DNA from: an uncultured Bacilli bacterium
GTDB lineage: Bacteria; Bacillota_I; Bacilli_A; RFN20; CAG-449
Assembly: GCA_947632435.1 (NCBI GenBank)
Contig: CANRPC010000006.1
Span: 4,923-68,922 of the forward strand
Direction: 5' to 3'
Length of the DNA stretch: 64,000 nt
Part shown: positions 1-64,000 of the stretch, piece after piece
Layout: every line of letters starts with the position of its first letter
Position numbering within the stretch: position 1 is the stretch's first letter
The notes under the pieces: generated by a model
Seen by the model: the letters and a program-made list of their open reading frames with translations, nothing else
Told to the model about the DNA's origin: nothing
The model's database searches: none
Program-made: the position numbers and the translations under genes

Positions 1-890
1 AGATTTCCTTCAGAAGTATTTAATGAATAATCTATATTTTGCTTAGATAAATAATTTTTCAAAAGCTTAATTTGATTTTGTGTATTCATTCCATCAACCA
101 TTGGATCATCACCAATTTCATCTTTACCTATTTTACATAGATAATCATGAAAATCTTGCTTTTGGTTTGGATGATCGTCTGCACCAGGAGATTGAGTAAA
201 ATCTTTGATTGAAAAAATATCATTAGTCATTTGTCTTGAAATTACATCATAATTTTCAGGGATGATGAGATCAGTATAAAATGTATCATAATAACTTAAT
301 AGAATCTCCATTGATACAATTGTACATGTTCCAACATGATTCCATGCATGATGGTCATTAAGTTTTTCAAAGTAAAAAGCATTAGGTATTACAACTGCAT
401 CATTTGCAATTTCAATTTCTCTATAATATTCACCTGCTTTAGCTTCTAAATTACTATAACAACTAATCATTTTTGTGAAATCAATTTTATTTGAAGTTGA
501 GGAATCAACAAAAGAATCATTATAATATGTTACATATCTAAATCCAAAATTTTCTGTTGAATATACTTTAAAATTATTTTCATACTTTTCGTATGGACTA
601 TCATCAGTAAAAGAATATTCCTTTATTTCCATTTCTTTTTTATCATAAATCAAATATCCTTCGTCTAAATTAACTTCTAAATATCGATTTTCACCAGATA
701 AAGTGTATAAATCGCTGATATATTCTATACAATTTAACTCATCACAATTTTGATAAGATATATTATTTTTTTCACAAATAAAAGTTGCGATGTTATTTAA
801 ATCAGAAGATCGAGTTTCATAATTTATTCCAGATGCAAAACCAGTAATTGCTGATAAGGCGTTAAGACCAAGTATAATAGCATTTAGCAT
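1..890 (-). CDS. Secreted hypothetical protein, 5'-partial at the window edge. N-terminal signal peptide (MLNAIILGLNALSAITGFASG), Cys-rich, with a DHHAWNHVGTCT motif.
   Basis: Hand translation of the minus strand from ATG at 890 (RBS GGAGGG upstream at 897-902) runs open to the window edge. It is absent from the ORF track because it is truncated. Co-oriented with the mobile-element operon. Confidence 0.5.
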   Translation of the reverse strand, partial: MLNAIILGLNALSAITGFASGINYETRSSDLNNIATFICEKNNISYQNCDELNCIEYISDLYTLSGENRYLEVNLDEGYLIYDKKEMEIKEYSFTDDSPYEKYENNFKVYSTENFGFRYVTYYNDSFVDSSTSNKIDFTKMISCYSNLEAKAGEYYREIEIANDAVVIPNAFYFEKLNDHHAWNHVGTCTIVSMEILLSYYDTFYTDLIIPENYDVISRQMTNDIFSIKDFTQSPGADDHPNQKQDFHDYLCKIGKDEIGDDPMVDGMNTQNQIKLLKNYLSKQNIDYSLNTSEGN

Positions 891-905
891 AAGTTTCCCT
901 CCTAT

Positions 906-1502
906 TTAAAGTGCATAAGCACAAGCAAATATAATTGATATAATAATTAAAAATATGTTAAGTATAAAAATAATAGTTGCACTAACAAACAAATAATATT
1001 TTGCCTTCATTTGCTTAATAAATCGCCATAGTGCAAATAACAATATATCAATAATACACATAATAAACGTGATTATTGCTATCGGATTTCCATTTTTGGA
1101 GCAAGAATAAATAATGCTCCAAGTATAAAATTCTTTTAACGGATGATCCATACCAGTTGGTATTGGATAAACATAATTAAATCCTTTCAGGAATGGAATA
1201 AGAGAAGTAATCAAAAACAAAAAGCAAATTATAACACCTGTTATAGAAACAATTATATGAATGAGTTTTATAGATTTTAATGTGTCTAAAGATATTTGCA
1301 CGTTCTCATCGTTATCTACTAAATCTGACAATTTGACATTAAAATATACTGCTATTTTTTCTGCAACTTCCTTAGTTGGATAAACAAATCCTCTTTCATA
1401 TTTTGCAATCATCGAACGAGAAACATAAATTGCATCAGCTAATTCGCTTTGAGTAATTTTTTTATCATTTCTGAGTTTTTTTAATTTGTCTGAAAAATTC
1501 AT
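906..1502 (-). CDS. Membrane-tethered XRE-family HTH transcriptional regulator. N-terminal Cro/C1-type HTH with about 4 C-terminal transmembrane helices.
   Basis: ORF 906..1511. The start was refined to ATG at 1502 (MNFSDKL), which has a GGGGTGGT RBS. HTH motif KKITQSELADAIYVSRSMIAKYERG. Hydrophobic C-terminal half. Confidence 0.7.
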   Translation of the reverse strand: MNFSDKLKKLRNDKKITQSELADAIYVSRSMIAKYERGFVYPTKEVAEKIAVYFNVKLSDLVDNDENVQISLDTLKSIKLIHIIVSITGVIICFLFLITSLIPFLKGFNYVYPIPTGMDHPLKEFYTWSIIYSCSKNGNPIAIITFIMCIIDILLFALWRFIKQMKAKYYLFVSATIIFILNIFLIIISIIFACAYAL

Positions 1503-1742
1503 AATTACCACCCCGTTTTCTTACTTTACTTATACATTCAAATTAATAAAAAAGTAAAGTTCTTTTTTTGTGAACATTGTTCTTTTTTTATGAACATTCA
1601 AAATTACATTCCAATTATATAAATCTCTTTTTTCAATATCATTCTAATTTTATCATATAAATGGACACTTTTTTAGGAAAAGCTATAAATTTTCTTGCAA
1701 AATAAATCTCTCAATGACTTATTTTATATTTTTTTAGCAATT

Positions 1743-2174
1743 TTATTTGCATTGTTTCCACTTCTTTTCTATATTCATCAATTTTTGAGACACTGCTTGC
1801 TGTGATATTTTCATTATATTAGCGGTTTCTCTCTGATTCATTTCTTTAAAATAGTAAAGTTTGAAACAAAAGTTCTCTTTATCAGTCAATGAATGAAGAA
1901 AAGAATCTAAAATTGATTTTCTTTCTTCTATGGCTATTAATTTTCTTTCAATTTTATCTTTTCGATCAAGAAGAATCATCATTCTATCAGGTTTAACATT
2001 CGTGCTTCCGCCAATACGATCATAAACAGGACCAGACACAGTAAAGAAAAGATGATTTACCCACTCTAAATCTTCTTCAAGTTTTTTCTTACGAAATTTA
2101 TCCTGCTTTACCATTCTTACGAAGTCCATTAAGGAGTTCTTGCATTGACTCGTTCCAGCGTTCCATTCTTTCAT
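1743..2174 (-). CDS. ArpU/RinA-like phage transcriptional regulator with a sigma-70 region-4-like C-terminus.
   Basis: 143 aa. C-terminal HTH RETANIMKISQQAVSQKLMNIEKKW. Strong RBS GGAGGGA 5 nt upstream of ATG at 2174. Overlaps the 3' end of the upstream rep-like gene by 76 bp. Confidence 0.5.
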   Translation of the reverse strand: MKEWNAGTSQCKNSLMDFVRMVKQDKFRKKKLEEDLEWVNHLFFTVSGPVYDRIGGSTNVKPDRMMILLDRKDKIERKLIAIEERKSILDSFLHSLTDKENFCFKLYYFKEMNQRETANIMKISQQAVSQKLMNIEKKWKQCK

Positions 2175-3048
2175 CGTATCCCTCCATATGGCTTAAGTTG
2201 TTTTCAAAAGCACACCTAAAAAAATCATATATGTTCCAAATCTTATCTTTGTTTTTTCCAACATAGTCCCTAGTATAGCGAAAACACTTCTGTACGAGTT
2301 TCCAATCATATGCTTTACAAGCACTATCAAAAAGATCATTGAATCGCTCAATATCAATGTCGTAAATATCTATGATGTGATCACTTATTAAGCATCTTGT
2401 GTAATACGAAAGATAACGAGGAAATGCCGTTATATCATATTTATCCTTTTTATCTTCTTTTCCTTTTACTTTAACTTTCCCTTTTACTTTAGGAATTTTT
2501 GCTGACATTAACTCGGTTTCTGTTAACATTAATTCGTTTTTTGTTTGCAATAATTCCTCTTGAACGGAATTATTGTCAACATTTATTCCATTGAGTGATT
2601 TTTCACTTTTGTTGTCTGAACCATAATTTTTTATTACAGAAGATTCATCATCTGTGGTCAAAATCCAATATGGATGATCCTTTTGCTTTCTTCTTTGTGT
2701 TGAAGCTAAGAATTGCTTTTGTATCCCTTTTGAAGTAATTATTTCATTTGAAAGCATACTAGAATCAATTAAATCTAACTTAACAAATAGATCCAGTATT
2801 TTTCTTACATAGGAAACATCCTTATCGCTTTCTTTGAACCTGATTTCATAATAAATTGAATATGCAAGTCTATCCAAAGAACCTTCAATATAATAACCAT
2901 TACTTGAATAAGTCATTGTTAAAAGCATAAGGTATACTAAAGGACCATCTGGTCCAAATTCAACAGATAGTCTTCTTATCTTAGGATCAGCAAAAAACCT
3001 AACATCCAAAGGAAAGTAATCAAGCCCATCTTTCAATCTTCTAGGCAT
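2098..3048 (-). CDS. Phage replication initiation / replisome organizer-like protein (Lin1244/DUF4373-type N-terminal domain).
   Basis: The ORF is called 2098..3129, but the likely start is MPRRLKDGLDYFPLDVRFF at 3048, which has an AAAGGAG RBS. The GLDYFPLDV N-terminus is typical of the DUF4373 phage replication family. The assignment rests on pattern memory. Confidence 0.5.
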   Translation of the reverse strand: MPRRLKDGLDYFPLDVRFFADPKIRRLSVEFGPDGPLVYLMLLTMTYSSNGYYIEGSLDRLAYSIYYEIRFKESDKDVSYVRKILDLFVKLDLIDSSMLSNEIITSKGIQKQFLASTQRRKQKDHPYWILTTDDESSVIKNYGSDNKSEKSLNGINVDNNSVQEELLQTKNELMLTETELMSAKIPKVKGKVKVKGKEDKKDKYDITAFPRYLSYYTRCLISDHIIDIYDIDIERFNDLFDSACKAYDWKLVQKCFRYTRDYVGKNKDKIWNIYDFFRCAFENNLSHMEGYDERMERWNESMQELLNGLRKNGKAG

Positions 3049-3161
3049 GGTATTTTTGCTCCTTTCTGCAAGTGATAAAAATCTGCACAAAATGACAGGA
3101 ATAAGCATAAATTCTCTTAGACCTGCCACTTTTGTACATATTTAAACCGAAATCACTAACA

Positions 3162-3368
3162 TTATTTCTTATTCGGTTTATTCTTGTTTTCGCTTCTTTG
3201 GATAAACTCCTCTAGCATTTCTTTTGATACTCTTTTTGCTTTACCAACAGTGTAATATCTAAGCTCACCTTTATTCATCATATCCATTACTTTTCTTTTG
3301 GAAACTCCCCAGAGTTCCGCTAGTTCACTAACGGTATAACAGATCTTCCCATCTGATGTTTGTGCCAT
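3162..3368 (-). CDS. xis: Excisionase-like small HTH DNA-binding protein.
   Basis: 68 aa. Motif YTVSELAELWGVSKRKVMDMMNKGEL matches the excisionase/MerR-type HTH. Strong RBS GGAAGGAGG. Lies adjacent to the integrase operon. Confidence 0.6.
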   Translation of the reverse strand: MAQTSDGKICYTVSELAELWGVSKRKVMDMMNKGELRYYTVGKAKRVSKEMLEEFIQRSENKNKPNKK

Positions 3369-4136
3369 CTAATCTTCCTCCTTCCTACCTGCATAATCTT
3401 CTAATATTTTTCTTATATGATTAATTCCCTTTTTATAGCAGAATGTTCTTCGATGCGTAACCAGTCCACCACTTTTATCTGTATAAGAATGGTTATCAAC
3501 TCTAAACCATCCTTTATCTTGATATTCTTGAAATGGAAAATTATCATCAGTAAAAATAAGTTGTGCTCTTAAAATCGCTAGGAGTTCGGCAATACCGACA
3601 CCCTTCATATTAATCACTGCAGGAACATCATAAAGATCAACAAGCGTTCCAGAATCTAAGGCTCTTTTAACATAGATTTTGACTTCTCTTGTTTCTTCTT
3701 GTTGACGTTCTAAAATTGCAAGTTTAACTTTGAGTTCATTGTAATTATCTAAAAACGACACTGCTGATTCAGTATTAGTGGTTATCATCTGAACATCATA
3801 TTTCCCATATCTTCTAATCTTTGGAAGTATGTCTTCAGTAACCCAGTCCATAAACTGCACTGCCGATTCTTTCCTAGATTGAAAAATTAACTTATATAAG
3901 TTCCCTTCTGTGATATAAAGGTAGTTTTGATTTCCACCATTTGATTGCCTAGTAAGTTTAACTACACCATCAGATCTTAGTCTTGATTTTGCATCAGAGA
4001 CATTTTTAATTTCTAAAATATTACACACATCTTTAAGGCAAAATACTGGACGTCCAAATTCATCGATACTAGTTCTTATTGTGCCAATTGAGTCACGCTC
4101 AAAAAGCGATACATTGTTTAGTTGTTCTTTTTCCAT
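3369..4136 (-). CDS. Phage antirepressor with a Bro-N N-terminal domain and a KilA-C/ANT-like C-terminal domain.
   Basis: 255 aa. N-terminus FERDSIGTIRT..DEFGRPVFCLKDVCNILE...GNLYKLIFQSRKESAVQFMDWVTEDILPKIRRYGKY is a classic Bro-N pattern. The C-terminus contains AELLAILRAQLIF. RBS GAAAGGA. Confidence 0.65.
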   Translation of the reverse strand: MEKEQLNNVSLFERDSIGTIRTSIDEFGRPVFCLKDVCNILEIKNVSDAKSRLRSDGVVKLTRQSNGGNQNYLYITEGNLYKLIFQSRKESAVQFMDWVTEDILPKIRRYGKYDVQMITTNTESAVSFLDNYNELKVKLAILERQQEETREVKIYVKRALDSGTLVDLYDVPAVINMKGVGIAELLAILRAQLIFTDDNFPFQEYQDKGWFRVDNHSYTDKSGGLVTHRRTFCYKKGINHIRKILEDYAGRKEED

Positions 4137-4180
4137 AATTGTCCTTTCGTATAGCGATATAAAACCATGATAAAAAAACG

Positions 4181-5098
4181 CTAATTCTTTTTTAAAATTG
4201 CATCTGCAACAATTAGTTCAGTATTATTGGTTTCTCTTTCAATATGATGAGAATAAATCATAGTTGTATTTATTGATTTATGTCTTAAAACCATCTGAAC
4301 TTCACTTTCTTTTGCTCCATTTTTTAAAGCTAGTGTTGCACAAGTATGCCTTAGACTATGAGCTGTGTACTCCTTACCATCAAGTCCAATCGAACTTAAT
4401 AAATCTTTGCAAAAATAAGAGATCGTTTTTGGTTCAATTCTTTCTCCACCATTATGATTTCCATGGTTAATGAAAAGTGCATCAGAATCACTTTCTCTTT
4501 TCATTAAGTATTCAGTAATTAATCCCATAACAAAGCTAGGTAATTTAATTTGAGCATCTTTTCCTTCATGACCTTTTCCCTGAATTAGTAAAATGGCTTG
4601 CTCTCCATCATCAATAATGTCTTCGACATTTGCTCTAGAAACCTCAATAGTTCTTAAACCTGTCATAACTATAAGAGTTATAATTACATAATTTCTAAAA
4701 TTTACAATTGATTTTTTTGATCTAATTTTTGCTTTATGAAGTAACTTTTTAGTCTGTTCAATTGTCAGAGCTTTTCTTTGAAATGTTGGATTTATTTTTT
4801 CACACTGTAATGCCAAAGCAATATTATCATCATAATAATGATGACGTTGACACCACGAATAGAACCTGCGTAGGACCACTATATATTTCTGGATAGTTGC
4901 ACTTTTCACACGTTTCTTAAGATATTTATTTTTATAATTTACAATGTCAATTTCAGTTGGTTTAGTTATATTATTAGCACGTAAATATCTAGCATATCTA
5001 TCAAGAATCCCTGCATAAGAAATCTTTGTATTATCCATTTTATCAAGAGTAGCATTAAACTCTTTTATTAGATCTTCCACTGTTCTTTCTTGTGACAT
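4181..5098 (-). CDS. int: Tyrosine-type site-specific integrase.
   Basis: C-terminal catalytic signature HSLRHTCATLALKNGAKESEVQMVLRHKSINTTMIYSHH (R..H..R..Y). The ORF track gives 4181..5110 with a GTG start. ATG at 5098 (MSQERT) has an AAAGGTGG RBS and is the more likely start. Confidence 0.85.
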   Translation of the reverse strand: MSQERTVEDLIKEFNATLDKMDNTKISYAGILDRYARYLRANNITKPTEIDIVNYKNKYLKKRVKSATIQKYIVVLRRFYSWCQRHHYYDDNIALALQCEKINPTFQRKALTIEQTKKLLHKAKIRSKKSIVNFRNYVIITLIVMTGLRTIEVSRANVEDIIDDGEQAILLIQGKGHEGKDAQIKLPSFVMGLITEYLMKRESDSDALFINHGNHNGGERIEPKTISYFCKDLLSSIGLDGKEYTAHSLRHTCATLALKNGAKESEVQMVLRHKSINTTMIYSHHIERETNNTELIVADAILKKN

Positions 5099-5103
5099 CT
5101 TTT

Positions 5104-5382
5104 TTACCACCTTTCTTTATGATTAAGCTCTCGGATTTTTTCTAGATACTTTGCTTCTTCATCAACAATGTAAACCACATCAATGTTAAACACCTGTGCA
5201 AGAGCCTTTAGTCTAAGAGCATTCATTAAATGACCTTTTGTACCATTCTCAATTTTTCCATATTCGAATTGAGGGTATCCTAGTCGCTTAGCTACTTCAT
5301 ATTGAGATAAGTTTCTTTCTATCCTCAAATTGAAAAGATAGTCTCTGCTTTTTACGATGTTTCCGTTATTCATCCGTCCCAT
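5104..5382 (-). CDS. Cro/CI-type HTH (XRE family) regulator. It is the first gene of the leftward int operon.
   Basis: HTH LSQYEVAKRLGYPQFEYGKIENG. The ORF track extends to 5400 with a GTG start. ATG at 5382 is preceded by AAGGGAGGT. Transcribed divergently from the 190-aa XRE gene. Confidence 0.7.
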   Translation of the reverse strand: MGRMNNGNIVKSRDYLFNLRIERNLSQYEVAKRLGYPQFEYGKIENGTKGHLMNALRLKALAQVFNIDVVYIVDEEAKYLEKIRELNHKERW

Positions 5383-5523
5383 CGGTATACCTCCCTTCAC
5401 ATTTGACTAAAATTCGTGGAATTGTTTGTCTAATGTATGGAAATTTTACCGCTAATTGTCAAAATAAATAATTTACTCGAAGTAATATCTTTTAATTATT
5501 TTGCATTTTGTCAAATTTCAAAG

Positions 5524-5552
5524 TTGAATAAAAACTATGTTTTTGTTATAAT
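5524..5552 (+). promoter_or_regulatory. Sigma-A-type promoter for the rightward repressor-like gene. TTGAAT -35 at 5524-5529, a 17-bp spacer, and an extended -10 TGTTATAAT at 5544-5552.
   Basis: Read directly from the sequence. RBS AGGTGA at 5566-5571. TTGTCAAA is repeated twice in the 5401-5576 intergenic region (around 5455 and 5507), as would be expected for operators. Confidence 0.5.
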
Positions 5553-5576
5553 TCAAAACTGAAATGAGGTGAAAAA

Positions 5577-6149
5577 ATGCAAGACGAAGAATTTATAAAA
5601 TTAGTTTCAAAAAGACTTGTTTACTTAAGAAAAAAACATGATCTAAGTGCCGTTGAAGTTGCAAAAGCAATAGGAAAAAGCGTAGATGCTTATTACAGCT
5701 ACGAGGCAGGTAGAAGGATGATTTCTGCAGATGCTTTGTATAATTTATCAAATCTATATGACATGTCTATTGATGACATTGTTGATAACGAAGTAACATA
5801 TAAACGAGAAAAATCAGTCAGTTTTGAAGTTGTAAATTCGGATAGTAAAATACAAATTTCCTCCGAGAATAATGAAATTATTTTTTTTAAATTAGATGAT
5901 TTCACCTATGAATACTATTTAAAAACAAATACCATTACGCTTGACAGAAAAATCCTTTTAAAGAAAGACGATGTCTTCTTCTCAGGTAAAGTTACATATA
6001 ACGAAAAAATGAAAGTTTACTCTATTTACAATTACTTAGATGATAGAAATGAAATCTGCACTAAAGCACATTTCTTGAAACATTATCTTACTTATGGAAT
6101 TTATGCTGGAAGAATTAATAAAAACATAGATATTCCAAATTTCTTATAA
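5577..6149 (+). CDS. XRE-family HTH protein resembling a CI-like repressor, with a C-terminal extension.
   Basis: N-terminal HTH LSAVEVAKAIGKSVDAYYSYEAGRR. Transcribed divergently from the Cro-like-int operon across a 176-bp promoter region. Confidence 0.7.
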   Translation: MQDEEFIKLVSKRLVYLRKKHDLSAVEVAKAIGKSVDAYYSYEAGRRMISADALYNLSNLYDMSIDDIVDNEVTYKREKSVSFEVVNSDSKIQISSENNEIIFFKLDDFTYEYYLKTNTITLDRKILLKKDDVFFSGKVTYNEKMKVYSIYNYLDDRNEICTKAHFLKHYLTYGIYAGRINKNIDIPNFL

Positions 6150-6259
6150 AATATTACTTTGAGTTTCTTATTTGTTTTAAAAAAATGGTTTAGACTGACA
6201 ATGGTTTAGTTATATTGTTCGGTCGTACTAGTTTATCCTATATGCCCTACAAATCTTTG

Positions 6260-6292
6260 AAGCACCATTCACGTTGGAAAGGTGCTTTTTTC
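6260..6292 (+). terminator. Rho-independent terminator: hairpin AAGCACC...GGTGCTT followed by a T-run.
   Basis: A stem of 7 bp with a T6 tail, read from the sequence. Confidence 0.5.
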
Positions 6293-6539
6293 TATGCAAA
6301 ATAATACTTTAAAAAATGATAATATATCTTTTTCACCTGAATGGGAATATTGCAAACAAGTAATTGATGAACTAAGAGCAAACAAAATCATAACATCAGA
6401 TGAATGGTATAAATTAATAATTTCATTTAGAAGCATATTTCATCTCCCTATCGCAAAATAGGTATTATTTCAGTTCAAAAATTACTTGATATAAGTGTGC
6501 TTTAGAGTGATTTATATGTGCGAAAGGAGGATTAATTTA

Positions 6540-8243
6540 ATGGAGTTAACAACAAAAAAAATAACTATAATTCCCAAGAAAGAACAAATAAAAGTTGATG
6601 AAACGACGGGTATTAAAATCAAAAAGAAAGTATGTGCTTATGCTCGTGTTTCTACAAATTTAGAAGACCAAAAGAATAGTTTTAATGCTCAGCTTGAGGA
6701 ATATTCAAGCAGAATAAAGAGAAATCCTGAATGGGAATTTGTAGGACTATATTCTGATGAAGGAATATCAGGAACATCCATAAAGAAAAGAAAAGGGTTC
6801 CAGAAAATGATTGAGGATGCTCTAGAAGGAAAAATCGATATAATTCTAGTAAAATCAATCTCAAGATTCGCTAGAAATACTATCGATTGCCTAAGTGTAC
6901 TTAGAAAACTTAGAGATAAAGGAATCATTGTCCAGTTTGAAAAAGAGCAAATTAACACACTTGATCCAAAACTTGAGATGATGATTACAATTTTTGCATC
7001 AATGGCTCAGGAAGAATCAAAATCGATTAGTGAAAATGTTAAATGGGGCGTTCGAAGTCGAATGAAACGAGGTGCAAGAAAAATTAGTTTTTCTACCATT
7101 CTTGGATATGACACAGATACAAATGGCAATGTAGTAATTATCGATGATGAAGCAAAAATTGTAAAAGAAATTTTTACTCTATTCTGCTCTGGATACTCAT
7201 ATAGAGAAATAATTGATTATTTGACTGAGAAAGGTCAAAAAACTGGAACAGGTAAAGATTATTGGAATGTTGGTGATATTCAAAGAATATTATCAAATGA
7301 AAAATACTGTGGTGATGTTTTATTGCAAAAAACTGTCGTAGTTGATTTTCTAACTCACAAAGTTATAAAAAACAATGGAATAGAACCACAAGTTTATATC
7401 GAGGGACATCATCCACCTATTATCGATAAAGAGATGTTCGATTTTGCTAAAACAATTAGAGAACATAAGTATAAAATGATAGACCACACATCAAGAAAAA
7501 ATATTAATCCTTTAGCTGGTATTGTATATTGCTCTTGTTGCGGAAGAAAGCTTGATTCGATAACTACTCATCCTGGAAAGTCATATGCAAAAAAAGTTAT
7601 GACTTGTAAGCACATGAAAAAAGAAGCTGTAGATTTTTTAGAATGTAACCTCCCACCTATAGATTACGAATTATCAAAGGAAGCACTAAGACAAGTTTTG
7701 AATAAATACTACACTTCTGCTCCAGTTTACAAAAGATTATTTATGAACACTTTTAAAAAAGCGTTACCTAATTTCAGAGAAATTAAGTTATCTATAAATG
7801 ATATTAACTCAACTATAATTCAACTCGAATCTAAGCTTAAAGAAATCATCAAAAAACAAGCATTATCTCCATGTAAAGAAAATGAGATAGAATTTCAAAC
7901 TATAAAACAATTGTTAACTAAAGAAAAAGAAAAATTAGAAAACTTGGAAACTTCTGAAGTTAAAAAAGTAAATGATTTAAGGACATATGATGAAATAGAA
8001 AACTTTATCGAAAATGGAATTATACTTCCAAAACAACTTATAGCTCAAGTTATCAAATTTATTATAAGAAACAATGATAATTCATTAACTTTTGTTTTAG
8101 GAAACAAGGCCTCTTGTTCCATTTCAAAAGCTCAAATTGATGAATATCTTTCATTAACTCCTGTTGATTCAGGATCGGTTGAAATTGATGGAAAAGTTAT
8201 GGAGTATAAAGTAATTAATGCAGGAGGTGATACAAATGATTAA
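6540..8243 (+). CDS. Large serine recombinase with an N-terminal resolvase/invertase catalytic domain, a recombinase domain and a zinc ribbon.
   Basis: YARVSTNLEDQ catalytic-Ser motif, DIILVKSISRFARN, and Cys pairs CSCCGRK...TCKHMK. The start was refined to ATG 6540 (MELTTKK), which has an AAAGGAGG RBS. The ORF track begins at 6495. Confidence 0.85.
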   Translation: MELTTKKITIIPKKEQIKVDETTGIKIKKKVCAYARVSTNLEDQKNSFNAQLEEYSSRIKRNPEWEFVGLYSDEGISGTSIKKRKGFQKMIEDALEGKIDIILVKSISRFARNTIDCLSVLRKLRDKGIIVQFEKEQINTLDPKLEMMITIFASMAQEESKSISENVKWGVRSRMKRGARKISFSTILGYDTDTNGNVVIIDDEAKIVKEIFTLFCSGYSYREIIDYLTEKGQKTGTGKDYWNVGDIQRILSNEKYCGDVLLQKTVVVDFLTHKVIKNNGIEPQVYIEGHHPPIIDKEMFDFAKTIREHKYKMIDHTSRKNINPLAGIVYCSCCGRKLDSITTHPGKSYAKKVMTCKHMKKEAVDFLECNLPPIDYELSKEALRQVLNKYYTSAPVYKRLFMNTFKKALPNFREIKLSINDINSTIIQLESKLKEIIKKQALSPCKENEIEFQTIKQLLTKEKEKLENLETSEVKKVNDLRTYDEIENFIENGIILPKQLIAQVIKFIIRNNDNSLTFVLGNKASCSISKAQIDEYLSLTPVDSGSVEIDGKVMEYKVINAGGDTND

Positions 8244-9852
8244 AACATTGCATAAACCAGTTGATGGCAGAAAACTAAAAGTTTGTGCTTATGCTAGAGT
8301 TTCATCAGATAAAGAACTTCAAGAAACAAGTTTTGATGAGCAAATAACATATTATATTAATTTAATAATGAATAATCCTGAATGGGACTTTGCAGGTATA
8401 TTCGCAGATAATGGCAAGACAGGTACTAATACAAGTGTAAGAACACAATTTAATCTCATGCTTGATAAAGCAAAATCTAGCCAAATTGATATTATTCTAG
8501 TTAAATCAATTTCACGATTCGCAAGAAATGTAATTGACCTTTTAAGCACCATTCAAGAACTAAGATTAAAAGGAATTGAAGTCTTTTTTGAAAGAGAAAA
8601 CCTTTCTTCTCTCGATTATAAATGCGATGAACTTCTAACTTGTTATGCAAAATTTGCTGAAGAGGAATCAGAATCAATAAGTAAGAATGTTAAATGGGCT
8701 GTTGAAAAAGCAAAACGAGATGGAAAATACTTTATCAATACTTGGCAGATGCTAGGATATTCATATAATGAAAACAATGAAATTGTTATTGTTGAAGAAG
8801 AAGCAAAATGGATACGAGCAATTTATAACATGTATGTAAATAATCGCTCACTTGTAGAGATTCAACAATTCTTAAAGGAAAACAATGTTAAAAGTCCTTT
8901 AGGAAAAGAAATATGGCCTTTTACTACACTTATGCATACTCTAACAAATGAAAAATATGTAGGTGATTGCCTCATGCAAAAAGAATTTATTGAAGATGTC
9001 AAGACGCATAAGAAAATTCAAAATACTGGCCAAGAAACGCAAGTACTCATAGAAAATGGGCATCCAGCAATTATAGATAGAGATTTATTTAATAAAGCTC
9101 AAGCATTAAGAGAATCAAGACGTAAGCAGTTTAAGGTAAGAACTATATTAGAAGGAACCTACATAAAATCTTCTAATTCTTCTACTTATACTGGATTTGC
9201 ATACTGTCCTCATTGTGGTAAGAATTATATTCTTAAAACAAATAGAAAAGAAGGTTATATGAGAAAAATGCTCTACTGCGGTTCAAATCGAAATGGACTT
9301 CAATGCAGAAAAAGCGAATCATTATTTTGTGACATTTTGGAAGACATTATGGTAAAGCAAATAAATGTTATACTAGCAAATAAATCATATTTTAAAGAAT
9401 GGTTATTAAATGGCTTCAGAATAAATGAATCAGACATTGATAATACTTCTGAGAAGATTGAATCTTTAAGAAAAAGACTTACTGAACTTGATGATAATGT
9501 TGAAATAGACAGGTATGTTAAAGAGGAAATTAACAATCAAATAAATAGTCTCATTACCAAGCAAATCCAAGAGCGAAATAATAAACTTGTAATTGATTAT
9601 CAATCTCTTATTTCAAAAATTCTTGATTTGATTAAGCAATATAATTCAATAAAAACAATTGATGAAATTCCGTTTAGAGATATTTTCTCAAAAGTGATAG
9701 TCATTGATAGAGATCACTTAATATTTGTCATAGGAAGTCCAAATTTAGAAAAAGTTGATGTTAATCAAAAAACATACTTCTCATCAAAAATAATTTACAG
9801 AGTGAGAAAAACAAACTTCGAATGTGAATTTGGTATAATCATAAATAAGTAA
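8236..9852 (+). CDS. Second large serine recombinase, a paralog of the upstream gene.
   Basis: YARVSSDKELQ, DIILVKSISRFARN and a zinc-ribbon CPHCGK...CGSNRNGLQC. The start was refined to ATG 8236 (MIKTLHK), which has a GGAGGTGA RBS. It overlaps the upstream stop by 8 bp, as in ccrA/ccrB pairs. Confidence 0.85.
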   Translation: MIKTLHKPVDGRKLKVCAYARVSSDKELQETSFDEQITYYINLIMNNPEWDFAGIFADNGKTGTNTSVRTQFNLMLDKAKSSQIDIILVKSISRFARNVIDLLSTIQELRLKGIEVFFERENLSSLDYKCDELLTCYAKFAEEESESISKNVKWAVEKAKRDGKYFINTWQMLGYSYNENNEIVIVEEEAKWIRAIYNMYVNNRSLVEIQQFLKENNVKSPLGKEIWPFTTLMHTLTNEKYVGDCLMQKEFIEDVKTHKKIQNTGQETQVLIENGHPAIIDRDLFNKAQALRESRRKQFKVRTILEGTYIKSSNSSTYTGFAYCPHCGKNYILKTNRKEGYMRKMLYCGSNRNGLQCRKSESLFCDILEDIMVKQINVILANKSYFKEWLLNGFRINESDIDNTSEKIESLRKRLTELDDNVEIDRYVKEEINNQINSLITKQIQERNNKLVIDYQSLISKILDLIKQYNSIKTIDEIPFRDIFSKVIVIDRDHLIFVIGSPNLEKVDVNQKTYFSSKIIYRVRKTNFECEFGIIINK

Positions 9853-9876
9853 AAAAATATATAAAAAAAGAGGAAC

Positions 9877-9915
9877 TTGAGTTTGTAAGTTCAAGTTCCT
9901 TTTTCTTTGCTCATA
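9877..9915 (+). terminator. Rho-independent terminator: a 10-bp perfect stem AGGAACTTGA...TCAAGTTCCT followed by TTTTCTTT.
   Basis: Read from the sequence immediately after the recombinase stop. Confidence 0.6.
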
Positions 9916-10110
9916 AGTTCGCTTCCCGTTTGCTTCTCGTTCGCTTTCCCTATGTCTTTAATTTGAATAATTTATGAGTTCGTACCCTATATTTATCAAT
10001 GCATTTTTGCCTAGTTTAATACCAATTGACCAGAAACCGCTAGAACTAATCATTTGCTAAAAAGTGTCGTTTCGTGCGTTTTGCTGTTGATATAGTGCAT
10101 TTTTAGACAA

Positions 10111-10139
10111 AAATAAAAAGAGTACCAACTGGTATTCTT
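10111..10139 (-). terminator. Rho-independent terminator for tRNA-Trp. The hairpin has 9 of 10 bp paired, followed by a U-run on the minus strand.
   Basis: Plus strand reads AAATAAAAAGAGTACCAACTGGTATTCTT. On the minus strand this is a hairpin followed by TTTTTATTT. Confidence 0.5.
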
Positions 10140-10153
10140 TTGGTTTTTTTGAA

Positions 10154-10227
10154 TGGCAGGAGTGACAGGAATCGAACCCGCGTTAATGGTTTTGGAGACC
10201 ACTGTACTACCATTGTACGACACTCCT
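10154..10227 (-). tRNA. trnW: tRNA-Trp (anticodon CCA).
   Basis: Minus-strand sequence AGGAGTGTCGTACAATGGTAGTACAGTGGTCTCCAAAACCATTAACGCGGGTTCGATTCCTGTCACTCCTGCCA folds into a cloverleaf with anticodon loop CTCCAAA. The CCA end is encoded. Confidence 0.85.
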
Positions 10228-10237
10228 AATATAAAAA

Positions 10238-10660
10238 TTAAAGGGATTTTAAAACTTTATTTACCAATCCCATATCAACTTTACCAGCAAAATTTGTTTT
10301 AAAATGCTTCATGACAACAGGAATTGATCGATCGGAAAGTTTTAAAATTTCACTTTTAATTTCTTCCTCACTTAACATTTTTGGTAAGTAAGCTTGAATA
10401 AATGAAATTTGATGTTCTATTGAAGTAACTTTATTTAAATTATTAACGGCCATATAACCTAGTTTTTCTTCATCAAGTTCTTTCAATGTTTTAGAAATTA
10501 AATTAATTACATCTACATCAGTAATTTCTTCATTCTTTTCTTTTTTTTCAATTTTTAGCAACATATATTTATTAATGATAACATTGGCAATAGCTTTAAC
10601 ATCTTCATTTTTTGTTTTAAATGCTTCCATTTTTGCTTTTTTTATTTCATCAATAAGCAT
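10238..10660 (-). CDS. yqeY: GatB/YqeY-domain protein.
   Basis: 140 aa. Length and pattern are typical of the YqeY family. Confidence 0.7.
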   Translation of the reverse strand: MLIDEIKKAKMEAFKTKNEDVKAIANVIINKYMLLKIEKKEKNEEITDVDVINLISKTLKELDEEKLGYMAVNNLNKVTSIEHQISFIQAYLPKMLSEEEIKSEILKLSDRSIPVVMKHFKTNFAGKVDMGLVNKVLKSL

Positions 10661-10747
10661 AATATCACCTCGATTGAATCTTTATTATATTACCATTTTG
10701 CATTGCTACATGCAAGAATAATTTTCTTTGATTAATTAATATGTTAA

Positions 10748-12586
10748 TTAATATAAATATAAATTTTCTAATTCCTTTAATTTTGTTTCTATTTCTTTAA
10801 TATCTTTTTCTAACTTTAATGATTTTTCATAATCCATATAATATTCTTCTAAAAATTGCAAAGATTTTAATTCTTTTAGTTTTATTTCAAGTGCAGTAAT
10901 TTTTTCTTCGATTTTTAAGCTAGTCTTTTTTTCTTTTGGGCATTCTTTATTTTGAGGTTTTAGATTCTTTGTTATATCATAATCTTTATCAATTAAATTT
11001 TTTTCTTTTTCAATTAAATCATGATAACCGCCTTCATTAAAATATACTTTTGATGGTGAAAAATATAATACGTGAGTTGCTATTTCATCGACAAAATAAC
11101 GATCATGCGATATAAAAATAATTGTTCCTTTATATTCTTTTAAGGCATTTATTAATGCTTGTCTTGTAACCATATCTAAATGATTTGTTGGCTCATCAAG
11201 AAGCAATAAATCATAATTTTTAAGTATGATTTTACTAAGCATTAGACGCATTTTTTCTCCACCAGATAATTTATTAATACTTTTTTGATAATCATCATTA
11301 ACAAAATTAAATTTTCCTAAATGATTTCTTAATGCTTTTTCTCCTAAAGTTGGAAAATTATTAACCATATTTTCTAAAATTGTTTCATCATTAGATGTTA
11401 AATGGTGCTGATCAATATATCCAATATTAATTTGTCTTTTAAAAATCATTTCCCCTTTTAAAGGTTTTAATTCTTCGAGAATTAATTTTAAAAAAGTCGT
11501 TTTTCCAGATCCATTATTCCCCATTATAGCAATTTTATCTTGTCCAAAAACATCGAATGAAATATTTTCTTCTAATGGAAAATCATAACCAATTGCCACA
11601 TCTTTAAAGGATAGCATTTCTTTTCCTTTTAAAGATTCACCTTGAAATTTTATATTTAAAGATTTTTTTTCTTGAAATGGTTTTTCAATTTTTTGTATAC
11701 GTTCAAGCTTTTTTTCTTTATCATGCACACGTGATACAAAACGAGGTTTGTAACGGAAATAAGTAATAAATTTTTGCATCCGTTCTATTTCTTTTTGCTG
11801 CTGATTATATTGAGACAATTGTTGTTCATAATTTATCTTTTTTTGTTCGATATAGTTTTCATAATCGCCTTTATAAATAGTTAATTTATGTGATTCAATT
11901 TCAAAAATATAATCCGAAAGTGCATCAATAAAATAACGATCATGAGAAACAAAAAGTAAAGCACCTTTATAATTTTTTAAATAAATTTCAAGCCATTCTA
12001 TCGTAGCTAAATCTAAATGATTTGTTGGTTCATCTAAAATAAGTAAATCAGGTTCTAATAAAAGCAATTTTAAAAAAGCAATTTTAGTTCTTTCGCCACC
12101 AGAAAAAGTATTTATCTTACGGTTATAATCATTTTTAGAAAAACCAAATTTAGAAATCATCATTTCAATTTTATAGTGATAATCATAACCATTAAGTGAA
12201 GTAAATATTTCTTGTTTTTTACCATATTGTTCACTTAATTTTTTATTTGTTGGATCTAAAGAAAGCTCTGTTGACAATTCAATAAGTTCTTTTTCTTTTA
12301 TTTGTAAATCGGAAAAAACTAATAATGCTTCTTCAAGTAAAGTATTATTTACATTTTCAATAACTTCTTGAGATAAATAACCAATTTTAATATTTTTACT
12401 TAAAGAAATATTGCCATGTGAAATATCTTCTTTTCCTAAAATAATTTTTAATAATGTTGATTTACCACATCCATTGTTACCTATTAAAGCAATGCGATCT
12501 TTTTCATTTATATGAAAAGTCACATGTTCAAATAGAATATCCCCTAGAAATTCTTTTTTAACATCCTGTAAAGATACAAGTTGCAT
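10748..12586 (-). CDS. ABC-F family ATPase, a tandem-ABC translation factor of the Uup/EttA/YdiF type.
   Basis: Two Walker A motifs (GNNGCGKST and GNNGSGKTT), two LSGGE signatures, and a C-terminal coiled-coil. No transmembrane domain. Confidence 0.85.
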   Translation of the reverse strand: MQLVSLQDVKKEFLGDILFEHVTFHINEKDRIALIGNNGCGKSTLLKIILGKEDISHGNISLSKNIKIGYLSQEVIENVNNTLLEEALLVFSDLQIKEKELIELSTELSLDPTNKKLSEQYGKKQEIFTSLNGYDYHYKIEMMISKFGFSKNDYNRKINTFSGGERTKIAFLKLLLLEPDLLILDEPTNHLDLATIEWLEIYLKNYKGALLFVSHDRYFIDALSDYIFEIESHKLTIYKGDYENYIEQKKINYEQQLSQYNQQQKEIERMQKFITYFRYKPRFVSRVHDKEKKLERIQKIEKPFQEKKSLNIKFQGESLKGKEMLSFKDVAIGYDFPLEENISFDVFGQDKIAIMGNNGSGKTTFLKLILEELKPLKGEMIFKRQINIGYIDQHHLTSNDETILENMVNNFPTLGEKALRNHLGKFNFVNDDYQKSINKLSGGEKMRLMLSKIILKNYDLLLLDEPTNHLDMVTRQALINALKEYKGTIIFISHDRYFVDEIATHVLYFSPSKVYFNEGGYHDLIEKEKNLIDKDYDITKNLKPQNKECPKEKKTSLKIEEKITALEIKLKELKSLQFLEEYYMDYEKSLKLEKDIKEIETKLKELENLYLY

Positions 12587-12596
12587 AATTACACCT

Positions 12597-13577
12597 TTAA
12601 TTTCTAATTGTAGATTTGAAATTTAAAATAAATAATTCAAATCCATAATATGGATCTATTTGACCAGATTTAATTTTATAATCTAATTTATATAATTCAT
12701 TATTAACAAGCATTGCTTTTTCTAAAGGCAATAAACTTAAATTTTGCAAAGCTAGTTGCACCCTATAAGGATGAATTGCCATAATTTTTGCAATAGAGTC
12801 CTTATTTTCATTATTTTTTTGTAAAATACCTACACGTGTAATTATACGAAATTGTGATGCCATCAAAGCTATAAGTCGAACTGGTTCTTCTTTAAAAACT
12901 CTTAAATCATAATATACTTTCAAAGCCTTTTCAATATTGCCTTTTATCAAATTTTCTGCGATTAAAAATGCATTATCCTCTAATTTTAATGAACAAAGAG
13001 CAACAACATCATCAATAGATATATTTTTCGAAAATAAACATAATTTATTAGCATCCATTGTAAATTTAGCTAAATCGCCATTTGCTCTAAAAAGCAATTC
13101 TTTTAAAGCATCTGGAGTAATTTTTACTTCATTTTTTTCAAAATATTGATGAGCAACAGAAGCTAATTTATCACCAGTTAAATTCTCAACTTCTATAATT
13201 TTTGCATGCTTTTTTAATAATTTATAAATTTCAGACTTCAAAGATAAATTACTACCTTCAAGAAAAAAAACTAAATCTGAATAAAAAGAAGGTTCACTAA
13301 TATACTTTTTTAAAATTTCGTAATTTTGTATTTTTTCAATTTCATTTCTTTCTTTTGACGTAGTTAAAAAATATGGATCTGTTACTACGATCATTTTTTT
13401 TGAAGAAAATAAAGCAGGTTTACTTGCTTCCGAAACAATATCTTGTACAGAAACATTTTTTGCAGATAAAACAACATATGAAAATTCATCAGCATCTAAA
13501 CCAACACTTGTTTCTTTTAATTTTTTTAATTGTTTTTTTAATGTTGGATATTGTTCTCCATAAAGCAAATAAATCAT
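12597..13577 (-). CDS. holA: DNA polymerase III delta subunit.
   Basis: 326 aa. N-terminus MIYLLYGEQYP...LKKLKE. Conserved position downstream of comEC. Confidence 0.7.
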   Translation of the reverse strand: MIYLLYGEQYPTLKKQLKKLKETSVGLDADEFSYVVLSAKNVSVQDIVSEASKPALFSSKKMIVVTDPYFLTTSKERNEIEKIQNYEILKKYISEPSFYSDLVFFLEGSNLSLKSEIYKLLKKHAKIIEVENLTGDKLASVAHQYFEKNEVKITPDALKELLFRANGDLAKFTMDANKLCLFSKNISIDDVVALCSLKLEDNAFLIAENLIKGNIEKALKVYYDLRVFKEEPVRLIALMASQFRIITRVGILQKNNENKDSIAKIMAIHPYRVQLALQNLSLLPLEKAMLVNNELYKLDYKIKSGQIDPYYGFELFILNFKSTIRN

Positions 13578-13591
13578 TTTTTATCACCAAA

Positions 13592-15619
13592 TTAATTATA
13601 AACTATTTGATATTTCACTTCAAAGAAATAAAAAAACAAAGCACAAAATCTAAAATTATTTTCGTGATAAAAAATTGTTCCCTCTTCATCGGTACGATGA
13701 TATTTAATATTTAATTTTTTTAAATTATTAATAACAACTGCGCTTGGATGATTATAAGAATTATTTTTTCCTACAGAAATAACAGCTTCTTTTGGATTAA
13801 CAGCTTTTAAAAATTTAAAAGATGAAGATGTATTACTTCCATGATGTGCAATTTTTATAATATCCGCGGAAACATCATATTTATTTAAAATCATATTTTC
13901 TATTTTTTGTGATATATCTCCACAGAAAAGATATGTACGCGAATAAAATTTTAACTTTATTAATGATGAATCATCATTATCCAAACTTCCATCACCAAAA
14001 GAATTTAAATTATAAAATGTTAAATTATCAATTTTATATTTATAAAAATCACTTCCAAAATGATAACTATCAATTTGAAAATTATTAATTAAATTTTCTA
14101 AAGCTCCTGAATGATCATAATCATCATGGCTTAAAAAAATATGATCAATTTTTTTAATATTCATCTTCTTGAAAAAAGGAATGAGAACTACATTAGCAAT
14201 GTCTTTTTTTAAATTTCCACCTGTATCTATTAAAATATTTTTATTTCTGTCATGAATAAGAGTACAATCTCCTTGACCAACATTTATAAACGCTACAAAT
14301 GATGTAGAAAAATTTATTTTTGTAGAAAATAAAAAAAGAGTTAAAGAAAAGCACAAAACATATTTAACTGCACGCTTTTTATTATTTCTTTCTAAAGTGA
14401 TAACAATCAAAATAAAAAATATAATTGCTAAAATAGTACAAAAAATAGTATTAAAATAAAAATCTAAAGTAATATTATACATTTTAATAATTTTAAAAAA
14501 CATTTCATAAAAATTTTTAAATAAAGATAAAATGCATTCTAAATTAGGCAAAAACATTAATATATAAATAATTAAAAAAAATAAAGTAAAAATTTCTTTA
14601 AAAACATAGAGCAAAAGAAATGATAAAATATTTACGTTATGAAAAAAATAAATTTGTAATGGTATAAAAATAAGTTCCATAAGAAAAGCATTAATAATAT
14701 TTTTAAATTTAAAACTAAAAATATTAACCGCAGCTTTTAAATAAGGAATAAATAAAGGAATCAAAAAAGAAAAATAAAACGTAGCGTTTTGCAAAAATAA
14801 AGGATTATGGAAAAGATTAATTAATAATAAAGCATTGATAATTTGGCTTTTTTTAATATTAATATTATGGTTTTTAACTAAAATTAAAACATATGCTTTT
14901 AATATACCAATTTTAAATGATGAAAAAATAATAATAGGAAATAATAATATTTCCCTAATTATCATAGCCTTTTTTTCTTTTAAAAATTTTTCTAATATAC
15001 GTTTAAAAATAGTATCTAATCCATAAAGAATAATTCCACTGCTAGAAATGATAAATGTTATTCCTAATGAATTATTATAATCAATATTTTCATTAAAAAT
15101 GTGCTCTGCAATGAAAGTTTTATTTTCTATAGAAAAATTGTTTAATATTTGTTCTTTCAAATAATTAGAGCGAATAAATGTTCTAGAAATCGATGAAATT
15201 GAAAAAACATATAAAGAAAAATTAATGTTTTTCTTATTTAGATATTGTTGAAAATTAAATTCACTTTCTAAACTGATAAATTCTAATTTTCTTCTATATC
15301 CATTAATTTTTAAAATATCACCAACTTCATGTAAATGGCTTTTTTCATAAATATAATAATTTACTAAATCACTACTAAAAATATAATAGTTTTCTTTAAC
15401 CATTGTTACTATACCAATATATTCGCCTTTTTCTTTATGATTATCGTAATTTGTGATATTGATAAAAGTAAAAAAAAGGCAGAAAGAGAAAATAAATATT
15501 TTAAGATTAAATTGGCAAAATTTAGGAATTAAGAATAATGAAAAAAAAGCTAACCACCCTAATAAAGGGTTGATTAGCCAAAAAGAAAAAGCGATGTATA
15601 CAAAAATAAAATATTTCAT
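13592..15619 (-). CDS. comEC: ComEC/Rec2 DNA internalization channel with a C-terminal metallo-beta-lactamase domain.
   Basis: Polytopic membrane N-terminus. The C-terminus contains VAFINVGQGDCTLIHD...LIDTGG and HDDYDHSG, which match the MBL motifs. Confidence 0.8.
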   Translation of the reverse strand: MKYFIFVYIAFSFWLINPLLGWLAFFSLFLIPKFCQFNLKIFIFSFCLFFTFINITNYDNHKEKGEYIGIVTMVKENYYIFSSDLVNYYIYEKSHLHEVGDILKINGYRRKLEFISLESEFNFQQYLNKKNINFSLYVFSISSISRTFIRSNYLKEQILNNFSIENKTFIAEHIFNENIDYNNSLGITFIISSSGIILYGLDTIFKRILEKFLKEKKAMIIREILLFPIIIFSSFKIGILKAYVLILVKNHNINIKKSQIINALLLINLFHNPLFLQNATFYFSFLIPLFIPYLKAAVNIFSFKFKNIINAFLMELIFIPLQIYFFHNVNILSFLLLYVFKEIFTLFFLIIYILMFLPNLECILSLFKNFYEMFFKIIKMYNITLDFYFNTIFCTILAIIFFILIVITLERNNKKRAVKYVLCFSLTLFLFSTKINFSTSFVAFINVGQGDCTLIHDRNKNILIDTGGNLKKDIANVVLIPFFKKMNIKKIDHIFLSHDDYDHSGALENLINNFQIDSYHFGSDFYKYKIDNLTFYNLNSFGDGSLDNDDSSLIKLKFYSRTYLFCGDISQKIENMILNKYDVSADIIKIAHHGSNTSSSFKFLKAVNPKEAVISVGKNNSYNHPSAVVINNLKKLNIKYHRTDEEGTIFYHENNFRFCALFFYFFEVKYQIVYN

Positions 15620-16155
15620 CTAAGACGAATATAATCGCGCACTTTTTGATATGTTGCATCGCCAATTCCTGAAACATTCTTAATATCTTCTAAAGCAAGA
15701 AATGGGCCATTTTCTTCACGATATGCGACAATTTTTTCTCCAAGTGTTAAAGAAATACCATCTAGTGTTGATAATTGAGCCGCGCTTGCAGTATTAATAT
15801 TTATTTTTTCAACAGCAGCTTCAATTTCACATTCTGTTGCATATGAAGATTTAGGTGGAATGTAAACGTTGGTTCTATTTTCTAAAGTGGTTTCAATCAT
15901 AATTGCATTTTGATCAGCACTTTCTAAAAAACCACCAGCTTTTTCAACTAAATCACCAATAGTCTGTGTTTTTGCCATAGAATAGGATCCTGGATGAACT
16001 ATTTGTCCATCTATTATTACCCGAATTTGATTTTCTTCCTCTACGGAAACAATGTCATCACCGTTTTGTTGATTCTTCACATTAGGATCAATTTTTGTGA
16101 ATGTAAAAATAAGAGCAACAACTGCAACAGCTACAATAGCAATAATTTTAAACAT
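15616..16155 (-). CDS. comEA: ComEA DNA receptor with helix-hairpin-helix motifs.
   Basis: N-terminal transmembrane segment. C-terminal INTASAAQLSTLDGISLTLGEKIVAYREENGPF...IKNVSGIG tandem HhH. Overlaps comEC by 4 bp. Confidence 0.8.
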   Translation of the reverse strand: MFKIIAIVAVAVVALIFTFTKIDPNVKNQQNGDDIVSVEEENQIRVIIDGQIVHPGSYSMAKTQTIGDLVEKAGGFLESADQNAIMIETTLENRTNVYIPPKSSYATECEIEAAVEKININTASAAQLSTLDGISLTLGEKIVAYREENGPFLALEDIKNVSGIGDATYQKVRDYIRLR

Positions 16156-16286
16156 AATTTTCTCCTTTCAATAATACAATTACTGAAATAATGAATTTTA
16201 AAGAAAAATTTGTTTAATAATTATGAAAAAAGTATAAAAAAACTATGAATTTATTCGTTTCATCAAATAAATCATAGTTTGTATAT

Positions 16287-16757
16287 TTAATTAATTTTAA
16301 CTATTTTAACAGTGTAAGGTTCGTTAACTTTAACAACAACCTCATCACCGACTTTGTGATTTAATACAGCTTGAGCTAAAAGACATTCATTTGATATTTT
16401 ACCATTTATAGGGTCAGCTTCAGCTGTACCAACAATTGTATATTTATCGGTAACATTTTCATCAAGAGATAGAAGTTCAACAGTAGAACCAACTGTCACT
16501 ATATTTTTACTTTTAGCGTCGACTTTAATAATTTCGGCATGATTTATCGCGTATTGTAATTCTTTAATTCTTGCCTCAATTTCTCCTTGTTTAGCTCTTG
16601 CAGCATCATAATCTGCATTTTCAGATTTATCACCAAGTGCAGCAGCTTCACCAATTTCTTTAGTTACTTGAGGTCTAGCAACTGTCAAAAGATAATCTAA
16701 TTCTTCTTGATATTTATCAAAACCTTCTTGAGTAAGTAATACTTTGTTTTGTTCCAT
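16287..16757 (-). CDS. greA: Transcription elongation factor GreA.
   Basis: 156 aa. N-terminal coiled-coil LTQEGFDKYQEELDYL and a C-terminal FKBP-like domain. Confidence 0.85.
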   Translation of the reverse strand: MEQNKVLLTQEGFDKYQEELDYLLTVARPQVTKEIGEAAALGDKSENADYDAARAKQGEIEARIKELQYAINHAEIIKVDAKSKNIVTVGSTVELLSLDENVTDKYTIVGTAEADPINGKISNECLLAQAVLNHKVGDEVVVKVNEPYTVKIVKIN

Positions 16758-16811
16758 ATTATTAATCTCCTTTTTTAATCTTTTTAATTATAACATATAT
16801 AGTTTATATTG

Positions 16812-17072
16812 CTAAGAATTTTTTTTGAAATGTTCTTCTTCATAAGCTTTGATAACTTCTTCTAATTCATCATATTCATCATCATCTTCTACATCAGAAA
16901 TTGTTCCATCTTTTTCAATAATTCCCGCAATTAATTCTTCAGGCATCATTTCATCATAAAAGAATACATATTCTTTATCACGTGTATTACTTTTCCATGT
17001 GAAATAAATTTTTAATTCTGTTCTATTACCTTTATCATCTACAAAAACAACTTTATCATTATCAACGTGCAT
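16812..17072 (-). CDS. DUF1292 (YrzB-like) small acidic protein.
   Basis: 86 aa with an acidic C-terminus. Conserved upstream of ruvX-alaS in Firmicutes. Confidence 0.55.
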   Translation of the reverse strand: MHVDNDKVVFVDDKGNRTELKIYFTWKSNTRDKEYVFFYDEMMPEELIAGIIEKDGTISDVEDDDEYDELEEVIKAYEEEHFKKNS

Positions 17073-17074
17073 TA

Positions 17075-17500
17075 TTATCTCCCCATCAAATATGTTTCTA
17101 AAATAACTTGAGCAGCCATTTTATCAATTATTTTTTTTCTTTTTTTTCGTGACATATCAGCATCATCTATCAACATCCTTTGAGCTTGTTTAGTAGTCCA
17201 GCGTTCATCTATTAATGTAACTTTAATATTTTTTATATTTTTTAAAAGCATTTCTTTAAATTCTTTGCACATTAACGAATGTTCAGATTCATCGCCAGAC
17301 ATATGTAATGGTAAACCTAAGGCTATTTCATGAATATTTTCTTTTTCAACATAATACTTGACTCTATTTAAAGCTAAATCAAACTGCTTTGTCGGAAAAT
17401 GAAATGTTTCAATTCCATTTGCAACTATTCCAAGCAAATCAGACATTGCAATTCCTAATGTTTTTTCTCCTAAATCTAATCCTAAAACTTTTCCTACCAT
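17075..17500 (-). CDS. ruvX: Holliday junction resolvase-like protein RuvX/YqgF.
   Basis: N-terminus VLGLDLGEKTLGIAMSD. 141 aa. Overlaps alaS by 7 bp. Confidence 0.8.
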   Translation of the reverse strand: MVGKVLGLDLGEKTLGIAMSDLLGIVANGIETFHFPTKQFDLALNRVKYYVEKENIHEIALGLPLHMSGDESEHSLMCKEFKEMLLKNIKNIKVTLIDERWTTKQAQRMLIDDADMSRKKRKKIIDKMAAQVILETYLMGR

Positions 17501-20112
17501 GTCTTTAATTCCTTTTTAATTTCTTCAAGTGCTTTGTCTAAATTAGAAACATCTTTTCCTCCACCTTGAGCGATATCTTTTCTACCTCCACCGCTACCTT
17601 GAGTTAATGAAGCGATTTTTTTAATTAAATTACCTGCTTGGAATTTAGATTGGGCTAGTTCTGATACAGAACAAATATATGAAATTTTATTATCATTAAC
17701 TAAAGCAAGTAATACTACAGAAGGATTATATAATACTTTTAATGAATCAAATAAAGTTGAAAAAATATTTTTATCCATATTATCAATTCTTGTTACTAAA
17801 ACCTTTAATGAATTATAATCTAAAAAAGAATTTTTTAATGACTTAGCCTTTAAACTTGCAAGTTCATTTGTTAAAGTTATAACTTTTTGTTTTAAATTAT
17901 CATTATCTTCATTTATAAATTGAATTTTTTTGATAATATCATTTACGTTATTAACTTTAACTAATTCTGCTGCTTTATTTAAAATATTTTCCTTAGCTTT
18001 TAAAAATTGATAAGCAGAATAAGATGTTTTAGCTTCAATTCTTCTAATTCCAGAAGCAATTGAACTTTCATAAACTATTGCAAAAACTCCAAGTTCAATG
18101 GTATTTGCAACATGACAACCTGCACAAAATTCTTTTGAAACATCAGCAAAACTTACAACACGAACAAAATCACCATATTTTTCATTAAATAAAGACATTG
18201 CATTTAATTTTTTAGCTTCCTCTATTGGCATAATTTTAATAGAAGATGGAATTTCCATAGCAATATATGTATTAACTTCTTTTTCAATAGCTTTTAATTG
18301 GTCTGGAGTAATTTTTGTTTCATAATTAAAATCAAAACGTAAATAATCTTCACCTACAAAACTACCTTCTTGATGCACTTCATTTCCTAAAACAACTTGT
18401 AATGCTTTTTGTAATAAATGAGCACCTGAATGATTTTTTTGTATAGCTCTTCTTCGTTTTTGATCAATTTTTAAATTTACTACATCTTTTATTTTTAAAG
18501 ATCCAAATTTTACTTTTATAAAATGTAAATGTTGTTTATTTGGTGCTTTTATAACATTAAAAACTTCACATTCAAAATTGTCATTTTGCATTATGCCTAT
18601 ATCATTTATTTGTCCACCTGAAGTTGCATAAAAATTTGTGTTTTCTAAAATAACTTCGCCTTCATCATCTATTTCATTTACTTTTATACCATTTTTGAAT
18701 AATCCAATAACTTTGCTTGAAATATCTTGTGGATCATAAATAAATTCTGATAAAGTTTTAAATTCCATTAAATCAATAGCTTGAGAAGACATAGATTGAA
18801 GATCACTTCTAGATGCACGAGCTCTTTCTTTTTGTAAAGTCATCTCATTTTCAAAGCCTTTTGTATCAACACTAAAACCTTTTTCTAGAAGAATTTCTTG
18901 TGTTAATTCTAATGGAAAACCATATGTATCATATAATTTAAATGCGTCTTTACCTAATAATATTTTATTTTCCATCTTTTCAACAATTTTGTCTAAAATT
19001 TGCTCGCCACTTACTAATGTTTTAGCAAATTTTTCTTCTTCGTTTTTAATCATTTTCATGATTTTATTAACTTTATCTTGTAAATAAGGATAATAGTCTT
19101 TCATATTATTTGCCACTAGAGGAACTAGTGTATATAAAAATGGTTCATTAATATTTAATTTTCTTAAATATCTAACTGCACGTCTTAAAATTCTTCTTAA
19201 AACATAGCCTCTACCTTCATTTGAAAACATTGCACCATCAGCAATAGCAAACACACATGTTCTAATATGGTCTGCAATAACTTTATATGCCATTTTATTT
19301 TGACCAACATATTTCAATTTTGTATGCTTTTCAACTTCTTTTATATATGGAAAAAATAAATCTGTTTCAAAATTTGTTTCCGTTTCTTGGAAAATACAAG
19401 CAAGTCTTTCTAATCCTGCACCAGTATCAATATTTTTTCTTGGTAGTTCATTATATTCTTCTCTTTTTTTACCACTTTCAGCATTATATTGTGAAAAAAC
19501 AATATTCCATATTTCGATGTAACGATCATTATCCATATCCTCAAACATCATTTTTGGTCCTAAATGCAAAGGATCATATTTTTCTCCGCGATCAAAAAAG
19601 ATTTCAGTATTTGGGCCACATGGTCCTTCACCTATTTCCCAAAAGTTATGTTCTAAAGGAACAAGATGAGTTTCATCAATTCCTAATTTTATCCATAGTG
19701 ATTTTGTAGCTAAATCACTAGGATGATAGGTAATATAAAGCTTTTCTTTAGGAATGGCAAAATACGCTTCACTTGTTAATAATTCATATCCCCAAGTTAT
19801 TGCTTCCTCACGGAAATAATCACCAATAGAAAAATTACCTAGCATTTCAAAAAATGTATGATGACGTGCTGTTTTACCAACGTTATCTATATCATTTGTT
19901 CGAATTGATTTTTGGGCATTGGTAATGCGTGTATGTGTAGCGATTTCACTACCATCAAAATATTTTTTTAATGCTGCAACTCCTGAATTAATCCATAATA
20001 AAGTTGGATCATTATGAGGAATTAATGAAGCTCCTGGTTCAATATAATGTCCTTTTGATTTAAAAAAATCAAGCCAAATTCTACGAATTTCATTCCCTGT
20101 TAAATATTTCAT
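17494..20112 (-). CDS. alaS: Alanyl-tRNA synthetase.
   Basis: Class II AlaRS motifs throughout, with a C-terminal DHHA1-type GGGG region (GGGRKDIAQGGG). The ORF track starts at 20184. ATG 20112 (MKYLTGNEI), with a GGGAG RBS, is the likely start. Confidence 0.9.
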   Translation of the reverse strand: MKYLTGNEIRRIWLDFFKSKGHYIEPGASLIPHNDPTLLWINSGVAALKKYFDGSEIATHTRITNAQKSIRTNDIDNVGKTARHHTFFEMLGNFSIGDYFREEAITWGYELLTSEAYFAIPKEKLYITYHPSDLATKSLWIKLGIDETHLVPLEHNFWEIGEGPCGPNTEIFFDRGEKYDPLHLGPKMMFEDMDNDRYIEIWNIVFSQYNAESGKKREEYNELPRKNIDTGAGLERLACIFQETETNFETDLFFPYIKEVEKHTKLKYVGQNKMAYKVIADHIRTCVFAIADGAMFSNEGRGYVLRRILRRAVRYLRKLNINEPFLYTLVPLVANNMKDYYPYLQDKVNKIMKMIKNEEEKFAKTLVSGEQILDKIVEKMENKILLGKDAFKLYDTYGFPLELTQEILLEKGFSVDTKGFENEMTLQKERARASRSDLQSMSSQAIDLMEFKTLSEFIYDPQDISSKVIGLFKNGIKVNEIDDEGEVILENTNFYATSGGQINDIGIMQNDNFECEVFNVIKAPNKQHLHFIKVKFGSLKIKDVVNLKIDQKRRRAIQKNHSGAHLLQKALQVVLGNEVHQEGSFVGEDYLRFDFNYETKITPDQLKAIEKEVNTYIAMEIPSSIKIMPIEEAKKLNAMSLFNEKYGDFVRVVSFADVSKEFCAGCHVANTIELGVFAIVYESSIASGIRRIEAKTSYSAYQFLKAKENILNKAAELVKVNNVNDIIKKIQFINEDNDNLKQKVITLTNELASLKAKSLKNSFLDYNSLKVLVTRIDNMDKNIFSTLFDSLKVLYNPSVVLLALVNDNKISYICSVSELAQSKFQAGNLIKKIASLTQGSGGGRKDIAQGGGKDVSNLDKALEEIKKELKTW

Positions 20113-20345
20113 TTTTTTCTCCCAATAAAAAATCAAATTCAGGAACGAATTATCGCGGTACCATCCTGATTCACTTAAGTGCACTTAATTTATTTAATTT
20201 TAACGCAATTAACGAATAGTTTCCTATTAGTCTCAAAAGTGGCTCAATTATTGGGAATGGAATTATCTCACCAAACTAATTCTCTCTTAACATTACCAAA
20301 AATTTTTTTCTTTTTCATTGACTTATTAATTATATTAATAATTAA
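20113..20345 (-). ncRNA. T-box riboswitch leader of alaS.
   Basis: The minus strand carries the conserved T-box sequence AATCAGGATGGTACCGCG (plus-strand coordinates 20154-20171). A terminator helix CAGGA...TCCTG followed by a U-rich tract lies just before the RBS. A GGTGAGA stem-I element lies upstream. Confidence 0.65.
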
Positions 20346-20372
20346 TTTTTTATTCAAGTTATCTTATCTTAT

Positions 20373-21194
20373 TTAGAAAATAAAATCTAATTTATTTTTT
20401 TCATCACCTTTTAAAGTGTAATATGGTATTTTAGAATAGCAGCTTGTATATCCCCTTTTACTAAGTAAATATTTTATTGCCATCGAACGAGGATATAAAT
20501 TAATACATTCATCAATGAATTTTAAATAATTTATTAAAACAGGATTTACAAAACCAAAAGAACTTTCATAAAAATATTGTGTAATTTCTTTTTGAAAAAC
20601 AACGTAAAAATCATTTACTATACCATTTAAATTTTTTTTGATTGGATAATCAATATATTTAGTTAATGAGGTACTTAAAAATATTTTATCTAATGAAGAA
20701 ATTTTCTTTAAAAAATAAGTATCTTTTGTATTGTCATAAATACCATAAAAATTGTTTTTTGTACGCATTATATTAACAATAGTTTTATAACTTATTTTAC
20801 AATTTTCAAAACTATCATCAAGGTATAAAATAACTTTAGAGTTTAAGCATTTAAAAATCTTAAAAACATATCTTTCAAACCCTTTAGAACTTAATTTAGG
20901 ATCTTTCACTAAAGAAAGTAATACATAATCAGGCTTCATATAATTTATCGCATTTATTTCTTCTTCAATCATTAATTTATTATTCACATAGATTAAAGGT
21001 ATGGATGTAATATTTTTGATTTTCGAAAAAATTTCTATTTTTTCTTTCAAAGAAAAAGTTTCACCTTCGTTTTCTTTAGAAAAAAGCATAACTCCTTTAA
21101 CTGTTTCATCAAATTCAATTATCTTTTGCATTTGATGATAATCAACATGCATTTCTTTATTTAATAAAAGAGGAAGATTAATAATTAAATCCAT
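20373..21194 (-). CDS. Hypothetical protein, possibly a divergent DapA/NAL (class I aldolase)-like TIM-barrel protein lacking the Schiff-base lysine.
   Basis: The ORF track gives a GTG start at 21203. ATG at 21194 (MDLIINLP) has an AGGTGA RBS. The DapA-like resemblance is weak: VKGVMLF..G......EK.E and GIYDNT where GIKE would be expected. Confidence 0.4.
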   Translation of the reverse strand: MDLIINLPLLLNKEMHVDYHQMQKIIEFDETVKGVMLFSKENEGETFSLKEKIEIFSKIKNITSIPLIYVNNKLMIEEEINAINYMKPDYVLLSLVKDPKLSSKGFERYVFKIFKCLNSKVILYLDDSFENCKISYKTIVNIMRTKNNFYGIYDNTKDTYFLKKISSLDKIFLSTSLTKYIDYPIKKNLNGIVNDFYVVFQKEITQYFYESSFGFVNPVLINYLKFIDECINLYPRSMAIKYLLSKRGYTSCYSKIPYYTLKGDEKNKLDFIF

Positions 21195-21248
21195 GACATT
21201 CACCTATTTAAGATATGAAATAATAATTAAAAAGTTCTATTTTTTTTA

Positions 21249-21277
21249 TAAAAAAAAGTGATCTTGCGATCACTACA
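21249..21277 (-). terminator. Rho-independent terminator downstream of rpsU: palindrome GTGATCGCAAGATCAC followed by a T8 run on the minus strand.
   Basis: Read from the sequence. Confidence 0.55.
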
Positions 21278-21285
21278 ATATCATA

Positions 21286-21459
21286 TTAATATGATTTTCT
21301 ACGTGCCATCTCAGACTTCATTTTTCTTTTTAGTCCAGGTTTTACATAGAATTCGCGTTTACGAGCCTCAGTTAGAGTACCAGCTTTGTTAACTTGCTTT
21401 TTGAATCTGCGTAATGCTTCATCTAAAGTTTCATTCTCGCGAACGATGGTTTTTGGCAT
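21286..21459 (-). CDS. rpsU: 30S ribosomal protein S21.
   Basis: [21 protein letters not shown]...[10 protein letters not shown]...RRKSY. The start is ATG 21459, preceded by AAGGGGTGA. Confidence 0.85.
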
Positions 21460-21705
21460 TAAATTCACCCCTTCTGAGCTAAGTCACTCAACATTTGCTA
21501 TTATAATTATAAAATTCTTTAAAATCAACAAATTTTTTTAAGATTGTTAACTTATTTAGTTATATTTTGACAATTTGTCGCATATAAATATTTTTTTTTA
21601 AAAATAATTTTAAAATTAATAAGTAAATATAAAATTATTGTCTTTAATTATTCTTTACTATTTTTTTAAAAATTTTTTTATTATAATATTTTCGAGGGTA
21701 AAAAA

Positions 21706-24693
21706 ATGAATTATATTCCATTAAATGTCGAAACATATTATTCATTTTTATCAAGCGCAATTAGTATAGATAAATATGTTAAAGAAGCAAAAAAATTATC
21801 TTTAAATATGCTTGGAATTTGCGACAATAATCCGTATGCATTTGGCGAATTTGCCAAAGAATGTTTAAAAAACAATATTAAGCCAATATTTGGTTCAAAA
21901 TTTAATTATCAATTTGAACATAAAAATTATGAAATATGTGTTTTTATAAAAAATGAAAATGGATATAATACATTTTGCAAAATTTATAAAGAAATAACAA
22001 ATAATTGCTATTTAGGAAATTTTGATACAACTGATGGTTTAATTTTTGTTATTGATGCATCATATATAAATCAAACAAAATTTATTGAATATCTACTTTC
22101 AAAAACAAAAAATTTATTGATAGGTTTAGGTTGTTATTGTAAAGAAGATATATTAAAAAATGAAAATTATCTTCTTAAAGCACAAAAATTAAATTTAAAA
22201 ACAATACCATTTCCTAAAATAAAAGCTATTAAAAAAAATGAAGGTTTGACATTAAAAATTTTAGAAGCAATAAAATTGGATAAAACTTTAGATTATCAAG
22301 ATGAATGCACAACACCTTATTTTTTATTATCAAGTAATAGTATTAAAAAAATATATAAAGAAGAAAGTATAAATAGCTTTGAAATATTTAATGATATTGA
22401 TTTTAATTTACTTAAAAAACGTGGAAGTTTACCTATATTTAATATTGAAAATAAAAGAAATTATATATTTAATCTGGCATATGAAAATTTAAAGAAAAAA
22501 AATTTAGATAATGAAAAATATAAAAAAAGACTTGAATACGAAATTGATATTATTGATAAAATGGGATATATTGACTATTTTTTATGTGTTAATTACTATG
22601 TAAAAAAAGCAAAAATGCAAAAAATAGTTGTTGGTCCAGGAAGAGGATCTGCCGCGGGAAGTTTATTAGCATTTGCCTTAGACATAACAATGATTGATCC
22701 CTTAAAATACAATTTGATATTCGAACGATTCTTAAATCCAGAAAGAATTACTATGCCTGATATTGATGTTGATTTTGCAGATTATCAACGCGATTTAGTA
22801 ATTAAAATTATAATTGATAAATTCCATGAATCAAAAGTTAAATCAATTATAACATTTCAAAGAATCATGGCAAAACAAGCTGTAAAAGATATTGGAAAAG
22901 TTTTTAATTACAACTCTACTGATATAAATTTAATATGTAAATCATTAAATAATTTTGATAATTTTTCAGAAGCAAAAGAAAAATCAAAAGATTTTAATAA
23001 ACTGTTAAATGAGTCTCATTATCGACAAATAATTAATTTAGCGGAAAAAATAGAAACATTTCCTCGGCAAAAAGGTCTTCATGCTGCAGGAATTATTATA
23101 AATAATATTCCTTTAAATGAAGTACTTCCAATTGTCAATGAAAATAACGCTCCTGTACCTCTTGAAAAAGATTATTTAGAGGAATTAGGATTTTTAAAAA
23201 TGGATATTCTTTCTTTAAAAAATTTATCAATTATTGAAGATATTGTGAATATTATAAAAAAAACTAATCCTAATTTCATTTTGGAAAATATTCCTTTAGA
23301 TGATTCAAAAACCTTTAATATCTTGAATAAAGGGCTTACAAAAGCAATTTTTCAATTAGAAAAAGATGGTATAACAAATGCATTAAAACAAATTCACATC
23401 GATTCTTTTAATGATATAGTTTGTGTAAATGCATTGTATCGACCAGGGCCTATGGAAAATATTCCTCTATATGCAAAAAGAAAAGCAAAAATTATTGAAA
23501 CAAGTTATATAAGTCCTATATTAGAACCAATTTTAAAAGAAACATATGGTATAATTGTATATCAAGAGCAAGTTATGGAAATTGCAAGAGCGGTTGCAAA
23601 CTTCTCATTTGCTAAAGCTGATATATTAAGAAGAGCAATTTCCAAAAAAGATGAGAAAAAATTATCATCTTTAAAAAATGAATTTATAGCTGGAGCTTGT
23701 AAAAATAATTTAACCTTGCAAGATGCCGAAAAATTATATGATTATATACTAAAATTTGGTGATTATGGATTTAACAAATCTCATAGTGTCGCGTATTCAT
23801 TATTATCGTATCAAATGGCTTATTTAAAAGCTAATTATCCTAAGGAGTTCTTCGCGGCAATATTAAATAATTCAAAAAGTTCAGAGACACGTTATTTAAA
23901 TATTTTAAATGAATTAGAATATTTTAATATAAAATTATTACCTCCATCTGTTAATAAATCAGATTATTTTTATAAAATTGAAGAAAATGGATTGCGACTA
24001 CCTTTAAGTGAAATAAAAGAAATTAATGCTACAATTGAAAAAAATATTCTAGATGAAAGAATTAATGGAAAATACACAGATTTTGTAGATTTCATTAGAC
24101 GAATTTATAATTTTCATTTTGGAGAAAAACAAATTCTTAACATCATTAATGCTGGAGCATTAGATGAATTTAACTTAACTCGAAATACTTTAAAAAAAGG
24201 ATTGTCTGGCTGTTTACTTTACGCTCAAAATTTTCCAAATATCAGCGAATTTACCGCAGATGAATTATTAGAATTAAAACCTATATTAAAAAATTATGAT
24301 GATAATATTGAAGAAAATAATGCTTTAGAATTTGATGTTTTATCAATCTTATTATCTGGTGATTTATTTGTAAAATATAAAGATTACATTAATAAAAACA
24401 ACATAAAAACTATTAGTTATGCATTAGAAAATAAAAATCAACTAGTAAAAATAATTGCAAAAGTAATAAATGTTCATGAAATAAACACCAAGAAAAACGA
24501 AAAAATGGGACTAATTTATTGTTTTGATAATTATAATCAACTTAAAATAGCTATATTTCCAAAAATTTATTTAACTATACCTAAAATAGAAAAAAATGAT
24601 AATATCATTATTATAGGAACTTTAAAAGATGATGAAAAAGGAACAAGCTTTATAGCGAACAATATTATAAAATTGGAGGATTCACATGAATAA
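21706..24693 (+). CDS. dnaE: DNA polymerase III alpha subunit (DnaE type).
   Basis: N-terminal PHP domain. Hallmark GPGRGSAAGSLLAFALDIT. The motif PDIDVDF. 995 aa. Confidence 0.9.
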   Translation: MNYIPLNVETYYSFLSSAISIDKYVKEAKKLSLNMLGICDNNPYAFGEFAKECLKNNIKPIFGSKFNYQFEHKNYEICVFIKNENGYNTFCKIYKEITNNCYLGNFDTTDGLIFVIDASYINQTKFIEYLLSKTKNLLIGLGCYCKEDILKNENYLLKAQKLNLKTIPFPKIKAIKKNEGLTLKILEAIKLDKTLDYQDECTTPYFLLSSNSIKKIYKEESINSFEIFNDIDFNLLKKRGSLPIFNIENKRNYIFNLAYENLKKKNLDNEKYKKRLEYEIDIIDKMGYIDYFLCVNYYVKKAKMQKIVVGPGRGSAAGSLLAFALDITMIDPLKYNLIFERFLNPERITMPDIDVDFADYQRDLVIKIIIDKFHESKVKSIITFQRIMAKQAVKDIGKVFNYNSTDINLICKSLNNFDNFSEAKEKSKDFNKLLNESHYRQIINLAEKIETFPRQKGLHAAGIIINNIPLNEVLPIVNENNAPVPLEKDYLEELGFLKMDILSLKNLSIIEDIVNIIKKTNPNFILENIPLDDSKTFNILNKGLTKAIFQLEKDGITNALKQIHIDSFNDIVCVNALYRPGPMENIPLYAKRKAKIIETSYISPILEPILKETYGIIVYQEQVMEIARAVANFSFAKADILRRAISKKDEKKLSSLKNEFIAGACKNNLTLQDAEKLYDYILKFGDYGFNKSHSVAYSLLSYQMAYLKANYPKEFFAAILNNSKSSETRYLNILNELEYFNIKLLPPSVNKSDYFYKIEENGLRLPLSEIKEINATIEKNILDERINGKYTDFVDFIRRIYNFHFGEKQILNIINAGALDEFNLTRNTLKKGLSGCLLYAQNFPNISEFTADELLELKPILKNYDDNIEENNALEFDVLSILLSGDLFVKYKDYINKNNIKTISYALENKNQLVKIIAKVINVHEINTKKNEKMGLIYCFDNYNQLKIAIFPKIYLTIPKIEKNDNIIIIGTLKDDEKGTSFIANNIIKLEDSHE

Positions 24694-27289
24694 AATAATA
24701 ATTATAGATGGCAATTCATTATTATTTCGTGCATATTTTGCAACATCGTTTACTGGCAATATAATGAAAACAAAAAATGGTATTCCCACAAATGCAATTT
24801 ATGCATTTTCAAATATGCTTAATAAAATTATTTCTTCATTAAAAAGTGGAGAAAAAATATTTGTATCTTTTGACACTGGTAAAAAAACGTTTAGACATCA
24901 AATTTTAGAATCATACAAAGCTCAAAGAAAACCAATAGATGAAGAATTGAAAATTCAAATTCCAATTGCTCGTGAATTATTAAAAGCAATGAATATTTTT
25001 TATTACGAACTTGAAGGATATGAAGGAGATGACATTGCTGGATCGGTTGCAAAATTAGCATCTTCAAAATCTTACAAAGTAGAAATTTACACTAGTGATA
25101 AAGATTTTTTGCAATTAATAGATGAAAATATCCAAATTAATATGATTCGTAAAGGATTAAACGAAATTGAAACTTATGATGCCAAAAAACTTTATGAAAA
25201 TATGGAATTGACACCTAGTCAAATTACTGATTATAAAGGGTTAACAGGTGATGTAAGCGATAATTTAAAAGGTATTGCTGGCATTGGTGAAAAAACGGCA
25301 ATTAAACTTTTAAAGCAATATGGTTCTTTGGAAAATATTATTGATCATATGCAAAATGAAAAATCTAAATTAGCGGAAAAAATAATTAACGATAAAGATA
25401 TGGGACTTCTATGCAAGCAACTTGCAACAATAAAAACAGATTTAAAGTTTCCTTTTACTTTGGATGATTTAGAATATCTAGGATATGATTTTAATGAATT
25501 ATCTTCATTTTTAACAAAATATGAATTCTTTTCACTTTTAAAAAAGCTTAAAGTGTCTGATAAAAGAATTACTAAAGATCGAAACGAACAAAATATTCGT
25601 AAAAATTATTGTCGAAAATTTGAAGATTTACCAGCTATACCTACTTCTTTTATTTTAGACTTAGAAGGTAATAATTATAAATCATATAAAATTAAGGGCT
25701 TTATTTTTTATTTAAAGAATGAATTTTATTATTTACCATATGATAGATATCAAAAAGATAATGAGTTAATTAATTATTTAAAAGATGAAAATAAAAAGAA
25801 AAATCTTTACGATTCAAAAGCCGTAATTATAGCTTTATTAAAAGAAAATATTATTATAAAAGGCATAGATTTTGATTTATTGCTTGCAACTTATTTATTA
25901 AATTCCTCTTTAAATAATAATCCAAGTGCAATATTTGGTTACTATGATATAAACATTTTAGAAAAAAGCAACGAATTAAGTCTTTTTGATGAAGATGAAA
26001 CTCTATTCAATATGGCTTTACATTTAGAAAAAGTTAAAGAAAAATGCTTAAATGAATTAAAAAATATCAATTGTCTAAATCTTCTTTATGACATAGAAAT
26101 ACCTCTTGCAAATGTTCTTGCAAGTATGGAATTTGAAGGCTTTCCTTTAAATAAAGAAGTATTATTGGACATAAATAAAAAATATCAAGCAAAATTAGAT
26201 GAAATAAGTGAACAAATATATGAACTAGCCGCGGATAAAACAATTAATATTCTTTCACCAAAACAAGTTGCCGATTTGTTATTTGTAAAATTAAATTTAC
26301 CATCAAATAAAAAAAATTCTACATCTATCGAAGTCTTAAATTCTATCTCTCATTTGCATCCAATAGTTCCTTTAATTATTGAGCATCGAAAATATTCAAA
26401 AATTATTTCTACATACTCTTCAGGATTATTAGATTATATTCTTGATGATAATAAAATTCATGCCTCATTTAATCAAGCATTGACATCTACTGGAAGATTA
26501 TCTTCATCAGAACCAAATTTACAAAATATTTCAATTCGTAATGAAGAAGGAAAAGAAGTGCGAAAAGCATTCTTTTACAATGAAAATAACATTTACTTGT
26601 TATCGTTAGATTACTCACAAATCGAATTAAGAATTCTAGCTTCGCTAAGTAAATGTCAAACATTGATTGATGCATTTAATAATGGGGAAGATATACATGA
26701 AGAAACAGCTAGAAAAATATTTAACATTCCTAAAGAAAATGATGTTCCTGACTCTTTAAGAAGAAAAGCAAAAACCATTAATTTTGGAATAGTTTATGGT
26801 ATATCAGACTGGGGTTTAGCGGAACAATTAGAAATATCAATCCAAGAAGCAAAGGAAATTATCAAAAGATTTAACAATCATTACCCAGAAATAAAAGAAT
26901 ATTTTGATAAAATTGTTTCCGATGCCAAAGAAAATGGATATGTAGAAACTTTATTTCATCGTAGAAGATATATTCAAGAACTATCATCATCAAATAACTA
27001 TAAAACCCGAGAATTTGGAAAACGTGCAGCGATGAACGCACCAATACAAGGTACCGCGGCCGATTTAATAAAAATTGCGATGATTAAAACATATAATGCT
27101 TTAAACGAAAAAAATTTAAAAAGCAAATTAGTTTTACAAATACATGATGAATTAATCTTAAAAGTATATGAAGATGAAAAGGATATTGTTTTTAATTTAG
27201 TAAAAGATACAATGGAAAATGCATATCAATTTGCATGTAAATTAGAAGTAGATGGATCAATTGCAAAAACGTGGTTTGATGCTAAATAA
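24686..27289 (+). CDS. polA: DNA polymerase I.
   Basis: 5'-3' exonuclease N-terminus. Pol A motifs DYSQIELRILA, RRKAKTINFGIVYG and QIHDELIL. Overlaps dnaE by 8 bp. Confidence 0.9.
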   Translation: MNKIIIIDGNSLLFRAYFATSFTGNIMKTKNGIPTNAIYAFSNMLNKIISSLKSGEKIFVSFDTGKKTFRHQILESYKAQRKPIDEELKIQIPIARELLKAMNIFYYELEGYEGDDIAGSVAKLASSKSYKVEIYTSDKDFLQLIDENIQINMIRKGLNEIETYDAKKLYENMELTPSQITDYKGLTGDVSDNLKGIAGIGEKTAIKLLKQYGSLENIIDHMQNEKSKLAEKIINDKDMGLLCKQLATIKTDLKFPFTLDDLEYLGYDFNELSSFLTKYEFFSLLKKLKVSDKRITKDRNEQNIRKNYCRKFEDLPAIPTSFILDLEGNNYKSYKIKGFIFYLKNEFYYLPYDRYQKDNELINYLKDENKKKNLYDSKAVIIALLKENIIIKGIDFDLLLATYLLNSSLNNNPSAIFGYYDINILEKSNELSLFDEDETLFNMALHLEKVKEKCLNELKNINCLNLLYDIEIPLANVLASMEFEGFPLNKEVLLDINKKYQAKLDEISEQIYELAADKTINILSPKQVADLLFVKLNLPSNKKNSTSIEVLNSISHLHPIVPLIIEHRKYSKIISTYSSGLLDYILDDNKIHASFNQALTSTGRLSSSEPNLQNISIRNEEGKEVRKAFFYNENNIYLLSLDYSQIELRILASLSKCQTLIDAFNNGEDIHEETARKIFNIPKENDVPDSLRRKAKTINFGIVYGISDWGLAEQLEISIQEAKEIIKRFNNHYPEIKEYFDKIVSDAKENGYVETLFHRRRYIQELSSSNNYKTREFGKRAAMNAPIQGTAADLIKIAMIKTYNALNEKNLKSKLVLQIHDELILKVYEDEKDIVFNLVKDTMENAYQFACKLEVDGSIAKTWFDAK

Positions 27290-27303
27290 ATGGAGTGAAA
27301 TAT

Positions 27304-28701
27304 ATGCCTGAATTACCTGAAGTAGAAACTGTAAGAAAATATCTTTCAATCGGAATTAAAGGGAAAAAGATTGAAAAGGTAAATATTATTGACAAAAGAA
27401 TAACAAGTTTATCAAAACTTGATTTAAAATTATTAAATGGTCAAAAAATAATTGATATTGATAGAAAAGGTAAATATTTAATTTTTATTTTTGAAGATTA
27501 TATAATGCTATCACATTTACGTATGGAAGGAAAGTATTATTTATATCATGAAAATGAAGAAAATAGTAAATATGCTAGAGTTATTTTTAATCTCAATGAA
27601 AATTTGAAATTAATTTACGATGATGTTCGTCGTTTTGGAAAAATGCAACTTTTCAAAAAAGAAAATTTTGATATTCATATTGCTTTACCAAATCTTGGAA
27701 ATGAACCATTTGATTATGATAAGGAAACTTTTTTTAAAATTATCCATAAACAAAAAAAAGAAATTAAAACTTTATTACTAGATCAATCTATAATCGCAGG
27801 AATAGGAAATATCTATGCTGATGAAATTCTTTTTAAAGCAAAAATATCTCCATTTAAATGTGGTTTTGAATTATCAAAACAAGATACAGATAATATATTA
27901 TTTTACGCGATAGAAACTCTTAATGAAGCAATATTACTAGGTGGTTCAACAATTAGAAGTTATCATCCTTCTAGAGATATAAATGGTCGTTTTCAACAGC
28001 AACTTTTAGCATATGGACGAGAAAAAAAGCCTTGTCTTATTTGTAATCATAAAATGATTAAACGTTTTTTACATGGTCGAAGTCTAACATATTGCCCTAA
28101 TTGCCAACATGTAGGAAAAGTTGTAGCAATATATGGTAAAATTGCTTCTGGTAAATCTTCTATCTTAAAAATGTTTCAAAATGATAATTATCCATGCTTT
28201 TCAAGCGATGATGAAGTTGATAAATTATATAAAAACGATATTAATTTTACATTAAAATGTGTTAACTTGTTTCACGAAGAATGCTTAAATAGTAACAATA
28301 AAGTTTCTAAAGAATATGTAAAACAAGTAATTATACAAGATTCTCAAAAGAAGAAAGAATTAGAAGGAATAATTCATCCAATAATTCAAAAAAAGGCTAT
28401 TGACTTTATAAAAAAGAATATCGATAAAGAACTTATTATTTTAGAAATACCTTTATTATTTGAAGCAAAAATGGAATCAATCGCAGATTATATTGTTGGC
28501 GTTGATGTTTCTGACTATATGCAAATTCAAAATTTAAAAACAAGAAATTCAATTTCCATAACAAATGATCTTATTTTAAATAAAAATAATTCATTCAACA
28601 AAAATATTGCTAAATGTGATTTTGTAATTGAAAATAATTCTACATTAGAGGATTTAAAAAAGAAATATGAAGAATTAAAGAATTTTTTAATTAATGTTTA
28701 A
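27304..28701 (+). CDS. mutM-coaE: Fusion protein: formamidopyrimidine-DNA glycosylase (MutM/Fpg) joined to dephospho-CoA kinase (CoaE).
   Basis: The N-terminus PELPEVETVRKYL and the zinc finger CLICNHK..16 aa..CPNCQH complete a Fpg domain. A CoaE P-loop VVAIYGKIASGKSS follows in the same frame with no intervening stop. Confidence 0.75.
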   Translation: MPELPEVETVRKYLSIGIKGKKIEKVNIIDKRITSLSKLDLKLLNGQKIIDIDRKGKYLIFIFEDYIMLSHLRMEGKYYLYHENEENSKYARVIFNLNENLKLIYDDVRRFGKMQLFKKENFDIHIALPNLGNEPFDYDKETFFKIIHKQKKEIKTLLLDQSIIAGIGNIYADEILFKAKISPFKCGFELSKQDTDNILFYAIETLNEAILLGGSTIRSYHPSRDINGRFQQQLLAYGREKKPCLICNHKMIKRFLHGRSLTYCPNCQHVGKVVAIYGKIASGKSSILKMFQNDNYPCFSSDDEVDKLYKNDINFTLKCVNLFHEECLNSNNKVSKEYVKQVIIQDSQKKKELEGIIHPIIQKKAIDFIKKNIDKELIILEIPLLFEAKMESIADYIVGVDVSDYMQIQNLKTRNSISITNDLILNKNNSFNKNIAKCDFVIENNSTLEDLKKKYEELKNFLINV

Positions 28702-29021
28702 TATCCTAAAATGACATATAAAAGAATTTCGATAGTCTCATCTTTTTGATTTAACGTTTTATGATAATCATGGCAAATAGTAAATGAAAATATTGCACCA
28801 TTTTCTGCATGATCTTCTTGATATTTTAGATAAATATCATTTTCTTTTAAAATTTCTTTTAACTCATTAGTAATGCCTAAATCTTTTCTTATTTTTGATT
28901 TAACAAACTCAATATTTTCTAGTAAGGTGTTATAACAATAGTAATAATTTCCTAAATCATATATAAATACTAACATAAATAAAATAAATACTAACTTAGT
29001 AAAATAGTAGATTTTTTTCAT
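28698..29021 (-). CDS. Hypothetical small membrane-anchored protein, the last gene of a 5-gene leftward operon.
   Basis: 107 aa with an N-terminal transmembrane segment. Overlaps the upstream gene by 4 bp. Confidence 0.4.
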   Translation of the reverse strand: MKKIYYFTKLVFILFMLVFIYDLGNYYYCYNTLLENIEFVKSKIRKDLGITNELKEILKENDIYLKYQEDHAENGAIFSFTICHDYHKTLNQKDETIEILLYVILGY

Positions 29022-30031
29022 GCATAAAACCTCAAAAAAATAAATAACAAAATTGGTAAAGCAAAATATATTAAAGAAGTGTTTTTTCGATAGTAATTTA
29101 GTAAATAATTATTATTTTTTAATGAATCATTTTCTTCTTTAATAAGTTCATTTTTTATTAATATTTGAGATATTTCTTTATCAAAAGTATTTTTTATTTT
29201 AAAGTCATCTAAATGATTTAAAATAGTAATTTTTTTGTTTTGCATTTTTTCTTGAATTTTAGGAAATTCTAAACAAGTTTTATCAAATGCATCAAATGGT
29301 AAAATGTAAAAACATTTTAGATAAAATTGTTGAAAAAAATTAATTTTGATATTTTTTTTATAAAAATAAAAACAATAACTATAATACGTAAAATAAAAAA
29401 TTATTTTTATAATAACTGCTAAATTTATCAAAAATATATTTATATTTATTAAAGGTAATATCATTGTAATTAATACATCCATAAATAAAGAAATAATTAA
29501 CAGAAATTTGATATCAATTAAAGAATTTTTAATTTCTTCATTTTGCTTTTCTTGCAAAAAAATAGAAATTTGATTCCTCATTTTTTTTAAAATATCATTT
29601 TGTTTTTTGCTTAACATTGCATCTATAAAATATGAACAATAAGGAAGATTAATTTTTATTTTTATTTCTTCTATTTTGTTTTCAATACTATTTTCATTTA
29701 ATGGAATAGCAAATACTTTTTCAAAAGAATTAATTATTTTTTCCTCTTTTGAAATATTTTGAGTATTTTGAAAAATACTATCCGTAAAAATTAAAAATTT
29801 TTTATTTAAAAGACAATTTTTGCTTATTAAATTCAAAACGTAATTATCAAAAATAAAAATAATACTTAAAATTAAACAACTAAATATTATTTTCACATAT
29901 TTATTAATAATTATAAGATCTAAAATTAAATAAATTAATATTGCAATAAATATATTACTTATAAATGATATGTAAGAGAAAACTGAATCTCTTTTTTGTT
30001 CTTGTAATAGTTTTTTTGATAATTTAGGCAT
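29018..30031 (-). CDS. Hypothetical polytopic membrane protein.
   Basis: 337 aa with at least 4 transmembrane segments. Strong RBS AAAGGAGGT before ATG 30031. Confidence 0.5.
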   Translation of the reverse strand: MPKLSKKLLQEQKRDSVFSYISFISNIFIAILIYLILDLIIINKYVKIIFSCLILSIIFIFDNYVLNLISKNCLLNKKFLIFTDSIFQNTQNISKEEKIINSFEKVFAIPLNENSIENKIEEIKIKINLPYCSYFIDAMLSKKQNDILKKMRNQISIFLQEKQNEEIKNSLIDIKFLLIISLFMDVLITMILPLININIFLINLAVIIKIIFYFTYYSYCFYFYKKNIKINFFQQFYLKCFYILPFDAFDKTCLEFPKIQEKMQNKKITILNHLDDFKIKNTFDKEISQILIKNELIKEENDSLKNNNYLLNYYRKNTSLIYFALPILLFIFLRFYA

Positions 30032-30345
30032 ACTTTAACCTCCTTTAAAGTTACTTCATCAAATAAATATCCAAATTGTAAATTTGCATTATCAAAATAA
30101 TTGTTAAAAGATTTTTTTAGTAAATCATTTAATGTAACTTCAAAAATTTTTTCATCAAAAGAAACTATATTTAAATCAAATTTGAGACTATAGTTTAATG
30201 CATTTATAACATCTGTTTTAAATATTTTTTCAATTTTTGCATCATAAAGATTATAAAATACCAAATTATAGAAAACTGATGGAGATATTAAATAAAAAAT
30301 TATTTTAAAAAAGAGTATAATTTTTTTCATATATAATTTCTCCAT
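29959..30345 (-). CDS. Hypothetical small protein with an N-terminal signal peptide or membrane anchor.
   Basis: 128 aa. Overlaps both neighbouring genes. The real start may be MKKIILFF at 30330. Confidence 0.35.
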   Translation of the reverse strand: MEKLYMKKIILFFKIIFYLISPSVFYNLVFYNLYDAKIEKIFKTDVINALNYSLKFDLNIVSFDEKIFEVTLNDLLKKSFNNYFDNANLQFGYLFDEVTLKEVKVCLNYQKNYYKNKKEIQFSLTYHL

Positions 30346-31177
30346 TACCAGAAGTAATTTCTACGCAAGACAATAAATCAGTTTTTAAGCTTATCTCTAT
30401 TGGAAAAAGGAAATTAGTATCTTCTATAGTAATAGCCATTAAAAAACTGATATTTTTTAAATTGAAATTTGATGGAAAAATTATTTCTTCTGTAAGCTCA
30501 TTTTTACTTAAATACATTTGATCATGAAATTTATCATATGAATAAATTTTTTTTAAATTCATATTATATATATCTTCATTTAAATTGATATCTAAATAAA
30601 AACAATAATTAACTAAATTATATGGTATATTAATAAACGTTCCTTCATCTACAAAGACATAAAGTACTGAATAAATATTTTTAATATCTATAAAATTAGA
30701 TATTTTAAAATAAGGCAACATAGAAATTTTAAAATACGAAATATTATCTAAATAAATATTTTTATTATAATTCATAAAGGTAATACTTTTACTTAAATTA
30801 CCATGTATAACTGAGCAATTGGAACTTAAACTTACTAAATAATAACCAATAAAATACTCAAGTTCATCCACGATAATATTTTTATAATTACCATTATTTC
30901 TTAATTCTAAATATGCTCTTCCTGACTCAGAAGTAACTATTATTGAATAAACGTTTTTTGATGCACTTTTAGGAATAGTAATAACATCTGTTGAGCTTTG
31001 AATATAATCTTTTCCATCAACTTCAAACCTTAATTTTTCTGAATTTTGACTTTGCACAATTATTCTAATATAACTATTACTATTTTCAATAATTTGCGCA
31101 TAATAATTTTCTACATCATTTAAATTAAGTAAAGAAAAAGCAAAAAAATAAGGTAAATATCTTTTTAATAAATGCAA
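30305..31177 (-). CDS. Hypothetical secreted protein.
   Basis: 290 aa. Signal peptide MHLLKRYLPYFFAFSLLNLN. TTG start with a GAGGA RBS. Confidence 0.45.
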   Translation of the reverse strand: MHLLKRYLPYFFAFSLLNLNDVENYYAQIIENSNSYIRIIVQSQNSEKLRFEVDGKDYIQSSTDVITIPKSASKNVYSIIVTSESGRAYLELRNNGNYKNIIVDELEYFIGYYLVSLSSNCSVIHGNLSKSITFMNYNKNIYLDNISYFKISMLPYFKISNFIDIKNIYSVLYVFVDEGTFINIPYNLVNYCFYLDINLNEDIYNMNLKKIYSYDKFHDQMYLSKNELTEEIIFPSNFNLKNISFLMAITIEDTNFLFPIEISLKTDLLSCVEITSGNGEIIYEKNYTLF

Positions 31178-31518
31178 AGAAATTCCTCGATTGCTTTCTT
31201 TCTTATGCGATAAAAAGTTGATCTTGTATAATCACGCATCCACCAAAATTTTTCAACTGGAAAAAAATATTCATTCCAAATAATCATAGCTCTTTTTCTA
31301 TCCATAGATGAAAGTACAAAATTAATTCTTAAAATTTCACGTTTTTCTTCGGCTAATTTATCGTTGTTGATATTAATAAACCTTTTTTGAACTTCATGTG
31401 CAGAATCAAATAGCATTAAATCTTCGTTGTTAAAATTGTCATTTTTCATGCATATGCTTAAATCTTTTTTATATTTTAAAGCAATATCTTTTATTTTACA
31501 TTCACATGTATCTATCAT
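31165..31518 (-). CDS. Small sigma-70 region-4-like / ArpU-RinA-like putative transcription activator.
   Basis: 117 aa. C-terminus WWMRDYTRSTFYRIRKKAIEEF resembles an ECF sigma region-4 HTH. First gene of the operon. Confidence 0.4.
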   Translation of the reverse strand: MIDTCECKIKDIALKYKKDLSICMKNDNFNNEDLMLFDSAHEVQKRFININNDKLAEEKREILRINFVLSSMDRKRAMIIWNEYFFPVEKFWWMRDYTRSTFYRIRKKAIEEFLCIY

Positions 31519-31838
31519 ATTTACCTATCTCCTTTGTATACATATACAATAAAACTTTTTTATCAAAATTTAAACAATTTTTTTAAAAATGTTACATTTT
31601 TTTACAAAAGTCTTATTTATTGTTTATTTTTATTTCATTTTTATCTCATATTTTTACTTTTGATTACAATTTTTACAAATTTTAATTATTTTATCGCATT
31701 AATTATATAAATATAGATACAAAATTTATTTTTATTGTCATTTAACTTCTTTTTTAATATTATTAATAATTAAATTGTATAACTTGACAATTATTTGTAA
31801 AACAATTAATCTTAATTAGTAAGTTAAAAGGAATTTAT

Positions 31839-32825
31839 ATGATGAAATTATTTAATTTTTTTGCTTTATCTTTATGTTCTCTTACTTTTTTTTCTTGTTC
31901 GCAGAAAAAAAATGAAAAAATATTGAAAACTTACCATGAACAAATTGATTCATTTATTTATGCAGATGATAAAGAGTTAATAGACCTACATAATAATAGC
32001 CAAGATTTTATTTTATTTCTCTATTCCGATTGCGGATGTGGAGGTAATAGTGAAATTGCTATTTCATCATTTAAAGATTATATAAAAGAGAATAAAACAA
32101 TAATATACGCTACTGGTGAAGAAGATTATCTTAATTTACCACTTTCATTAAGCGATGTTTTTCCAAAATATCCTTCTGAAATTAAAGAAAAAGCAAAAAA
32201 AATTCCCTCATTATATTTTTATAAAGATGGGAATCTTATAAAATCTGTTTCTTATTCTTCAAAATTTAATTCTTCAGTAGATATTGCAAAGATAATTGAT
32301 CAATATACGTATTCAAATGGTAAATACTGTTTAAATGATTTAAGCGAATTTAAACATAAAGATGAAATTTTTTATAAATTTGATTATGAAAATACTATTT
32401 ACCTTAATAGCACTATAAATACGAAAAATGCTTGCATATACTTCTATTGGAAAGCTTGCTCTGATTGTTTTTCTTTTAAAACATATGAAAGAAAACTTTT
32501 TGAAAATTATGATAGTAAATTATATTATTTTGATGTAAATTATTTCATTACAAATAGAGATGAACACTGGTATAAAGAAAATAGTTTTCCATTTAAATAC
32601 CAATTTTCTGAATATCGTGGTGGAAAGGTTCCATCGATTGTAAATTTTGTTTCTGGAAAAAAAGAATCATTTATTGTTTATCACAATGATGTAAAAGTTG
32701 ATAATGTAATTACCGAATCATTTTTTGAAGAATTAATTTCTCAAAATTTATCTGAGAAAGAAATAAATGATTACGAAGGTAATAAAGTTATCGAGTATAT
32801 AAAAGAGCATACAAGAAATGAATAA
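31839..32825 (+). CDS. Lipoprotein with two thioredoxin-like Cys motifs (SDCGCGG and WKACSDC).
   Basis: Signal peptide with lipobox-like LTFFSCS. WKACSDC resembles W-C-x-x-C. Confidence 0.5.
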   Translation: MMKLFNFFALSLCSLTFFSCSQKKNEKILKTYHEQIDSFIYADDKELIDLHNNSQDFILFLYSDCGCGGNSEIAISSFKDYIKENKTIIYATGEEDYLNLPLSLSDVFPKYPSEIKEKAKKIPSLYFYKDGNLIKSVSYSSKFNSSVDIAKIIDQYTYSNGKYCLNDLSEFKHKDEIFYKFDYENTIYLNSTINTKNACIYFYWKACSDCFSFKTYERKLFENYDSKLYYFDVNYFITNRDEHWYKENSFPFKYQFSEYRGGKVPSIVNFVSGKKESFIVYHNDVKVDNVITESFFEELISQNLSEKEINDYEGNKVIEYIKEHTRNE

Positions 32826-33549
32826 AGAAGATTTAAACGCAAATATCGGTTTGTATCGATCTTTAGATTTGATACACGATTCTAGAATTTCAGTATTTAC
32901 TAAAGCTGGAAGTAACGCTATATTATTTAGTTTAATTGTTGTTGGTTATTTTATTTCTGGTCAACAAATATTATTTCCCTATAAAAGCACGAAGTTATAC
33001 ATTTTTCAAATTGTTTTAACTTTTCTTCTTATTATGGTTTATTCATTTCTTCATGATTTAATACATTTTATCGCGGGAAAATTGATGCACGTAAAACTTG
33101 AATTAAAATTTAAATATTTATTCCCATATATTAAATACACTAATGATATTGAAAAGAAAAAGAATTATTATTTCACCATTTTAGCGCCATTTGTTTTGTT
33201 TTTAATAATTTTAATTCCATTGCAAATTATCATTTCAATAATTGCTCATGATTGGTTTTGGTTAATTTTTATAATTATAATTCAAAACTTTGTCGTTTCA
33301 ATAGATGATCTTGCTTATGTTATTTATACTATGAAATATAAAAATACATATTTACAAATTAGTGAAACAAATATAAATATTTATTTTGATAAAAAATTAT
33401 TTAAAATGCTTAGAGAAAAAGAAAAAAGAAAAATTTCACAAAAAATTGCTCAAGATGAACTTAAATATAATGAGAAAAAAGCAAAAAAGATATTAATAGA
33501 TGAAAATATTGATCAAGATATTGAAGATCTAAAAAAATTAGATAAATAA
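32818..33549 (+). CDS. Polytopic membrane protein with an HDLIH motif, possibly a DUF3267-like putative membrane zincin.
   Basis: 243 aa. LHDLIHFIAGKLMH lies within a transmembrane region. Overlaps the lipoprotein gene by 8 bp. The family assignment is tentative. Confidence 0.4.
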   Translation: MNKEDLNANIGLYRSLDLIHDSRISVFTKAGSNAILFSLIVVGYFISGQQILFPYKSTKLYIFQIVLTFLLIMVYSFLHDLIHFIAGKLMHVKLELKFKYLFPYIKYTNDIEKKKNYYFTILAPFVLFLIILIPLQIIISIIAHDWFWLIFIIIIQNFVVSIDDLAYVIYTMKYKNTYLQISETNINIYFDKKLFKMLREKEKRKISQKIAQDELKYNEKKAKKILIDENIDQDIEDLKKLDK

Positions 33550-33556
33550 TCAAGAT

Positions 33557-34081
33557 TTAAAGTTGAACAATTGTATAAATAATCATTCCTATTACAAAAA
33601 GTAATATAACAATACGAGAAATAATATAAGGAAATATAACATGTAAAAAAACAGATTTTTTACTTAAAACTTTTTTGTATCTAGGTCGTATAGATAATCC
33701 AATTATACAATATAAAATTGCAAAAATAATTCCGATAGTGTTTAATTGTTTTAATTGTAAAATGTATGCAAATAAAATACTTATGGTAGATAAAATTAAG
33801 CATGTAATTGCAAATATATAACGTTGTTTGGATTTTTTTTCATCATATATTTTTTCTATTTCAATATCTTTATCGGAAATTAAATCATCAATACTTACAT
33901 TAAATAAATTTGAAATAGCTTTTAATATATCAATGGAAGGTAAACCTTTATCAGTTTCCCATTTTGAAATAGCTGTTCTGGTTACAAATATTTTTTCCGC
34001 TAAATCATCCTGAGTTAGATTATTTTCTTTTCTTAATTGTTTTAATTTATCGCTGAATTTAATTTTAAAATCCCCTTTCAC
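33557..34081 (-). CDS. Membrane-tethered XRE-family HTH regulator.
   Basis: HTH LTQDDLAEKIFVTRTAISKWETDKG, followed by 3 or more transmembrane helices. Apparent GTG start with a weak RBS. Confidence 0.65.
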   Translation of the reverse strand: MKGDFKIKFSDKLKQLRKENNLTQDDLAEKIFVTRTAISKWETDKGLPSIDILKAISNLFNVSIDDLISDKDIEIEKIYDEKKSKQRYIFAITCLILSTISILFAYILQLKQLNTIGIIFAILYCIIGLSIRPRYKKVLSKKSVFLHVIFPYIISRIVILLFVIGMIIYTIVQL

Positions 34082-34164
34082 TTATAATAATGTAATTTTA
34101 AAAGTCAAAAGTCACGACACTTTTTCTCACATTAATAAGAATTTATGAGAAATTAAAAGAAAAA

Positions 34165-34205
34165 ACCTAGTAAATAAAATTTATCATTTACTAGGTTAAA
34201 ATTTA
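34165..34205 (-). terminator. Rho-independent terminator: 10-bp stem CCTAGTAAAT...ATTTACTAGG followed by a T-run on the minus strand.
   Basis: Read from the sequence downstream of the 770-aa gene. Confidence 0.55.
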
Positions 34206-34229
34206 TTAAATTTTTAATGTTTTACAAAT

Positions 34230-36542
34230 TTATTGTCTAACAATTTTAAATACTTTACCACCAGTTAAAATAACAAGTTTAGCAGCTGTTGGATCAATTT
34301 CATCACCAATTATAGTAATCTTTTTATCTAATCCTGTTCTAGCTTTAATATTTATTACTTCAATTGTAGAACCAATTTGTTGAGCTTCGCGCAATGTTTC
34401 AACAGAAATAGTATTTTCAACATATTTTAAAGCAGTATCAATATAAACATTTACAACTTCTTCATTTAATGCTTTAGGCATTTTGATGACTGGAATTAAA
34501 TCTAATACTTTATCTGTTAATTGTTCAGCATCTTGTTTAGAAGCAACTTCAGTGAAGGATTTTAATTCACCAACTTTTTCAAGAATAGCAATTCCATCTA
34601 CATCAAGATTTTCTGCAAAATTAACTGGTTCATATTTTGAATTTCTTCTTAAACCACGTATATTAGCAATTTCTTGAATTAATTCAATAGCTCTTCTACA
34701 AGATAAATCAGAACGTATTTTCATGGTAAATGGTACATCTTTGAAGGCTTTCTTTTCACCCATATCAAATTGATGATAACGACCTTCATCATAATTTGCT
34801 GGATCTAATGGTAAATGGATTCTTAATGATTTACCAGAAACAGTCAATTTAGCAAATAATCCTTTTTTACGGAATGATTCTGATTTTTTTGAAATTTTGC
34901 TCTTTGTTCTATAAGCAAGTAATTCATTTTTAATTAAGGAATAATAATCTTTTACTTTTGGTGAAGTAAATTTAATTTTATTTTCAAAACTACGTTTAGC
35001 AATAACTAATTTATTTGAATCTTCAAGAATATCTTCAGGAGTAACAATTGGTTCAATAATAGTGTTGTCTTCAGCTAACTCTTCTGTTGATTCTTCTTTT
35101 ACTTCTTCAACAGGCTCTTCAACAGGTTCTTGAGCTACGACTTCTTCAATTGCTTCTTGTTCTTGAGGTTCTTCTTCAACAACTTCTTCTACTTTAGTTC
35201 TATTGTCGACAACTGCAATTTCTTTATCATTACAATAAGCACGAATCTTATCATCATCAATAGTAACTCTAATTTTCAAAGAAATGACATCGTCTTCAAT
35301 TGGTTCAGGTACTACAACATCAACTTTGTAAATTCGTAATACTGTTAATGCAGCACATACAACAAATGGAACAAGAACTAATAAAATTCTTCCAACAGTG
35401 AAATACTTAATCATGACGTATGAAGCAAGTGTGGAAGCAACAACACCTGATAATAAAACAAAATCAACTAAATTAACTTTATTATCAAATAAGCCTTTCT
35501 TAAATAATCCTATTACAAATAACACAGCAGCAATTGCTAATAATAAGATAATTATTGAAGCAAATATTGCAGTTGATTTTACATCAAATACATGACGTAA
35601 ACTTTTTAAACTACAGAAGTCAATTAAAAGTCCAATTGCAAGTCCTAATAATACAGGGCATGATGCTCCAAATTTTTCAAATACAAGACCATAATAATTT
35701 CTTGGTCCTTTTTTCTCTAGTTCAACAGGAACATTATATGAAACAAAAACGCTACGAACAAATAATGTCAAAGTAAGCATTCCAAATCCAGCTGCCCAAA
35801 TGACATCATTACGAACTCTACGAGTTGTAAGTAATAATCCACCAATGAACATTACATATACAAATAAAACATTTAAAACAGCGTCGATAACATTTACTCT
35901 AGTTTTCTTGCCTCGTAAAATTGTTGCAATAAATGCAAGTACGCAAAAAGCAACAATTGCTCCAGCTGCTATAACAATCATATTTTTGGACACAACGCCT
36001 CTAATATCACTATAAAATTTAAGAGTCAAAAATCCTAATATAGCAGGGACAAGATAGATAATTACTGGATTATATTTTCTTGCAACTAATGCATGATAAT
36101 GTTTAATCGGTAAAACATCAGATTCACCTTCGGCATTATTTGCAAAATAAATAGCTCTAACAATAAGTAAAATTAAACTAACAGCTAATGTTCCACTCCA
36201 TAATATTGTCATCATTTTCGAACAATCATTAATTAATGTCGCGGCTAAACCGCCAAGAGATGAAACAAAAGTTCCAAATAGTACAGCATCACTTCTAATT
36301 ATCTTTTTTTGTTTTATAGTTAAAACCAAATACAATAATAATGCAACCACACATACAACTAGACCTGCTTTGCAAAGTGGTAAAATATAATTAGACATTG
36401 CAAAAGAAGAAAAACGGCCTAATAAATTATGGTGATCAACATAATACAAAGCGCATGCAAAAACTAACCCTAAAAATGATGCTATAACAACATCAACAGA
36501 CTTAAATAGGGATTTAAAATAAGATTTTCTAGTTTTTTCCAT
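34230..36542 (-). CDS. Large polytopic membrane protein: about 12 transmembrane segments, an acidic E/P/V-rich linker, and a C-terminal globular domain of roughly 300 aa. Hypothetical.
   Basis: 770 aa. RBS AAGGAG. Linker EEVVEEEPQEQEAIEEVVAQEPVEEPVEEVKEE. No recognisable catalytic motif. Confidence 0.55.
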   Translation of the reverse strand: MEKTRKSYFKSLFKSVDVVIASFLGLVFACALYYVDHHNLLGRFSSFAMSNYILPLCKAGLVVCVVALLLYLVLTIKQKKIIRSDAVLFGTFVSSLGGLAATLINDCSKMMTILWSGTLAVSLILLIVRAIYFANNAEGESDVLPIKHYHALVARKYNPVIIYLVPAILGFLTLKFYSDIRGVVSKNMIVIAAGAIVAFCVLAFIATILRGKKTRVNVIDAVLNVLFVYVMFIGGLLLTTRRVRNDVIWAAGFGMLTLTLFVRSVFVSYNVPVELEKKGPRNYYGLVFEKFGASCPVLLGLAIGLLIDFCSLKSLRHVFDVKSTAIFASIIILLLAIAAVLFVIGLFKKGLFDNKVNLVDFVLLSGVVASTLASYVMIKYFTVGRILLVLVPFVVCAALTVLRIYKVDVVVPEPIEDDVISLKIRVTIDDDKIRAYCNDKEIAVVDNRTKVEEVVEEEPQEQEAIEEVVAQEPVEEPVEEVKEESTEELAEDNTIIEPIVTPEDILEDSNKLVIAKRSFENKIKFTSPKVKDYYSLIKNELLAYRTKSKISKKSESFRKKGLFAKLTVSGKSLRIHLPLDPANYDEGRYHQFDMGEKKAFKDVPFTMKIRSDLSCRRAIELIQEIANIRGLRRNSKYEPVNFAENLDVDGIAILEKVGELKSFTEVASKQDAEQLTDKVLDLIPVIKMPKALNEEVVNVYIDTALKYVENTISVETLREAQQIGSTIEVINIKARTGLDKKITIIGDEIDPTAAKLVILTGGKVFKIVRQ

Positions 36543-36730
36543 AATTTTAACTCCTTCGTATATACTAAAATTTTATGCCTTTTCAATATTTTTTTCAATA
36601 TCTTTGGCAAAAAAAACAGTACAATAATATGGTTTTTTTGATATTTTTATGAATTTAATTATTCAAAATAAAATATTATTGCAAAGTTACAGTTAAATTT
36701 ATGCAATTAAGTACCCTTTTTTAACATAAA

Positions 36731-37897
36731 TTATTTAATTTTACGAAGAATTGCATAATCGCATACATTTTTATCAACAAATATTTCAATTTTATCATTT
36801 ACATGTCTAGTATCGAATACTTCTTCTTCATTAAGCACCATTTTTTCAATTTTAATTATTTGACTATCAATTTTATTTGGAACAATCATTTCAAAACAAT
36901 CATTTTTAAAAATTAAAGTCTTAGGAATCAAAAATATTTTGTCATCAATAACTCTAATATATCCTACAAATTCATTGTTAACTTCTTTTTTTTCATATTC
37001 AACCATATCACTTTTATCAATTTTTCCAAGAAAAAATGACTTGCCATAATCTCTACTTTCACATCTTAATAATTCTTTATTACAGAAATTTATTACTTCT
37101 TCATTTAACATATTTTTTTCATATGCATCAATATAATATCTATATGCTCTTACTACACTTGCAATATAATGAATTGATTTCATTCGCCCTTCAATTTTAA
37201 AAGAATTAATTCCTAAATCAAGTAATTTAGAAAAAAAACTAATGGAACATAAATCTTTACAACCAAAAAGAAATTTTTTATCATCATCAATTTTGTATGT
37301 CCAACGACATGAATGAGCACAGCAACCTTTGTTAGCTTTTCTTTGAGTATAAAAATCCGATAAATGACATCTTCCTGAAATTGAGGAACATAATCCTCCA
37401 TGAATAAATATTTCAATTTCTGTATCAATTTCTTTTTTCATACATTCTATATTTTTTATAGAACATTCTCTTGCTAATACAATTCGTTTTATATTAAATT
37501 CTTCTTTATAAAATTTAATCGCTGAGGAATTTGAAACTGAACATTGAGTAGATACATGCACATCGATTGGTAAATTATTATTTTTAACATATTCCATTAA
37601 CGCTACTGATGAAACAATTATTGCATCAACCTTTATTTTAACTAATTCTTTGATATACTTTTTAGCTTCTTCTAATTCTTTTTCATTAGGAATAATATTA
37701 ACAGTTACATGAACTTTTTTCCCTAAATTGTGTGCAAATTCTACACCCATTTTAATTTCTTCTAATGTGAAATTGTTTGCTTTTGCTCTTAATGAAAATT
37801 TCTTTCCCCCAATAAATACTGCATCTGCACCATATAAAAGTGCTACTTTTAATTTATCTAAATCACCTGCAGGTGCTAATAATTCAAATCTTGTCAT
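36731..37897 (-). CDS. Peptidase U32 family protein (RlhA/TrhP/YrrO-like).
   Basis: N-terminus FELLAPAGDLDKLKVALLYGADAVFIGG. The Cys cluster CAHSCRW...C is typical of U32. The start was refined to ATG 37897, which has a GAGGAAAA RBS. Confidence 0.8.
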   Translation of the reverse strand: MTRFELLAPAGDLDKLKVALLYGADAVFIGGKKFSLRAKANNFTLEEIKMGVEFAHNLGKKVHVTVNIIPNEKELEEAKKYIKELVKIKVDAIIVSSVALMEYVKNNNLPIDVHVSTQCSVSNSSAIKFYKEEFNIKRIVLARECSIKNIECMKKEIDTEIEIFIHGGLCSSISGRCHLSDFYTQRKANKGCCAHSCRWTYKIDDDKKFLFGCKDLCSISFFSKLLDLGINSFKIEGRMKSIHYIASVVRAYRYYIDAYEKNMLNEEVINFCNKELLRCESRDYGKSFFLGKIDKSDMVEYEKKEVNNEFVGYIRVIDDKIFLIPKTLIFKNDCFEMIVPNKIDSQIIKIEKMVLNEEEVFDTRHVNDKIEIFVDKNVCDYAILRKIK

Positions 37898-37898
37898 C

Positions 37899-38573
37899 TT
37901 AGTTTTCCTCAATAAAAATTGTGTCATATACTAAAAAAGCAATATTTTTTGGATATTTAATAATTTCTTTTTTTTCATTATAAATTAATGTTCCCACATT
38001 TGTTTCCTTAATTATTTGTTTTGATAATCGCGTTGATTCTTGAATAAAATGTGTTTCATTATTATCGATATCTTTTAAAGAAAGTAATTTTCTTCGGGAC
38101 ATAAATAAAATCTCATTATAAATACAAGAAATTCCAAATTTATCACAATTAGAATTTTCATCTAATAAATTTTCATTTCCATGCGGTAAAATAACAATAT
38201 CGATACCATGATTTAAAAGAATTTTAGCTTCTTCTAAAGTATTAAAACTTTCAAATGGGAAAAAAACTAATTTAAATTTTTTAGGATGATTTTTAAAAAT
38301 CTCTACAAAAGCAAAATCTTCAAAAAAAATGCCATCACTATGCAAAAAAATTTCTTTATATTCGTTTAATTTTATTATTTCATCTTCAAGTAAAATACGA
38401 TCACAACGTAAATATACTTTTTTATTGATTTCTTTTAATTTGGAAATTAAATTTTCAAGTTCATCTTTTTTTATGACATATTGTGAAAATGATGAAAATT
38501 CTGTTTCCACTAAAAATGCATCAGCATCTTTTGCGAGATTAAAAAGATTTTTATATGCATATACTTTTTCCAT
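37899..38573 (-). CDS. Short U32-like TIM-barrel paralog, the partner of the downstream U32 gene.
   Basis: 224 aa. DADAFLVE and GIDIVILP resemble the U32 N-terminal barrel. Arranged as a pair like B. subtilis yrrN/yrrO. Confidence 0.4.
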   Translation of the reverse strand: MEKVYAYKNLFNLAKDADAFLVETEFSSFSQYVIKKDELENLISKLKEINKKVYLRCDRILLEDEIIKLNEYKEIFLHSDGIFFEDFAFVEIFKNHPKKFKLVFFPFESFNTLEEAKILLNHGIDIVILPHGNENLLDENSNCDKFGISCIYNEILFMSRRKLLSLKDIDNNETHFIQESTRLSKQIIKETNVGTLIYNEKKEIIKYPKNIAFLVYDTIFIEEN

Positions 38574-38607
38574 AAATAATTAAAAATAAAATGCGATTAA
38601 ACGCATA

Positions 38608-39246
38608 TTATTTACTTCCTTCTTTTGATTTATCTTCGCTTTTTTTATCGTCTTTTTTCTTTTTATTACCAATTGGTTTAACTAAAACCCCAATTGTGAA
38701 AAGCAAAATAGATATTATTAATAAAAGTGAAGCAAAAATCCAAATCATTACAATATCATTTATTAAATTCGCTGTGAAGCACCAAACAGCAAAAGTAACA
38801 AGTAAAATATCGACAACAAATGTTATTACTTTATCAAAATTTTTACTTTCTTTGTGTTTAAATGTTAAAACAATTAAATTTGTTAATCCATGTATATAAA
38901 CAACAATCCCTACGGTTCTTGATGGAGTAATTATACTATCCATAAAATGAATAAATTGATTTAAAATACATAATACTGCAAAAACAGATATAATTGTAAA
39001 TTCAACAACTGTAGGAACATAGATATTTTTATCTCTGTTTTTGCTCATTTTTGGTAACAAATAGCCTGCTAGATATAAGATTAAAAGTAATGTTATTATT
39101 AAGTAAATTCCATCTCTTCCCCAATTTTTCCAAAATACCCAAGATGGAGTGTTATTCCAAAGAGGTGCAATGAAAATACTTAGTATTAAAAAAATAACAG
39201 CAAAAATAAAATATAGAAAAAATAATTTTGTCTTCTTAAATTTCAT
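38608..39246 (-). CDS. Hypothetical membrane protein with 5-6 transmembrane segments and a Lys-rich C-terminus.
   Basis: 212 aa. Starts 13 bp downstream of the atpC stop. Confidence 0.45.
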   Translation of the reverse strand: MKFKKTKLFFLYFIFAVIFLILSIFIAPLWNNTPSWVFWKNWGRDGIYLIITLLLILYLAGYLLPKMSKNRDKNIYVPTVVEFTIISVFAVLCILNQFIHFMDSIITPSRTVGIVVYIHGLTNLIVLTFKHKESKNFDKVITFVVDILLVTFAVWCFTANLINDIVMIWIFASLLLIISILLFTIGVLVKPIGNKKKKDDKKSEDKSKEGSK

Positions 39247-39259
39247 AATATCCTCCTTT

Positions 39260-39654
39260 TTATTTTGTAACTACATTTATTCTATTAATAGCTTTATTAA
39301 GCGCTAATTCAGCACGTTTGACATCAATATTTAACCCATTGGAAAGTCGATCTTCAGCACGAGCTTTAGCTTTTTTTGCTCTTTCTAAATCTATTTCTTC
39401 TTTTAATTCAAAAGAATCAGCTAAAATTATAACACTATTTTTTGAAATATGCAAAATTCCTCCACCGATGGCAATTTCCTCTATTTCATCTTTTTTATGG
39501 ATAACAAGTTTTGATATTTCTATAATTGCTTCTAAAGGTGTATGATTTTTCATAACCCCAATAACTCCGCAACTTGTAATAACTGTTATTAATTCTGCTT
39601 CACCAGAATACATTTTTCCATTTGGAGTGACAACTTTAAAATCAAATAATGCCA

Positions 39655-39655
<1 letters not shown>
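39260..39655 (-). CDS. atpC: ATP synthase F1 epsilon subunit.
   Basis: 131 aa in the conserved position after atpD. Confidence 0.85.
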
Positions 39656-41918
<2,263 letters not shown>

Positions 41919-41920
41919 AA

Positions 41921-43426
41921 TTACTCCTCAATATAACTTGAGGCAAATTCATCAAGCGCAGATTTTAATTTTGCCTTTAATTCATCGGATAATTTTTTTG
42001 TTTCAATTAATTCATCAATAATATCCTTATAATTTGATGTAACATAAATCCATTCTTTTTCTAAATAATCACTTATTTTTTTTCGATCAATATTATCTAA
42101 ATATCTCTGTTGAGCAGTAAATATTTCTACAACTTGTCTTTCCATAGTCATAGGTGAATATTGTGCTTGTTTTAAAACTTCCATCAAAGCTTCACCATGA
42201 TTTAAAACACGTTTAGTATTTTCATCTAAATCACTACCAAATTGTGAAAATGATTGTAATTCACGATAATTAGCAAGTTCTATTTTCAAAGAACCTGAAA
42301 CTTTTTTTATGCAAGGAAATTGTGCAGCAGAACCAACACGTGAAACAGATAATCCTGAATCTATAGCAGGTCTTTGACCAGCATTAAATAAATCAGTCAT
42401 TAAAAATATTTGTCCATCAGTGATAGAAATAACATTAGTAGGAATATATGCACTTATATCGCCTTCTTGAGTTTCTACAATTGGAAGAGCGGTGATTGAT
42501 CCACCACCATATTCTTTAGAAACTCTACATGCTCTTTCAAGCAATCTAGAATGCAAATAAAATACATCTCCTGGATATGCTTCTCTTCCTGGAGAACGTT
42601 TTAAAAGTAAAGATAAAGTTCTATATGCAACAGCATGTTTTGATAAATCATCATAAACGATTAAAACATCTTTTCCTTGTTCCATCCATTCTTCAGCAAT
42701 TGTTACACCAGTATAAGGAGCAATATATTGAAGTGGAGCAAGTTCACTTGCAGTTGCCGAAACCACAACTGTGTATTCCATTGCACCTTTATCTTTTAGC
42801 CTTTGTACAATTGAAGCTACTGAAGAATTTTTTTGACCTATTGCAACATAGACACAATAAACACCTTTGCCTTTTTGATTAATTATTGTATCTATAGCAA
42901 TTGCTGTTTTACCTGTTTGACGGTCACCAATAATAAGTTCTCTTTGTCCACGACCAATTGGAATCATTGCATCAATTGCTTTAATGCCTGTTTCAAGAGG
43001 TACAGAAACAGATTTTCTAGTCATAACTCCAGGAGCAATTCTTTCAATAGGTCGCATTTTATTTGTTGTAATTTGTCCTAATCCATCTATTGATTGACCT
43101 AACGAATTAACAACTCTTCCTAACATTGCATCTCCAACAGGTACTTCAACAATTAATTTCGTACGCTTTACAATATCGCCTTCTTTAATTAATTGATCAT
43201 CACCCAAAAGGACAGCACCTACGGAATCTTCATTAAGATTCATAACCATTCCATAGACATCATGAGGGAAAAGCAATAACTCACCATTCATGGCTTTATC
43301 CAAACCATAAACAAGAGCAATTCCATCACCAACGGATATAACACTTCCAACATCATTAGATTCTATTTTGTGACTATAATGTTTTATTTGCTCTTTAATT
43401 AAAGCACTTATTTCTTCTGTTTTCAT
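41921..43426 (-). CDS. atpA: ATP synthase F1 alpha subunit.
   Basis: [16 protein letters not shown]-loop. Confidence 0.95.
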
Positions 43427-43968
43427 AAGTTATCCCCTTCCTTTTTAAGCGTGGATTTCAAACTTTCTAATTGATTTTTAATTGAACCATCATATATATG
43501 GTCTTTGATAATAACTTTTATTCCACCAATTAAACTTTCATCAATTTTATTTTCTAATTGCACTTTTTGTTTTTTCTTTGCATAAAATGCTTTTTCAATT
43601 TTAGAAATTTGATCTTCATTTAATTTAATTGAAGAATATATAATTCCTTTTTCAATATGAAATTTATTATTATACAAATCGTGAAAACAATCCATAATGT
43701 CTTCTACATAATTAAGCTTATGATTTGACATAATAACTTTCAAAAAATTTCGACTATTTTCTTCGTTCAAAAATGCAAAAACTTTATCTATAATTGCTAT
43801 TCTTTCTTCTTCGTTTAAAAGATAATTAGTAAGCAATGAAAGAAGTTCTTTATTTTCCATGAACACTTTTTTTATTGCAAGCACATCATCAAAATAAATA
43901 TTAAGTTTATTATTTTCTTCAGCAAGTGCAAAAAAAGCATTCGCGTAATGAGTCAATGTCGTGTCCAT
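43423..43968 (-). CDS. atpH: ATP synthase F1 delta subunit.
   Basis: 181 aa. Position in the operon. Confidence 0.75.
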
Positions 43969-43976
43969 AATCTACC

Positions 43977-44525
43977 TTAGTTCAATTTATCAATGAAGTC
44001 ATCAACCAATTTTTGATGATCTGCATCATTAATATCTCTTTTTAATACAGATGATGATGCAAGAAGAGCTACATCAATAATATCATTACGAATTTCTTCT
44101 TTAGCTTGAAGTTTCTCCAAAGCCATTTCCTCTTCTAATTGTTTTTGTTTTCTTGCTACTTCCTGATTAGCAGCGTCAATAATTTCATCTTTTGTATGTA
44201 TAGCATCTTGTTTTGCTTTTTCAATTATATCATTAGCTTGTGAACGTATTTTATTTAATTCTTGTTTACTTAATTCTAAATTTGCTGTTGCTTCTTGTTT
44301 TTTGTTTTTAGCATCTTTTAATTCATTTGCTACAAATTCTTGCCTTTTGACAAGATAATTGTTAACAGGTTTATAAGCAAATTTTATAACAATAAAAACT
44401 AATACTAAAAACGCTAAAAGTTGCATTAAAAACGCCCAAAAATTTGGTACTATCTTATGGATAATATCATCGGGGTTAATAATATCGTCTAAAACAGACA
44501 TATTTAAAAAATTAACAATTTTCAT
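43977..44525 (-). CDS. atpF: ATP synthase Fo subunit b.
   Basis: N-terminal transmembrane segment followed by a long charged coiled-coil. Confidence 0.75.
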   Translation of the reverse strand: MKIVNFLNMSVLDDIINPDDIIHKIVPNFWAFLMQLLAFLVLVFIVIKFAYKPVNNYLVKRQEFVANELKDAKNKKQEATANLELSKQELNKIRSQANDIIEKAKQDAIHTKDEIIDAANQEVARKQKQLEEEMALEKLQAKEEIRNDIIDVALLASSSVLKRDINDADHQKLVDDFIDKLN

Positions 44526-44552
44526 AAATACTTCCTTTCCTTAATGCACAAA

Positions 44553-44765
44553 TTAACCTAAGAAAATACAAAGAATGCCTATCAAAAGTGCATAAATACT
44601 AGTTGTTTCATCAAGCGCACAACCTAAAATCATAGATGTACGTAATTTTGAATACATTTCAGGATTTCTGGCCATTCCTTCAATAGCTTTTGAACAAATT
44701 AAGCCTTCACCAATTGCACAACCAGCACCGCCTAAAATTGCAATACCTGCAGCTAGAAAATTCAT
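44553..44765 (-). CDS. atpE: ATP synthase Fo subunit c.
   Basis: 70-aa two-helix proteolipid containing the GCALDE carboxylate motif. Confidence 0.8.
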   Translation of the reverse strand: MNFLAAGIAILGGAGCAIGEGLICSKAIEGMARNPEMYSKLRTSMILGCALDETTSIYALLIGILCIFLG

Positions 44766-44778
44766 TTTTTCACCCCCT

Positions 44779-45537
44779 TTAATTCTTATTTAAAGTTAAC
44801 AATTCTTCTTCAGACTCATCAGGATCTTCTTGAGATACAAAGATCATTGTTAACATCGTAAATACTAAAGTTTGAATCATTCCTGAGAATAAATCAAAAT
44901 ATGCGTGTAAAATAGGAGTTATAAATGGAGGAATAATAACTTGAGAAATTCCTGAATTTAAAAAGCCAAAAATCATTGTAGAAACATTTCCTAAAGCATA
45001 ATAAACTATTGTCATTAAAACAAAGCCACTTAGGGCATTACCAAATAAACGTAATGATAATGATAATAATGGTGACCACATCGATAATAAATTAATTGGC
45101 AAAAAAATTGGAACTGGATCAATATATCTTTTAAAATATCCTAATTTGTTTGCCTTCATAGCAGTAACATGAATTAATACAAAAGTACAAAGTCCTAAAC
45201 TTAATGGCACACCAAGATAAGTCATTGGTGAAGGTAATCCAGTTAAAGAAAAAATAAATGCAAGAAATACATAGGCGAATAAACATAAAGCATAGCCCGA
45301 AAATTTTTCCCATTTTTTTCCCATTAAATCAGTTGTAAAAGATTTGACAGTTTGTACAATAAAAGAAATAGTTACTATAAATTTACTTGGTTTTTCTTCA
45401 TATGGATCAGCATTTTTAAATTTAAAATAAATAACAAAACAGATAATAGCAATTATAAACATGACCAAAAAAGAAGATATAATTTCTCCAGGAATATCAA
45501 ATTTAAACATATTTTTAATAGCATCTTCTAATTTCAT
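44779..45537 (-). CDS. atpB: ATP synthase Fo subunit a.
   Basis: 252 aa, polytopic. Conserved R in LSLRLFGN. Confidence 0.8.
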   Translation of the reverse strand: MKLEDAIKNMFKFDIPGEIISSFLVMFIIAIICFVIYFKFKNADPYEEKPSKFIVTISFIVQTVKSFTTDLMGKKWEKFSGYALCLFAYVFLAFIFSLTGLPSPMTYLGVPLSLGLCTFVLIHVTAMKANKLGYFKRYIDPVPIFLPINLLSMWSPLLSLSLRLFGNALSGFVLMTIVYYALGNVSTMIFGFLNSGISQVIIPPFITPILHAYFDLFSGMIQTLVFTMLTMIFVSQEDPDESEEELLTLNKN

Positions 45538-45540
45538 AAA

Positions 45541-45924
45541 TTAACTATCCTTCTTTATAATAAGAATAACATTTATTAATGCAAATGGAATCGTTGCACC
45601 AATTAGATTTAAAAATTTCAATTTATTATCTACTCCATCAACAAAATAAATAATAATTGCAGGGATTAATAACCCTAAAATCACAACAAGAAATCTTAAA
45701 AAGGTAAAAAGCATAAATAATCCAGCTTTTGTATCATCACTATTTGGCTTAATAAAAGAACTCCCTTTGATTAATAAAAAAGAATATATTAGGGAAAATA
45801 TTGAAGCAATAGTAATACATAAAAATATTTCCCAATCGCGAAAAAATAATCCTACTAAAGATAATAAAATTAAAACTAAACATGAAATTAAATGAATCAA
45901 TAATATTTTTAATTCATACTTCAC
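45541..45924 (-). CDS. atpI: AtpI-like small membrane protein, the first gene of the atp operon.
   Basis: 127 aa with 4 transmembrane segments, immediately upstream of atpB. Confidence 0.5.
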   Translation of the reverse strand: MKYELKILLIHLISCLVLILLSLVGLFFRDWEIFLCITIASIFSLIYSFLLIKGSSFIKPNSDDTKAGLFMLFTFLRFLVVILGLLIPAIIIYFVDGVDNKLKFLNLIGATIPFALINVILIIKKDS

Positions 45925-46102
45925 GTTTTAGCCTCCTTTTGTAAGATTTCTTTTTAACAAAATAATTATAATTGAAAGCGCTTTATAATTCTACAATTTT
46001 TTTCATTTTATTTAGCTAAAATAACTATAATTTTTTTATAAACAATTGGTAATTTATTTGTTGCGTTTAACAAAAAAATTATTAAATATAATTATTCAAG
46101 AT

Positions 46103-47398
46103 TTAATCATATAAATTAATTTGTTCACCACGAACATATTTATCAATTAAAGCAAAATTATCTAAATTTAAATAAATTGCTCTTTCTATTCTTTTGCGAA
46201 TAGAAATATTGTTATTTAATCCTAATTTTTTATCATTAATAACAACAGCATCAAATTCATAACCTTTTTTAAAAGTTCCAACTTTATTAAAGAATTTACC
46301 TCCTCCTAATGTTGCAAGATAAAATGCTTCTTCAAAACTTAATGATTCAACATTAGCATCAATAAAATGTTTATAATATTTAGAAACCTGAATAGCGCAT
46401 TTAATTACTTCAAACATTGATAAATTATTTCCTGCAGCAACATCGCTACCCAAGCCAACATTTAAACCTAATTTCAAATATTTTTTTATTGGTGCAATAC
46501 CAGAATTTAAATTAATATTAGACGTTGGGCAATGCGCTACAAAAACTTTGTTTTTCTTTAATAAATCAATTTCTTTTTCTGAAGAATGTACACAGTGAGC
46601 CATAATGGTTTTAAATGTTTTATGCTTTTGATGATTATACCCAAAAAGATTAAAATTATCATACACTTTACCATAAAAAGAACTTGTTGGAAAAAGTTCT
46701 TTAACCCAATTAATTTCTTTTTTATTTTCTGAAAGATGTGATTGAACAGGTAAATTAAATTTACTTTGAATATTTTTTAACCCATTGAGCAAATCAACAG
46801 AACATGAAGGTATAAATCTAGGTGTTAAAATTGGTTTTGTATTTTCAAAAGTATTAACCTTTTTTAGCCATAATAATGTATCTTCGATTGATTGTTCAGC
46901 ATTTTTTTCATCAATTATTTCAAGTCCATTTTGATCCATATTTACTTTTCCAACATACGTAATCAATTTAGACTTCTCTAATTGAGACATAAGTTCTATA
47001 GAAGATAAAACGTGACGCGTTGCAAAAATACATGCACGTGTTGTTACACTATTTTTTAATGAATGAGTAAAATTTTCATATGCTCTTTTAGCATATTTTA
47101 AACTTTTATATCTACTTTCTTCTTTAAAAGCAATATTATTTAACCATTCAATAAGTTCTAAATCCATTTTGGTTCCAATAAAAGCATATTGAGGCGCATG
47201 CAAATGTAAATCTATAAAACCTGGCATAATTAATGCATCTTTATAATCAATAATTTTAAATTGTTTATATTCTATTGGTAATTCTTTAAATACGCCTTTG
47301 CAAATACCATCTTCGCATACAACATAAGATTTTTTTCTCGTAATTATTTTCTTCTTTTCAGTCGCGTAAATAATATTTCCTTTAAGAACAAATTTCAT
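46103..47398 (-). CDS. guaD: Amidohydrolase-superfamily guanine deaminase-like protein.
   Basis: PGFIDLHLHAPQY metal-binding motif, HCVH and GLGSDVAAG. Confidence 0.7.
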   Translation of the reverse strand: MKFVLKGNIIYATEKKKIITRKKSYVVCEDGICKGVFKELPIEYKQFKIIDYKDALIMPGFIDLHLHAPQYAFIGTKMDLELIEWLNNIAFKEESRYKSLKYAKRAYENFTHSLKNSVTTRACIFATRHVLSSIELMSQLEKSKLITYVGKVNMDQNGLEIIDEKNAEQSIEDTLLWLKKVNTFENTKPILTPRFIPSCSVDLLNGLKNIQSKFNLPVQSHLSENKKEINWVKELFPTSSFYGKVYDNFNLFGYNHQKHKTFKTIMAHCVHSSEKEIDLLKKNKVFVAHCPTSNINLNSGIAPIKKYLKLGLNVGLGSDVAAGNNLSMFEVIKCAIQVSKYYKHFIDANVESLSFEEAFYLATLGGGKFFNKVGTFKKGYEFDAVVINDKKLGLNNNISIRKRIERAIYLNLDNFALIDKYVRGEQINLYD

Positions 47399-47412
47399 TA
47401 ATAAATTCTCCT

Positions 47413-47443
47413 AAAAAAAAACTGATGCTTTATTGCATCAGTT
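47413..47443 (-). terminator. Rho-independent terminator after the tRNA pair: hairpin AACTGATGC...GCATCAGTT followed by a T8 run on the minus strand.
   Basis: Read from the sequence. Confidence 0.55.
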
Positions 47444-47454
47444 ATAGTCATTAA

Positions 47455-47531
47455 TGGTGACCTATACGGGATTCGAACCCATGAGTGCATGCGTGAAAGG
47501 CATGTGAGTTAAGCCACTTCTCCAATAGGCC
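47455..47531 (-). tRNA. trnE: tRNA-Glu (anticodon UUC).
   Basis: Sense sequence GGCCTATTGG...CATGC-CTTTCAC-GCATG...GGTTCGAATCCCGTATAGGTCACCA. Anticodon loop CTTTCAC. Confidence 0.8.
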
Positions 47532-47535
47532 ATGA

Positions 47536-47610
47536 TGGCGCCTAGCATAGGGCTCGAACCTACAACCGATCGGTTAACAGCCGATTGCTCTGCCATTGAG
47601 CTAGCTAGGC
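47536..47610 (-). tRNA. trnN: tRNA-Asn (anticodon GUU).
   Basis: Sense sequence GCCTAGCTAGCTCAATGGCAGAGCAATCGG-CTGTTAA-CCGAT...GGTTCGAGCCCTATGCTAGGCGCCA. Confidence 0.8.
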
Positions 47611-47683
47611 ATAGATTTGCCATTTAACAGGCAAATAAAATACTATCATTTAATAAGATAAAATGCAATAACTTTTTTTATTT

Positions 47684-47920
47684 TTATTTTAAAATTTTAT
47701 GTTCAACAATATTATAAACATCTTGGACTGTTTTTAAATTTATCATTTCATCTTCTTCGAGCTGGATGTTTAATTCTTCTTCAATTTCCATAAGTACTTC
47801 CGCTAAGTCTAATGAATCTAAACCTAAGTCCTTTAAATTTGTCTCAGGTGTAATTGTTTTTACTTTACTTGTTTTAGCAATTATCTCTTTTAATTTTTCT
47901 TTATAATCCATAAATTGCAA
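47684..47920 (-). CDS. acpP: Acyl carrier protein.
   Basis: 78 aa. LGLDSLDLAEVLMEIEEE phosphopantetheine-attachment site. Confidence 0.8.
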   Translation of the reverse strand: MQFMDYKEKLKEIIAKTSKVKTITPETNLKDLGLDSLDLAEVLMEIEEELNIQLEEDEMINLKTVQDVYNIVEHKILK

Positions 47921-48033
47921 TCTCCTTAAATCATGTAAATTTTACCATGATTATTTTTTAGTTGCAATATTTAAATCTTATATTCATTATCTAATTAATG
48001 GAAAATTGTATTAATTTTTACTATAAAATTTAT

Positions 48034-49503
48034 TTAAAAAATGCGAGTTGCTTTTACAGCTAATTTCCATTTTTTATATTTATTTTTGCGTTCTTCTTTT
48101 GACATGTTAGGAACAAAAATTTGTTTTATTTGATGAAATTTAATTATTTCCTCTATTGAATGAAATTTTTTTAGATTTAACATGCATAAATAAAAAGCAC
48201 CAAGAGAAGTTGTTTCAAAAATTTTTCCTTTTTGTAATTTCATGTTTAATATATCACTTTGAAATTGCATCAAATAATTATTGTTTGATGCTCCTCCATC
48301 TACACGCAATGATTTAAATTTCAATTTAGTTTCTTTTTTAATTGTTTCAATTACATCTTTTGATTGAAAAGCAATAGATTCTAATGTTGCTTTAATAAGA
48401 GAATATTTCGATGAATTTCTTGTAAGATTAAATATTGCACCACGACAATTATTATCCCAATATGGTGTTCCTAAACCAACAAAAGCGGGAACAACATATA
48501 CTTCATCTTCAGCTTTATTAACAGCTTCTTCTGATTCAGCTGCATTTTTGATTAATTCTAATTTATCTCTAAGCCATTGTATACTTGCGCCACCTATTAA
48601 TACAGATCCTTCAAGTGCATATGTAACTTTACCATTTATACCATAAGCAATTGTCGTAAGTAATCCATTAGAAAATAATTTTGCTTTTTCACCTAAATTG
48701 GTTAAAATAAAACATCCAGTTCCATAAGTGTTTTTAATGTCACCTTCTTTAAAACAAGCTTGCCCGATTAAAGAAGACTGTTGATCACCAATCAAAGAAG
48801 ATATTAATACTTTATATTGTGATGATAAGATATTACTATAACCAAAATTTGATGCTGAATCACAAACCTCTGGTAACATTATAGATGGAATATTAAATAA
48901 TTTTAATAAATCTTCATCCCATTTTTTTTCAAAAATATTAAATAACAAAGTCCTTGAAGCATTTGTATAATCCGTTTTAAATGATTTACCATTTGTTAAA
49001 CGATATAATAAAAAAGTATCAACAGTTCCAAATAAAATTTCTCCCTTTTGCGCTCTTTCTTGACCATTTTCTATATGATCAAGTAAATAGCGAATTTTAG
49101 ATGCAGAAAAATATGGATTTAAAATTAATCCTGTTTTTTGAAAAATAAAATCTTTTTTATCTTCTAGTGATTCACAAATTGCTTGTGATTGCTTTGACTG
49201 CCAAACAATAGCTTTTCCTAATGGTTCACCATTTTTATCGAAAACAATCGTAGTTTCTCTTTGATTTGTGATTCCAATAGAAATAATTTGGTTAGGGGCA
49301 AGATTTTTTTTAACCATTATTTCAGAAATTGTATCATTTACTGAAAGAAATATTTCTAAGGCATCTTGTTCAACTGCTCCAGGAAATGGATAATAACATT
49401 TCACTTCTTTTTGTGAAGTAAAAATAATATTTCCTTTTAAATCAAAAAGTATAGCTCTAGTGGAAGTTGTTCCTTGATCTATAATTATAATATACTTTTC
49501 CAT
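48034..49503 (-). CDS. glpK: Glycerol kinase.
   Basis: N-terminus IIDQGTTSTRAILFD. FGGY kinase motifs. 489 aa. Confidence 0.9.
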   Translation of the reverse strand: MEKYIIIIDQGTTSTRAILFDLKGNIIFTSQKEVKCYYPFPGAVEQDALEIFLSVNDTISEIMVKKNLAPNQIISIGITNQRETTIVFDKNGEPLGKAIVWQSKQSQAICESLEDKKDFIFQKTGLILNPYFSASKIRYLLDHIENGQERAQKGEILFGTVDTFLLYRLTNGKSFKTDYTNASRTLLFNIFEKKWDEDLLKLFNIPSIMLPEVCDSASNFGYSNILSSQYKVLISSLIGDQQSSLIGQACFKEGDIKNTYGTGCFILTNLGEKAKLFSNGLLTTIAYGINGKVTYALEGSVLIGGASIQWLRDKLELIKNAAESEEAVNKAEDEVYVVPAFVGLGTPYWDNNCRGAIFNLTRNSSKYSLIKATLESIAFQSKDVIETIKKETKLKFKSLRVDGGASNNNYLMQFQSDILNMKLQKGKIFETTSLGAFYLCMLNLKKFHSIEEIIKFHQIKQIFVPNMSKEERKNKYKKWKLAVKATRIF

Positions 49504-49506
49504 ATT

Positions 49507-51054
49507 TTAACGTTTAGATTCTTCAACCATTATTTTAAGCCAGGAACTTAATTCTTTAGAAATTTCTTTTTTCAAGATACGGAATTGCCAATTGCCACTT
49601 TCTTTTCCTGGAGTATTCATACGAGTTTCTTTTGGTAATTTTAATAAGTCCTGCATTGTAAAAATACACACTTTGGCATTTGATCTAAATAAAGATCCTA
49701 TTAAAGTATCATAAATATCTTCTTCTTTTTCTAAATTTAAATAATCAAGCATCGCAGGAATTTGATCTTTATTTTCTAACAAGAAATTAGACAAAACATC
49801 ATTATCATGAGTACCAATATACGCTACACATTCTTCTAAATAATTATGTGGTAAAAAAGGATTTACCAATTTCATTTCTTTTATTTCTTTTGCAGTCATA
49901 TTCGCAATTTCATTATTTAATTTTAAATCCTTTTTTAAACATTCTTCATAATCACTAAAAGCAAATTGATAAACTTTTAATCCTGGAAATTTTGTTTCTT
50001 TTAAAAGTTTTTTTACATCATCTTCAATAATTCCTAAATCTTCTGCGATAATGTTTAAATTTTTAATTTTATTTTGCATTGTTTCAAAAAATAATAATCC
50101 AGGACCTTGTTTCCAAATACCTTTTTTGGCATTTTTTGCATTTGCTTTAATTTCATAATATGATGCAAATGCTCTAAAATGGTCAAGTCTAATATAATCA
50201 AACAATTTCGAAGCAAATTTCAATCTTTGCACCCACCATTTATAATGTCTTTTTTTTAGTTTATCCCAATCATAAATCGGATTCCCCCATAATTGACCAT
50301 TTTCAGAAAAATAATCAGGTGGTACTCCAGCAATTTTGGTTGGATAATGTTCGCGATTTACTTTAAACATATTAGCATTAGCCCAGACATCAACAGAATC
50401 TGAAGCAACATAAAAAGGCATATCACCAATTATTTTAACATTTTTCCTTTTAGCATATTTTTTTAACGATTTATATTGTCTAAATGCTTCATATTGAACA
50501 TAAATCCAAAATTTAAGTTCCTCGATATGTTCTTTTGCAAAATTAGTTAGGGCATTCTTTTTATGTAATTTTAGATCTCTAGGCCATAAAGAAAATGCCA
50601 CATCATTTTCTATTTTTTTTATCGTCATAAATAAAGCATAATCATATAACCATTTTTTATTTAATCGATAAAAAGAAGCAATTTTCTTTTCTTCCTTTTC
50701 ATATGCTTTAACTGATGCTTTTTTTAATATTGCAAAACGAGTTTGATATAAATAACCATAATCGACAAATCGCCCTTTTTTTGCTTTCAAATTAATTACA
50801 TCTTCTTTAGATATATATTCTCTTTTGATTAAATAGTCCAAATCAATAAAATATGGATTTAATGCATAAGAAGAAATACCTTGATAAGGTGAATCACCAT
50901 ATGAAGTAGGATTTAATGGTAATACTTGCCAATATTTTTGTTTAGAAGCATTTAAAAATCGAATAAATTTTCTTGCTTCTTTACCAAATGTTCCTATACC
51001 ATATTTGGATGGCAAAGATGAAATATGTAATAAAATTCCTGAACCTTTTTCCAT
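49507..51054 (-). CDS. malQ: 4-alpha-glucanotransferase (amylomaltase, GH77).
   Basis: N-terminus GILLHISSLPS.YGIGTFG. The motifs DSVDVWAN, LWGNP and IRLDHFRAF. Confidence 0.85.
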   Translation of the reverse strand: MEKGSGILLHISSLPSKYGIGTFGKEARKFIRFLNASKQKYWQVLPLNPTSYGDSPYQGISSYALNPYFIDLDYLIKREYISKEDVINLKAKKGRFVDYGYLYQTRFAILKKASVKAYEKEEKKIASFYRLNKKWLYDYALFMTIKKIENDVAFSLWPRDLKLHKKNALTNFAKEHIEELKFWIYVQYEAFRQYKSLKKYAKRKNVKIIGDMPFYVASDSVDVWANANMFKVNREHYPTKIAGVPPDYFSENGQLWGNPIYDWDKLKKRHYKWWVQRLKFASKLFDYIRLDHFRAFASYYEIKANAKNAKKGIWKQGPGLLFFETMQNKIKNLNIIAEDLGIIEDDVKKLLKETKFPGLKVYQFAFSDYEECLKKDLKLNNEIANMTAKEIKEMKLVNPFLPHNYLEECVAYIGTHDNDVLSNFLLENKDQIPAMLDYLNLEKEEDIYDTLIGSLFRSNAKVCIFTMQDLLKLPKETRMNTPGKESGNWQFRILKKEISKELSSWLKIMVEESKR

Positions 51055-51071
51055 AATACTCCTTTATTTTA

Positions 51072-51743
51072 TTATTTACTTAAAAAATTTAAAATGTCAT
51101 TTATAATTTCTTTAACATATGTTAAACCAAATAAATGTCCATATGTATAAGTTTTAATTTCTATGTCTTTTATATATTCTTTTAATAAATCAGCACTTTT
51201 TTTAAAAAATTTATCATCATTAGAGGAATACATTAAATAAGCTTTGTTAGAAAAATTATTGATTCTAGCATCTAATACAAAAGATGTATTATCATTAACC
51301 ATTTTTTTGAATTTAGCTTTTGTAAGTTGTTTTTTATTATTAACTGCTTCTTCATCTTCTTTAAAGCGTAATTTTGCACTTATACGAATTGGTGTTTTTA
51401 ATAATCCAAGATAACAACATGATAGCGATTCAAAAATAACTTTTTTAATTAATGTTGGTTCTTCTTGAATCATTTCTAAAGCAATTTGCGCTCCTAATCC
51501 GCGTCCAAAGACATAACAATTATCACTTCTATTTTTTATAAAATCACAAATGCTTTTAGCATTTTCTTTAATCGATGTATAATCATTTTCAAAATCATCA
51601 CCATGTCCAGATATAGAAACTAAATAAAGACAATAATTTTGAAAATATTCTAAATATTCATCCCATTCTTCAAAAGAAGAATTGCCTCCATGAATTAAAA
51701 CTAAAATTTTATTTTTTTCAGGATTTAAAATTTTAATCTTCAT
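51072..51743 (-). CDS. Alpha/beta hydrolase-fold protein.
   Basis: LVLIHGGNSS is present. The nucleophile elbow reads GRGLG, with Gly where a Ser would be expected, so it may be non-catalytic. Confidence 0.5.
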   Translation of the reverse strand: MKIKILNPEKNKILVLIHGGNSSFEEWDEYLEYFQNYCLYLVSISGHGDDFENDYTSIKENAKSICDFIKNRSDNCYVFGRGLGAQIALEMIQEEPTLIKKVIFESLSCCYLGLLKTPIRISAKLRFKEDEEAVNNKKQLTKAKFKKMVNDNTSFVLDARINNFSNKAYLMYSSNDDKFFKKSADLLKEYIKDIEIKTYTYGHLFGLTYVKEIINDILNFLSK

Positions 51744-51747
51744 AAAT

Positions 51748-52434
51748 TTAACACTTATCCTTCTTAAAATATTTTTTTAAAGACTGTTTTTCTTTATTGC
51801 TTACTTGTAAAGAATCATATATTTTTCTTAAAGTAAATTTTTTTAAATTTTTTGAATCATCTAATGTTTCTAAAAAGGCAATTATCCTTTTATGATCTTT
51901 TAAATACAAATTAGATAAAAGCCAAGCTTCAGCCATTAAAACATAATATTTTGCATCTTCATAAATAAATTTTAATATTTCTTCAATATATTTTTCTTTC
52001 CATGAACAAGCATTTAAAAAAGTATAGCAGGAGCGAGATAAAAATTCACTTTGACTATGATAATTTTTTTTAACATAATTTTTTAAAACCAAATAGTCAT
52101 TTTCATTAAATTTTAAAGATGAAGAAACCCCATCTATAATTGCCCAATTATCAACATTGAGAAAAGATTTTTCATAAAAGTCTAATTTTTCTTGTAGAGA
52201 TTTATTAGAATATGCTAACGCCACATTTAAAATAAATTCTATTTCATAAATTCCTTGACAATTTAATTGACTTAAATTAGCATCGTTAGCAATTTCTTGA
52301 GCTTTTTTTCTTAATAATGATGTTTTTACACCATAAAATTTTAAATTACTTTGAATAATTTTTTTATCAAATTCAGCCTTTTTATTATTTTGATTTTCTG
52401 TTATAAAAAATAAAACTTCTTGTAATAAAAGCAT
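51748..52434 (-). CDS. DNA alkylation repair protein (AlkC/AlkD HEAT-like family).
   Basis: FYGVKTSLLRKKAQEI, VDNWAIIDGV and YYVLMAEAWLLSNL match the family pattern. Confidence 0.55.
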   Translation of the reverse strand: MLLLQEVLFFITENQNNKKAEFDKKIIQSNLKFYGVKTSLLRKKAQEIANDANLSQLNCQGIYEIEFILNVALAYSNKSLQEKLDFYEKSFLNVDNWAIIDGVSSSLKFNENDYLVLKNYVKKNYHSQSEFLSRSCYTFLNACSWKEKYIEEILKFIYEDAKYYVLMAEAWLLSNLYLKDHKRIIAFLETLDDSKNLKKFTLRKIYDSLQVSNKEKQSLKKYFKKDKC

Positions 52435-52436
52435 AC

Positions 52437-53651
52437 TTACTCGCTCATAAATTTTTCGATATCCGCGATTTCTTTAATAATATTATCACTTAAACAAACG
52501 CAACCATTTTCAGTAATTAAAAGATCATCTTCAATACGTATACCAATTCCTAAAGAAGAGAAATATAATCCTGGTTCGTTAGAAATAACATTACCAACTT
52601 CTAGAATAGTATCTCGACCCATTGGATCATGAACATCTAAACCTAAATGATGTGATATACGATGAAAATAAACATCTTTTATTTCATCGTAATTATTTAT
52701 TAATTTTTCTTTTAAACAAGCATTTGCCAAAAATTCAACTGACTCTTCATGTAACTTTTTCATAGACATTGATGGTTTAGCAATTTGTCTAATGTATTTA
52801 TTACAGTCAAGAACAATTTGATAAATTTTTTTTTGCATTGGTGTAAATTTACCACTTATAGGATAAGTTCTTGTTATATCTGCATTATAATAATTAATTC
52901 TTGCTCCTAAATCCAATAAAATTAATGAATCTTTTTCTAAAGAAGCATTATTTTCATGATAATGTAACGTAGTTCCATTTTTAGCGTTACCACATATTGT
53001 TTGAAAAGCAGGAGTCGCGTGTGCTAAAGAAAAAATACGTTCTTCAAAATGAGCTTGTACTTCTCTTTCATTTTTAAATAACTTCATATTTTTCATAACT
53101 GATTGTAATGCAAGATTTGTTATTTCAATGGCATTTTTAATTTCTTTAATTTCTTCATCATCTTTTTTAGCTCTTAATTTAATTATATCATTATAAACAT
53201 CTTTAATTATAATATTAGCATTAAGTTCCAAAGCAATTTTTTGAAAAAATTTTCCATAATTTAATCCACCTAATAATTCATTTTCTTCTAAATCAAGAAA
53301 AACTTTTTTATTATTAAATACTTCTTTATAAAAATCTTTGTTATTGCTTGAAGCAATTTTTTCGATTTGCGATATTTTTTTTGCTTCTTCATGCGTATAA
53401 TAATAACCAATCCATCTTGCTAATTTTTCATCATTATCAAGCACATATAAAATTTCATTTCTTGTTTTCAAATCAACGACTAAATATGAATCATGTTGAT
53501 CAATACCTGTTAAATAATAGAAATTTCTATTTACAGAAAATGGATAATTATCATCTGCAGAACGTTTAATTTCAAATCCTGAACAAAGGAATAAAATTCC
53601 TTCATTACCTAATAAATCATATAATTTATTTCTACGAATTTTATAATTCAT
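52437..53651 (-). CDS. pepP: Xaa-Pro aminopeptidase (M24B family).
   Basis: DITRT, HHLGLDVHD and GIGIRIEDDLLIT metal-ligand motifs. Confidence 0.8.
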   Translation of the reverse strand: MNYKIRRNKLYDLLGNEGILFLCSGFEIKRSADDNYPFSVNRNFYYLTGIDQHDSYLVVDLKTRNEILYVLDNDEKLARWIGYYYTHEEAKKISQIEKIASSNNKDFYKEVFNNKKVFLDLEENELLGGLNYGKFFQKIALELNANIIIKDVYNDIIKLRAKKDDEEIKEIKNAIEITNLALQSVMKNMKLFKNEREVQAHFEERIFSLAHATPAFQTICGNAKNGTTLHYHENNASLEKDSLILLDLGARINYYNADITRTYPISGKFTPMQKKIYQIVLDCNKYIRQIAKPSMSMKKLHEESVEFLANACLKEKLINNYDEIKDVYFHRISHHLGLDVHDPMGRDTILEVGNVISNEPGLYFSSLGIGIRIEDDLLITENGCVCLSDNIIKEIADIEKFMSE

Positions 53652-54492
53652 TTCTTTTTTTCTCCTTTGGTTCTAAAGAAATTATACAATCAACAATTTT
53701 TTCAAATTCTGGAAGTACATATTCCTCGATTAGACCTTTATCAACAATTTTAGCCAAAGTAGGATCAAATGGTAATGAAGCAATTTTTTCAACATTAAAT
53801 TGTTCATACATTGAATCATTTTTATTTTCACCAAAGACATATATTTTCTTTTTGCAATCTGGGCATAAAACATAAGACATATTTTCTACGACACCTAGCA
53901 CTTTTATATTCATCATTTTAGCCATTTTTAAAGCTTTTTTAACAATCATAGAAACCAAATCTTGAGGTGTTGTAACAATAATAATGCCATCTAAAGGAAT
54001 AGATTGAAATGTTGTCAAACTAATATCGGATGTTCCTGGTGGCATATCAATAACTAAAACATCTTTATCTTCCCAACGAACGTCTGTATAAAATTGACTT
54101 AATAAAGAATTAATTAAACTGCCTCGATATAAAATTGGATCATCATCATTTTCTAATAGCATATTAGAGGAAATAATATCGATGTTAAGAATTTCACTAG
54201 TAGCAGGATATATATATGTTCCATCTCCACTTGCCTTTTGCTTAATATTAAAAGCATGAGGAATAGATGCTCCAGTAATATCAGCATCTAAAATTCCAAC
54301 TGAAAGTCCACGTCGAGAAAGTGCACAGGCAATTAAAGATGAAACAAGTGATTTTCCAACTCCACCTTTTCCAGATACGACACCAATTATTTTTTTGATA
54401 TTTGATTTTGAATTTTGTGCTAAAACCATATCTTCTTGATTTCTTGAAGCACATTCTTCACCGCAACTTGAACAATCATGATTACATGACAT
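53641..54492 (-). CDS. mrp: Mrp/NBP35/ApbC family iron-sulfur cluster carrier ATPase.
   Basis: GKGGVGKS P-loop. N-terminal Cys-rich MSCNHDCSSCGEEC. CPDC motif. Confidence 0.8.
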   Translation of the reverse strand: MSCNHDCSSCGEECASRNQEDMVLAQNSKSNIKKIIGVVSGKGGVGKSLVSSLIACALSRRGLSVGILDADITGASIPHAFNIKQKASGDGTYIYPATSEILNIDIISSNMLLENDDDPILYRGSLINSLLSQFYTDVRWEDKDVLVIDMPPGTSDISLTTFQSIPLDGIIIVTTPQDLVSMIVKKALKMAKMMNIKVLGVVENMSYVLCPDCKKKIYVFGENKNDSMYEQFNVEKIASLPFDPTLAKIVDKGLIEEYVLPEFEKIVDCIISLEPKEKKRNEL

Positions 54493-54508
54493 AATTAAAT
54501 TTCCTCCT

Positions 54509-55111
54509 TTAATTTATTTTTATAAATATATCTTCTTTTCCAATAAATTTTACTTCAATTTCTGCTTTAAATTTATTTATAAGTAAATCAATATTTATAT
54601 TTTCTTTAGCTACTTCTAATAAAATATTTTCTGCAAAAATTTTATTAATTATCAAATAATTTTCTTTTTCTAACATATAGAACATAGTATCAGAATATTT
54701 GTAAGGAACAATAATTTGAATTTTATCTAATTGTTTTCTTTCATAATATTGAACTTTATCTAGAACTTTTAAGCAAGATTCCACATAAGCTCTTAATAAA
54801 TTACTTGCACCAAGTTTTATACCACCAAAATATCTGATTACTATTAATAAAATATGATTAAGTTTTTTACTTTGTAAAACATTTAAAATTGGTCTTCCCG
54901 CAGTATTAATAGGTTCTTTATCATCAGAAAATTTAATAAAATCATCAATAATACATGCATAACAATAATGACTTGCTTTAGGATAACTCTTCTTTATTAA
55001 AACCAAATTTTTTTCTAGTTGTAGCTTATCATCAATTGGTAAACATACCGCGATAAATTCCGATTTTTTTATTTCAATTTTATTTTTATACTCTTCTTTA
55101 ATATAAAACAT
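54509..55111 (-). CDS. yigZ: IMPACT/YigZ family protein (UPF0029).
   Basis: 200 aa. N-terminal pattern KKSEFIAVC. Overlaps the giant gene's stop by 4 bp. Confidence 0.6.
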   Translation of the reverse strand: MFYIKEEYKNKIEIKKSEFIAVCLPIDDKLQLEKNLVLIKKSYPKASHYCYACIIDDFIKFSDDKEPINTAGRPILNVLQSKKLNHILLIVIRYFGGIKLGASNLLRAYVESCLKVLDKVQYYERKQLDKIQIIVPYKYSDTMFYMLEKENYLIINKIFAENILLEVAKENINIDLLINKFKAEIEVKFIGKEDIFIKIN

Positions 55112-55113
55112 AA

Positions 55114-58100
55114 TTACATGAATAAAGTTGGATGCTGTAATAAAATTTGTGTAAGTTTAGGAAGCCAAACATTTTCAACATGATATTCAATTGAATAATT
55201 TGTCCCATTTTCGTTTACTGTAAATAGCCCTTTAATGTCTACTTGATTTTCTATAAGTTTTTGACCAAAACTAGACTCATAAATAGCATTTTCAATATAA
55301 TTATTATTCAAAAGTTCACATGCAAAGCGAGCATTAATTCCATCCTCTAATAAAATATGTTGATTATCTCTAGGTGCAGAATTTTCTGATTTTCCTGGTC
55401 CTAAATTACGATATAATTCAGGTTTTAGAAGATTTTGTGCATCGCTAAAGTTATTTAATGTAGTAAAGTCATTATGTAAATTCAATATAGTTTTAATTGC
55501 TTCTTTTTCATAATCATTAAAGCAATTAAATACATATTTATATGCATATATATCAAGATAATTAATATCAAGATCATGAGCTTTCTCATTAAATAAATTA
55601 AACATAACTTCAGAAATTAAATAACCTCGAATATATTTATCTTCATTTATCATATCTTGTTCAGCAATAATATTATTTGCTTCATCAGCTTCATTTAAAT
55701 AATTATATGCATTTCCATTATATTGATAAACTAAACTATATAAATCAACAATATTATCAATTTCTTCTCTAGATAAATCACCAGTCATAGTAATATTAAT
55801 GTTTGAAGATACTTTAGTTAAAGCATCATCTAAAAATTTTCCTTCATATGCCCAAGTATTTTCCTCTGCATTTAATTTTTCTTGACGTGGTTCAATTTTT
55901 TCTAAACAAAGATATTTGATTGTATCACGTTTTTTCTTAGCAACTTGATTAATATCACCATCATATTGCTCATCATATCCCTGAATTTTATTTGGTGCAT
56001 CGGCGATACAAGAAATATATTGAGAAATATTTGAGGAGTCCATTGTTTTATATAGGAAATCGTAGAACATTGGTTCAATAATTTTTGAATCTTTTAGTGC
56101 TGGTAAAATTTTTTCGATTTTAACTAAATTACTTGAACTAAAATCATAATTTTCAAAATCAATTATATGATTATTATTATCAACATCACTATAAGATAAA
56201 GCTGTTTTTAATTTTGTAATATTATTAATTTCATCGCTCCAAACAGAAATTTTATCAGCAAAATATATTTTATCTTTATCAAGATTATAATTTATTTGTG
56301 TAGCTATTTCATTTTCATCTATACGATAATAGTCAATTTTTACATGATTTAATAAAGTTCTTGAAATATAAATTGTTCCATCGTGAAGCAAATATGATTT
56401 ATTAATATAATTCATAATTGTCGCTAAGGAATTATCATCAATTGTTGAATAATCTCCTCCATTTAAAGTTCCATTATTCATTACTTCAGCAAGTTCATTA
56501 CAATTAACAATATCATTCAAAGAAGTTATTTCTTCTTTCCAAGTTCTAAATGTTTGATCTGCTTGAAGAACGCCATTATTTGAAAATCCAGATTCATCAA
56601 TAAATTGTTCATAATTAGACATTTCTAATACTTTATGTAACATATAATTTGATGCATTATTATATCCTTTATGTATTTCCGCATCAAAAGAAATATCAGC
56701 CAATTTTAACTTATTCATAGCAATAAGAATTAATCTTTCAAATATTGTTGTCTTTCCTATATTTGATGATTCATTTCTTAATTTAGTATTATGGAATATT
56801 ATTGAATCATGTAAATTTGTAAGTAATGGTTCAAGGAAAAGTTTAATATCATCAAAACTTACATTTTCAACTTGGAATGAATCGAATTCATTTATAACAT
56901 TAAATATATGCTCAATTTCAATATAACGTAATTCACTTTCTAATTCTCTTTTAGTTAATGTTGAATTATCAATTGTTTTATCCGTTACAATATTATTTAA
57001 ATAATAATTAAAATTATTTCCTTCATAATTTAATTCATTTTCAAAAGCGTCAGTATAAATAAGATTTTCATTATTTGCAAACAAATCATTTAATGTACTT
57101 TCACTTGAATTAAAGGTTTGATTAATTGATTTTGCAATAATATTGCCAAATATAGTTCTTAAGAAAATTATATCATTAAGGCCTGCAGTTTCTTGTTCGG
57201 TTTCTTTATTACCAATTAAAAATTCTTTAATTGCATCAATAGAATTTTCATTAGTTAAATCAATGTTTAAATTACCATTTTCATCTTGTAAAGAAGACAT
57301 TTGGAAAATAATATCACAAAATTTATTTATTTCTGTATCCCATTTTGAACCGCGTGATAAATTTGCACTTGTACCATCTAAATATAGATAATTTTTGTCA
57401 TCTAAAGCAAATGAGAAATCTTCTTTTATTTTTGCTTCATCATCATTATTTATATAATCTTTCAATGGTTCTTTTATTAAATCATATAATATTAAACCTA
57501 AACGATCATATTCTTTTCCATTTTGATTTATAGGTGATTCTACCATATGTAGCTTAGCAAATGAACTTAATAAAGTATTTAAAGATTCTTTGTTATTTTC
57601 ATCTGAAATTACCTCAGATAAATTGAATCCATTATCTGTTTGTAATTGTTTTAAAGATTCTATAATATTTGCGATATTTTTACTTTCTTCTTTCCACATT
57701 TGTTTTTGTTTTTCTATTGATTCTTCTTTATCAATAGCGTCAAATTCTAAATAAGAAGCATCTATTTGTGATTCTTCTAAAATTGGTTTAAATTGCTTTT
57801 CTAAAACACTACTTAAACATGGCCTGAAAAAATCAGATTCACTTATAGCATCAATGAGATTAGAGAATGAATCCCCATTAATATCATTTAAAGTAATATT
57901 TTGTTGTTCAAACAAAGAATTGAGTGAATCATCATTTTCAATTGCAGCATATATATTACAAATTTTATCAAATTCGACACTTATATCTTCACAACTATCA
58001 TAAGCTTCTTCTGACAAAGTAATTCCAACATTATTTAATGAAGAATCATTAAAAAGATTTAATATGATTTGTCGTAAAACATTATTTTCTTTAGCAACAA

Positions 58101-60378
58101 TATTTTTATTTGGATTAATAATTTCACAATCAACAAGTTCAGAAAAAATAATTCTTAAATCACTAGAGTTTATACCACTTTCAAATATATTTTCTCCTTC
58201 ACTTAAATTAAATATTGGTGTTGCATATTGAAAAGCATCCAATAATTTAACAAGTTCATTACCTAAATTAGTATCACTAGAAAATTTGTCAAAATTTAAA
58301 TCATTATAATCGACACCAATTTTATCCCAATCAACACTTAATTTCTCTTTGACAATTGGAACAAGAATTGAAGGAATAACTATAGAATCACCCATTTGAC
58401 TTATTGCATCTTTTAAAGTAGATAAATGTTTTTCATTTTCTAAATCAACTTGGAAGTTTGCATTGATAACTAATTCACCATTTTGTCCTTTTAACATTAT
58501 TGGAAAATCGTTTTTATTATAAATTTTAGCAATAAAACGTAGCATTGAATTAATTTCAATTTCCCACGATTCTTTTGTTTCAGGAATAGTGTTTAATTTA
58601 TTTTGAATTTCCACGAAAGTTTTATCATCAAATAATGATCCTTTTAACATTTTTAAAGCAATATTCAATAGTTTATTCATAGAATTAACAACAAAAGGAA
58701 TATCGAATAAACCTCTATTTCCTCCTTTGCCATTTCCAAAGAATAAAGACAATGTTGAAAGATTTTCTTCATTATTTGCAAAAACTATTTTTTCTTCATA
58801 AAAAATATCAAGTAAAATTCCTGGATTGATATCACCAAGCTTTAAAATATCTAAATCTTGAATTTCTTGTGAATTATTTATAGAAGATACACCTAAATTA
58901 TTAGGTAAAGTCATTGCTTCTTTATATAAACCATTAAAATTAAATAAAACATCTACTAAGACATCAAGTAATTCAATAGTGTCAAATTCTTCTTGACGAT
59001 ATCCTTCTGCAGTATCAGGAAAAATTGCAACAAAATCATTAACAGTTACACCATTTTGTATTTCATCTTTTTCTTTATCAAGTTCATTACTAACTAATGA
59101 AGCAAGAATTGGAGGTAAAACAACATCAAGTAAAGTCTTTTTTCCACTATTTTTTATTGCTTCTTGCTTGATTTTAAAATTATTTAATCCTTTTTTTATT
59201 GAATTATAATTTTCATTTGACAAAAAATAAGGTTTATTATCTAAAATTGATTCCGAGACATATCCGTTTTCATTTAAAATTCTAAATAGCTCAACAAAAG
59301 AAGATAAATCCTCACCAAAATTAATATACGAAATTTCCTCTGATAATTTATTAGCTTCTTCTTTAGAAAGTATCATTGAATTTTCATCAACCATATTTAA
59401 AGCAATTTTAGATGCGATAGGCACAACTTCATTTACTAAAAACGCATTATTTAAAATTTTTTGAGTAATTAAATCAAGTGTTTTATCAGATAATAATGCC
59501 GCGACTAATGATCCTTGTGAAACATCTTCAGCAATTGATAAAGTTGAACACGCTGCAGCAAAAACATCTCCAACTACTTCAGCAAAATTAACTTTAGTAT
59601 TAGAATTATTCACATTAACAGTATAGTAATTTATATTATTTCCTCTTCCAGTAAGAACAGCAAAAGTATAATGCAATAATGAATTATTATATCCATTAAA
59701 AATAGGATACATTATTTTCCAATAATCATTTGCTTTATTTTCATCATATTTATAACCATCTTCTAACGCATCATTATAATTTTTTAGCATAACTTCTGTT
59801 ACTGAAAATAATGGAGTTAAAAATGCTGCGCTAACTAATAAAGTTTTTGTGCCATTAACAAATAAACCCCCGATTCTTAATTTATGTTTACGCATAACTT
59901 TTTTAAATATAGGTCGAACAACTAAAATATATAAAATAAAAGTTAAAATAGGTGAAATAATTAGGCAAAGAAGTAAATTAATTATTAAAACAAAAAATGA
60001 TAATATGCTTAAAGCTAATGCATCAACTGCAGATTTCGAAGCAGAAATATCGTATGCTCTTAAAATATCGCTAACAATATCACCAATTTTTTGAGTTAAA
60101 AAAACTTCATTTCCATTAATCATTAAACTCTTGTTTAAAGGTAACCAATTTATAATTTGTGTTATATTAAAATTATAAAATGCTTTTGTGAAATTAATAT
60201 TATTTAGATAAACAATTAAAAGTAATATTATCCAAACAACAAGCTTTAACAATGATTTTATTAATCCTTTTTTCAAACCTGTAAGGCAAGAAATAAGGCA
60301 CATTATCATAATTGCAAAAATAACAATATTACATATCAAGGAAATGTTACCTGATGATAAACTCATTAATAAACTCAT
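55114..60378 (-). CDS. Giant (1754 aa) membrane-anchored hypothetical protein. It has 4-5 N-terminal transmembrane helices and a roughly 1500-aa N/D/E-rich soluble domain.
   Basis: A single uninterrupted ORF. RBS AAAGGAAGAGAG before ATG 60378. No recognisable catalytic motifs. Confidence 0.65.
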   Translation of the reverse strand: MSLLMSLSSGNISLICNIVIFAIMIMCLISCLTGLKKGLIKSLLKLVVWIILLLIVYLNNINFTKAFYNFNITQIINWLPLNKSLMINGNEVFLTQKIGDIVSDILRAYDISASKSAVDALALSILSFFVLIINLLLCLIISPILTFILYILVVRPIFKKVMRKHKLRIGGLFVNGTKTLLVSAAFLTPLFSVTEVMLKNYNDALEDGYKYDENKANDYWKIMYPIFNGYNNSLLHYTFAVLTGRGNNINYYTVNVNNSNTKVNFAEVVGDVFAAACSTLSIAEDVSQGSLVAALLSDKTLDLITQKILNNAFLVNEVVPIASKIALNMVDENSMILSKEEANKLSEEISYINFGEDLSSFVELFRILNENGYVSESILDNKPYFLSNENYNSIKKGLNNFKIKQEAIKNSGKKTLLDVVLPPILASLVSNELDKEKDEIQNGVTVNDFVAIFPDTAEGYRQEEFDTIELLDVLVDVLFNFNGLYKEAMTLPNNLGVSSINNSQEIQDLDILKLGDINPGILLDIFYEEKIVFANNEENLSTLSLFFGNGKGGNRGLFDIPFVVNSMNKLLNIALKMLKGSLFDDKTFVEIQNKLNTIPETKESWEIEINSMLRFIAKIYNKNDFPIMLKGQNGELVINANFQVDLENEKHLSTLKDAISQMGDSIVIPSILVPIVKEKLSVDWDKIGVDYNDLNFDKFSSDTNLGNELVKLLDAFQYATPIFNLSEGENIFESGINSSDLRIIFSELVDCEIINPNKNIVAKENNVLRQIILNLFNDSSLNNVGITLSEEAYDSCEDISVEFDKICNIYAAIENDDSLNSLFEQQNITLNDINGDSFSNLIDAISESDFFRPCLSSVLEKQFKPILEESQIDASYLEFDAIDKEESIEKQKQMWKEESKNIANIIESLKQLQTDNGFNLSEVISDENNKESLNTLLSSFAKLHMVESPINQNGKEYDRLGLILYDLIKEPLKDYINNDDEAKIKEDFSFALDDKNYLYLDGTSANLSRGSKWDTEINKFCDIIFQMSSLQDENGNLNIDLTNENSIDAIKEFLIGNKETEQETAGLNDIIFLRTIFGNIIAKSINQTFNSSESTLNDLFANNENLIYTDAFENELNYEGNNFNYYLNNIVTDKTIDNSTLTKRELESELRYIEIEHIFNVINEFDSFQVENVSFDDIKLFLEPLLTNLHDSIIFHNTKLRNESSNIGKTTIFERLILIAMNKLKLADISFDAEIHKGYNNASNYMLHKVLEMSNYEQFIDESGFSNNGVLQADQTFRTWKEEITSLNDIVNCNELAEVMNNGTLNGGDYSTIDDNSLATIMNYINKSYLLHDGTIYISRTLLNHVKIDYYRIDENEIATQINYNLDKDKIYFADKISVWSDEINNITKLKTALSYSDVDNNNHIIDFENYDFSSSNLVKIEKILPALKDSKIIEPMFYDFLYKTMDSSNISQYISCIADAPNKIQGYDEQYDGDINQVAKKKRDTIKYLCLEKIEPRQEKLNAEENTWAYEGKFLDDALTKVSSNINITMTGDLSREEIDNIVDLYSLVYQYNGNAYNYLNEADEANNIIAEQDMINEDKYIRGYLISEVMFNLFNEKAHDLDINYLDIYAYKYVFNCFNDYEKEAIKTILNLHNDFTTLNNFSDAQNLLKPELYRNLGPGKSENSAPRDNQHILLEDGINARFACELLNNNYIENAIYESSFGQKLIENQVDIKGLFTVNENGTNYSIEYHVENVWLPKLTQILLQHPTLFM

Positions 60379-60543
60379 AAATCTCTCTTCCTTTTTAGTT
60401 TTTAAATAAATTTAAAAATAAATTTCAAAACTATTATAATAGATTGTTGCTTTTTTTTGTACAAAAAGTTTTTTTTATTTAAAAAAAGAATTAAGCAACA
60501 TATAATTAAATATAATAAACAAATTAAATTTGAGGAAAATAAA

Positions 60544-61374
60544 ATGCAAAATGAAAAAATATCTATTTTGAAAAAAATAAAAAATAAAATAATCTCGTTT
60601 GAGGAAAATAAAACAATTAAAAATTTTAAATTACCATTTCTAATAAGTCTTTTTTTACTTGGATTTGTTGGTTTAAGTTTAATTGCTCTAATTGTACAAA
60701 TTTTATTAGAAGCACCTATAAATGGAACTTTTTTAAATAGTGAATTTTTAAATACATTAAATGAAGAAGAAATCAAAAATTCAATAATTAATTTTTTCAA
60801 TAGTGTATCTTTGTTTATGTATTATTTTATAACTTTTTTTATTTTTATAATTTTGATAATAGTAAATAAAGAAAGTCTAAGTTATATTAAATCTTGTATT
60901 CATAAAAATGCTTTTATTGAAGGCATTGCTATTGCAATCATGATGTTCTGTTGTTCTATTGCTTATAGTATGTTTATTCAAATGATAAATCCATCAACAA
61001 CAAGCAATAACAATCAACAAGGTATTGAAAATGCATTTTATGCCGCGCCATTATTATCTTTTTTTAGTATTGTTTTGTTTGCTCCAGTGTGTGAAGAATT
61101 AACCTATAGACTAGGTTTATTTAGTTTAATAGCAAAAAAATCAAAAATTTTAGCTTATATTGTAACAATTTTATTTTTTACACTAATTCATTTTGATTTT
61201 TCAGTAAAAACACCAAAAGAATGGACAATTGAATTGATCAATATGCCTGCATATATGATAGGAGCTATATTTTTATGTTTTGCATATGCAAGAAAAGGAA
61301 ATATTTTAACATCAATTACTGCACATGCTTGCTACAATGGCATAGAATTTTTATTGATGTTAATTAATTTATGA
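60544..61374 (+). CDS. CPBP (CAAX protease/Abi) family intramembrane metalloprotease.
   Basis: FAPVCEELTYRLGLF (EExxxR), FTLIHF and HACYNG motifs. The start was refined to ATG 60544, which has a GAGGAAAA RBS. The ORF track starts at 60457. Confidence 0.7.
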   Translation: MQNEKISILKKIKNKIISFEENKTIKNFKLPFLISLFLLGFVGLSLIALIVQILLEAPINGTFLNSEFLNTLNEEEIKNSIINFFNSVSLFMYYFITFFIFIILIIVNKESLSYIKSCIHKNAFIEGIAIAIMMFCCSIAYSMFIQMINPSTTSNNNQQGIENAFYAAPLLSFFSIVLFAPVCEELTYRLGLFSLIAKKSKILAYIVTILFFTLIHFDFSVKTPKEWTIELINMPAYMIGAIFLCFAYARKGNILTSITAHACYNGIEFLLMLINL

Positions 61375-62168
61375 CATATATACAAAAATTAGATTCATTT
61401 CATTTGAAAATCATAGCAATGCTTACAATGTTAATTGATCACATTGGTGCATTTTTGTTTCCTAATATAATCATTTTAAGAATTATCGGAAGAATATCAT
61501 TTATTTTATATGCATTTTTACTTGTAGAGGCAATGCGATATAGTAAACATAAAATCCGTTATATAATTATATTATTTTCATTTGAAATTGTTTTATCTTT
61601 AATTGAATATTTATTCACTTTTGAATACAATTCAACAATTTTTTCTTTACTTGCTTTATCTTCATTGACCATTTATTTATTAGATTCACCCAAAAAAACT
61701 ATAAAATTGTTAGCAATATTTCCAATTTTATATGTAATATTTGCCACATTTAATTTTACATTTTTTAAAGTAGAATATGGTATTTATGGATTAATAGTCA
61801 TTTTAGGCTTTTATTTTATTAGAAAAAGTTTAGAAATGTATCTATTTTCTAACGACATTAAATATGAAGATTGCGATGATAATCTTAAAAAAATGTTTCA
61901 TAATTCTTTTTTAATTGGAGCATCTTTAGTAGTTTTAACTACTTCTATGTTATCATTTCTTTTAAGTAATTATTTAAAAGATTTATTTCCTAATAATTAT
62001 TTTAATTATCAAGGACAAAGTCAGGCAATATTAGCAATTCCATTTATTCTTCTTTATAGTGGAAAACGCGGATTTGATAATAAATATTTCCGATTATTTA
62101 CATATAGTTTTTATCCCATACATATTTTAATATTGTACATTTTGGCATATTTTTTTACTTTTAGATAA
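61371..62168 (+). CDS. TraX-family membrane protein.
   Basis: N-terminus LKIIAMLTMLIDHIGAFLFPN is typical of TraX. Overlaps the CPBP gene by 4 bp. Confidence 0.6.
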   Translation: MTYIQKLDSFHLKIIAMLTMLIDHIGAFLFPNIIILRIIGRISFILYAFLLVEAMRYSKHKIRYIIILFSFEIVLSLIEYLFTFEYNSTIFSLLALSSLTIYLLDSPKKTIKLLAIFPILYVIFATFNFTFFKVEYGIYGLIVILGFYFIRKSLEMYLFSNDIKYEDCDDNLKKMFHNSFLIGASLVVLTTSMLSFLLSNYLKDLFPNNYFNYQGQSQAILAIPFILLYSGKRGFDNKYFRLFTYSFYPIHILILYILAYFFTFR

Positions 62169-62209
62169 GCAAAAGTTGTTATATACTATGATTAGAGGAG
62201 GAAATTTTA

Positions 62210-62524
62210 ATGAAACATATTGAATCAAAAGAACAGTTTGTAAAAGAAATTCAAACTGGAAATGTAATTGTAGATTTTTTTGCAAATTGGTGTGGTCCAT
62301 GTCGTATGCTTGCACCTGTTTTAGAAGAATTAGAAGAAAAATATGGATATAAAGTTATAAAAGTAAATGTTGATGAACAAATTGAAATAGCAAGTGAGTA
62401 TTTTGTATCGTCTATTCCTTTACTAGTTTTTTATAAAGATGGAAAAAAAGTCGGTGAAAATTTAGGATATTTAGCATATCCCCAATTAGAAAAAAAATTA
62501 AAAAATGTATTCGAAAATAGCTAG
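62210..62524 (+). CDS. trxA: Thioredoxin.
   Basis: WCGPC active site. 104 aa. RBS AGAGGAGGAAA. Confidence 0.85.
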   Translation: MKHIESKEQFVKEIQTGNVIVDFFANWCGPCRMLAPVLEELEEKYGYKVIKVNVDEQIEIASEYFVSSIPLLVFYKDGKKVGENLGYLAYPQLEKKLKNVFENS

Positions 62525-62545
62525 CAAAGACTAGCTTTTTTATTA
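62519..62545 (+). terminator. Rho-independent terminator: AGCTAG-CAAAGA-CTAGCT hairpin followed by a T6 run.
   Basis: Read from the sequence. Overlaps the trxA stop. Confidence 0.6.
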
Positions 62546-62662
62546 TTTATTTGAACATTTTACTACTTTATTAGTCAAATTTATTGATATCGTTTAAAAT
62601 TCTTTTATTACAAATAATAAAAGTGTATAATTACTAATGTTAAAATTATTGGAGGAAATCTT

Positions 62663-63127
62663 ATGAAAACAAATAAAGAAATGTTTGATGAATTAGATGA
62701 ATTTATCGACTCGCTTAATTGCAATCCATCAGAATTAATTGCAATTTTACATAGAGCGCAAAGTATATTTGGTTATCTACCATTTTCTTTACAAGCACAT
62801 ATTGCAAATAAATTGAAAATAAGCCCTGCAAAAGTTTATGGTGTTGTATCATTTTATTCGTTTTTTACAATGGTACCTAAAGGAAAAAATGTTATTAATG
62901 TTTGCTTAGGTACTGCTTGCTTTGTAAGAGGCTCAGATAAGATTCTAGAAAAACTTGAAGAATTACTTCATATTAAAAATGGTGAAACAACACCAGATGG
63001 CAAATTCACTTTGACTTCACTAAGATGTGTTGGAGCATGTGGTTTAGCTCCTGTTATGCAAATCAATGGCAAAACTTATGGTAATTTAACCGTTGATGAT
63101 GTTGAAGGAATCTTAGCAAAATATTAG
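62663..63127 (+). CDS. NuoE/HndA-like [2Fe-2S] thioredoxin-fold subunit of an NADH dehydrogenase or hydrogenase flavoprotein module.
   Basis: CLGTACFVRGS...LRCVGACGLAP Cys pattern of the 24-kDa subunit family. Confidence 0.75.
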   Translation: MKTNKEMFDELDEFIDSLNCNPSELIAILHRAQSIFGYLPFSLQAHIANKLKISPAKVYGVVSFYSFFTMVPKGKNVINVCLGTACFVRGSDKILEKLEELLHIKNGETTPDGKFTLTSLRCVGACGLAPVMQINGKTYGNLTVDDVEGILAKY

Positions 63128-63137
63128 GAGGAATTTT

Positions 63138-64000
63138 ATGTGTAAGAAAATTAATTCAAAAGAAGAATTACTAAATTTATATAATAATGTAAAAGATATT
63201 CTTGAATTTAGAAAAGTTGAGAGTGAAAGTACAGAAAAATATCATATTTCTGTTTGTGGAGGTACAGGATGTAGTTCTTCAAATTCATTAGAAATATTAG
63301 AAAAACTTAAATATTGGGCTAAAGAATGTGGTGTTGAAAATAAAGTTGAAATTTCCATCACTGGATGTTTTGGTTTTTGTGAACGTGGTCCAATTGTAAA
63401 AATATTTCCAGATCATACATTCTATACTAAAGTTAAACCAGAAGATGCAGAAAGAATAATTAAAGAACATATTTTAAATCACAAAGTTATTGAAGATTTG
63501 ATCTATAAAAAAGAAAATGGTGAAACAACAGCTAAGCAAGATAATATAAACTTTTATAAAAAGCAACATAGAATTGCATTAAGAAATTGTGGCTTAATCG
63601 ATCCAGAAGTAATAGTTGAAACAATTGCTGCTAAAGGATATCAAGCCTTAGCAAAATGTCTTTATGAAATGACCCCAGAACAAATTATTCAAGAAGTCAT
63701 GGATTCTGGATTACGTGGAAGAGGCGGCGCTGGTTTCCCAACAGGTCAAAAATGGAAATTTGCAAGAGCTTCTGTATCTGAAAAAAAATATATTATCTGT
63801 AATGCAGATGAAGGTGATCCAGGAGCATTCATGGATCGTTCAATTTTAGAAGGTGATCCACATTCAGTATTAGAAGCAATGGCTATTGCAGGTTATGCAA
63901 TTGGCGCGAATGAAGGTGAAATTTATATTCGTGCTGAATATCCTCTTGCTGTTCATAGATTACAAATTGCTATTCAACAAGCAACAGAATTAGGATTACT
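63138..64000 (+). CDS. NuoF/HndC-like NADH-binding flavoprotein subunit. 3'-partial, running off the window.
   Basis: N-terminal thioredoxin-like 2Fe-2S domain (CGGTGCSS...GCFGFCERGP), followed by GLRGRGGAGFPTGQKW and the FMN/NADH motifs. Not in the ORF track because it is truncated. Confidence 0.75.
   Translation, partial: MCKKINSKEELLNLYNNVKDILEFRKVESESTEKYHISVCGGTGCSSSNSLEILEKLKYWAKECGVENKVEISITGCFGFCERGPIVKIFPDHTFYTKVKPEDAERIIKEHILNHKVIEDLIYKKENGETTAKQDNINFYKKQHRIALRNCGLIDPEVIVETIAAKGYQALAKCLYEMTPEQIIQEVMDSGLRGRGGAGFPTGQKWKFARASVSEKKYIICNADEGDPGAFMDRSILEGDPHSVLEAMAIAGYAIGANEGEIYIRAEYPLAVHRLQIAIQQATELGL

What the first reader, a model, noticed from the sequence alone, without database searches (positions are those of the whole stretch)
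28698..31518. Five-gene operon of a sigma-region-4-like mini-regulator with secreted and membrane proteins of unknown function
A 117-aa protein ends in an ECF-sigma/ArpU-like HTH (YTRSTFYRIRKKAIEEF). It is followed, with overlapping starts and stops, by a signal-peptide protein (290 aa), a single-pass protein (128 aa) that could act as an anti-sigma-like partner, a polytopic membrane protein (337 aa) and a small membrane protein (107 aa). None of them has recognisable domains. The block is extremely AT-rich, sits between polA-mutM and another orphan module, and has a 320-bp AT-rich upstream region. It could be a novel envelope or secretion-related system, a sigma/anti-sigma-controlled surface module, or a remnant of phage late genes.
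Basis: inference. Interest (0 to 1): 0.6.

Follow-up and report, generated by a model that had tools for sequence, protein, structure and literature searches.

The report
Orphan regulator-plus-membrane-protein operon in gut Bacilli
This is a real five-gene operon, conserved in a group of uncultured, very AT-rich gut bacteria, that pairs a small DNA-binding protein distantly related to phage late-gene activators with four membrane or exported proteins matching nothing known; it most likely senses or builds something at the cell surface, but its function has not been shown.

Summary
Five overlapping minus-strand genes (31518 to 28698) sit between mutM-coaE and a divergent lipoprotein/DUF3267 pair, and a 320-bp intergenic region lies upstream. 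The same five genes, in the same order, occur in every related locus long enough to show them. These are at least nine lineages of uncultured Bacilli/Erysipelotrichaceae MAGs, some with different flanking genes.

- **g1 (117 aa)** belongs to the NCBIfam MG284/MPN403 family (66 bits, cutoff 37). Some relatives also hit the phage ArpU model. No similarity to sigma region 4 could be shown.
- **g2** models as an exported tandem Ig-like beta-sandwich protein.
- **g4** is a 5-TM protein with two K/R-rich helical loops predicted to be cytoplasmic. It has no fold match.
- **g3 and g5** are small proteins with an N-terminal signal or anchor.
- **No database matches:** g2-g5 have no credible Pfam, NCBIfam, PHROG, PADLOC or PDB-sequence match. 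g1 has no relative in the phage genome or viral contig collections.

**New finding.** ATGRGA direct repeats spaced about 11 bp apart lie 90-145 nt upstream of g1 in nine of ten lineages (16 observed, about 1.8 expected). This resembles the binding sites of RinA/ArpU-type activators.

**Best model (inferred).** The operon activates itself, and the membrane proteins restrain or signal to the activator, as in sigma/anti-sigma systems. Pilus, phage-remnant and defence readings were tested and not supported.

The parts
31165..31518 (-). g1: 117-aa DNA-binding regulator of the MG284/MPN403 family, a distant relative of ArpU/Ltr activators. Residues 62-115 carry the conserved WW..YSRSTFYR.R..A...F helix-turn-helix region.
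   Evidence: NCBIfam NF045770, 66.1 bits against a cutoff of 37.3. All 44 full-length relatives hit it and 8 of 44 also hit TIGR01637 phage_arpU. Alignments. 298 cluster representatives at E<=1e-3.
30305..31177 (-). g2: 290-aa exported or N-terminally anchored protein with tandem Ig-like beta-sandwich domains. It is an accessory member, absent in L038.
29959..30345 (-). g3: 128-aa small protein with an N-terminal hydrophobic signal or anchor and no cytoplasmic domain. It is an accessory member.
   Evidence: The ORF is conserved in all AT-rich lineages and the HMM finds it in loci not used for training (L009 E=8e-12, L026 E=7e-7). Hydropathy. No family hits.
29018..30031 (-). g4: 337-aa polytopic membrane protein. 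Layout: N-terminal TM hairpin, ~100-aa helical loop, second TM hairpin, ~100-aa helical loop, C-terminal TM. Both large loops are rich in K/R and are therefore predicted to be cytoplasmic.
   Evidence: AlphaFold2 on 16 sequences gives pLDDT 67, all-helical. Hydropathy and K/R counts across 8 homologs. No PDB fold match (best E=0.8). No PDB sequence match of any meaning.
28698..29021 (-). g5: 107-aa small protein with an N-terminal TM or signal segment followed by a conserved Asp and an ~80-aa domain containing a conserved GGI/ELKE stretch.
   Evidence: Alignments. Conserved as the last gene of the cassette in all lineages. No family or PDB hits.
31610..31649 (-). Array of direct repeats with an 11-nt period (ATGAGAT aaaa ATGAAAT aaaa ATAAACA ataa ATAAGAC), 131 to 98 nt upstream of the g1 start codon. 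This is the candidate binding site of g1.
   Evidence: ATGAGA is the most enriched 6-mer upstream of g1 across 10 lineages. ATGRGA occurs 16 times against 1.8+/-1.3 in Markov-1 simulations (0 of 5000 reach 16) and 0.08 per 250 nt in the other intergenic DNA of the window. Positions run from -148 to -90, with spacings of 11, 21-22, 32 and 43. Only 2 of 6 pairs spaced 11 nt apart in about 395 kb searched (both strands) lie anywhere else.
31519..31838 (.). 320-bp AT-rich intergenic region shared by g1 and the divergent lipoprotein/DUF3267 genes. It holds the repeat array, the presumed promoter and the g1 ribosome-binding site.
   Evidence: Sequence. Promoter-like sites are not enriched over shuffles, so no promoter is assigned.

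Best explanation
This is a chromosomal, vertically inherited operon of a clade of uncultured, very AT-rich gut Bacilli. Its first gene encodes a small DNA-binding activator of the MG284/MPN403 family, a cellular branch related to the phage ArpU/RinA (Ltr) late-gene activators. The activator probably binds an array of ATGRGA direct repeats, phased about one helical turn apart, 90-145 nt upstream of its own gene, and so switches on the whole operon. The other genes are translationally coupled to it and encode an envelope complex: g4, a 5-TM protein with two predicted cytoplasmic helical loops; g5 and g3, small exported or anchored proteins; and g2, an exported tandem Ig-like protein. The most likely logic resembles a sigma/anti-sigma module built from unrelated parts. 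The cytoplasmic loops of g4 hold or modulate the activator, and the extracytoplasmic partners (g5, plus g3 and g2 where present) couple that hold to a cue at the cell surface. Shown here: gene order and its conservation, family membership of g1, the repeat array, topology and fold class. Inferred: DNA binding at the repeats, autoregulation, sequestration by g4, and the existence of a surface signal.
For: - **Synteny.** Gene order g1-g5 is conserved in at least nine lineages, including ones where the cassette sits between different genes (addAB-like and tyrS in L015; GGGtGRT and tyrS in L017).
- **Distant lineages.** GC-richer lineages keep g1 followed by membrane proteins of the same layout and a small exported last gene (L036, L038). 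Two relatives differ: one matches only the C-terminal HTH region of g1 (P0041) and one matches only weakly and partially (L033), and neither has the cassette.
- **Coupling.** All five genes overlap, as is usual when stoichiometric co-expression matters.
- **g1 family.** NF045770 at 66 bits; relatives hit TIGR01637 ArpU. Ltr proteins are activators that bind three 7-nt direct repeats upstream of their target promoter (PMC3753634).
- **Repeats.** ATGRGA repeats are enriched about 9-fold, restricted in position and phased at about 10.7 nt. L038 has a different 11-nt direct repeat, AGTCCACTCTG x2, in the same place.
- **g4 topology.** The large loops carry 13-22 K/R while the short turns carry 0-3, so the helical loops are predicted to face the cytoplasm where g1 is. 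g3 and g5 have no cytoplasmic part.
Against: - No experiment and no structure of a complex supports any g1-g4 contact.
- The repeats sit in an intergenic region shared with a divergent gene pair, so they could serve those genes instead.
- L015 and L026 carry only degenerate versions of the repeat, and L036 shows none.
- Related lineages share ancestry, which inflates the apparent conservation of the motif.
- No other regulon member was seen, but only 64 kb of the genome was available.
- Links between g4/g5 and their supposed counterparts in L036 and L038 are weak (E about 1e-4 and 0.03).
Confidence: 0.35

Rival explanations
1. Dedicated activator plus a structural surface module. g2-g5 form a surface structure or adhesin complex (an Ig-like ectodomain protein held by membrane partners). 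g1 is simply its on-switch and receives no feedback from the membrane proteins.
For: g2 is a tandem Ig-like exported protein, a fold common in adhesins and surface layers. Three of the four partners are exported or anchored. A thiol-disulfide-type lipoprotein and a DUF3267 membrane protein are frequent neighbours.
Against: g2 and g3 are missing in L038 while g1, the membrane proteins and the last small gene persist, so the Ig-like protein is not the core. A self-activating operon with no brake would be unusual. The large cytoplasmic loops of g4 would have no role in this model.
Confidence: 0.3
2. Domesticated remnant of phage late or lysis genes, with an ArpU-type late activator and leftover membrane proteins (holin-like or similar).
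For: g1 relatives hit the phage ArpU model. There is a weak PHROG hit to a transcriptional activator family (phrog_248, E=0.013). The block has the lowest GC in the window.
Against: There are no phage genes nearby, and housekeeping genes flank the block in all lineages. g1 has no tblastn match in the phage records and no relative in IMG/VR. g2-g5 have no credible PHROG hits. The viral fold search gives only generic Ig matches. The genes are conserved across lineages whose g1 proteins are only about 35-68% identical, which implies a host function.
Confidence: 0.07
3. A degenerate pilus or pseudopilus system (Com/Tad/T2SS-like): g4 as a GspF/TadB-type platform and g2, g3 and g5 as pilin-like proteins.
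For: g4 has paired cytoplasmic helical loops between TM segments. In L036 and L038 its place is taken by two shorter membrane genes, which recalls TadB/TadC. Three partners have N-terminal hydrophobic helices. comEA and comEC are in the window.
Against: hhalign of g4 against E. coli GspF+HofC gives probability 0.03%. No T2SSF structure appears among the Foldseek hits and there is no Pfam T2SSF hit. No N-terminus carries a prepilin G/xxxxE motif. No secretion ATPase or prepilin peptidase is found in any of the loci.
Confidence: 0.05
4. An anti-phage defence or toxin-antitoxin-like cassette with a transcriptional regulator.
For: It is a small orphan operon with a regulator and low GC.
Against: PADLOC gives no hit for any of the five proteins at E<=1. 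The chromosomal position is stable and the inheritance pattern looks vertical. No enzymatic domains are present.
Confidence: 0.03

Closest known systems
MG284/MPN403 family (NCBIfam NF045770), uncharacterised small proteins of Mycoplasma and relatives
   Same: The C-terminal 55 residues of g1 match the family's domain model well above its cutoff. All 44 full-length relatives match too.
   Different: No function is published for the family: a full-text search for MG284/MPN403 returned nothing relevant. Whether the Mycoplasma members have g4/g5-like neighbours could not be checked.
Ltr superfamily of phage late-gene activators (RinA, ArpU, LtrA/Sigma70_r4, LtrB/DUF1492, LtrC; PMC3753634)
   Same: They are small proteins with a conserved C-terminal DNA-binding domain. 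A minority of g1 relatives hit the ArpU model (best E=1.3e-6). Short direct repeats upstream of the regulated promoter are the known Ltr binding sites, and g1 has an analogous repeat array.
   Different: g1 itself does not hit the ArpU model at E<=1. It is chromosomal, not phage-borne. It is the first gene of the operon it presumably controls, rather than lying upstream of terS. Its partners are membrane proteins, not packaging or lysis genes.
ECF sigma / anti-sigma operons (e.g. rpoE-rseABC, sigM-yhdLK)
   Same: The operon logic is similar: a regulator first, translationally coupled to membrane and exported partners, with likely autoregulation.
   Different: g1 has no sigma region 2 (it is only 117 aa) and no detectable region-4 similarity. 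No partner has a recognisable anti-sigma domain. The resemblance concerns how it may work, not family membership.
T2SS/T4P/Tad platform proteins (GspF/PilC/TadB-TadC) with pseudopilins
   Same: There is a polytopic protein with cytoplasmic helical loops, a possible split into two genes in other lineages, and small partners with N-terminal hydrophobic helices.
   Different: No sequence, profile or fold similarity was found. There is no prepilin motif, no ATPase and no peptidase.

Membership tests
MG284/MPN403 family (NF045770) | Match to the curated C-terminal domain model above its cutoff | tested here: met
   66.1 bits against a cutoff of 37.3, E=2.1e-18, residues 62-115. 44 of 44 and 69 of 70 relatives match.
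ArpU family (TIGR01637) / Ltr activators | Match of the protein itself to the ArpU model | tested here: not met
   g1 has no TIGR01637 hit at E<=1. Only 8 of 44 full-length and 23 of 70 wider relatives hit it at E<=0.01, best 1.3e-6.
ArpU family (TIGR01637) / Ltr activators | Encoded by a phage or prophage, upstream of the terS late operon | tested here: not met
   Housekeeping genes flank the cassette in all loci. There is no phage or IMG/VR match.
ArpU family (TIGR01637) / Ltr activators | Short direct repeats upstream of the controlled promoter that serve as the binding site | tested here: inconclusive
   A phased ATGRGA repeat array is present and strongly enriched, but binding has not been tested.
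Sigma-70 family, region 4 (Pfam Sigma70_r4 / r4_2) | Detectable sequence or profile similarity to region 4 | tested here: not met
   No Pfam hit at E<=1. hhalign gives probability 1.2% against E. coli RpoE/FecI/FliA/RpoD region 4 and 0.4% against the Sigma70_r4 protein at window 1743-2174. The PDB profile search finds no sigma factor. The templates were shallow, so a structural likeness is not excluded.
ECF sigma factor | Presence of sigma region 2 (core-binding and -10 recognition) | tested here: not met
   The protein is 117 aa, and the N-terminal 60 residues have no Sigma70_r2 hit.
Anti-sigma factor (ASD/ZAS-type), proposed for the 128-aa g3 | A cytoplasmic N-terminal domain ahead of the TM helix that can bind the regulator | tested here: not met
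   g3 has 0-8 residues before its hydrophobic segment in all homologs and no family hit.
T2SSF platform proteins (GspF/PilC/TadB/TadC), considered for g4 | T2SSF domain similarity | tested here: not met
   No Pfam hit. hhalign against GspF+HofC gives probability 0.03%. No T2SSF chain appears among the 50 listed (best-scoring) of the 146 Foldseek matches. TadB/TadC themselves were not tested.
Type IV pilin / pseudopilin, considered for g2, g3 and g5 | Class III signal peptide (G at -1, E at +5) and a nearby prepilin peptidase and ATPase | tested here: not met
   The N-termini are of the form MKK + hydrophobic stretch + D, without the motif. No such genes occur in any locus.
Known anti-phage defence systems (PADLOC-DB) | Match of any component to a defence-protein model | tested here: not met
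   0 families for all five proteins at E<=1.
Phage structural proteins | PHROG family or specific viral fold match | tested here: not met
   g2-g5 have no credible PHROG hits. In BFVD the g2 model matches only generic Ig-like domains at TM 0.2-0.3.

The most novel reading that the evidence does not exclude
MG284/MPN403-family proteins would be a cellular branch of the phage Ltr/ArpU activator superfamily. Together with previously undescribed membrane partners (g4-type proteins with cytoplasmic helical loops, and a g5-type exported protein), they would form a new kind of transmembrane signalling module. This would be an anti-activator system analogous to sigma/anti-sigma pairs but built from unrelated folds. 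It would be conserved across Mollicutes-related Bacilli and would possibly explain the role of the uncharacterised MG284/MPN403 genes of minimal Mycoplasma genomes.
Probability: 0.2. Interest if true: 0.7.

Novelty: new variant of a known kind. Interest (0 to 1): 0.45.

Why it matters
Genome-reduced Mollicutes and their uncultured gut relatives have very few transcription regulators. The MG284/MPN403 family is one of the conserved candidates, and no function is published for it.

This locus places a member of that family in a fixed genetic context: a candidate DNA site (phased ATGRGA repeats) and a fixed set of membrane partners. That turns an anonymous family into a testable regulatory circuit.

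It would also show that the phage RinA/ArpU type of activator has a cellular, non-phage branch used for envelope-related control. The four partner proteins are new families with no match in Pfam, NCBIfam, PHROGs, PADLOC or the PDB.

Tried and rejected
1. **Pilus or T2SS platform idea for g4.** By eye, motifs looked T2SSF-like. However, hhalign against E. coli GspF+HofC gave 0.03%, Foldseek found no such fold, and no prepilin motif or ATPase is present. Rejected.
2. **Sigma region 4.** hhalign against four E. coli sigma region-4 segments and against a Sigma70_r4 protein of this window gave 1.2% and 0.4%. Not shown.
3. **g3 and g5 as paralogs.** hhalign probability 0.4%. Rejected.
4. **g4 as an internal duplication.** hhalign of the two halves gave probability 1%. 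The split-gene correspondence in L036 and L038 rests on layout and weak HMM hits only.
5. **One search for all four partners.** Homologs were instead recovered from the loci and registered through exact cluster look-ups, so that structure prediction would accept them.
7. **Broader scans.**
   - A broad g1 alignment was too divergent for the locus scan.
   - A narrower alignment found only 5 metagenome loci.
   - The same narrower alignment found no viral loci.
8. **PDB profile searches.** Searches with g1, g2, g4 and g5 gave nothing meaningful.
9. **Less AT-biased homologs.** Pfam and NCBIfam scans of the L036 and L038 proteins gave nothing.
10. **Names for distant g1 relatives.** The sources give only 'hypothetical protein'.
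11. **Literature.** A search for MG284/MPN403 found nothing relevant.

Full report
**What is there.**

The window is about 26% GC and reads cleanly with table 11 (polA, 867 aa, is intact). On the minus strand, five ORFs run from 31518 to 28698:

| Gene | Coordinates | Length |
|---|---|---|
| g1 | 31165-31518 | 117 aa |
| g2 | 30305-31177 | 290 aa (TTG start) |
| g3 | 29959-30345 | 128 aa |
| g4 | 29018-30031 | 337 aa |
| g5 | 28698-29021 | 107 aa |

- Successive genes overlap by 13, 41, 73 and 4 nt.
- g1 has an AGGAG ribosome-binding site, and the TTG start of g2 is preceded by GAGGA.
- The block has the lowest GC of the window, 0.19-0.20.
- It contains no terminator-like site.
- It lies between the convergent polA / mutM-coaE genes and a divergent pair: a 328-aa lipoprotein with CxxC-type motifs and a DUF3267 protein. 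A 320-bp gap separates g1 from that pair.

**Is it a unit?**

- The exact g1 protein occurs on eight public contigs with the same neighbours.
- Relatives of g1 at 45-68% identity all carry the same five-gene order. They come from MAGs titled 'uncultured Bacilli bacterium' (rabbit-gut 'Lapin' bins and others) and 'uncultured Erysipelotrichaceae bacterium'.
- More distant relatives (35-44% identity) keep the cassette even where the flanks differ. L015 lies between addAB-like genes and tyrS. L017 lies after a GGGtGRT gene and before tyrS. L016, L026 and L029 lie next to mutM-coaE.
- HMMs built from eight lineages find g1-g5 in order in every locus that is long enough. This includes loci not used for training: L026/L028 give all four partners at E=1e-7 to 1e-12, and the g3 ORF of L009 gives E=8e-12.
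- g3 is therefore a real gene, even though the public gene calls skipped it in the window's own lineage.
- Two much more distant lineages with less biased composition were also examined.
  - L036 (45% GC) has g1, a g2-like gene interrupted by masked bases, a g3-like gene, two membrane genes of 215 and 279 aa, a 95-aa exported protein, and then tyrS.
  - L038 (53% GC) has g1, two membrane genes of 228 and 214 aa, a 109-aa exported protein and tyrS, with no g2 or g3.
  - Their links to g4 and g5 are weak (E about 1e-4 and 0.03) and rest mainly on position and layout.
  - If accepted, the core is g1 plus the g4-type membrane protein(s) plus g5, with g2 and g3 as accessories.
- Two relatives differ. 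P0041 matches only the C-terminal HTH region of g1 and lies upstream of ptsI. L033 matches only weakly and partially and lies upstream of an ACP-like gene. Neither has the cassette.

**The regulator.**

- g1 has no Pfam hit.
- An exhaustive profile search finds 298 cluster representatives at E<=1e-3.
- 69 of 70 sampled relatives match NF045770, and 23 of 70 also match TIGR01637, the ArpU family of phage packaging/lysis regulators (best E=1.3e-6). Among the 44 with full-length architecture the count is 8.
- g1 is thus a cellular relative of the Ltr superfamily. Those proteins activate phage late operons by binding three 7-nt direct repeats upstream of the terS promoter (PMC3753634).
- The 'sigma region 4' label could not be substantiated.
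  - hhalign gives probability 1.2% against region 4 of E. coli RpoE/FecI/FliA/RpoD.
  - hhalign gives probability 0.4% against a genuine Sigma70_r4 protein elsewhere in this window.
  - PDB profile searches find no sigma factor.
- No paper in the library mentions MG284/MPN403 in a relevant way.
- Sources name distant relatives only 'hypothetical protein'.

**A candidate binding site.**

- I compared 250 nt upstream of g1 in ten lineages. The most enriched 6-mer is ATGAGA (11 observed, 0.6 expected).
- ATGRGA occurs 16 times. Markov-1 simulations give 1.8+/-1.3, and none of 5000 reaches 16. The window's other intergenic DNA gives 0.08 per 250 nt.
- The hits lie 90-148 nt upstream of the start codon. 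Spacings are 11, 11, 11, 11, 21, 22, 32, 32, 43 and 43 nt, which puts them on one face of the helix.
- In the window the array reads ATGAGATaaaaATGAAATaaaaATAAACAataaATAAGAC, at 31649-31610 on the minus strand.
- In about 395 kb of window and locus sequence (both strands), pairs spaced 11 nt apart occur six times, and four of the six are at g1 upstream regions.
- L038 has a different 11-nt direct repeat, AGTCCACTCTG x2, at the same place.
- L015 and L026 have only degenerate copies, and L036 has none that I could recognise.
- This is the architecture expected of an Ltr-type activator acting on its own operon, but binding is inferred, not shown.
- The region is shared with the divergent lipoprotein/DUF3267 genes, which might also be controlled from it.

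**The partners.**

None of g2-g5 has a credible hit in Pfam, NCBIfam, PHROGs or PADLOC. Profile searches of g2, g4 and g5 against PDB sequences also gave nothing. The less AT-biased L036 and L038 versions gave nothing either.

- **g4** was modelled on 16 sequences (pLDDT 67, pTM 0.57) and is all-helical, with no PDB match better than E=0.8.
  - Hydropathy across eight homologs shows a TM hairpin, a 85-133-aa loop with 15-22 K/R, a second hairpin whose turn mostly has 0 K/R (3 in one homolog), a 89-111-aa loop with 13-19 K/R, and a C-terminal TM.
  - By the positive-inside rule both large helical loops are cytoplasmic.
- **g3 and g5** have only 0-8 residues before an N-terminal hydrophobic segment, so they have no cytoplasmic domain. 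g5 has a conserved Asp just after that segment and a conserved GGI...ELKE stretch.

**How it most likely works.**

- The facts best fit an autoregulated envelope module. The activator g1 turns on its own operon from the repeat array. The co-translated membrane proteins provide the brake or the input.
- g4 is the only partner with cytoplasmic domains, so it is the likely contact for g1. g5, with g3 and g2 where present, would be the outward-facing part.
- This is the logic of sigma/anti-sigma operons, achieved with unrelated proteins.
- I put this at about 0.35.
- The main rival (0.3) is that g2-g5 form a surface structure or adhesin and g1 is only its switch. Against it, the Ig-like protein is dispensable in one lineage, and the cytoplasmic loops of g4 would be left unexplained.
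- A phage remnant (0.07), a degenerate pilus system (0.05) and a defence cassette (0.03) were each tested and found wanting.

**Limits.**

- The last homology search was lost to a candidate cap.
- Two fold libraries were unavailable.
- g3 and g5 were not modelled.
- The neighbours of Mycoplasma MG284/MPN403 could not be inspected.
- Only 64 kb of the genome was available for regulon scanning.

**Verdict.**

This is a genuine, conserved orphan operon. Its regulator belongs to a named but uncharacterised family related to phage ArpU/RinA activators. Its four partners are new families. A phased direct-repeat array gives a concrete, testable handle. Interest is moderate (0.45), and I classify it as a new variant of a known kind of regulator-plus-membrane-partner module.

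Noticed in passing
window 900-10230: An integrated mobile element lies next to a tRNA gene (10157-10227). It carries an HTH_3 repressor-like gene (906-1511), a 143-aa Sigma70_r4/UPF0122 small regulator (1743-2174, the LtrA type of phage late activator), a Lin1244_N protein (2098-3129), a Bro-N/ANT antirepressor (3369-4136), a tyrosine integrase (4181-5110), another HTH_3 gene (5577-6149) and two large serine recombinases (6495-8243, 8218-9852).
   Followed up: partly
window 12597-16155: The DNA-uptake genes comEA (SLBB+HHH_3, 15616-16155) and comEC (675 aa, 13592-15619) are followed by holA. No comG-type genes were seen in the window.
   Followed up: no
window 27295-28701: mutM (Fapy glycosylase/H2TH) and coaE (dephospho-CoA kinase) are fused into one 468-aa ORF. 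The fusion is conserved (464-469 aa) in all related MAG loci.
   Followed up: no
window 31839-33549; L016 4342-5037; L017 2254-3282; L026 5056-5757: A 328-aa lipoprotein with two CxxC-type motifs and a DUF3267 (putative zincin) membrane protein are divergent neighbours of g1 in five lineages. Other lineages have a PedC-like thioredoxin lipoprotein nearby instead. This recurrent thiol-disulfide-type neighbour may share the repeat-bearing intergenic region.
   Followed up: partly
window 34230-36542: A 770-aa polytopic membrane protein with an acidic, low-complexity middle region has no Pfam family. It is conserved (742-770 aa) beside a pair of U32 peptidase genes in the related loci.
   Followed up: no
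window 55114-60378: A 1754-aa ORF has no Pfam hit at E<=0.001.
   Followed up: no
window 45313-45324 (minus strand): The only other 11-nt-spaced ATGGGA pair in the window lies inside a 252-aa ORF of the ATP synthase operon. It is probably a chance match rather than a second target site.
   Followed up: partly
L033 999-1648: A distant g1 relative (132 aa) sits directly upstream of a 77-aa acyl-carrier-protein-like gene (DSLDLVDL motif) and has no membrane cassette. From memory (not checked), M. genitalium MG284 lies a few genes from the ACP homolog MG287, so this may be the Mycoplasma-type context.
   Followed up: no
L038 5900-6000: In a 53% GC lineage the g1 upstream region carries a different perfect 11-nt direct repeat (AGTCCACTCTG x2) followed by three TTTTGAT repeats. 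This suggests that the site co-varies with the regulator.
   Followed up: partly

Follow-up and report, generated by a model that had tools for sequence, protein, structure and literature searches.

What is the protein encoded by the giant gene in the 64-kb stretch of DNA analyzed here (the window), which comes from an uncultured Bacilli bacterium, and how does it relate to the run of housekeeping genes that follows it? The initial annotation described a single 5.3-kb open reading frame (ORF) of 1754 aa, and we recovered exactly that, one frame at 55114..60378 on the minus strand that opens with ATG and contains no internal stop. The GC content of the region is ∼25%, at which stops make up ∼9% of random codons, and therefore a 1754-codon frame would stay open by chance with a probability of only ∼e^-160 (our own arithmetic). 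The protein is also present, intact and 100% identical, on a separate ENA contig (L008) from an independent assembly, and its relatives are of comparable length and align with it from end to end. The gene is genuine, and the frame is not interrupted. The gene, its start signal, and its neighbors are as follows.

55114..60378, minus strand: giant ORF, 1754 aa plus stop codon (from the ORF reading, the intact identical copy in L008, and full-length relatives)
60383..60394, minus strand: Shine-Dalgarno-like AAAGGAAGAGAG, read directly, 4 nt 5' of the ATG of the giant ORF
54509..55111, minus strand: yigZ (IMPACT_N), beginning 2 nt past the stop of the giant gene
53641-54492, minus strand: mrp (NUBPL-type ParA)
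52437-53651, minus strand: pepP (M24)
51748-52434, minus strand: alkD-like gene of the downstream run
51072-51743, minus strand: alpha/beta hydrolase gene of the downstream run
49507-51054, minus strand: malQ, also in the downstream run
48034-49503, minus strand: glpK, also in the downstream run (the genes after yigZ span 48034..54492)
47420..47610, minus strand: tRNA-Asn and tRNA-Glu, then a terminator-like hairpin (47420-47443)
60457 or 60544 to 61374, plus strand: Rce1-like CPBP protease, divergent neighbor
61371-62168, plus strand: TraX, divergent neighbor
62210-62524, plus strand: thioredoxin, divergent neighbor (the divergent trio spans 60457..62524)

A conserved gene block and an undescribed family

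The giant gene does stand at the head of a closely packed nine-gene run, and the downstream products carry the identities first given to them (YigZ/IMPACT_N, Mrp, PepP, an AlkD-like protein, a hydrolase, MalQ, and GlpK). Successive spacings from the giant gene to glpK are 2, 16, -11, 2, 4, 17, and 3 nt, and the hairpin at 47420-47443 is the sole terminator-like hairpin of the region; a promoter scan of this AT-rich DNA was uninformative (114 sites versus 110 expected). Two details of the earlier description needed correction. The giant stop was said to overlap the yigZ start, but the junction here reads TAA-TT-ATG, with a 2-nt spacer, and Mrp, which had been called translation-associated, is no translation factor but matches PF10609, an Fe-S-cluster-carrier-type ATPase. 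Overlaps of 1 to 17 nt between the giant stop and the yigZ start occur in several relatives.

In relatives the giant gene is invariably followed by yigZ, mrp, or a deacetylase gene; yigZ comes directly after it at L003, L004, L005, L007, L008, L009, L010, L012, L016, and L017 and is missing beside P0053. The Rce1-like/TraX/thioredoxin trio lies divergently 5' of the giant gene at most loci that have an upstream side, with L005 retaining the Rce1-like and TraX genes only (thioredoxin was without a match). The conserved block (thioredoxin<-TraX<-Rce1-like / giant->YigZ->(Mrp)->PepP) persists even among relatives of 59 to 60% GC whose PepP is just 36 to 38% identical, and the giant gene sits in this same chromosomal block at all loci examined. 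Its co-transcription with yigZ had been considered unexplained; the linkage is real and conserved, and the puzzle can be refined, as yigZ and an M24 Xaa-Pro peptidase gene are an ancient pair. Even E. coli has this pair, as pepQ-yigZ and with no giant gene, and therefore the giant gene is a lineage-specific addition ahead of an old pair.

Full-length relatives of the giant protein are 1,400 to 3,000 aa long and fall into no fewer than 141 clusters at 50% identity. The 141 representatives, which came from an exhaustive HMM search, are nearly all 1,200 to 2,800 aa long, and their matches begin near residue 550 to 700. A word-indexed homolog search with a 12-sequence profile added no new members, and family HMMs run against all ORFs of the window found no second copy. 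There are 12 close relatives, every named relative is annotated "hypothetical protein [Bacilli bacterium]", and a genome scan matched just two rabbit-gut "uncultured Bacilli" MAGs. Scans of the whole protein recovered no family in Pfam (E ≤ 0.01) or NCBIfam and no match in PADLOC or PHROG, phmmer with the protein and searches with two profiles found no sequence relative in the PDB, and no catalytic or adhesin domain was recognizable in any of these five resources; Pfam searches of 22 distant members gave three unrelated lone matches and nothing relevant. The possibility that homologs would reveal an SMC-like or ABC-associated protein was rejected, with no SMC_N/ABC or Walker-type head match in Pfam or NCBIfam and no sequence relative in the PDB. 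The family is previously undescribed and has been found solely in uncultured small-genome gut Bacilli. Its members evolve faster than the proteins encoded around them, with 46% identity for the giant protein versus 70 to 78% for Mrp, PepP, and MalQ, and 24% versus 51 to 61% for neighbors in a second comparison.

Architecture and predicted topology

Four regions can be distinguished along the protein.

59767..60378, minus strand: residues 1-204, four-helix membrane anchor, weakly CvpA-like (AlphaFold model, charge counts, Colicin_V matches, conservation)
58588..59766, minus strand: residues 205-597, membrane-proximal and all-helical (model pLDDT mostly 75-93)
56026..58587, minus strand: residues 598-1451, array of diverged helical modules (motif list, hhalign, model pLDDT 86)
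55117..56025, minus strand: residues 1452-1754, C-terminal helical region (alignments, conservation profile, model)

The four to five N-terminal transmembrane (TM) helices expected from the sequence are borne out by hydropathy, which has five peaks within residues 14-198, and by AlphaFold, which places four long membrane helices at residues 9-37, 39-58, 112-164, and 168-204. The loops at 34-41 and 153-172 are strongly basic, and a conservation profile across 126 family members identifies the anchor, residues 150-200 above all, as the best-conserved part. The protein had been described as lacking known motifs, which is nearly right; the exception is the N-terminal hairpin, which is weakly CvpA-like. 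The CvpA/Colicin_V family (PF02674) matched the N-terminus over positions 4-38 of its 144-position profile with 15.8 bits (E = 0.014), below the gathering score of 29.3 bits. Sub-threshold matches to Colicin_V were obtained for 14 of 41 family N-termini (7/11 and 7/30 in two member sets, with best E-values of 4.5e-5 and 1.2e-4), and it was the sole recurring Pfam family there. The resemblance is confined to the first TM hairpin, and an N-terminal profile built from 134 sequences, when aligned to E. coli CvpA (b2313) with hhalign, gave a weak match of 35 columns at residues 21-55 (P = 0.0012, probability 20%).

Two confident AlphaFold models (pLDDT 82 and pTM 0.73; pLDDT 86 and pTM 0.65) predict helices only across the ∼1,550 residues that follow the anchor, and Foldseek, run with both models against the PDB and with the C-terminal one against BFVD as well, returned only non-significant alpha-solenoid or miscellaneous matches. 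The membrane-proximal region contains a weak first module match (residues 354-430) and invariant positions Y230, S233, P320, G548, and L557-D559. In the array, each module begins with a W-x-x-E-[IL] helix; the modules are diverged, ∼90 to 130 aa long, and marked by the W-x-x-E motif, with robust copies at residues 598-700, 792-890, 1005-1112, and 1272-1374 and weaker ones at 699-790, 1152-1195, and 1373-1451. Profile comparison alone brings them out: BLASTP of the protein against itself detected no repeats, while hhalign self-comparisons reached probabilities of up to 96%. The same modules are duplicated in tandem in the longer homologs P0004 and P0005, with periods of ∼222 aa and ∼92 aa, respectively (E down to 1e-29). 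A search for repeats and a check of length variation, both suggested at the outset, thus gave positive answers, with ORF length varying among relatives through gain of repeat modules. The C-terminal region is conserved in the closest relatives, with many invariant aromatics, and more weakly family-wide; its invariant columns are Y1551, Y1553, R1584, S1589, E1590, N1621, and E1624. It aligns between close relatives, so there is no swapped tip.

The composition is rich in N, D, E, and K, as first noted (N, 11.5%; E, 7.7%; D, 7.1%; K, 6.7%). Across 155 members the large domain has medians of 15.6% D+E, 7.2% K+R, and pI 4.3, and this acidic, Lys/Arg-poor character holds in genomes of both 25% and 60% GC; K+R in cytoplasmic proteins of the same window is 10.5 to 16.9%. 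In 12 of 12 homologs, the charge is +2 to +3 in loop 1 of the anchor and +5 to +8 in loop 3, neither loop having more than one acidic residue, whereas the N-terminus, loop 2, and the stretch that follows TM4 are all neutral or acidic. Under the positive-inside rule, this pattern favors an N-out/C-out topology in all 12. TM4 resembles a signal-anchor, and the protein has no signal peptide. Hydropathy shows no hydrophobic segment past residue ∼200, and just 1 of 155 members has LPXTG within its final 60 residues; a sortase-anchored adhesin was rejected on these two grounds. From the charge bias, the signal-anchor-like TM4, the predicted topology of CvpA, and the acidic composition, we infer that the giant helical domain most likely lies outside the cell. 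Large alpha-solenoids are usually cytoplasmic, which counts against this placement. The close linkage of the giant gene, frequently by stop/start overlaps, to the genes for cytoplasmic YigZ, Mrp, and PepP is a further observation that counts against export.

Candidate roles

The gene, family, architecture, repeats, and synteny described above are observed; a scaffold role is a hypothesis. Our tentative preference is that the giant gene is a core, vertically inherited gene for an extracytoplasmic stalk or scaffold of the envelope in an uncultured small-genome Bacilli clade. The four-helix CvpA-like membrane domain would be the anchor, and the basic loop at 153-172 together with TM4 would work as an uncleaved signal-anchor, so the next ∼1,550 residues would be exported. 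The exported part, an acidic, Lys/Arg-poor all-alpha chain of ∼8 to 10 diverged modules of 90 to 130 residues, may form an elongated stalk or solenoid on the outside of the membrane, with tandem module duplication setting its length in each species. The role would be mainly structural or organizing, as a spacer, coat, or scaffold for a thin or absent wall, or, alternatively, the protein may serve envelope homeostasis in the manner of CvpA, with the chain as its sensing arm; we consider an enzymatic function less probable. A bolder version of this proposal, which we regard as a long shot, would make the family a lineage-defining envelope organizer of RF39-like small-genome Bacilli, a CvpA-anchored exported "exoskeleton" or spacer. 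In cells whose peptidoglycan is thin or lacking, module number would then determine length, and length the architecture of the envelope; the divergent CPBP protease, TraX, and thioredoxin might process or modify the giant protein, and its expression would be linked to the ancient YigZ-PepP pair.

The same observations can be read in other ways. An N-in/C-in protein could be a tethered helical solenoid in the cytoplasm that organizes division, shape, or a YigZ/Mrp/PepP complex, and the all-alpha, solenoid-like models, whose nearest (non-significant) PDB neighbors are cytoplasmic or nuclear HEAT solenoids, would suit it, as would the conserved close coupling to yigZ and pepP, the absence of a signal peptide, and a sortase motif in only 1 of 155 members. 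We nevertheless think it unlikely, given that the charge distribution is opposite to that needed in 12 of 12 homologs, that K+R is about half that of the window's cytoplasmic proteins (pI ∼4.3), that CvpA-type anchors are predicted to be C-out, that the old yigZ and M24 pair does without the giant gene in E. coli, and that P0053 has no yigZ beside it. Adhesins are commonly accessory and variable, and an exported stalk binding host mucus, dietary particles, or other microbes, comparable to staphylococcal Ebh and Embp, is similarly doubtful for a gene that keeps a single fixed housekeeping context over very deep divergence and is the sole copy in the 64-kb window. Conservation also peaks in the membrane domain and proximal modules, not at the distal tip, and FIVAR, GA, Ig-like, and lectin domains are absent by Pfam from the whole protein and 22 distant members. 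Its appeal lies in a giant, probably surface-located protein that outpaces its neighbors in evolution, varies in its number of modules, has relatives from gut metagenomes (e.g., rabbit MAGs), and finds a precedent in Embp, described as ∼1 MDa of repeats with two alpha-helical bundles apiece (PMC7587433).

Alternatively, the CvpA-like domain could itself be the functional core (stress or mechanosensitive-like), with the giant domain as its tether or sensor arm, a possibility to which we give little credence because the CvpA match is partial and sub-threshold and 1,550 residues would be costly for a sensor arm. To our knowledge CvpA itself has no established mechanism, a further point against this explanation. 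The membrane domain, notably residues 150-200, is nonetheless the best conserved family-wide, and CvpA is linked genetically to the extracytoplasmic stress response, with a C-terminus proposed to sense or bind (bioRxiv 10.1101/2020.09.25.314492). The idea of a toxin-like polymorphic protein, raised at first, or of a defense or mobile-element protein has next to no chance of being correct: large size and missing annotation are all that recommend it, whereas no toxin/immunity pair is present, synteny is fixed on the chromosome, and the C-terminus can be aligned between close relatives. A toxin or defense protein was rejected as a candidate with no PADLOC match and a conserved context in which yigZ, mrp, or a deacetylase gene invariably comes next, and a phage protein with no PHROG match and no viral structural neighbor (Foldseek of the C-terminal model against BFVD).

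RF39-like Bacilli are common in the gut, have no cultured representative, and are of uncertain envelope type (PMC10868615). One protein of 1,400 to 3,000 residues, in a fixed gene block across genomes of 25% to 60% GC and matching no described family, stands out as a strong candidate for a major component of the surface of these bacteria that has gone unstudied. It would be a natural case of a CvpA-type anchor with a large passenger and could help explain CvpA domains; the family and its six-gene block provide an easy genomic marker of the clade, and the predicted ectodomain is a target for surface labeling, enrichment, or cryo-ET. If the exoskeleton proposal were true, it would amount to a new architecture of the bacterial cell surface and give the first functional lead on CvpA-type domains.

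Comparison with known systems

The giant protein shares with the CvpA family (PF02674) a four-helix membrane domain, a G-x-x-[KR]-G turn joining TM1 and TM2, and a predicted N-out/C-out topology with an extracytoplasmic C-terminus of variable length. CvpA is predicted to cross the membrane four times and to have a periplasmic C-terminus of variable length, which has been proposed to bind partners or sense stimuli (bioRxiv 10.1101/2020.09.25.314492). The giant protein differs in its partial PF02674 match under the gathering score, an extra loop of ∼60 residues separating TM2 from TM3, and a C-terminal segment of ∼1,550 residues, compared with tens in the 162-aa CvpA of E. coli.

The top Foldseek neighbors of the models are karyopherins/exportins and other HEAT/ARM-type alpha-solenoids (exportin-5, Kap121, Nup192), which likewise have a long all-alpha repeat architecture, although the superpositions are not significant (E ≥ 0.014 and TM-score ∼0.1 against the PDB). 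The HEAT/ARM unit is a helix pair of ∼40 residues, whereas the giant-protein module has 90 to 130 residues and 4 to 5 helices, and the HEAT/ARM examples are cytoplasmic or nuclear, unlike the location proposed here. Ebh and Embp, which have been proposed to extend out from the staphylococcal surface (PMC7587433), are similarly very large, all-helical, and modular, with a variable module count. They have no sequence relationship to the giant protein, and FIVAR or GA profiles matched neither the whole protein (Pfam E ≤ 0.01) nor 22 distant members; in addition, the giant protein is anchored by an N-terminal 4-TM domain, its modules are much more diverged, and its gene is core and syntenic, whereas Ebh and Embp are lineage-variable.

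MarP (Rv3671c) of Mycobacterium tuberculosis has an anchor that is reportedly classed as a CvpA domain. Its four N-terminal TM helices are followed by a C-terminal domain whose envelope substrate is the peptidoglycan hydrolase RipA (PMC12183614). The giant protein has the same plan of four N-terminal TM helices bearing a C-terminal domain; the passenger of MarP is a serine protease of ∼200 residues, whereas that of the giant protein, which does not look enzymatic and has no catalytic motif, is made of helical repeats.

The giant gene and its family

The giant gene is a single uninterrupted reading frame (55114-60378, minus strand) of 1,754 codons that begins with ATG, 4 nt downstream of AAAGGAAGAGAG. 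At the composition of the window, where GC content is ~25% throughout, the probability of such an open frame arising by chance is negligible (~e^-160 by our arithmetic). The initial annotation had named interruption of the frame on resequencing as a result that would count against it; an independent ENA assembly contig (L008) instead carries an intact and 100% identical protein with the same neighbors, and because of this copy and of relatives that can be aligned over their full length, the gene is genuine rather than an assembly artifact.

The whole protein had no family match in Pfam, NCBIfam, PADLOC, or PHROG, and searches of PDB sequences with it alone and as profiles were also without a match, largely in agreement with the earlier statement that it lacks known motifs. 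Toxin, defense, and phage readings were tested and rejected (no PADLOC or PHROG match), as were an SMC-like reading (no Pfam or NCBIfam family match) and a sortase-anchored one. A word-indexed search recovered 12 relatives of 1,691 to 2,208 aa without Pfam domains. An exhaustive HMM search with a profile of residues 601 to 1754 (E ≤ 0.001) recovered 141 cluster representatives (73 of them at E ≤ 1e-30), nearly all 1,200 to 2,800 aa long and with matches starting at about residue 550 to 700, and a search seeded with a distant member added proteins of up to 3,033 aa. Where the source labels the named relatives, they are "hypothetical protein [Bacilli bacterium]"; matches in genome collections are to rabbit-gut MAGs labeled "uncultured Bacilli bacterium," and one member is encoded on a 1.63-Mb contig. 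This distribution fits uncultured small-genome Bacilli orders, e.g., RF39, RFN20, and ML615J-28, and orders of this type are predicted to have mixed or thin walls (PMC10868615).

Across 126 members, conservation is highest in the membrane domain (especially residues 150 to 200), followed by residues 650 to 900; variation is greatest in the C-terminal third. The giant protein diverges faster than Mrp, PepP, and MalQ, encoded nearby, with 46% identity versus 70 to 78% in one comparison and 24% versus 51 to 61% in a second.

Membrane anchor and helical modules

AlphaFold2 models built from 12-sequence alignments were confident for both segments (residues 1 to 600, pLDDT 82 and pTM 0.73; residues 601 to 1754, pLDDT 86 and pTM 0.65). 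The hydrophobic N terminus with membrane helices described initially was borne out, with four long helices (9-37, 39-58, 112-164, and 168-204) in the model and not the five allowed for; beyond these the protein is near-exclusively helical, with a few short hairpins.

When N-terminal fragments were scanned separately against Pfam, the sole recurrent family was Colicin_V (CvpA; PF02674), matching 7 of 11 close and 7 of 30 distant members (best E values, 4.5e-5 and 1.2e-4, respectively), in both cases below the gathering score and only at profile positions 4 to 38, which cover TM1, a G-x-x-[KR]-G turn, and TM2. A 134-sequence N-terminal profile aligned the same hairpin to Escherichia coli CvpA (P = 0.0012). 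Because of this recurrence and of its topology we call the anchor CvpA-like, as a lead and not as proven membership. The family is previously undescribed, and this weak hairpin is its only tie to known biology.

In all 12 homologues examined, the charge is +2 to +3 in the TM1-TM2 loop, which has zero acidic residues, and +5 to +8 in the TM3-TM4 loop, which has at most one; the N terminus, the TM2-TM3 loop (55 to 62 residues), and the stretch that follows TM4 range from neutral to acidic. With four helices and the positive-inside rule, N-out/C-out would be the only consistent arrangement, and TM4 with its preceding basic loop would then resemble an uncleaved signal-anchor ahead of the large domain. 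This domain is strongly acidic and has little Lys or Arg (medians of 155 family members: D+E, 15.6%; K+R, 7.2%; pI 4.3), alike in 25% GC and 60% GC genomes; K+R is 10.5 to 16.9% in 16 other window proteins. The charge pattern, this composition, and the topology predicted for CvpA together favor a putative extracytoplasmic location for the large domain.

Helices with a W-x-x-E-[IL] motif are found repeatedly, at W605, W895, W1013, W1280, W1380, and W1509. BLASTP self-comparison of the window protein did not detect repeats; the repeat search recommended in the initial annotation succeeded by profile-profile self-comparison, which related ~100-residue segments to one another with up to 96% probability. 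Seeded searches delimited these diverged helical modules of ~90 to 130 aa:

Residues 354-430, weaker module
Residues 598-700, robust module
Residues 699-790, weaker module
Residues 792-890, robust module
Residues 1005-1112, robust module
Residues 1152-1195, weaker module
Residues 1272-1374, robust module
Residues 1373-1451, weaker module

Length variation, also flagged for checking, proved to follow from tandem module duplication. Of two longer relatives, P0005 has tandem copies with a ~92-residue period and P0004 a ~222-residue double module three times over (copies 31 to 44% identical), and the tandem repeats of longer homologues reach E values down to 1e-29; their extra length is plainly tandem duplication. 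The giant protein thus combines an anchor with an array, variable in length, of helical modules that are old and diverged.

Gene neighborhood

The genes 3' of the giant gene are those named initially (yigZ, mrp, pepP, an AlkD-like gene, a hydrolase gene, malQ, and glpK), with spacings from the giant gene to glpK of 2, 16, -11, 2, 4, 17, and 3 nt; the reported overlap of the giant-gene stop with the yigZ start is in the window a 2-nt spacer (TAA-TT-ATG). Beyond glpK come tRNA-Asn and tRNA-Glu and then the region's only terminator-like hairpin (all within 47420-47610, minus strand), a position from which both tRNAs may be co-transcribed with the nine-gene run.

All loci with enough flanking sequence (L001, L003 to L006, L008 to L012, L016, and L017), have a common layout with minor variations. 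On the divergent side, 5' of the giant gene, are an Rce1-like CPBP protease, TraX, and thioredoxin (60457-62524, plus strand, in the window). The first two occur there throughout L003 to L006, L008 to L012, L016, and L017, in genomes of 25 to 60% GC, and are joined by thioredoxin in each except L005, where it was not found upstream of the giant gene. Next on the 3' side is yigZ (stop and start codons often overlapping), followed by an M24 Xaa-Pro peptidase gene, in some loci with mrp in between. In L006 (11030-11698), a polysaccharide deacetylase gene separates the giant gene from yigZ, and yigZ is absent from L011 (14224-14979), where mrp directly follows the giant gene. The layout is retained in relatives of 59 to 60% GC whose PepP and thioredoxin are only 36 to 41% identical to those of the window. 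In another locus, L013, the start of a short relative (P0147, 1,402 aa; ORFs 2-769 and 711-4919) is overlapped by a same-strand 255-aa ORF upstream, an arrangement suggestive of a giant gene that is split or frameshifted, and the 165-aa gene that follows is yigZ-like.

E. coli K-12 has pepQ, for an M24 Xaa-Pro dipeptidase, and yigZ with a one-base overlap (4031161-4033106), so the link of yigZ with a peptidase is older than, and independent of, the giant gene; this overlap parallels the linkage of yigZ with pepP in the window and suggests that IMPACT-family YigZ and proline-specific peptidases form an ancient functional pair. That the block is so deeply conserved points to a core gene inherited vertically, possibly with a functional link to its neighbors; that the Rce1-like/TraX/thioredoxin trio processes or modifies the giant protein is pure speculation.

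Elsewhere in the window, two tandem large serine recombinases (6495-9852, plus strand; Resolvase and Recombinase domains; 582 and 544 aa; 26-nt overlap) adjoin tRNA-Trp(CCA) (10154-10227, minus strand), and GC and AT skew flip sign there relative to both flanks; an integrated element may have its edge in this stretch. Domains of formamidopyrimidine-DNA glycosylase (MutM) and one of dephospho-CoA kinase (CoaE) lie together in a single 468-aa ORF (27295-28701, plus strand), which represents either fused genes or two neighboring genes read in the same frame. Adjoining the F1Fo ATP synthase operon are a 770-aa ORF (34230-36542) and two ~220-aa ORFs (37899-38573 and 38608-39246), all on the minus strand and without a Pfam family at E ≤ 1e-5.

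Possible roles and comparison with known systems

Giant membrane or surface proteins of modular build are already known. This one is a conspicuous and deeply conserved unknown with a well-predicted structure, from an uncultured clade that is prevalent in the gut. We tentatively read it as an exported, membrane-anchored, modular helical envelope stalk or scaffold with a CvpA-type anchor, the best supported of the readings. A solenoid scaffold in the cytoplasm seems unlikely, being disfavored by charge topology and composition. We are similarly doubtful of an adhesin, one of the roles first proposed, as the gene is core, syntenic, and confined to a single locus and conservation is proximal, not distal. 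Harder still to credit is an envelope sensor of the CvpA type whose arm is the giant domain.

The exported stalk or scaffold has partial counterparts in known systems. E. coli CvpA is predicted to be four-pass with a periplasmic C terminus of variable length, for which contact with periplasmic partners has been proposed (bioRxiv 10.1101/2020.09.25.314492), and the charge pattern of the giant protein would give it a like arrangement. Embp, a giant helical surface protein with repeats that each consist of two alpha-helical bundles (PMC7587433), can be likened to it in mode of action, and Mycobacterium tuberculosis MarP (Rv3671c; four TM helices and a C-terminal protease domain) resembles it in anchor-plus-passenger organization; the giant protein belongs to neither family.
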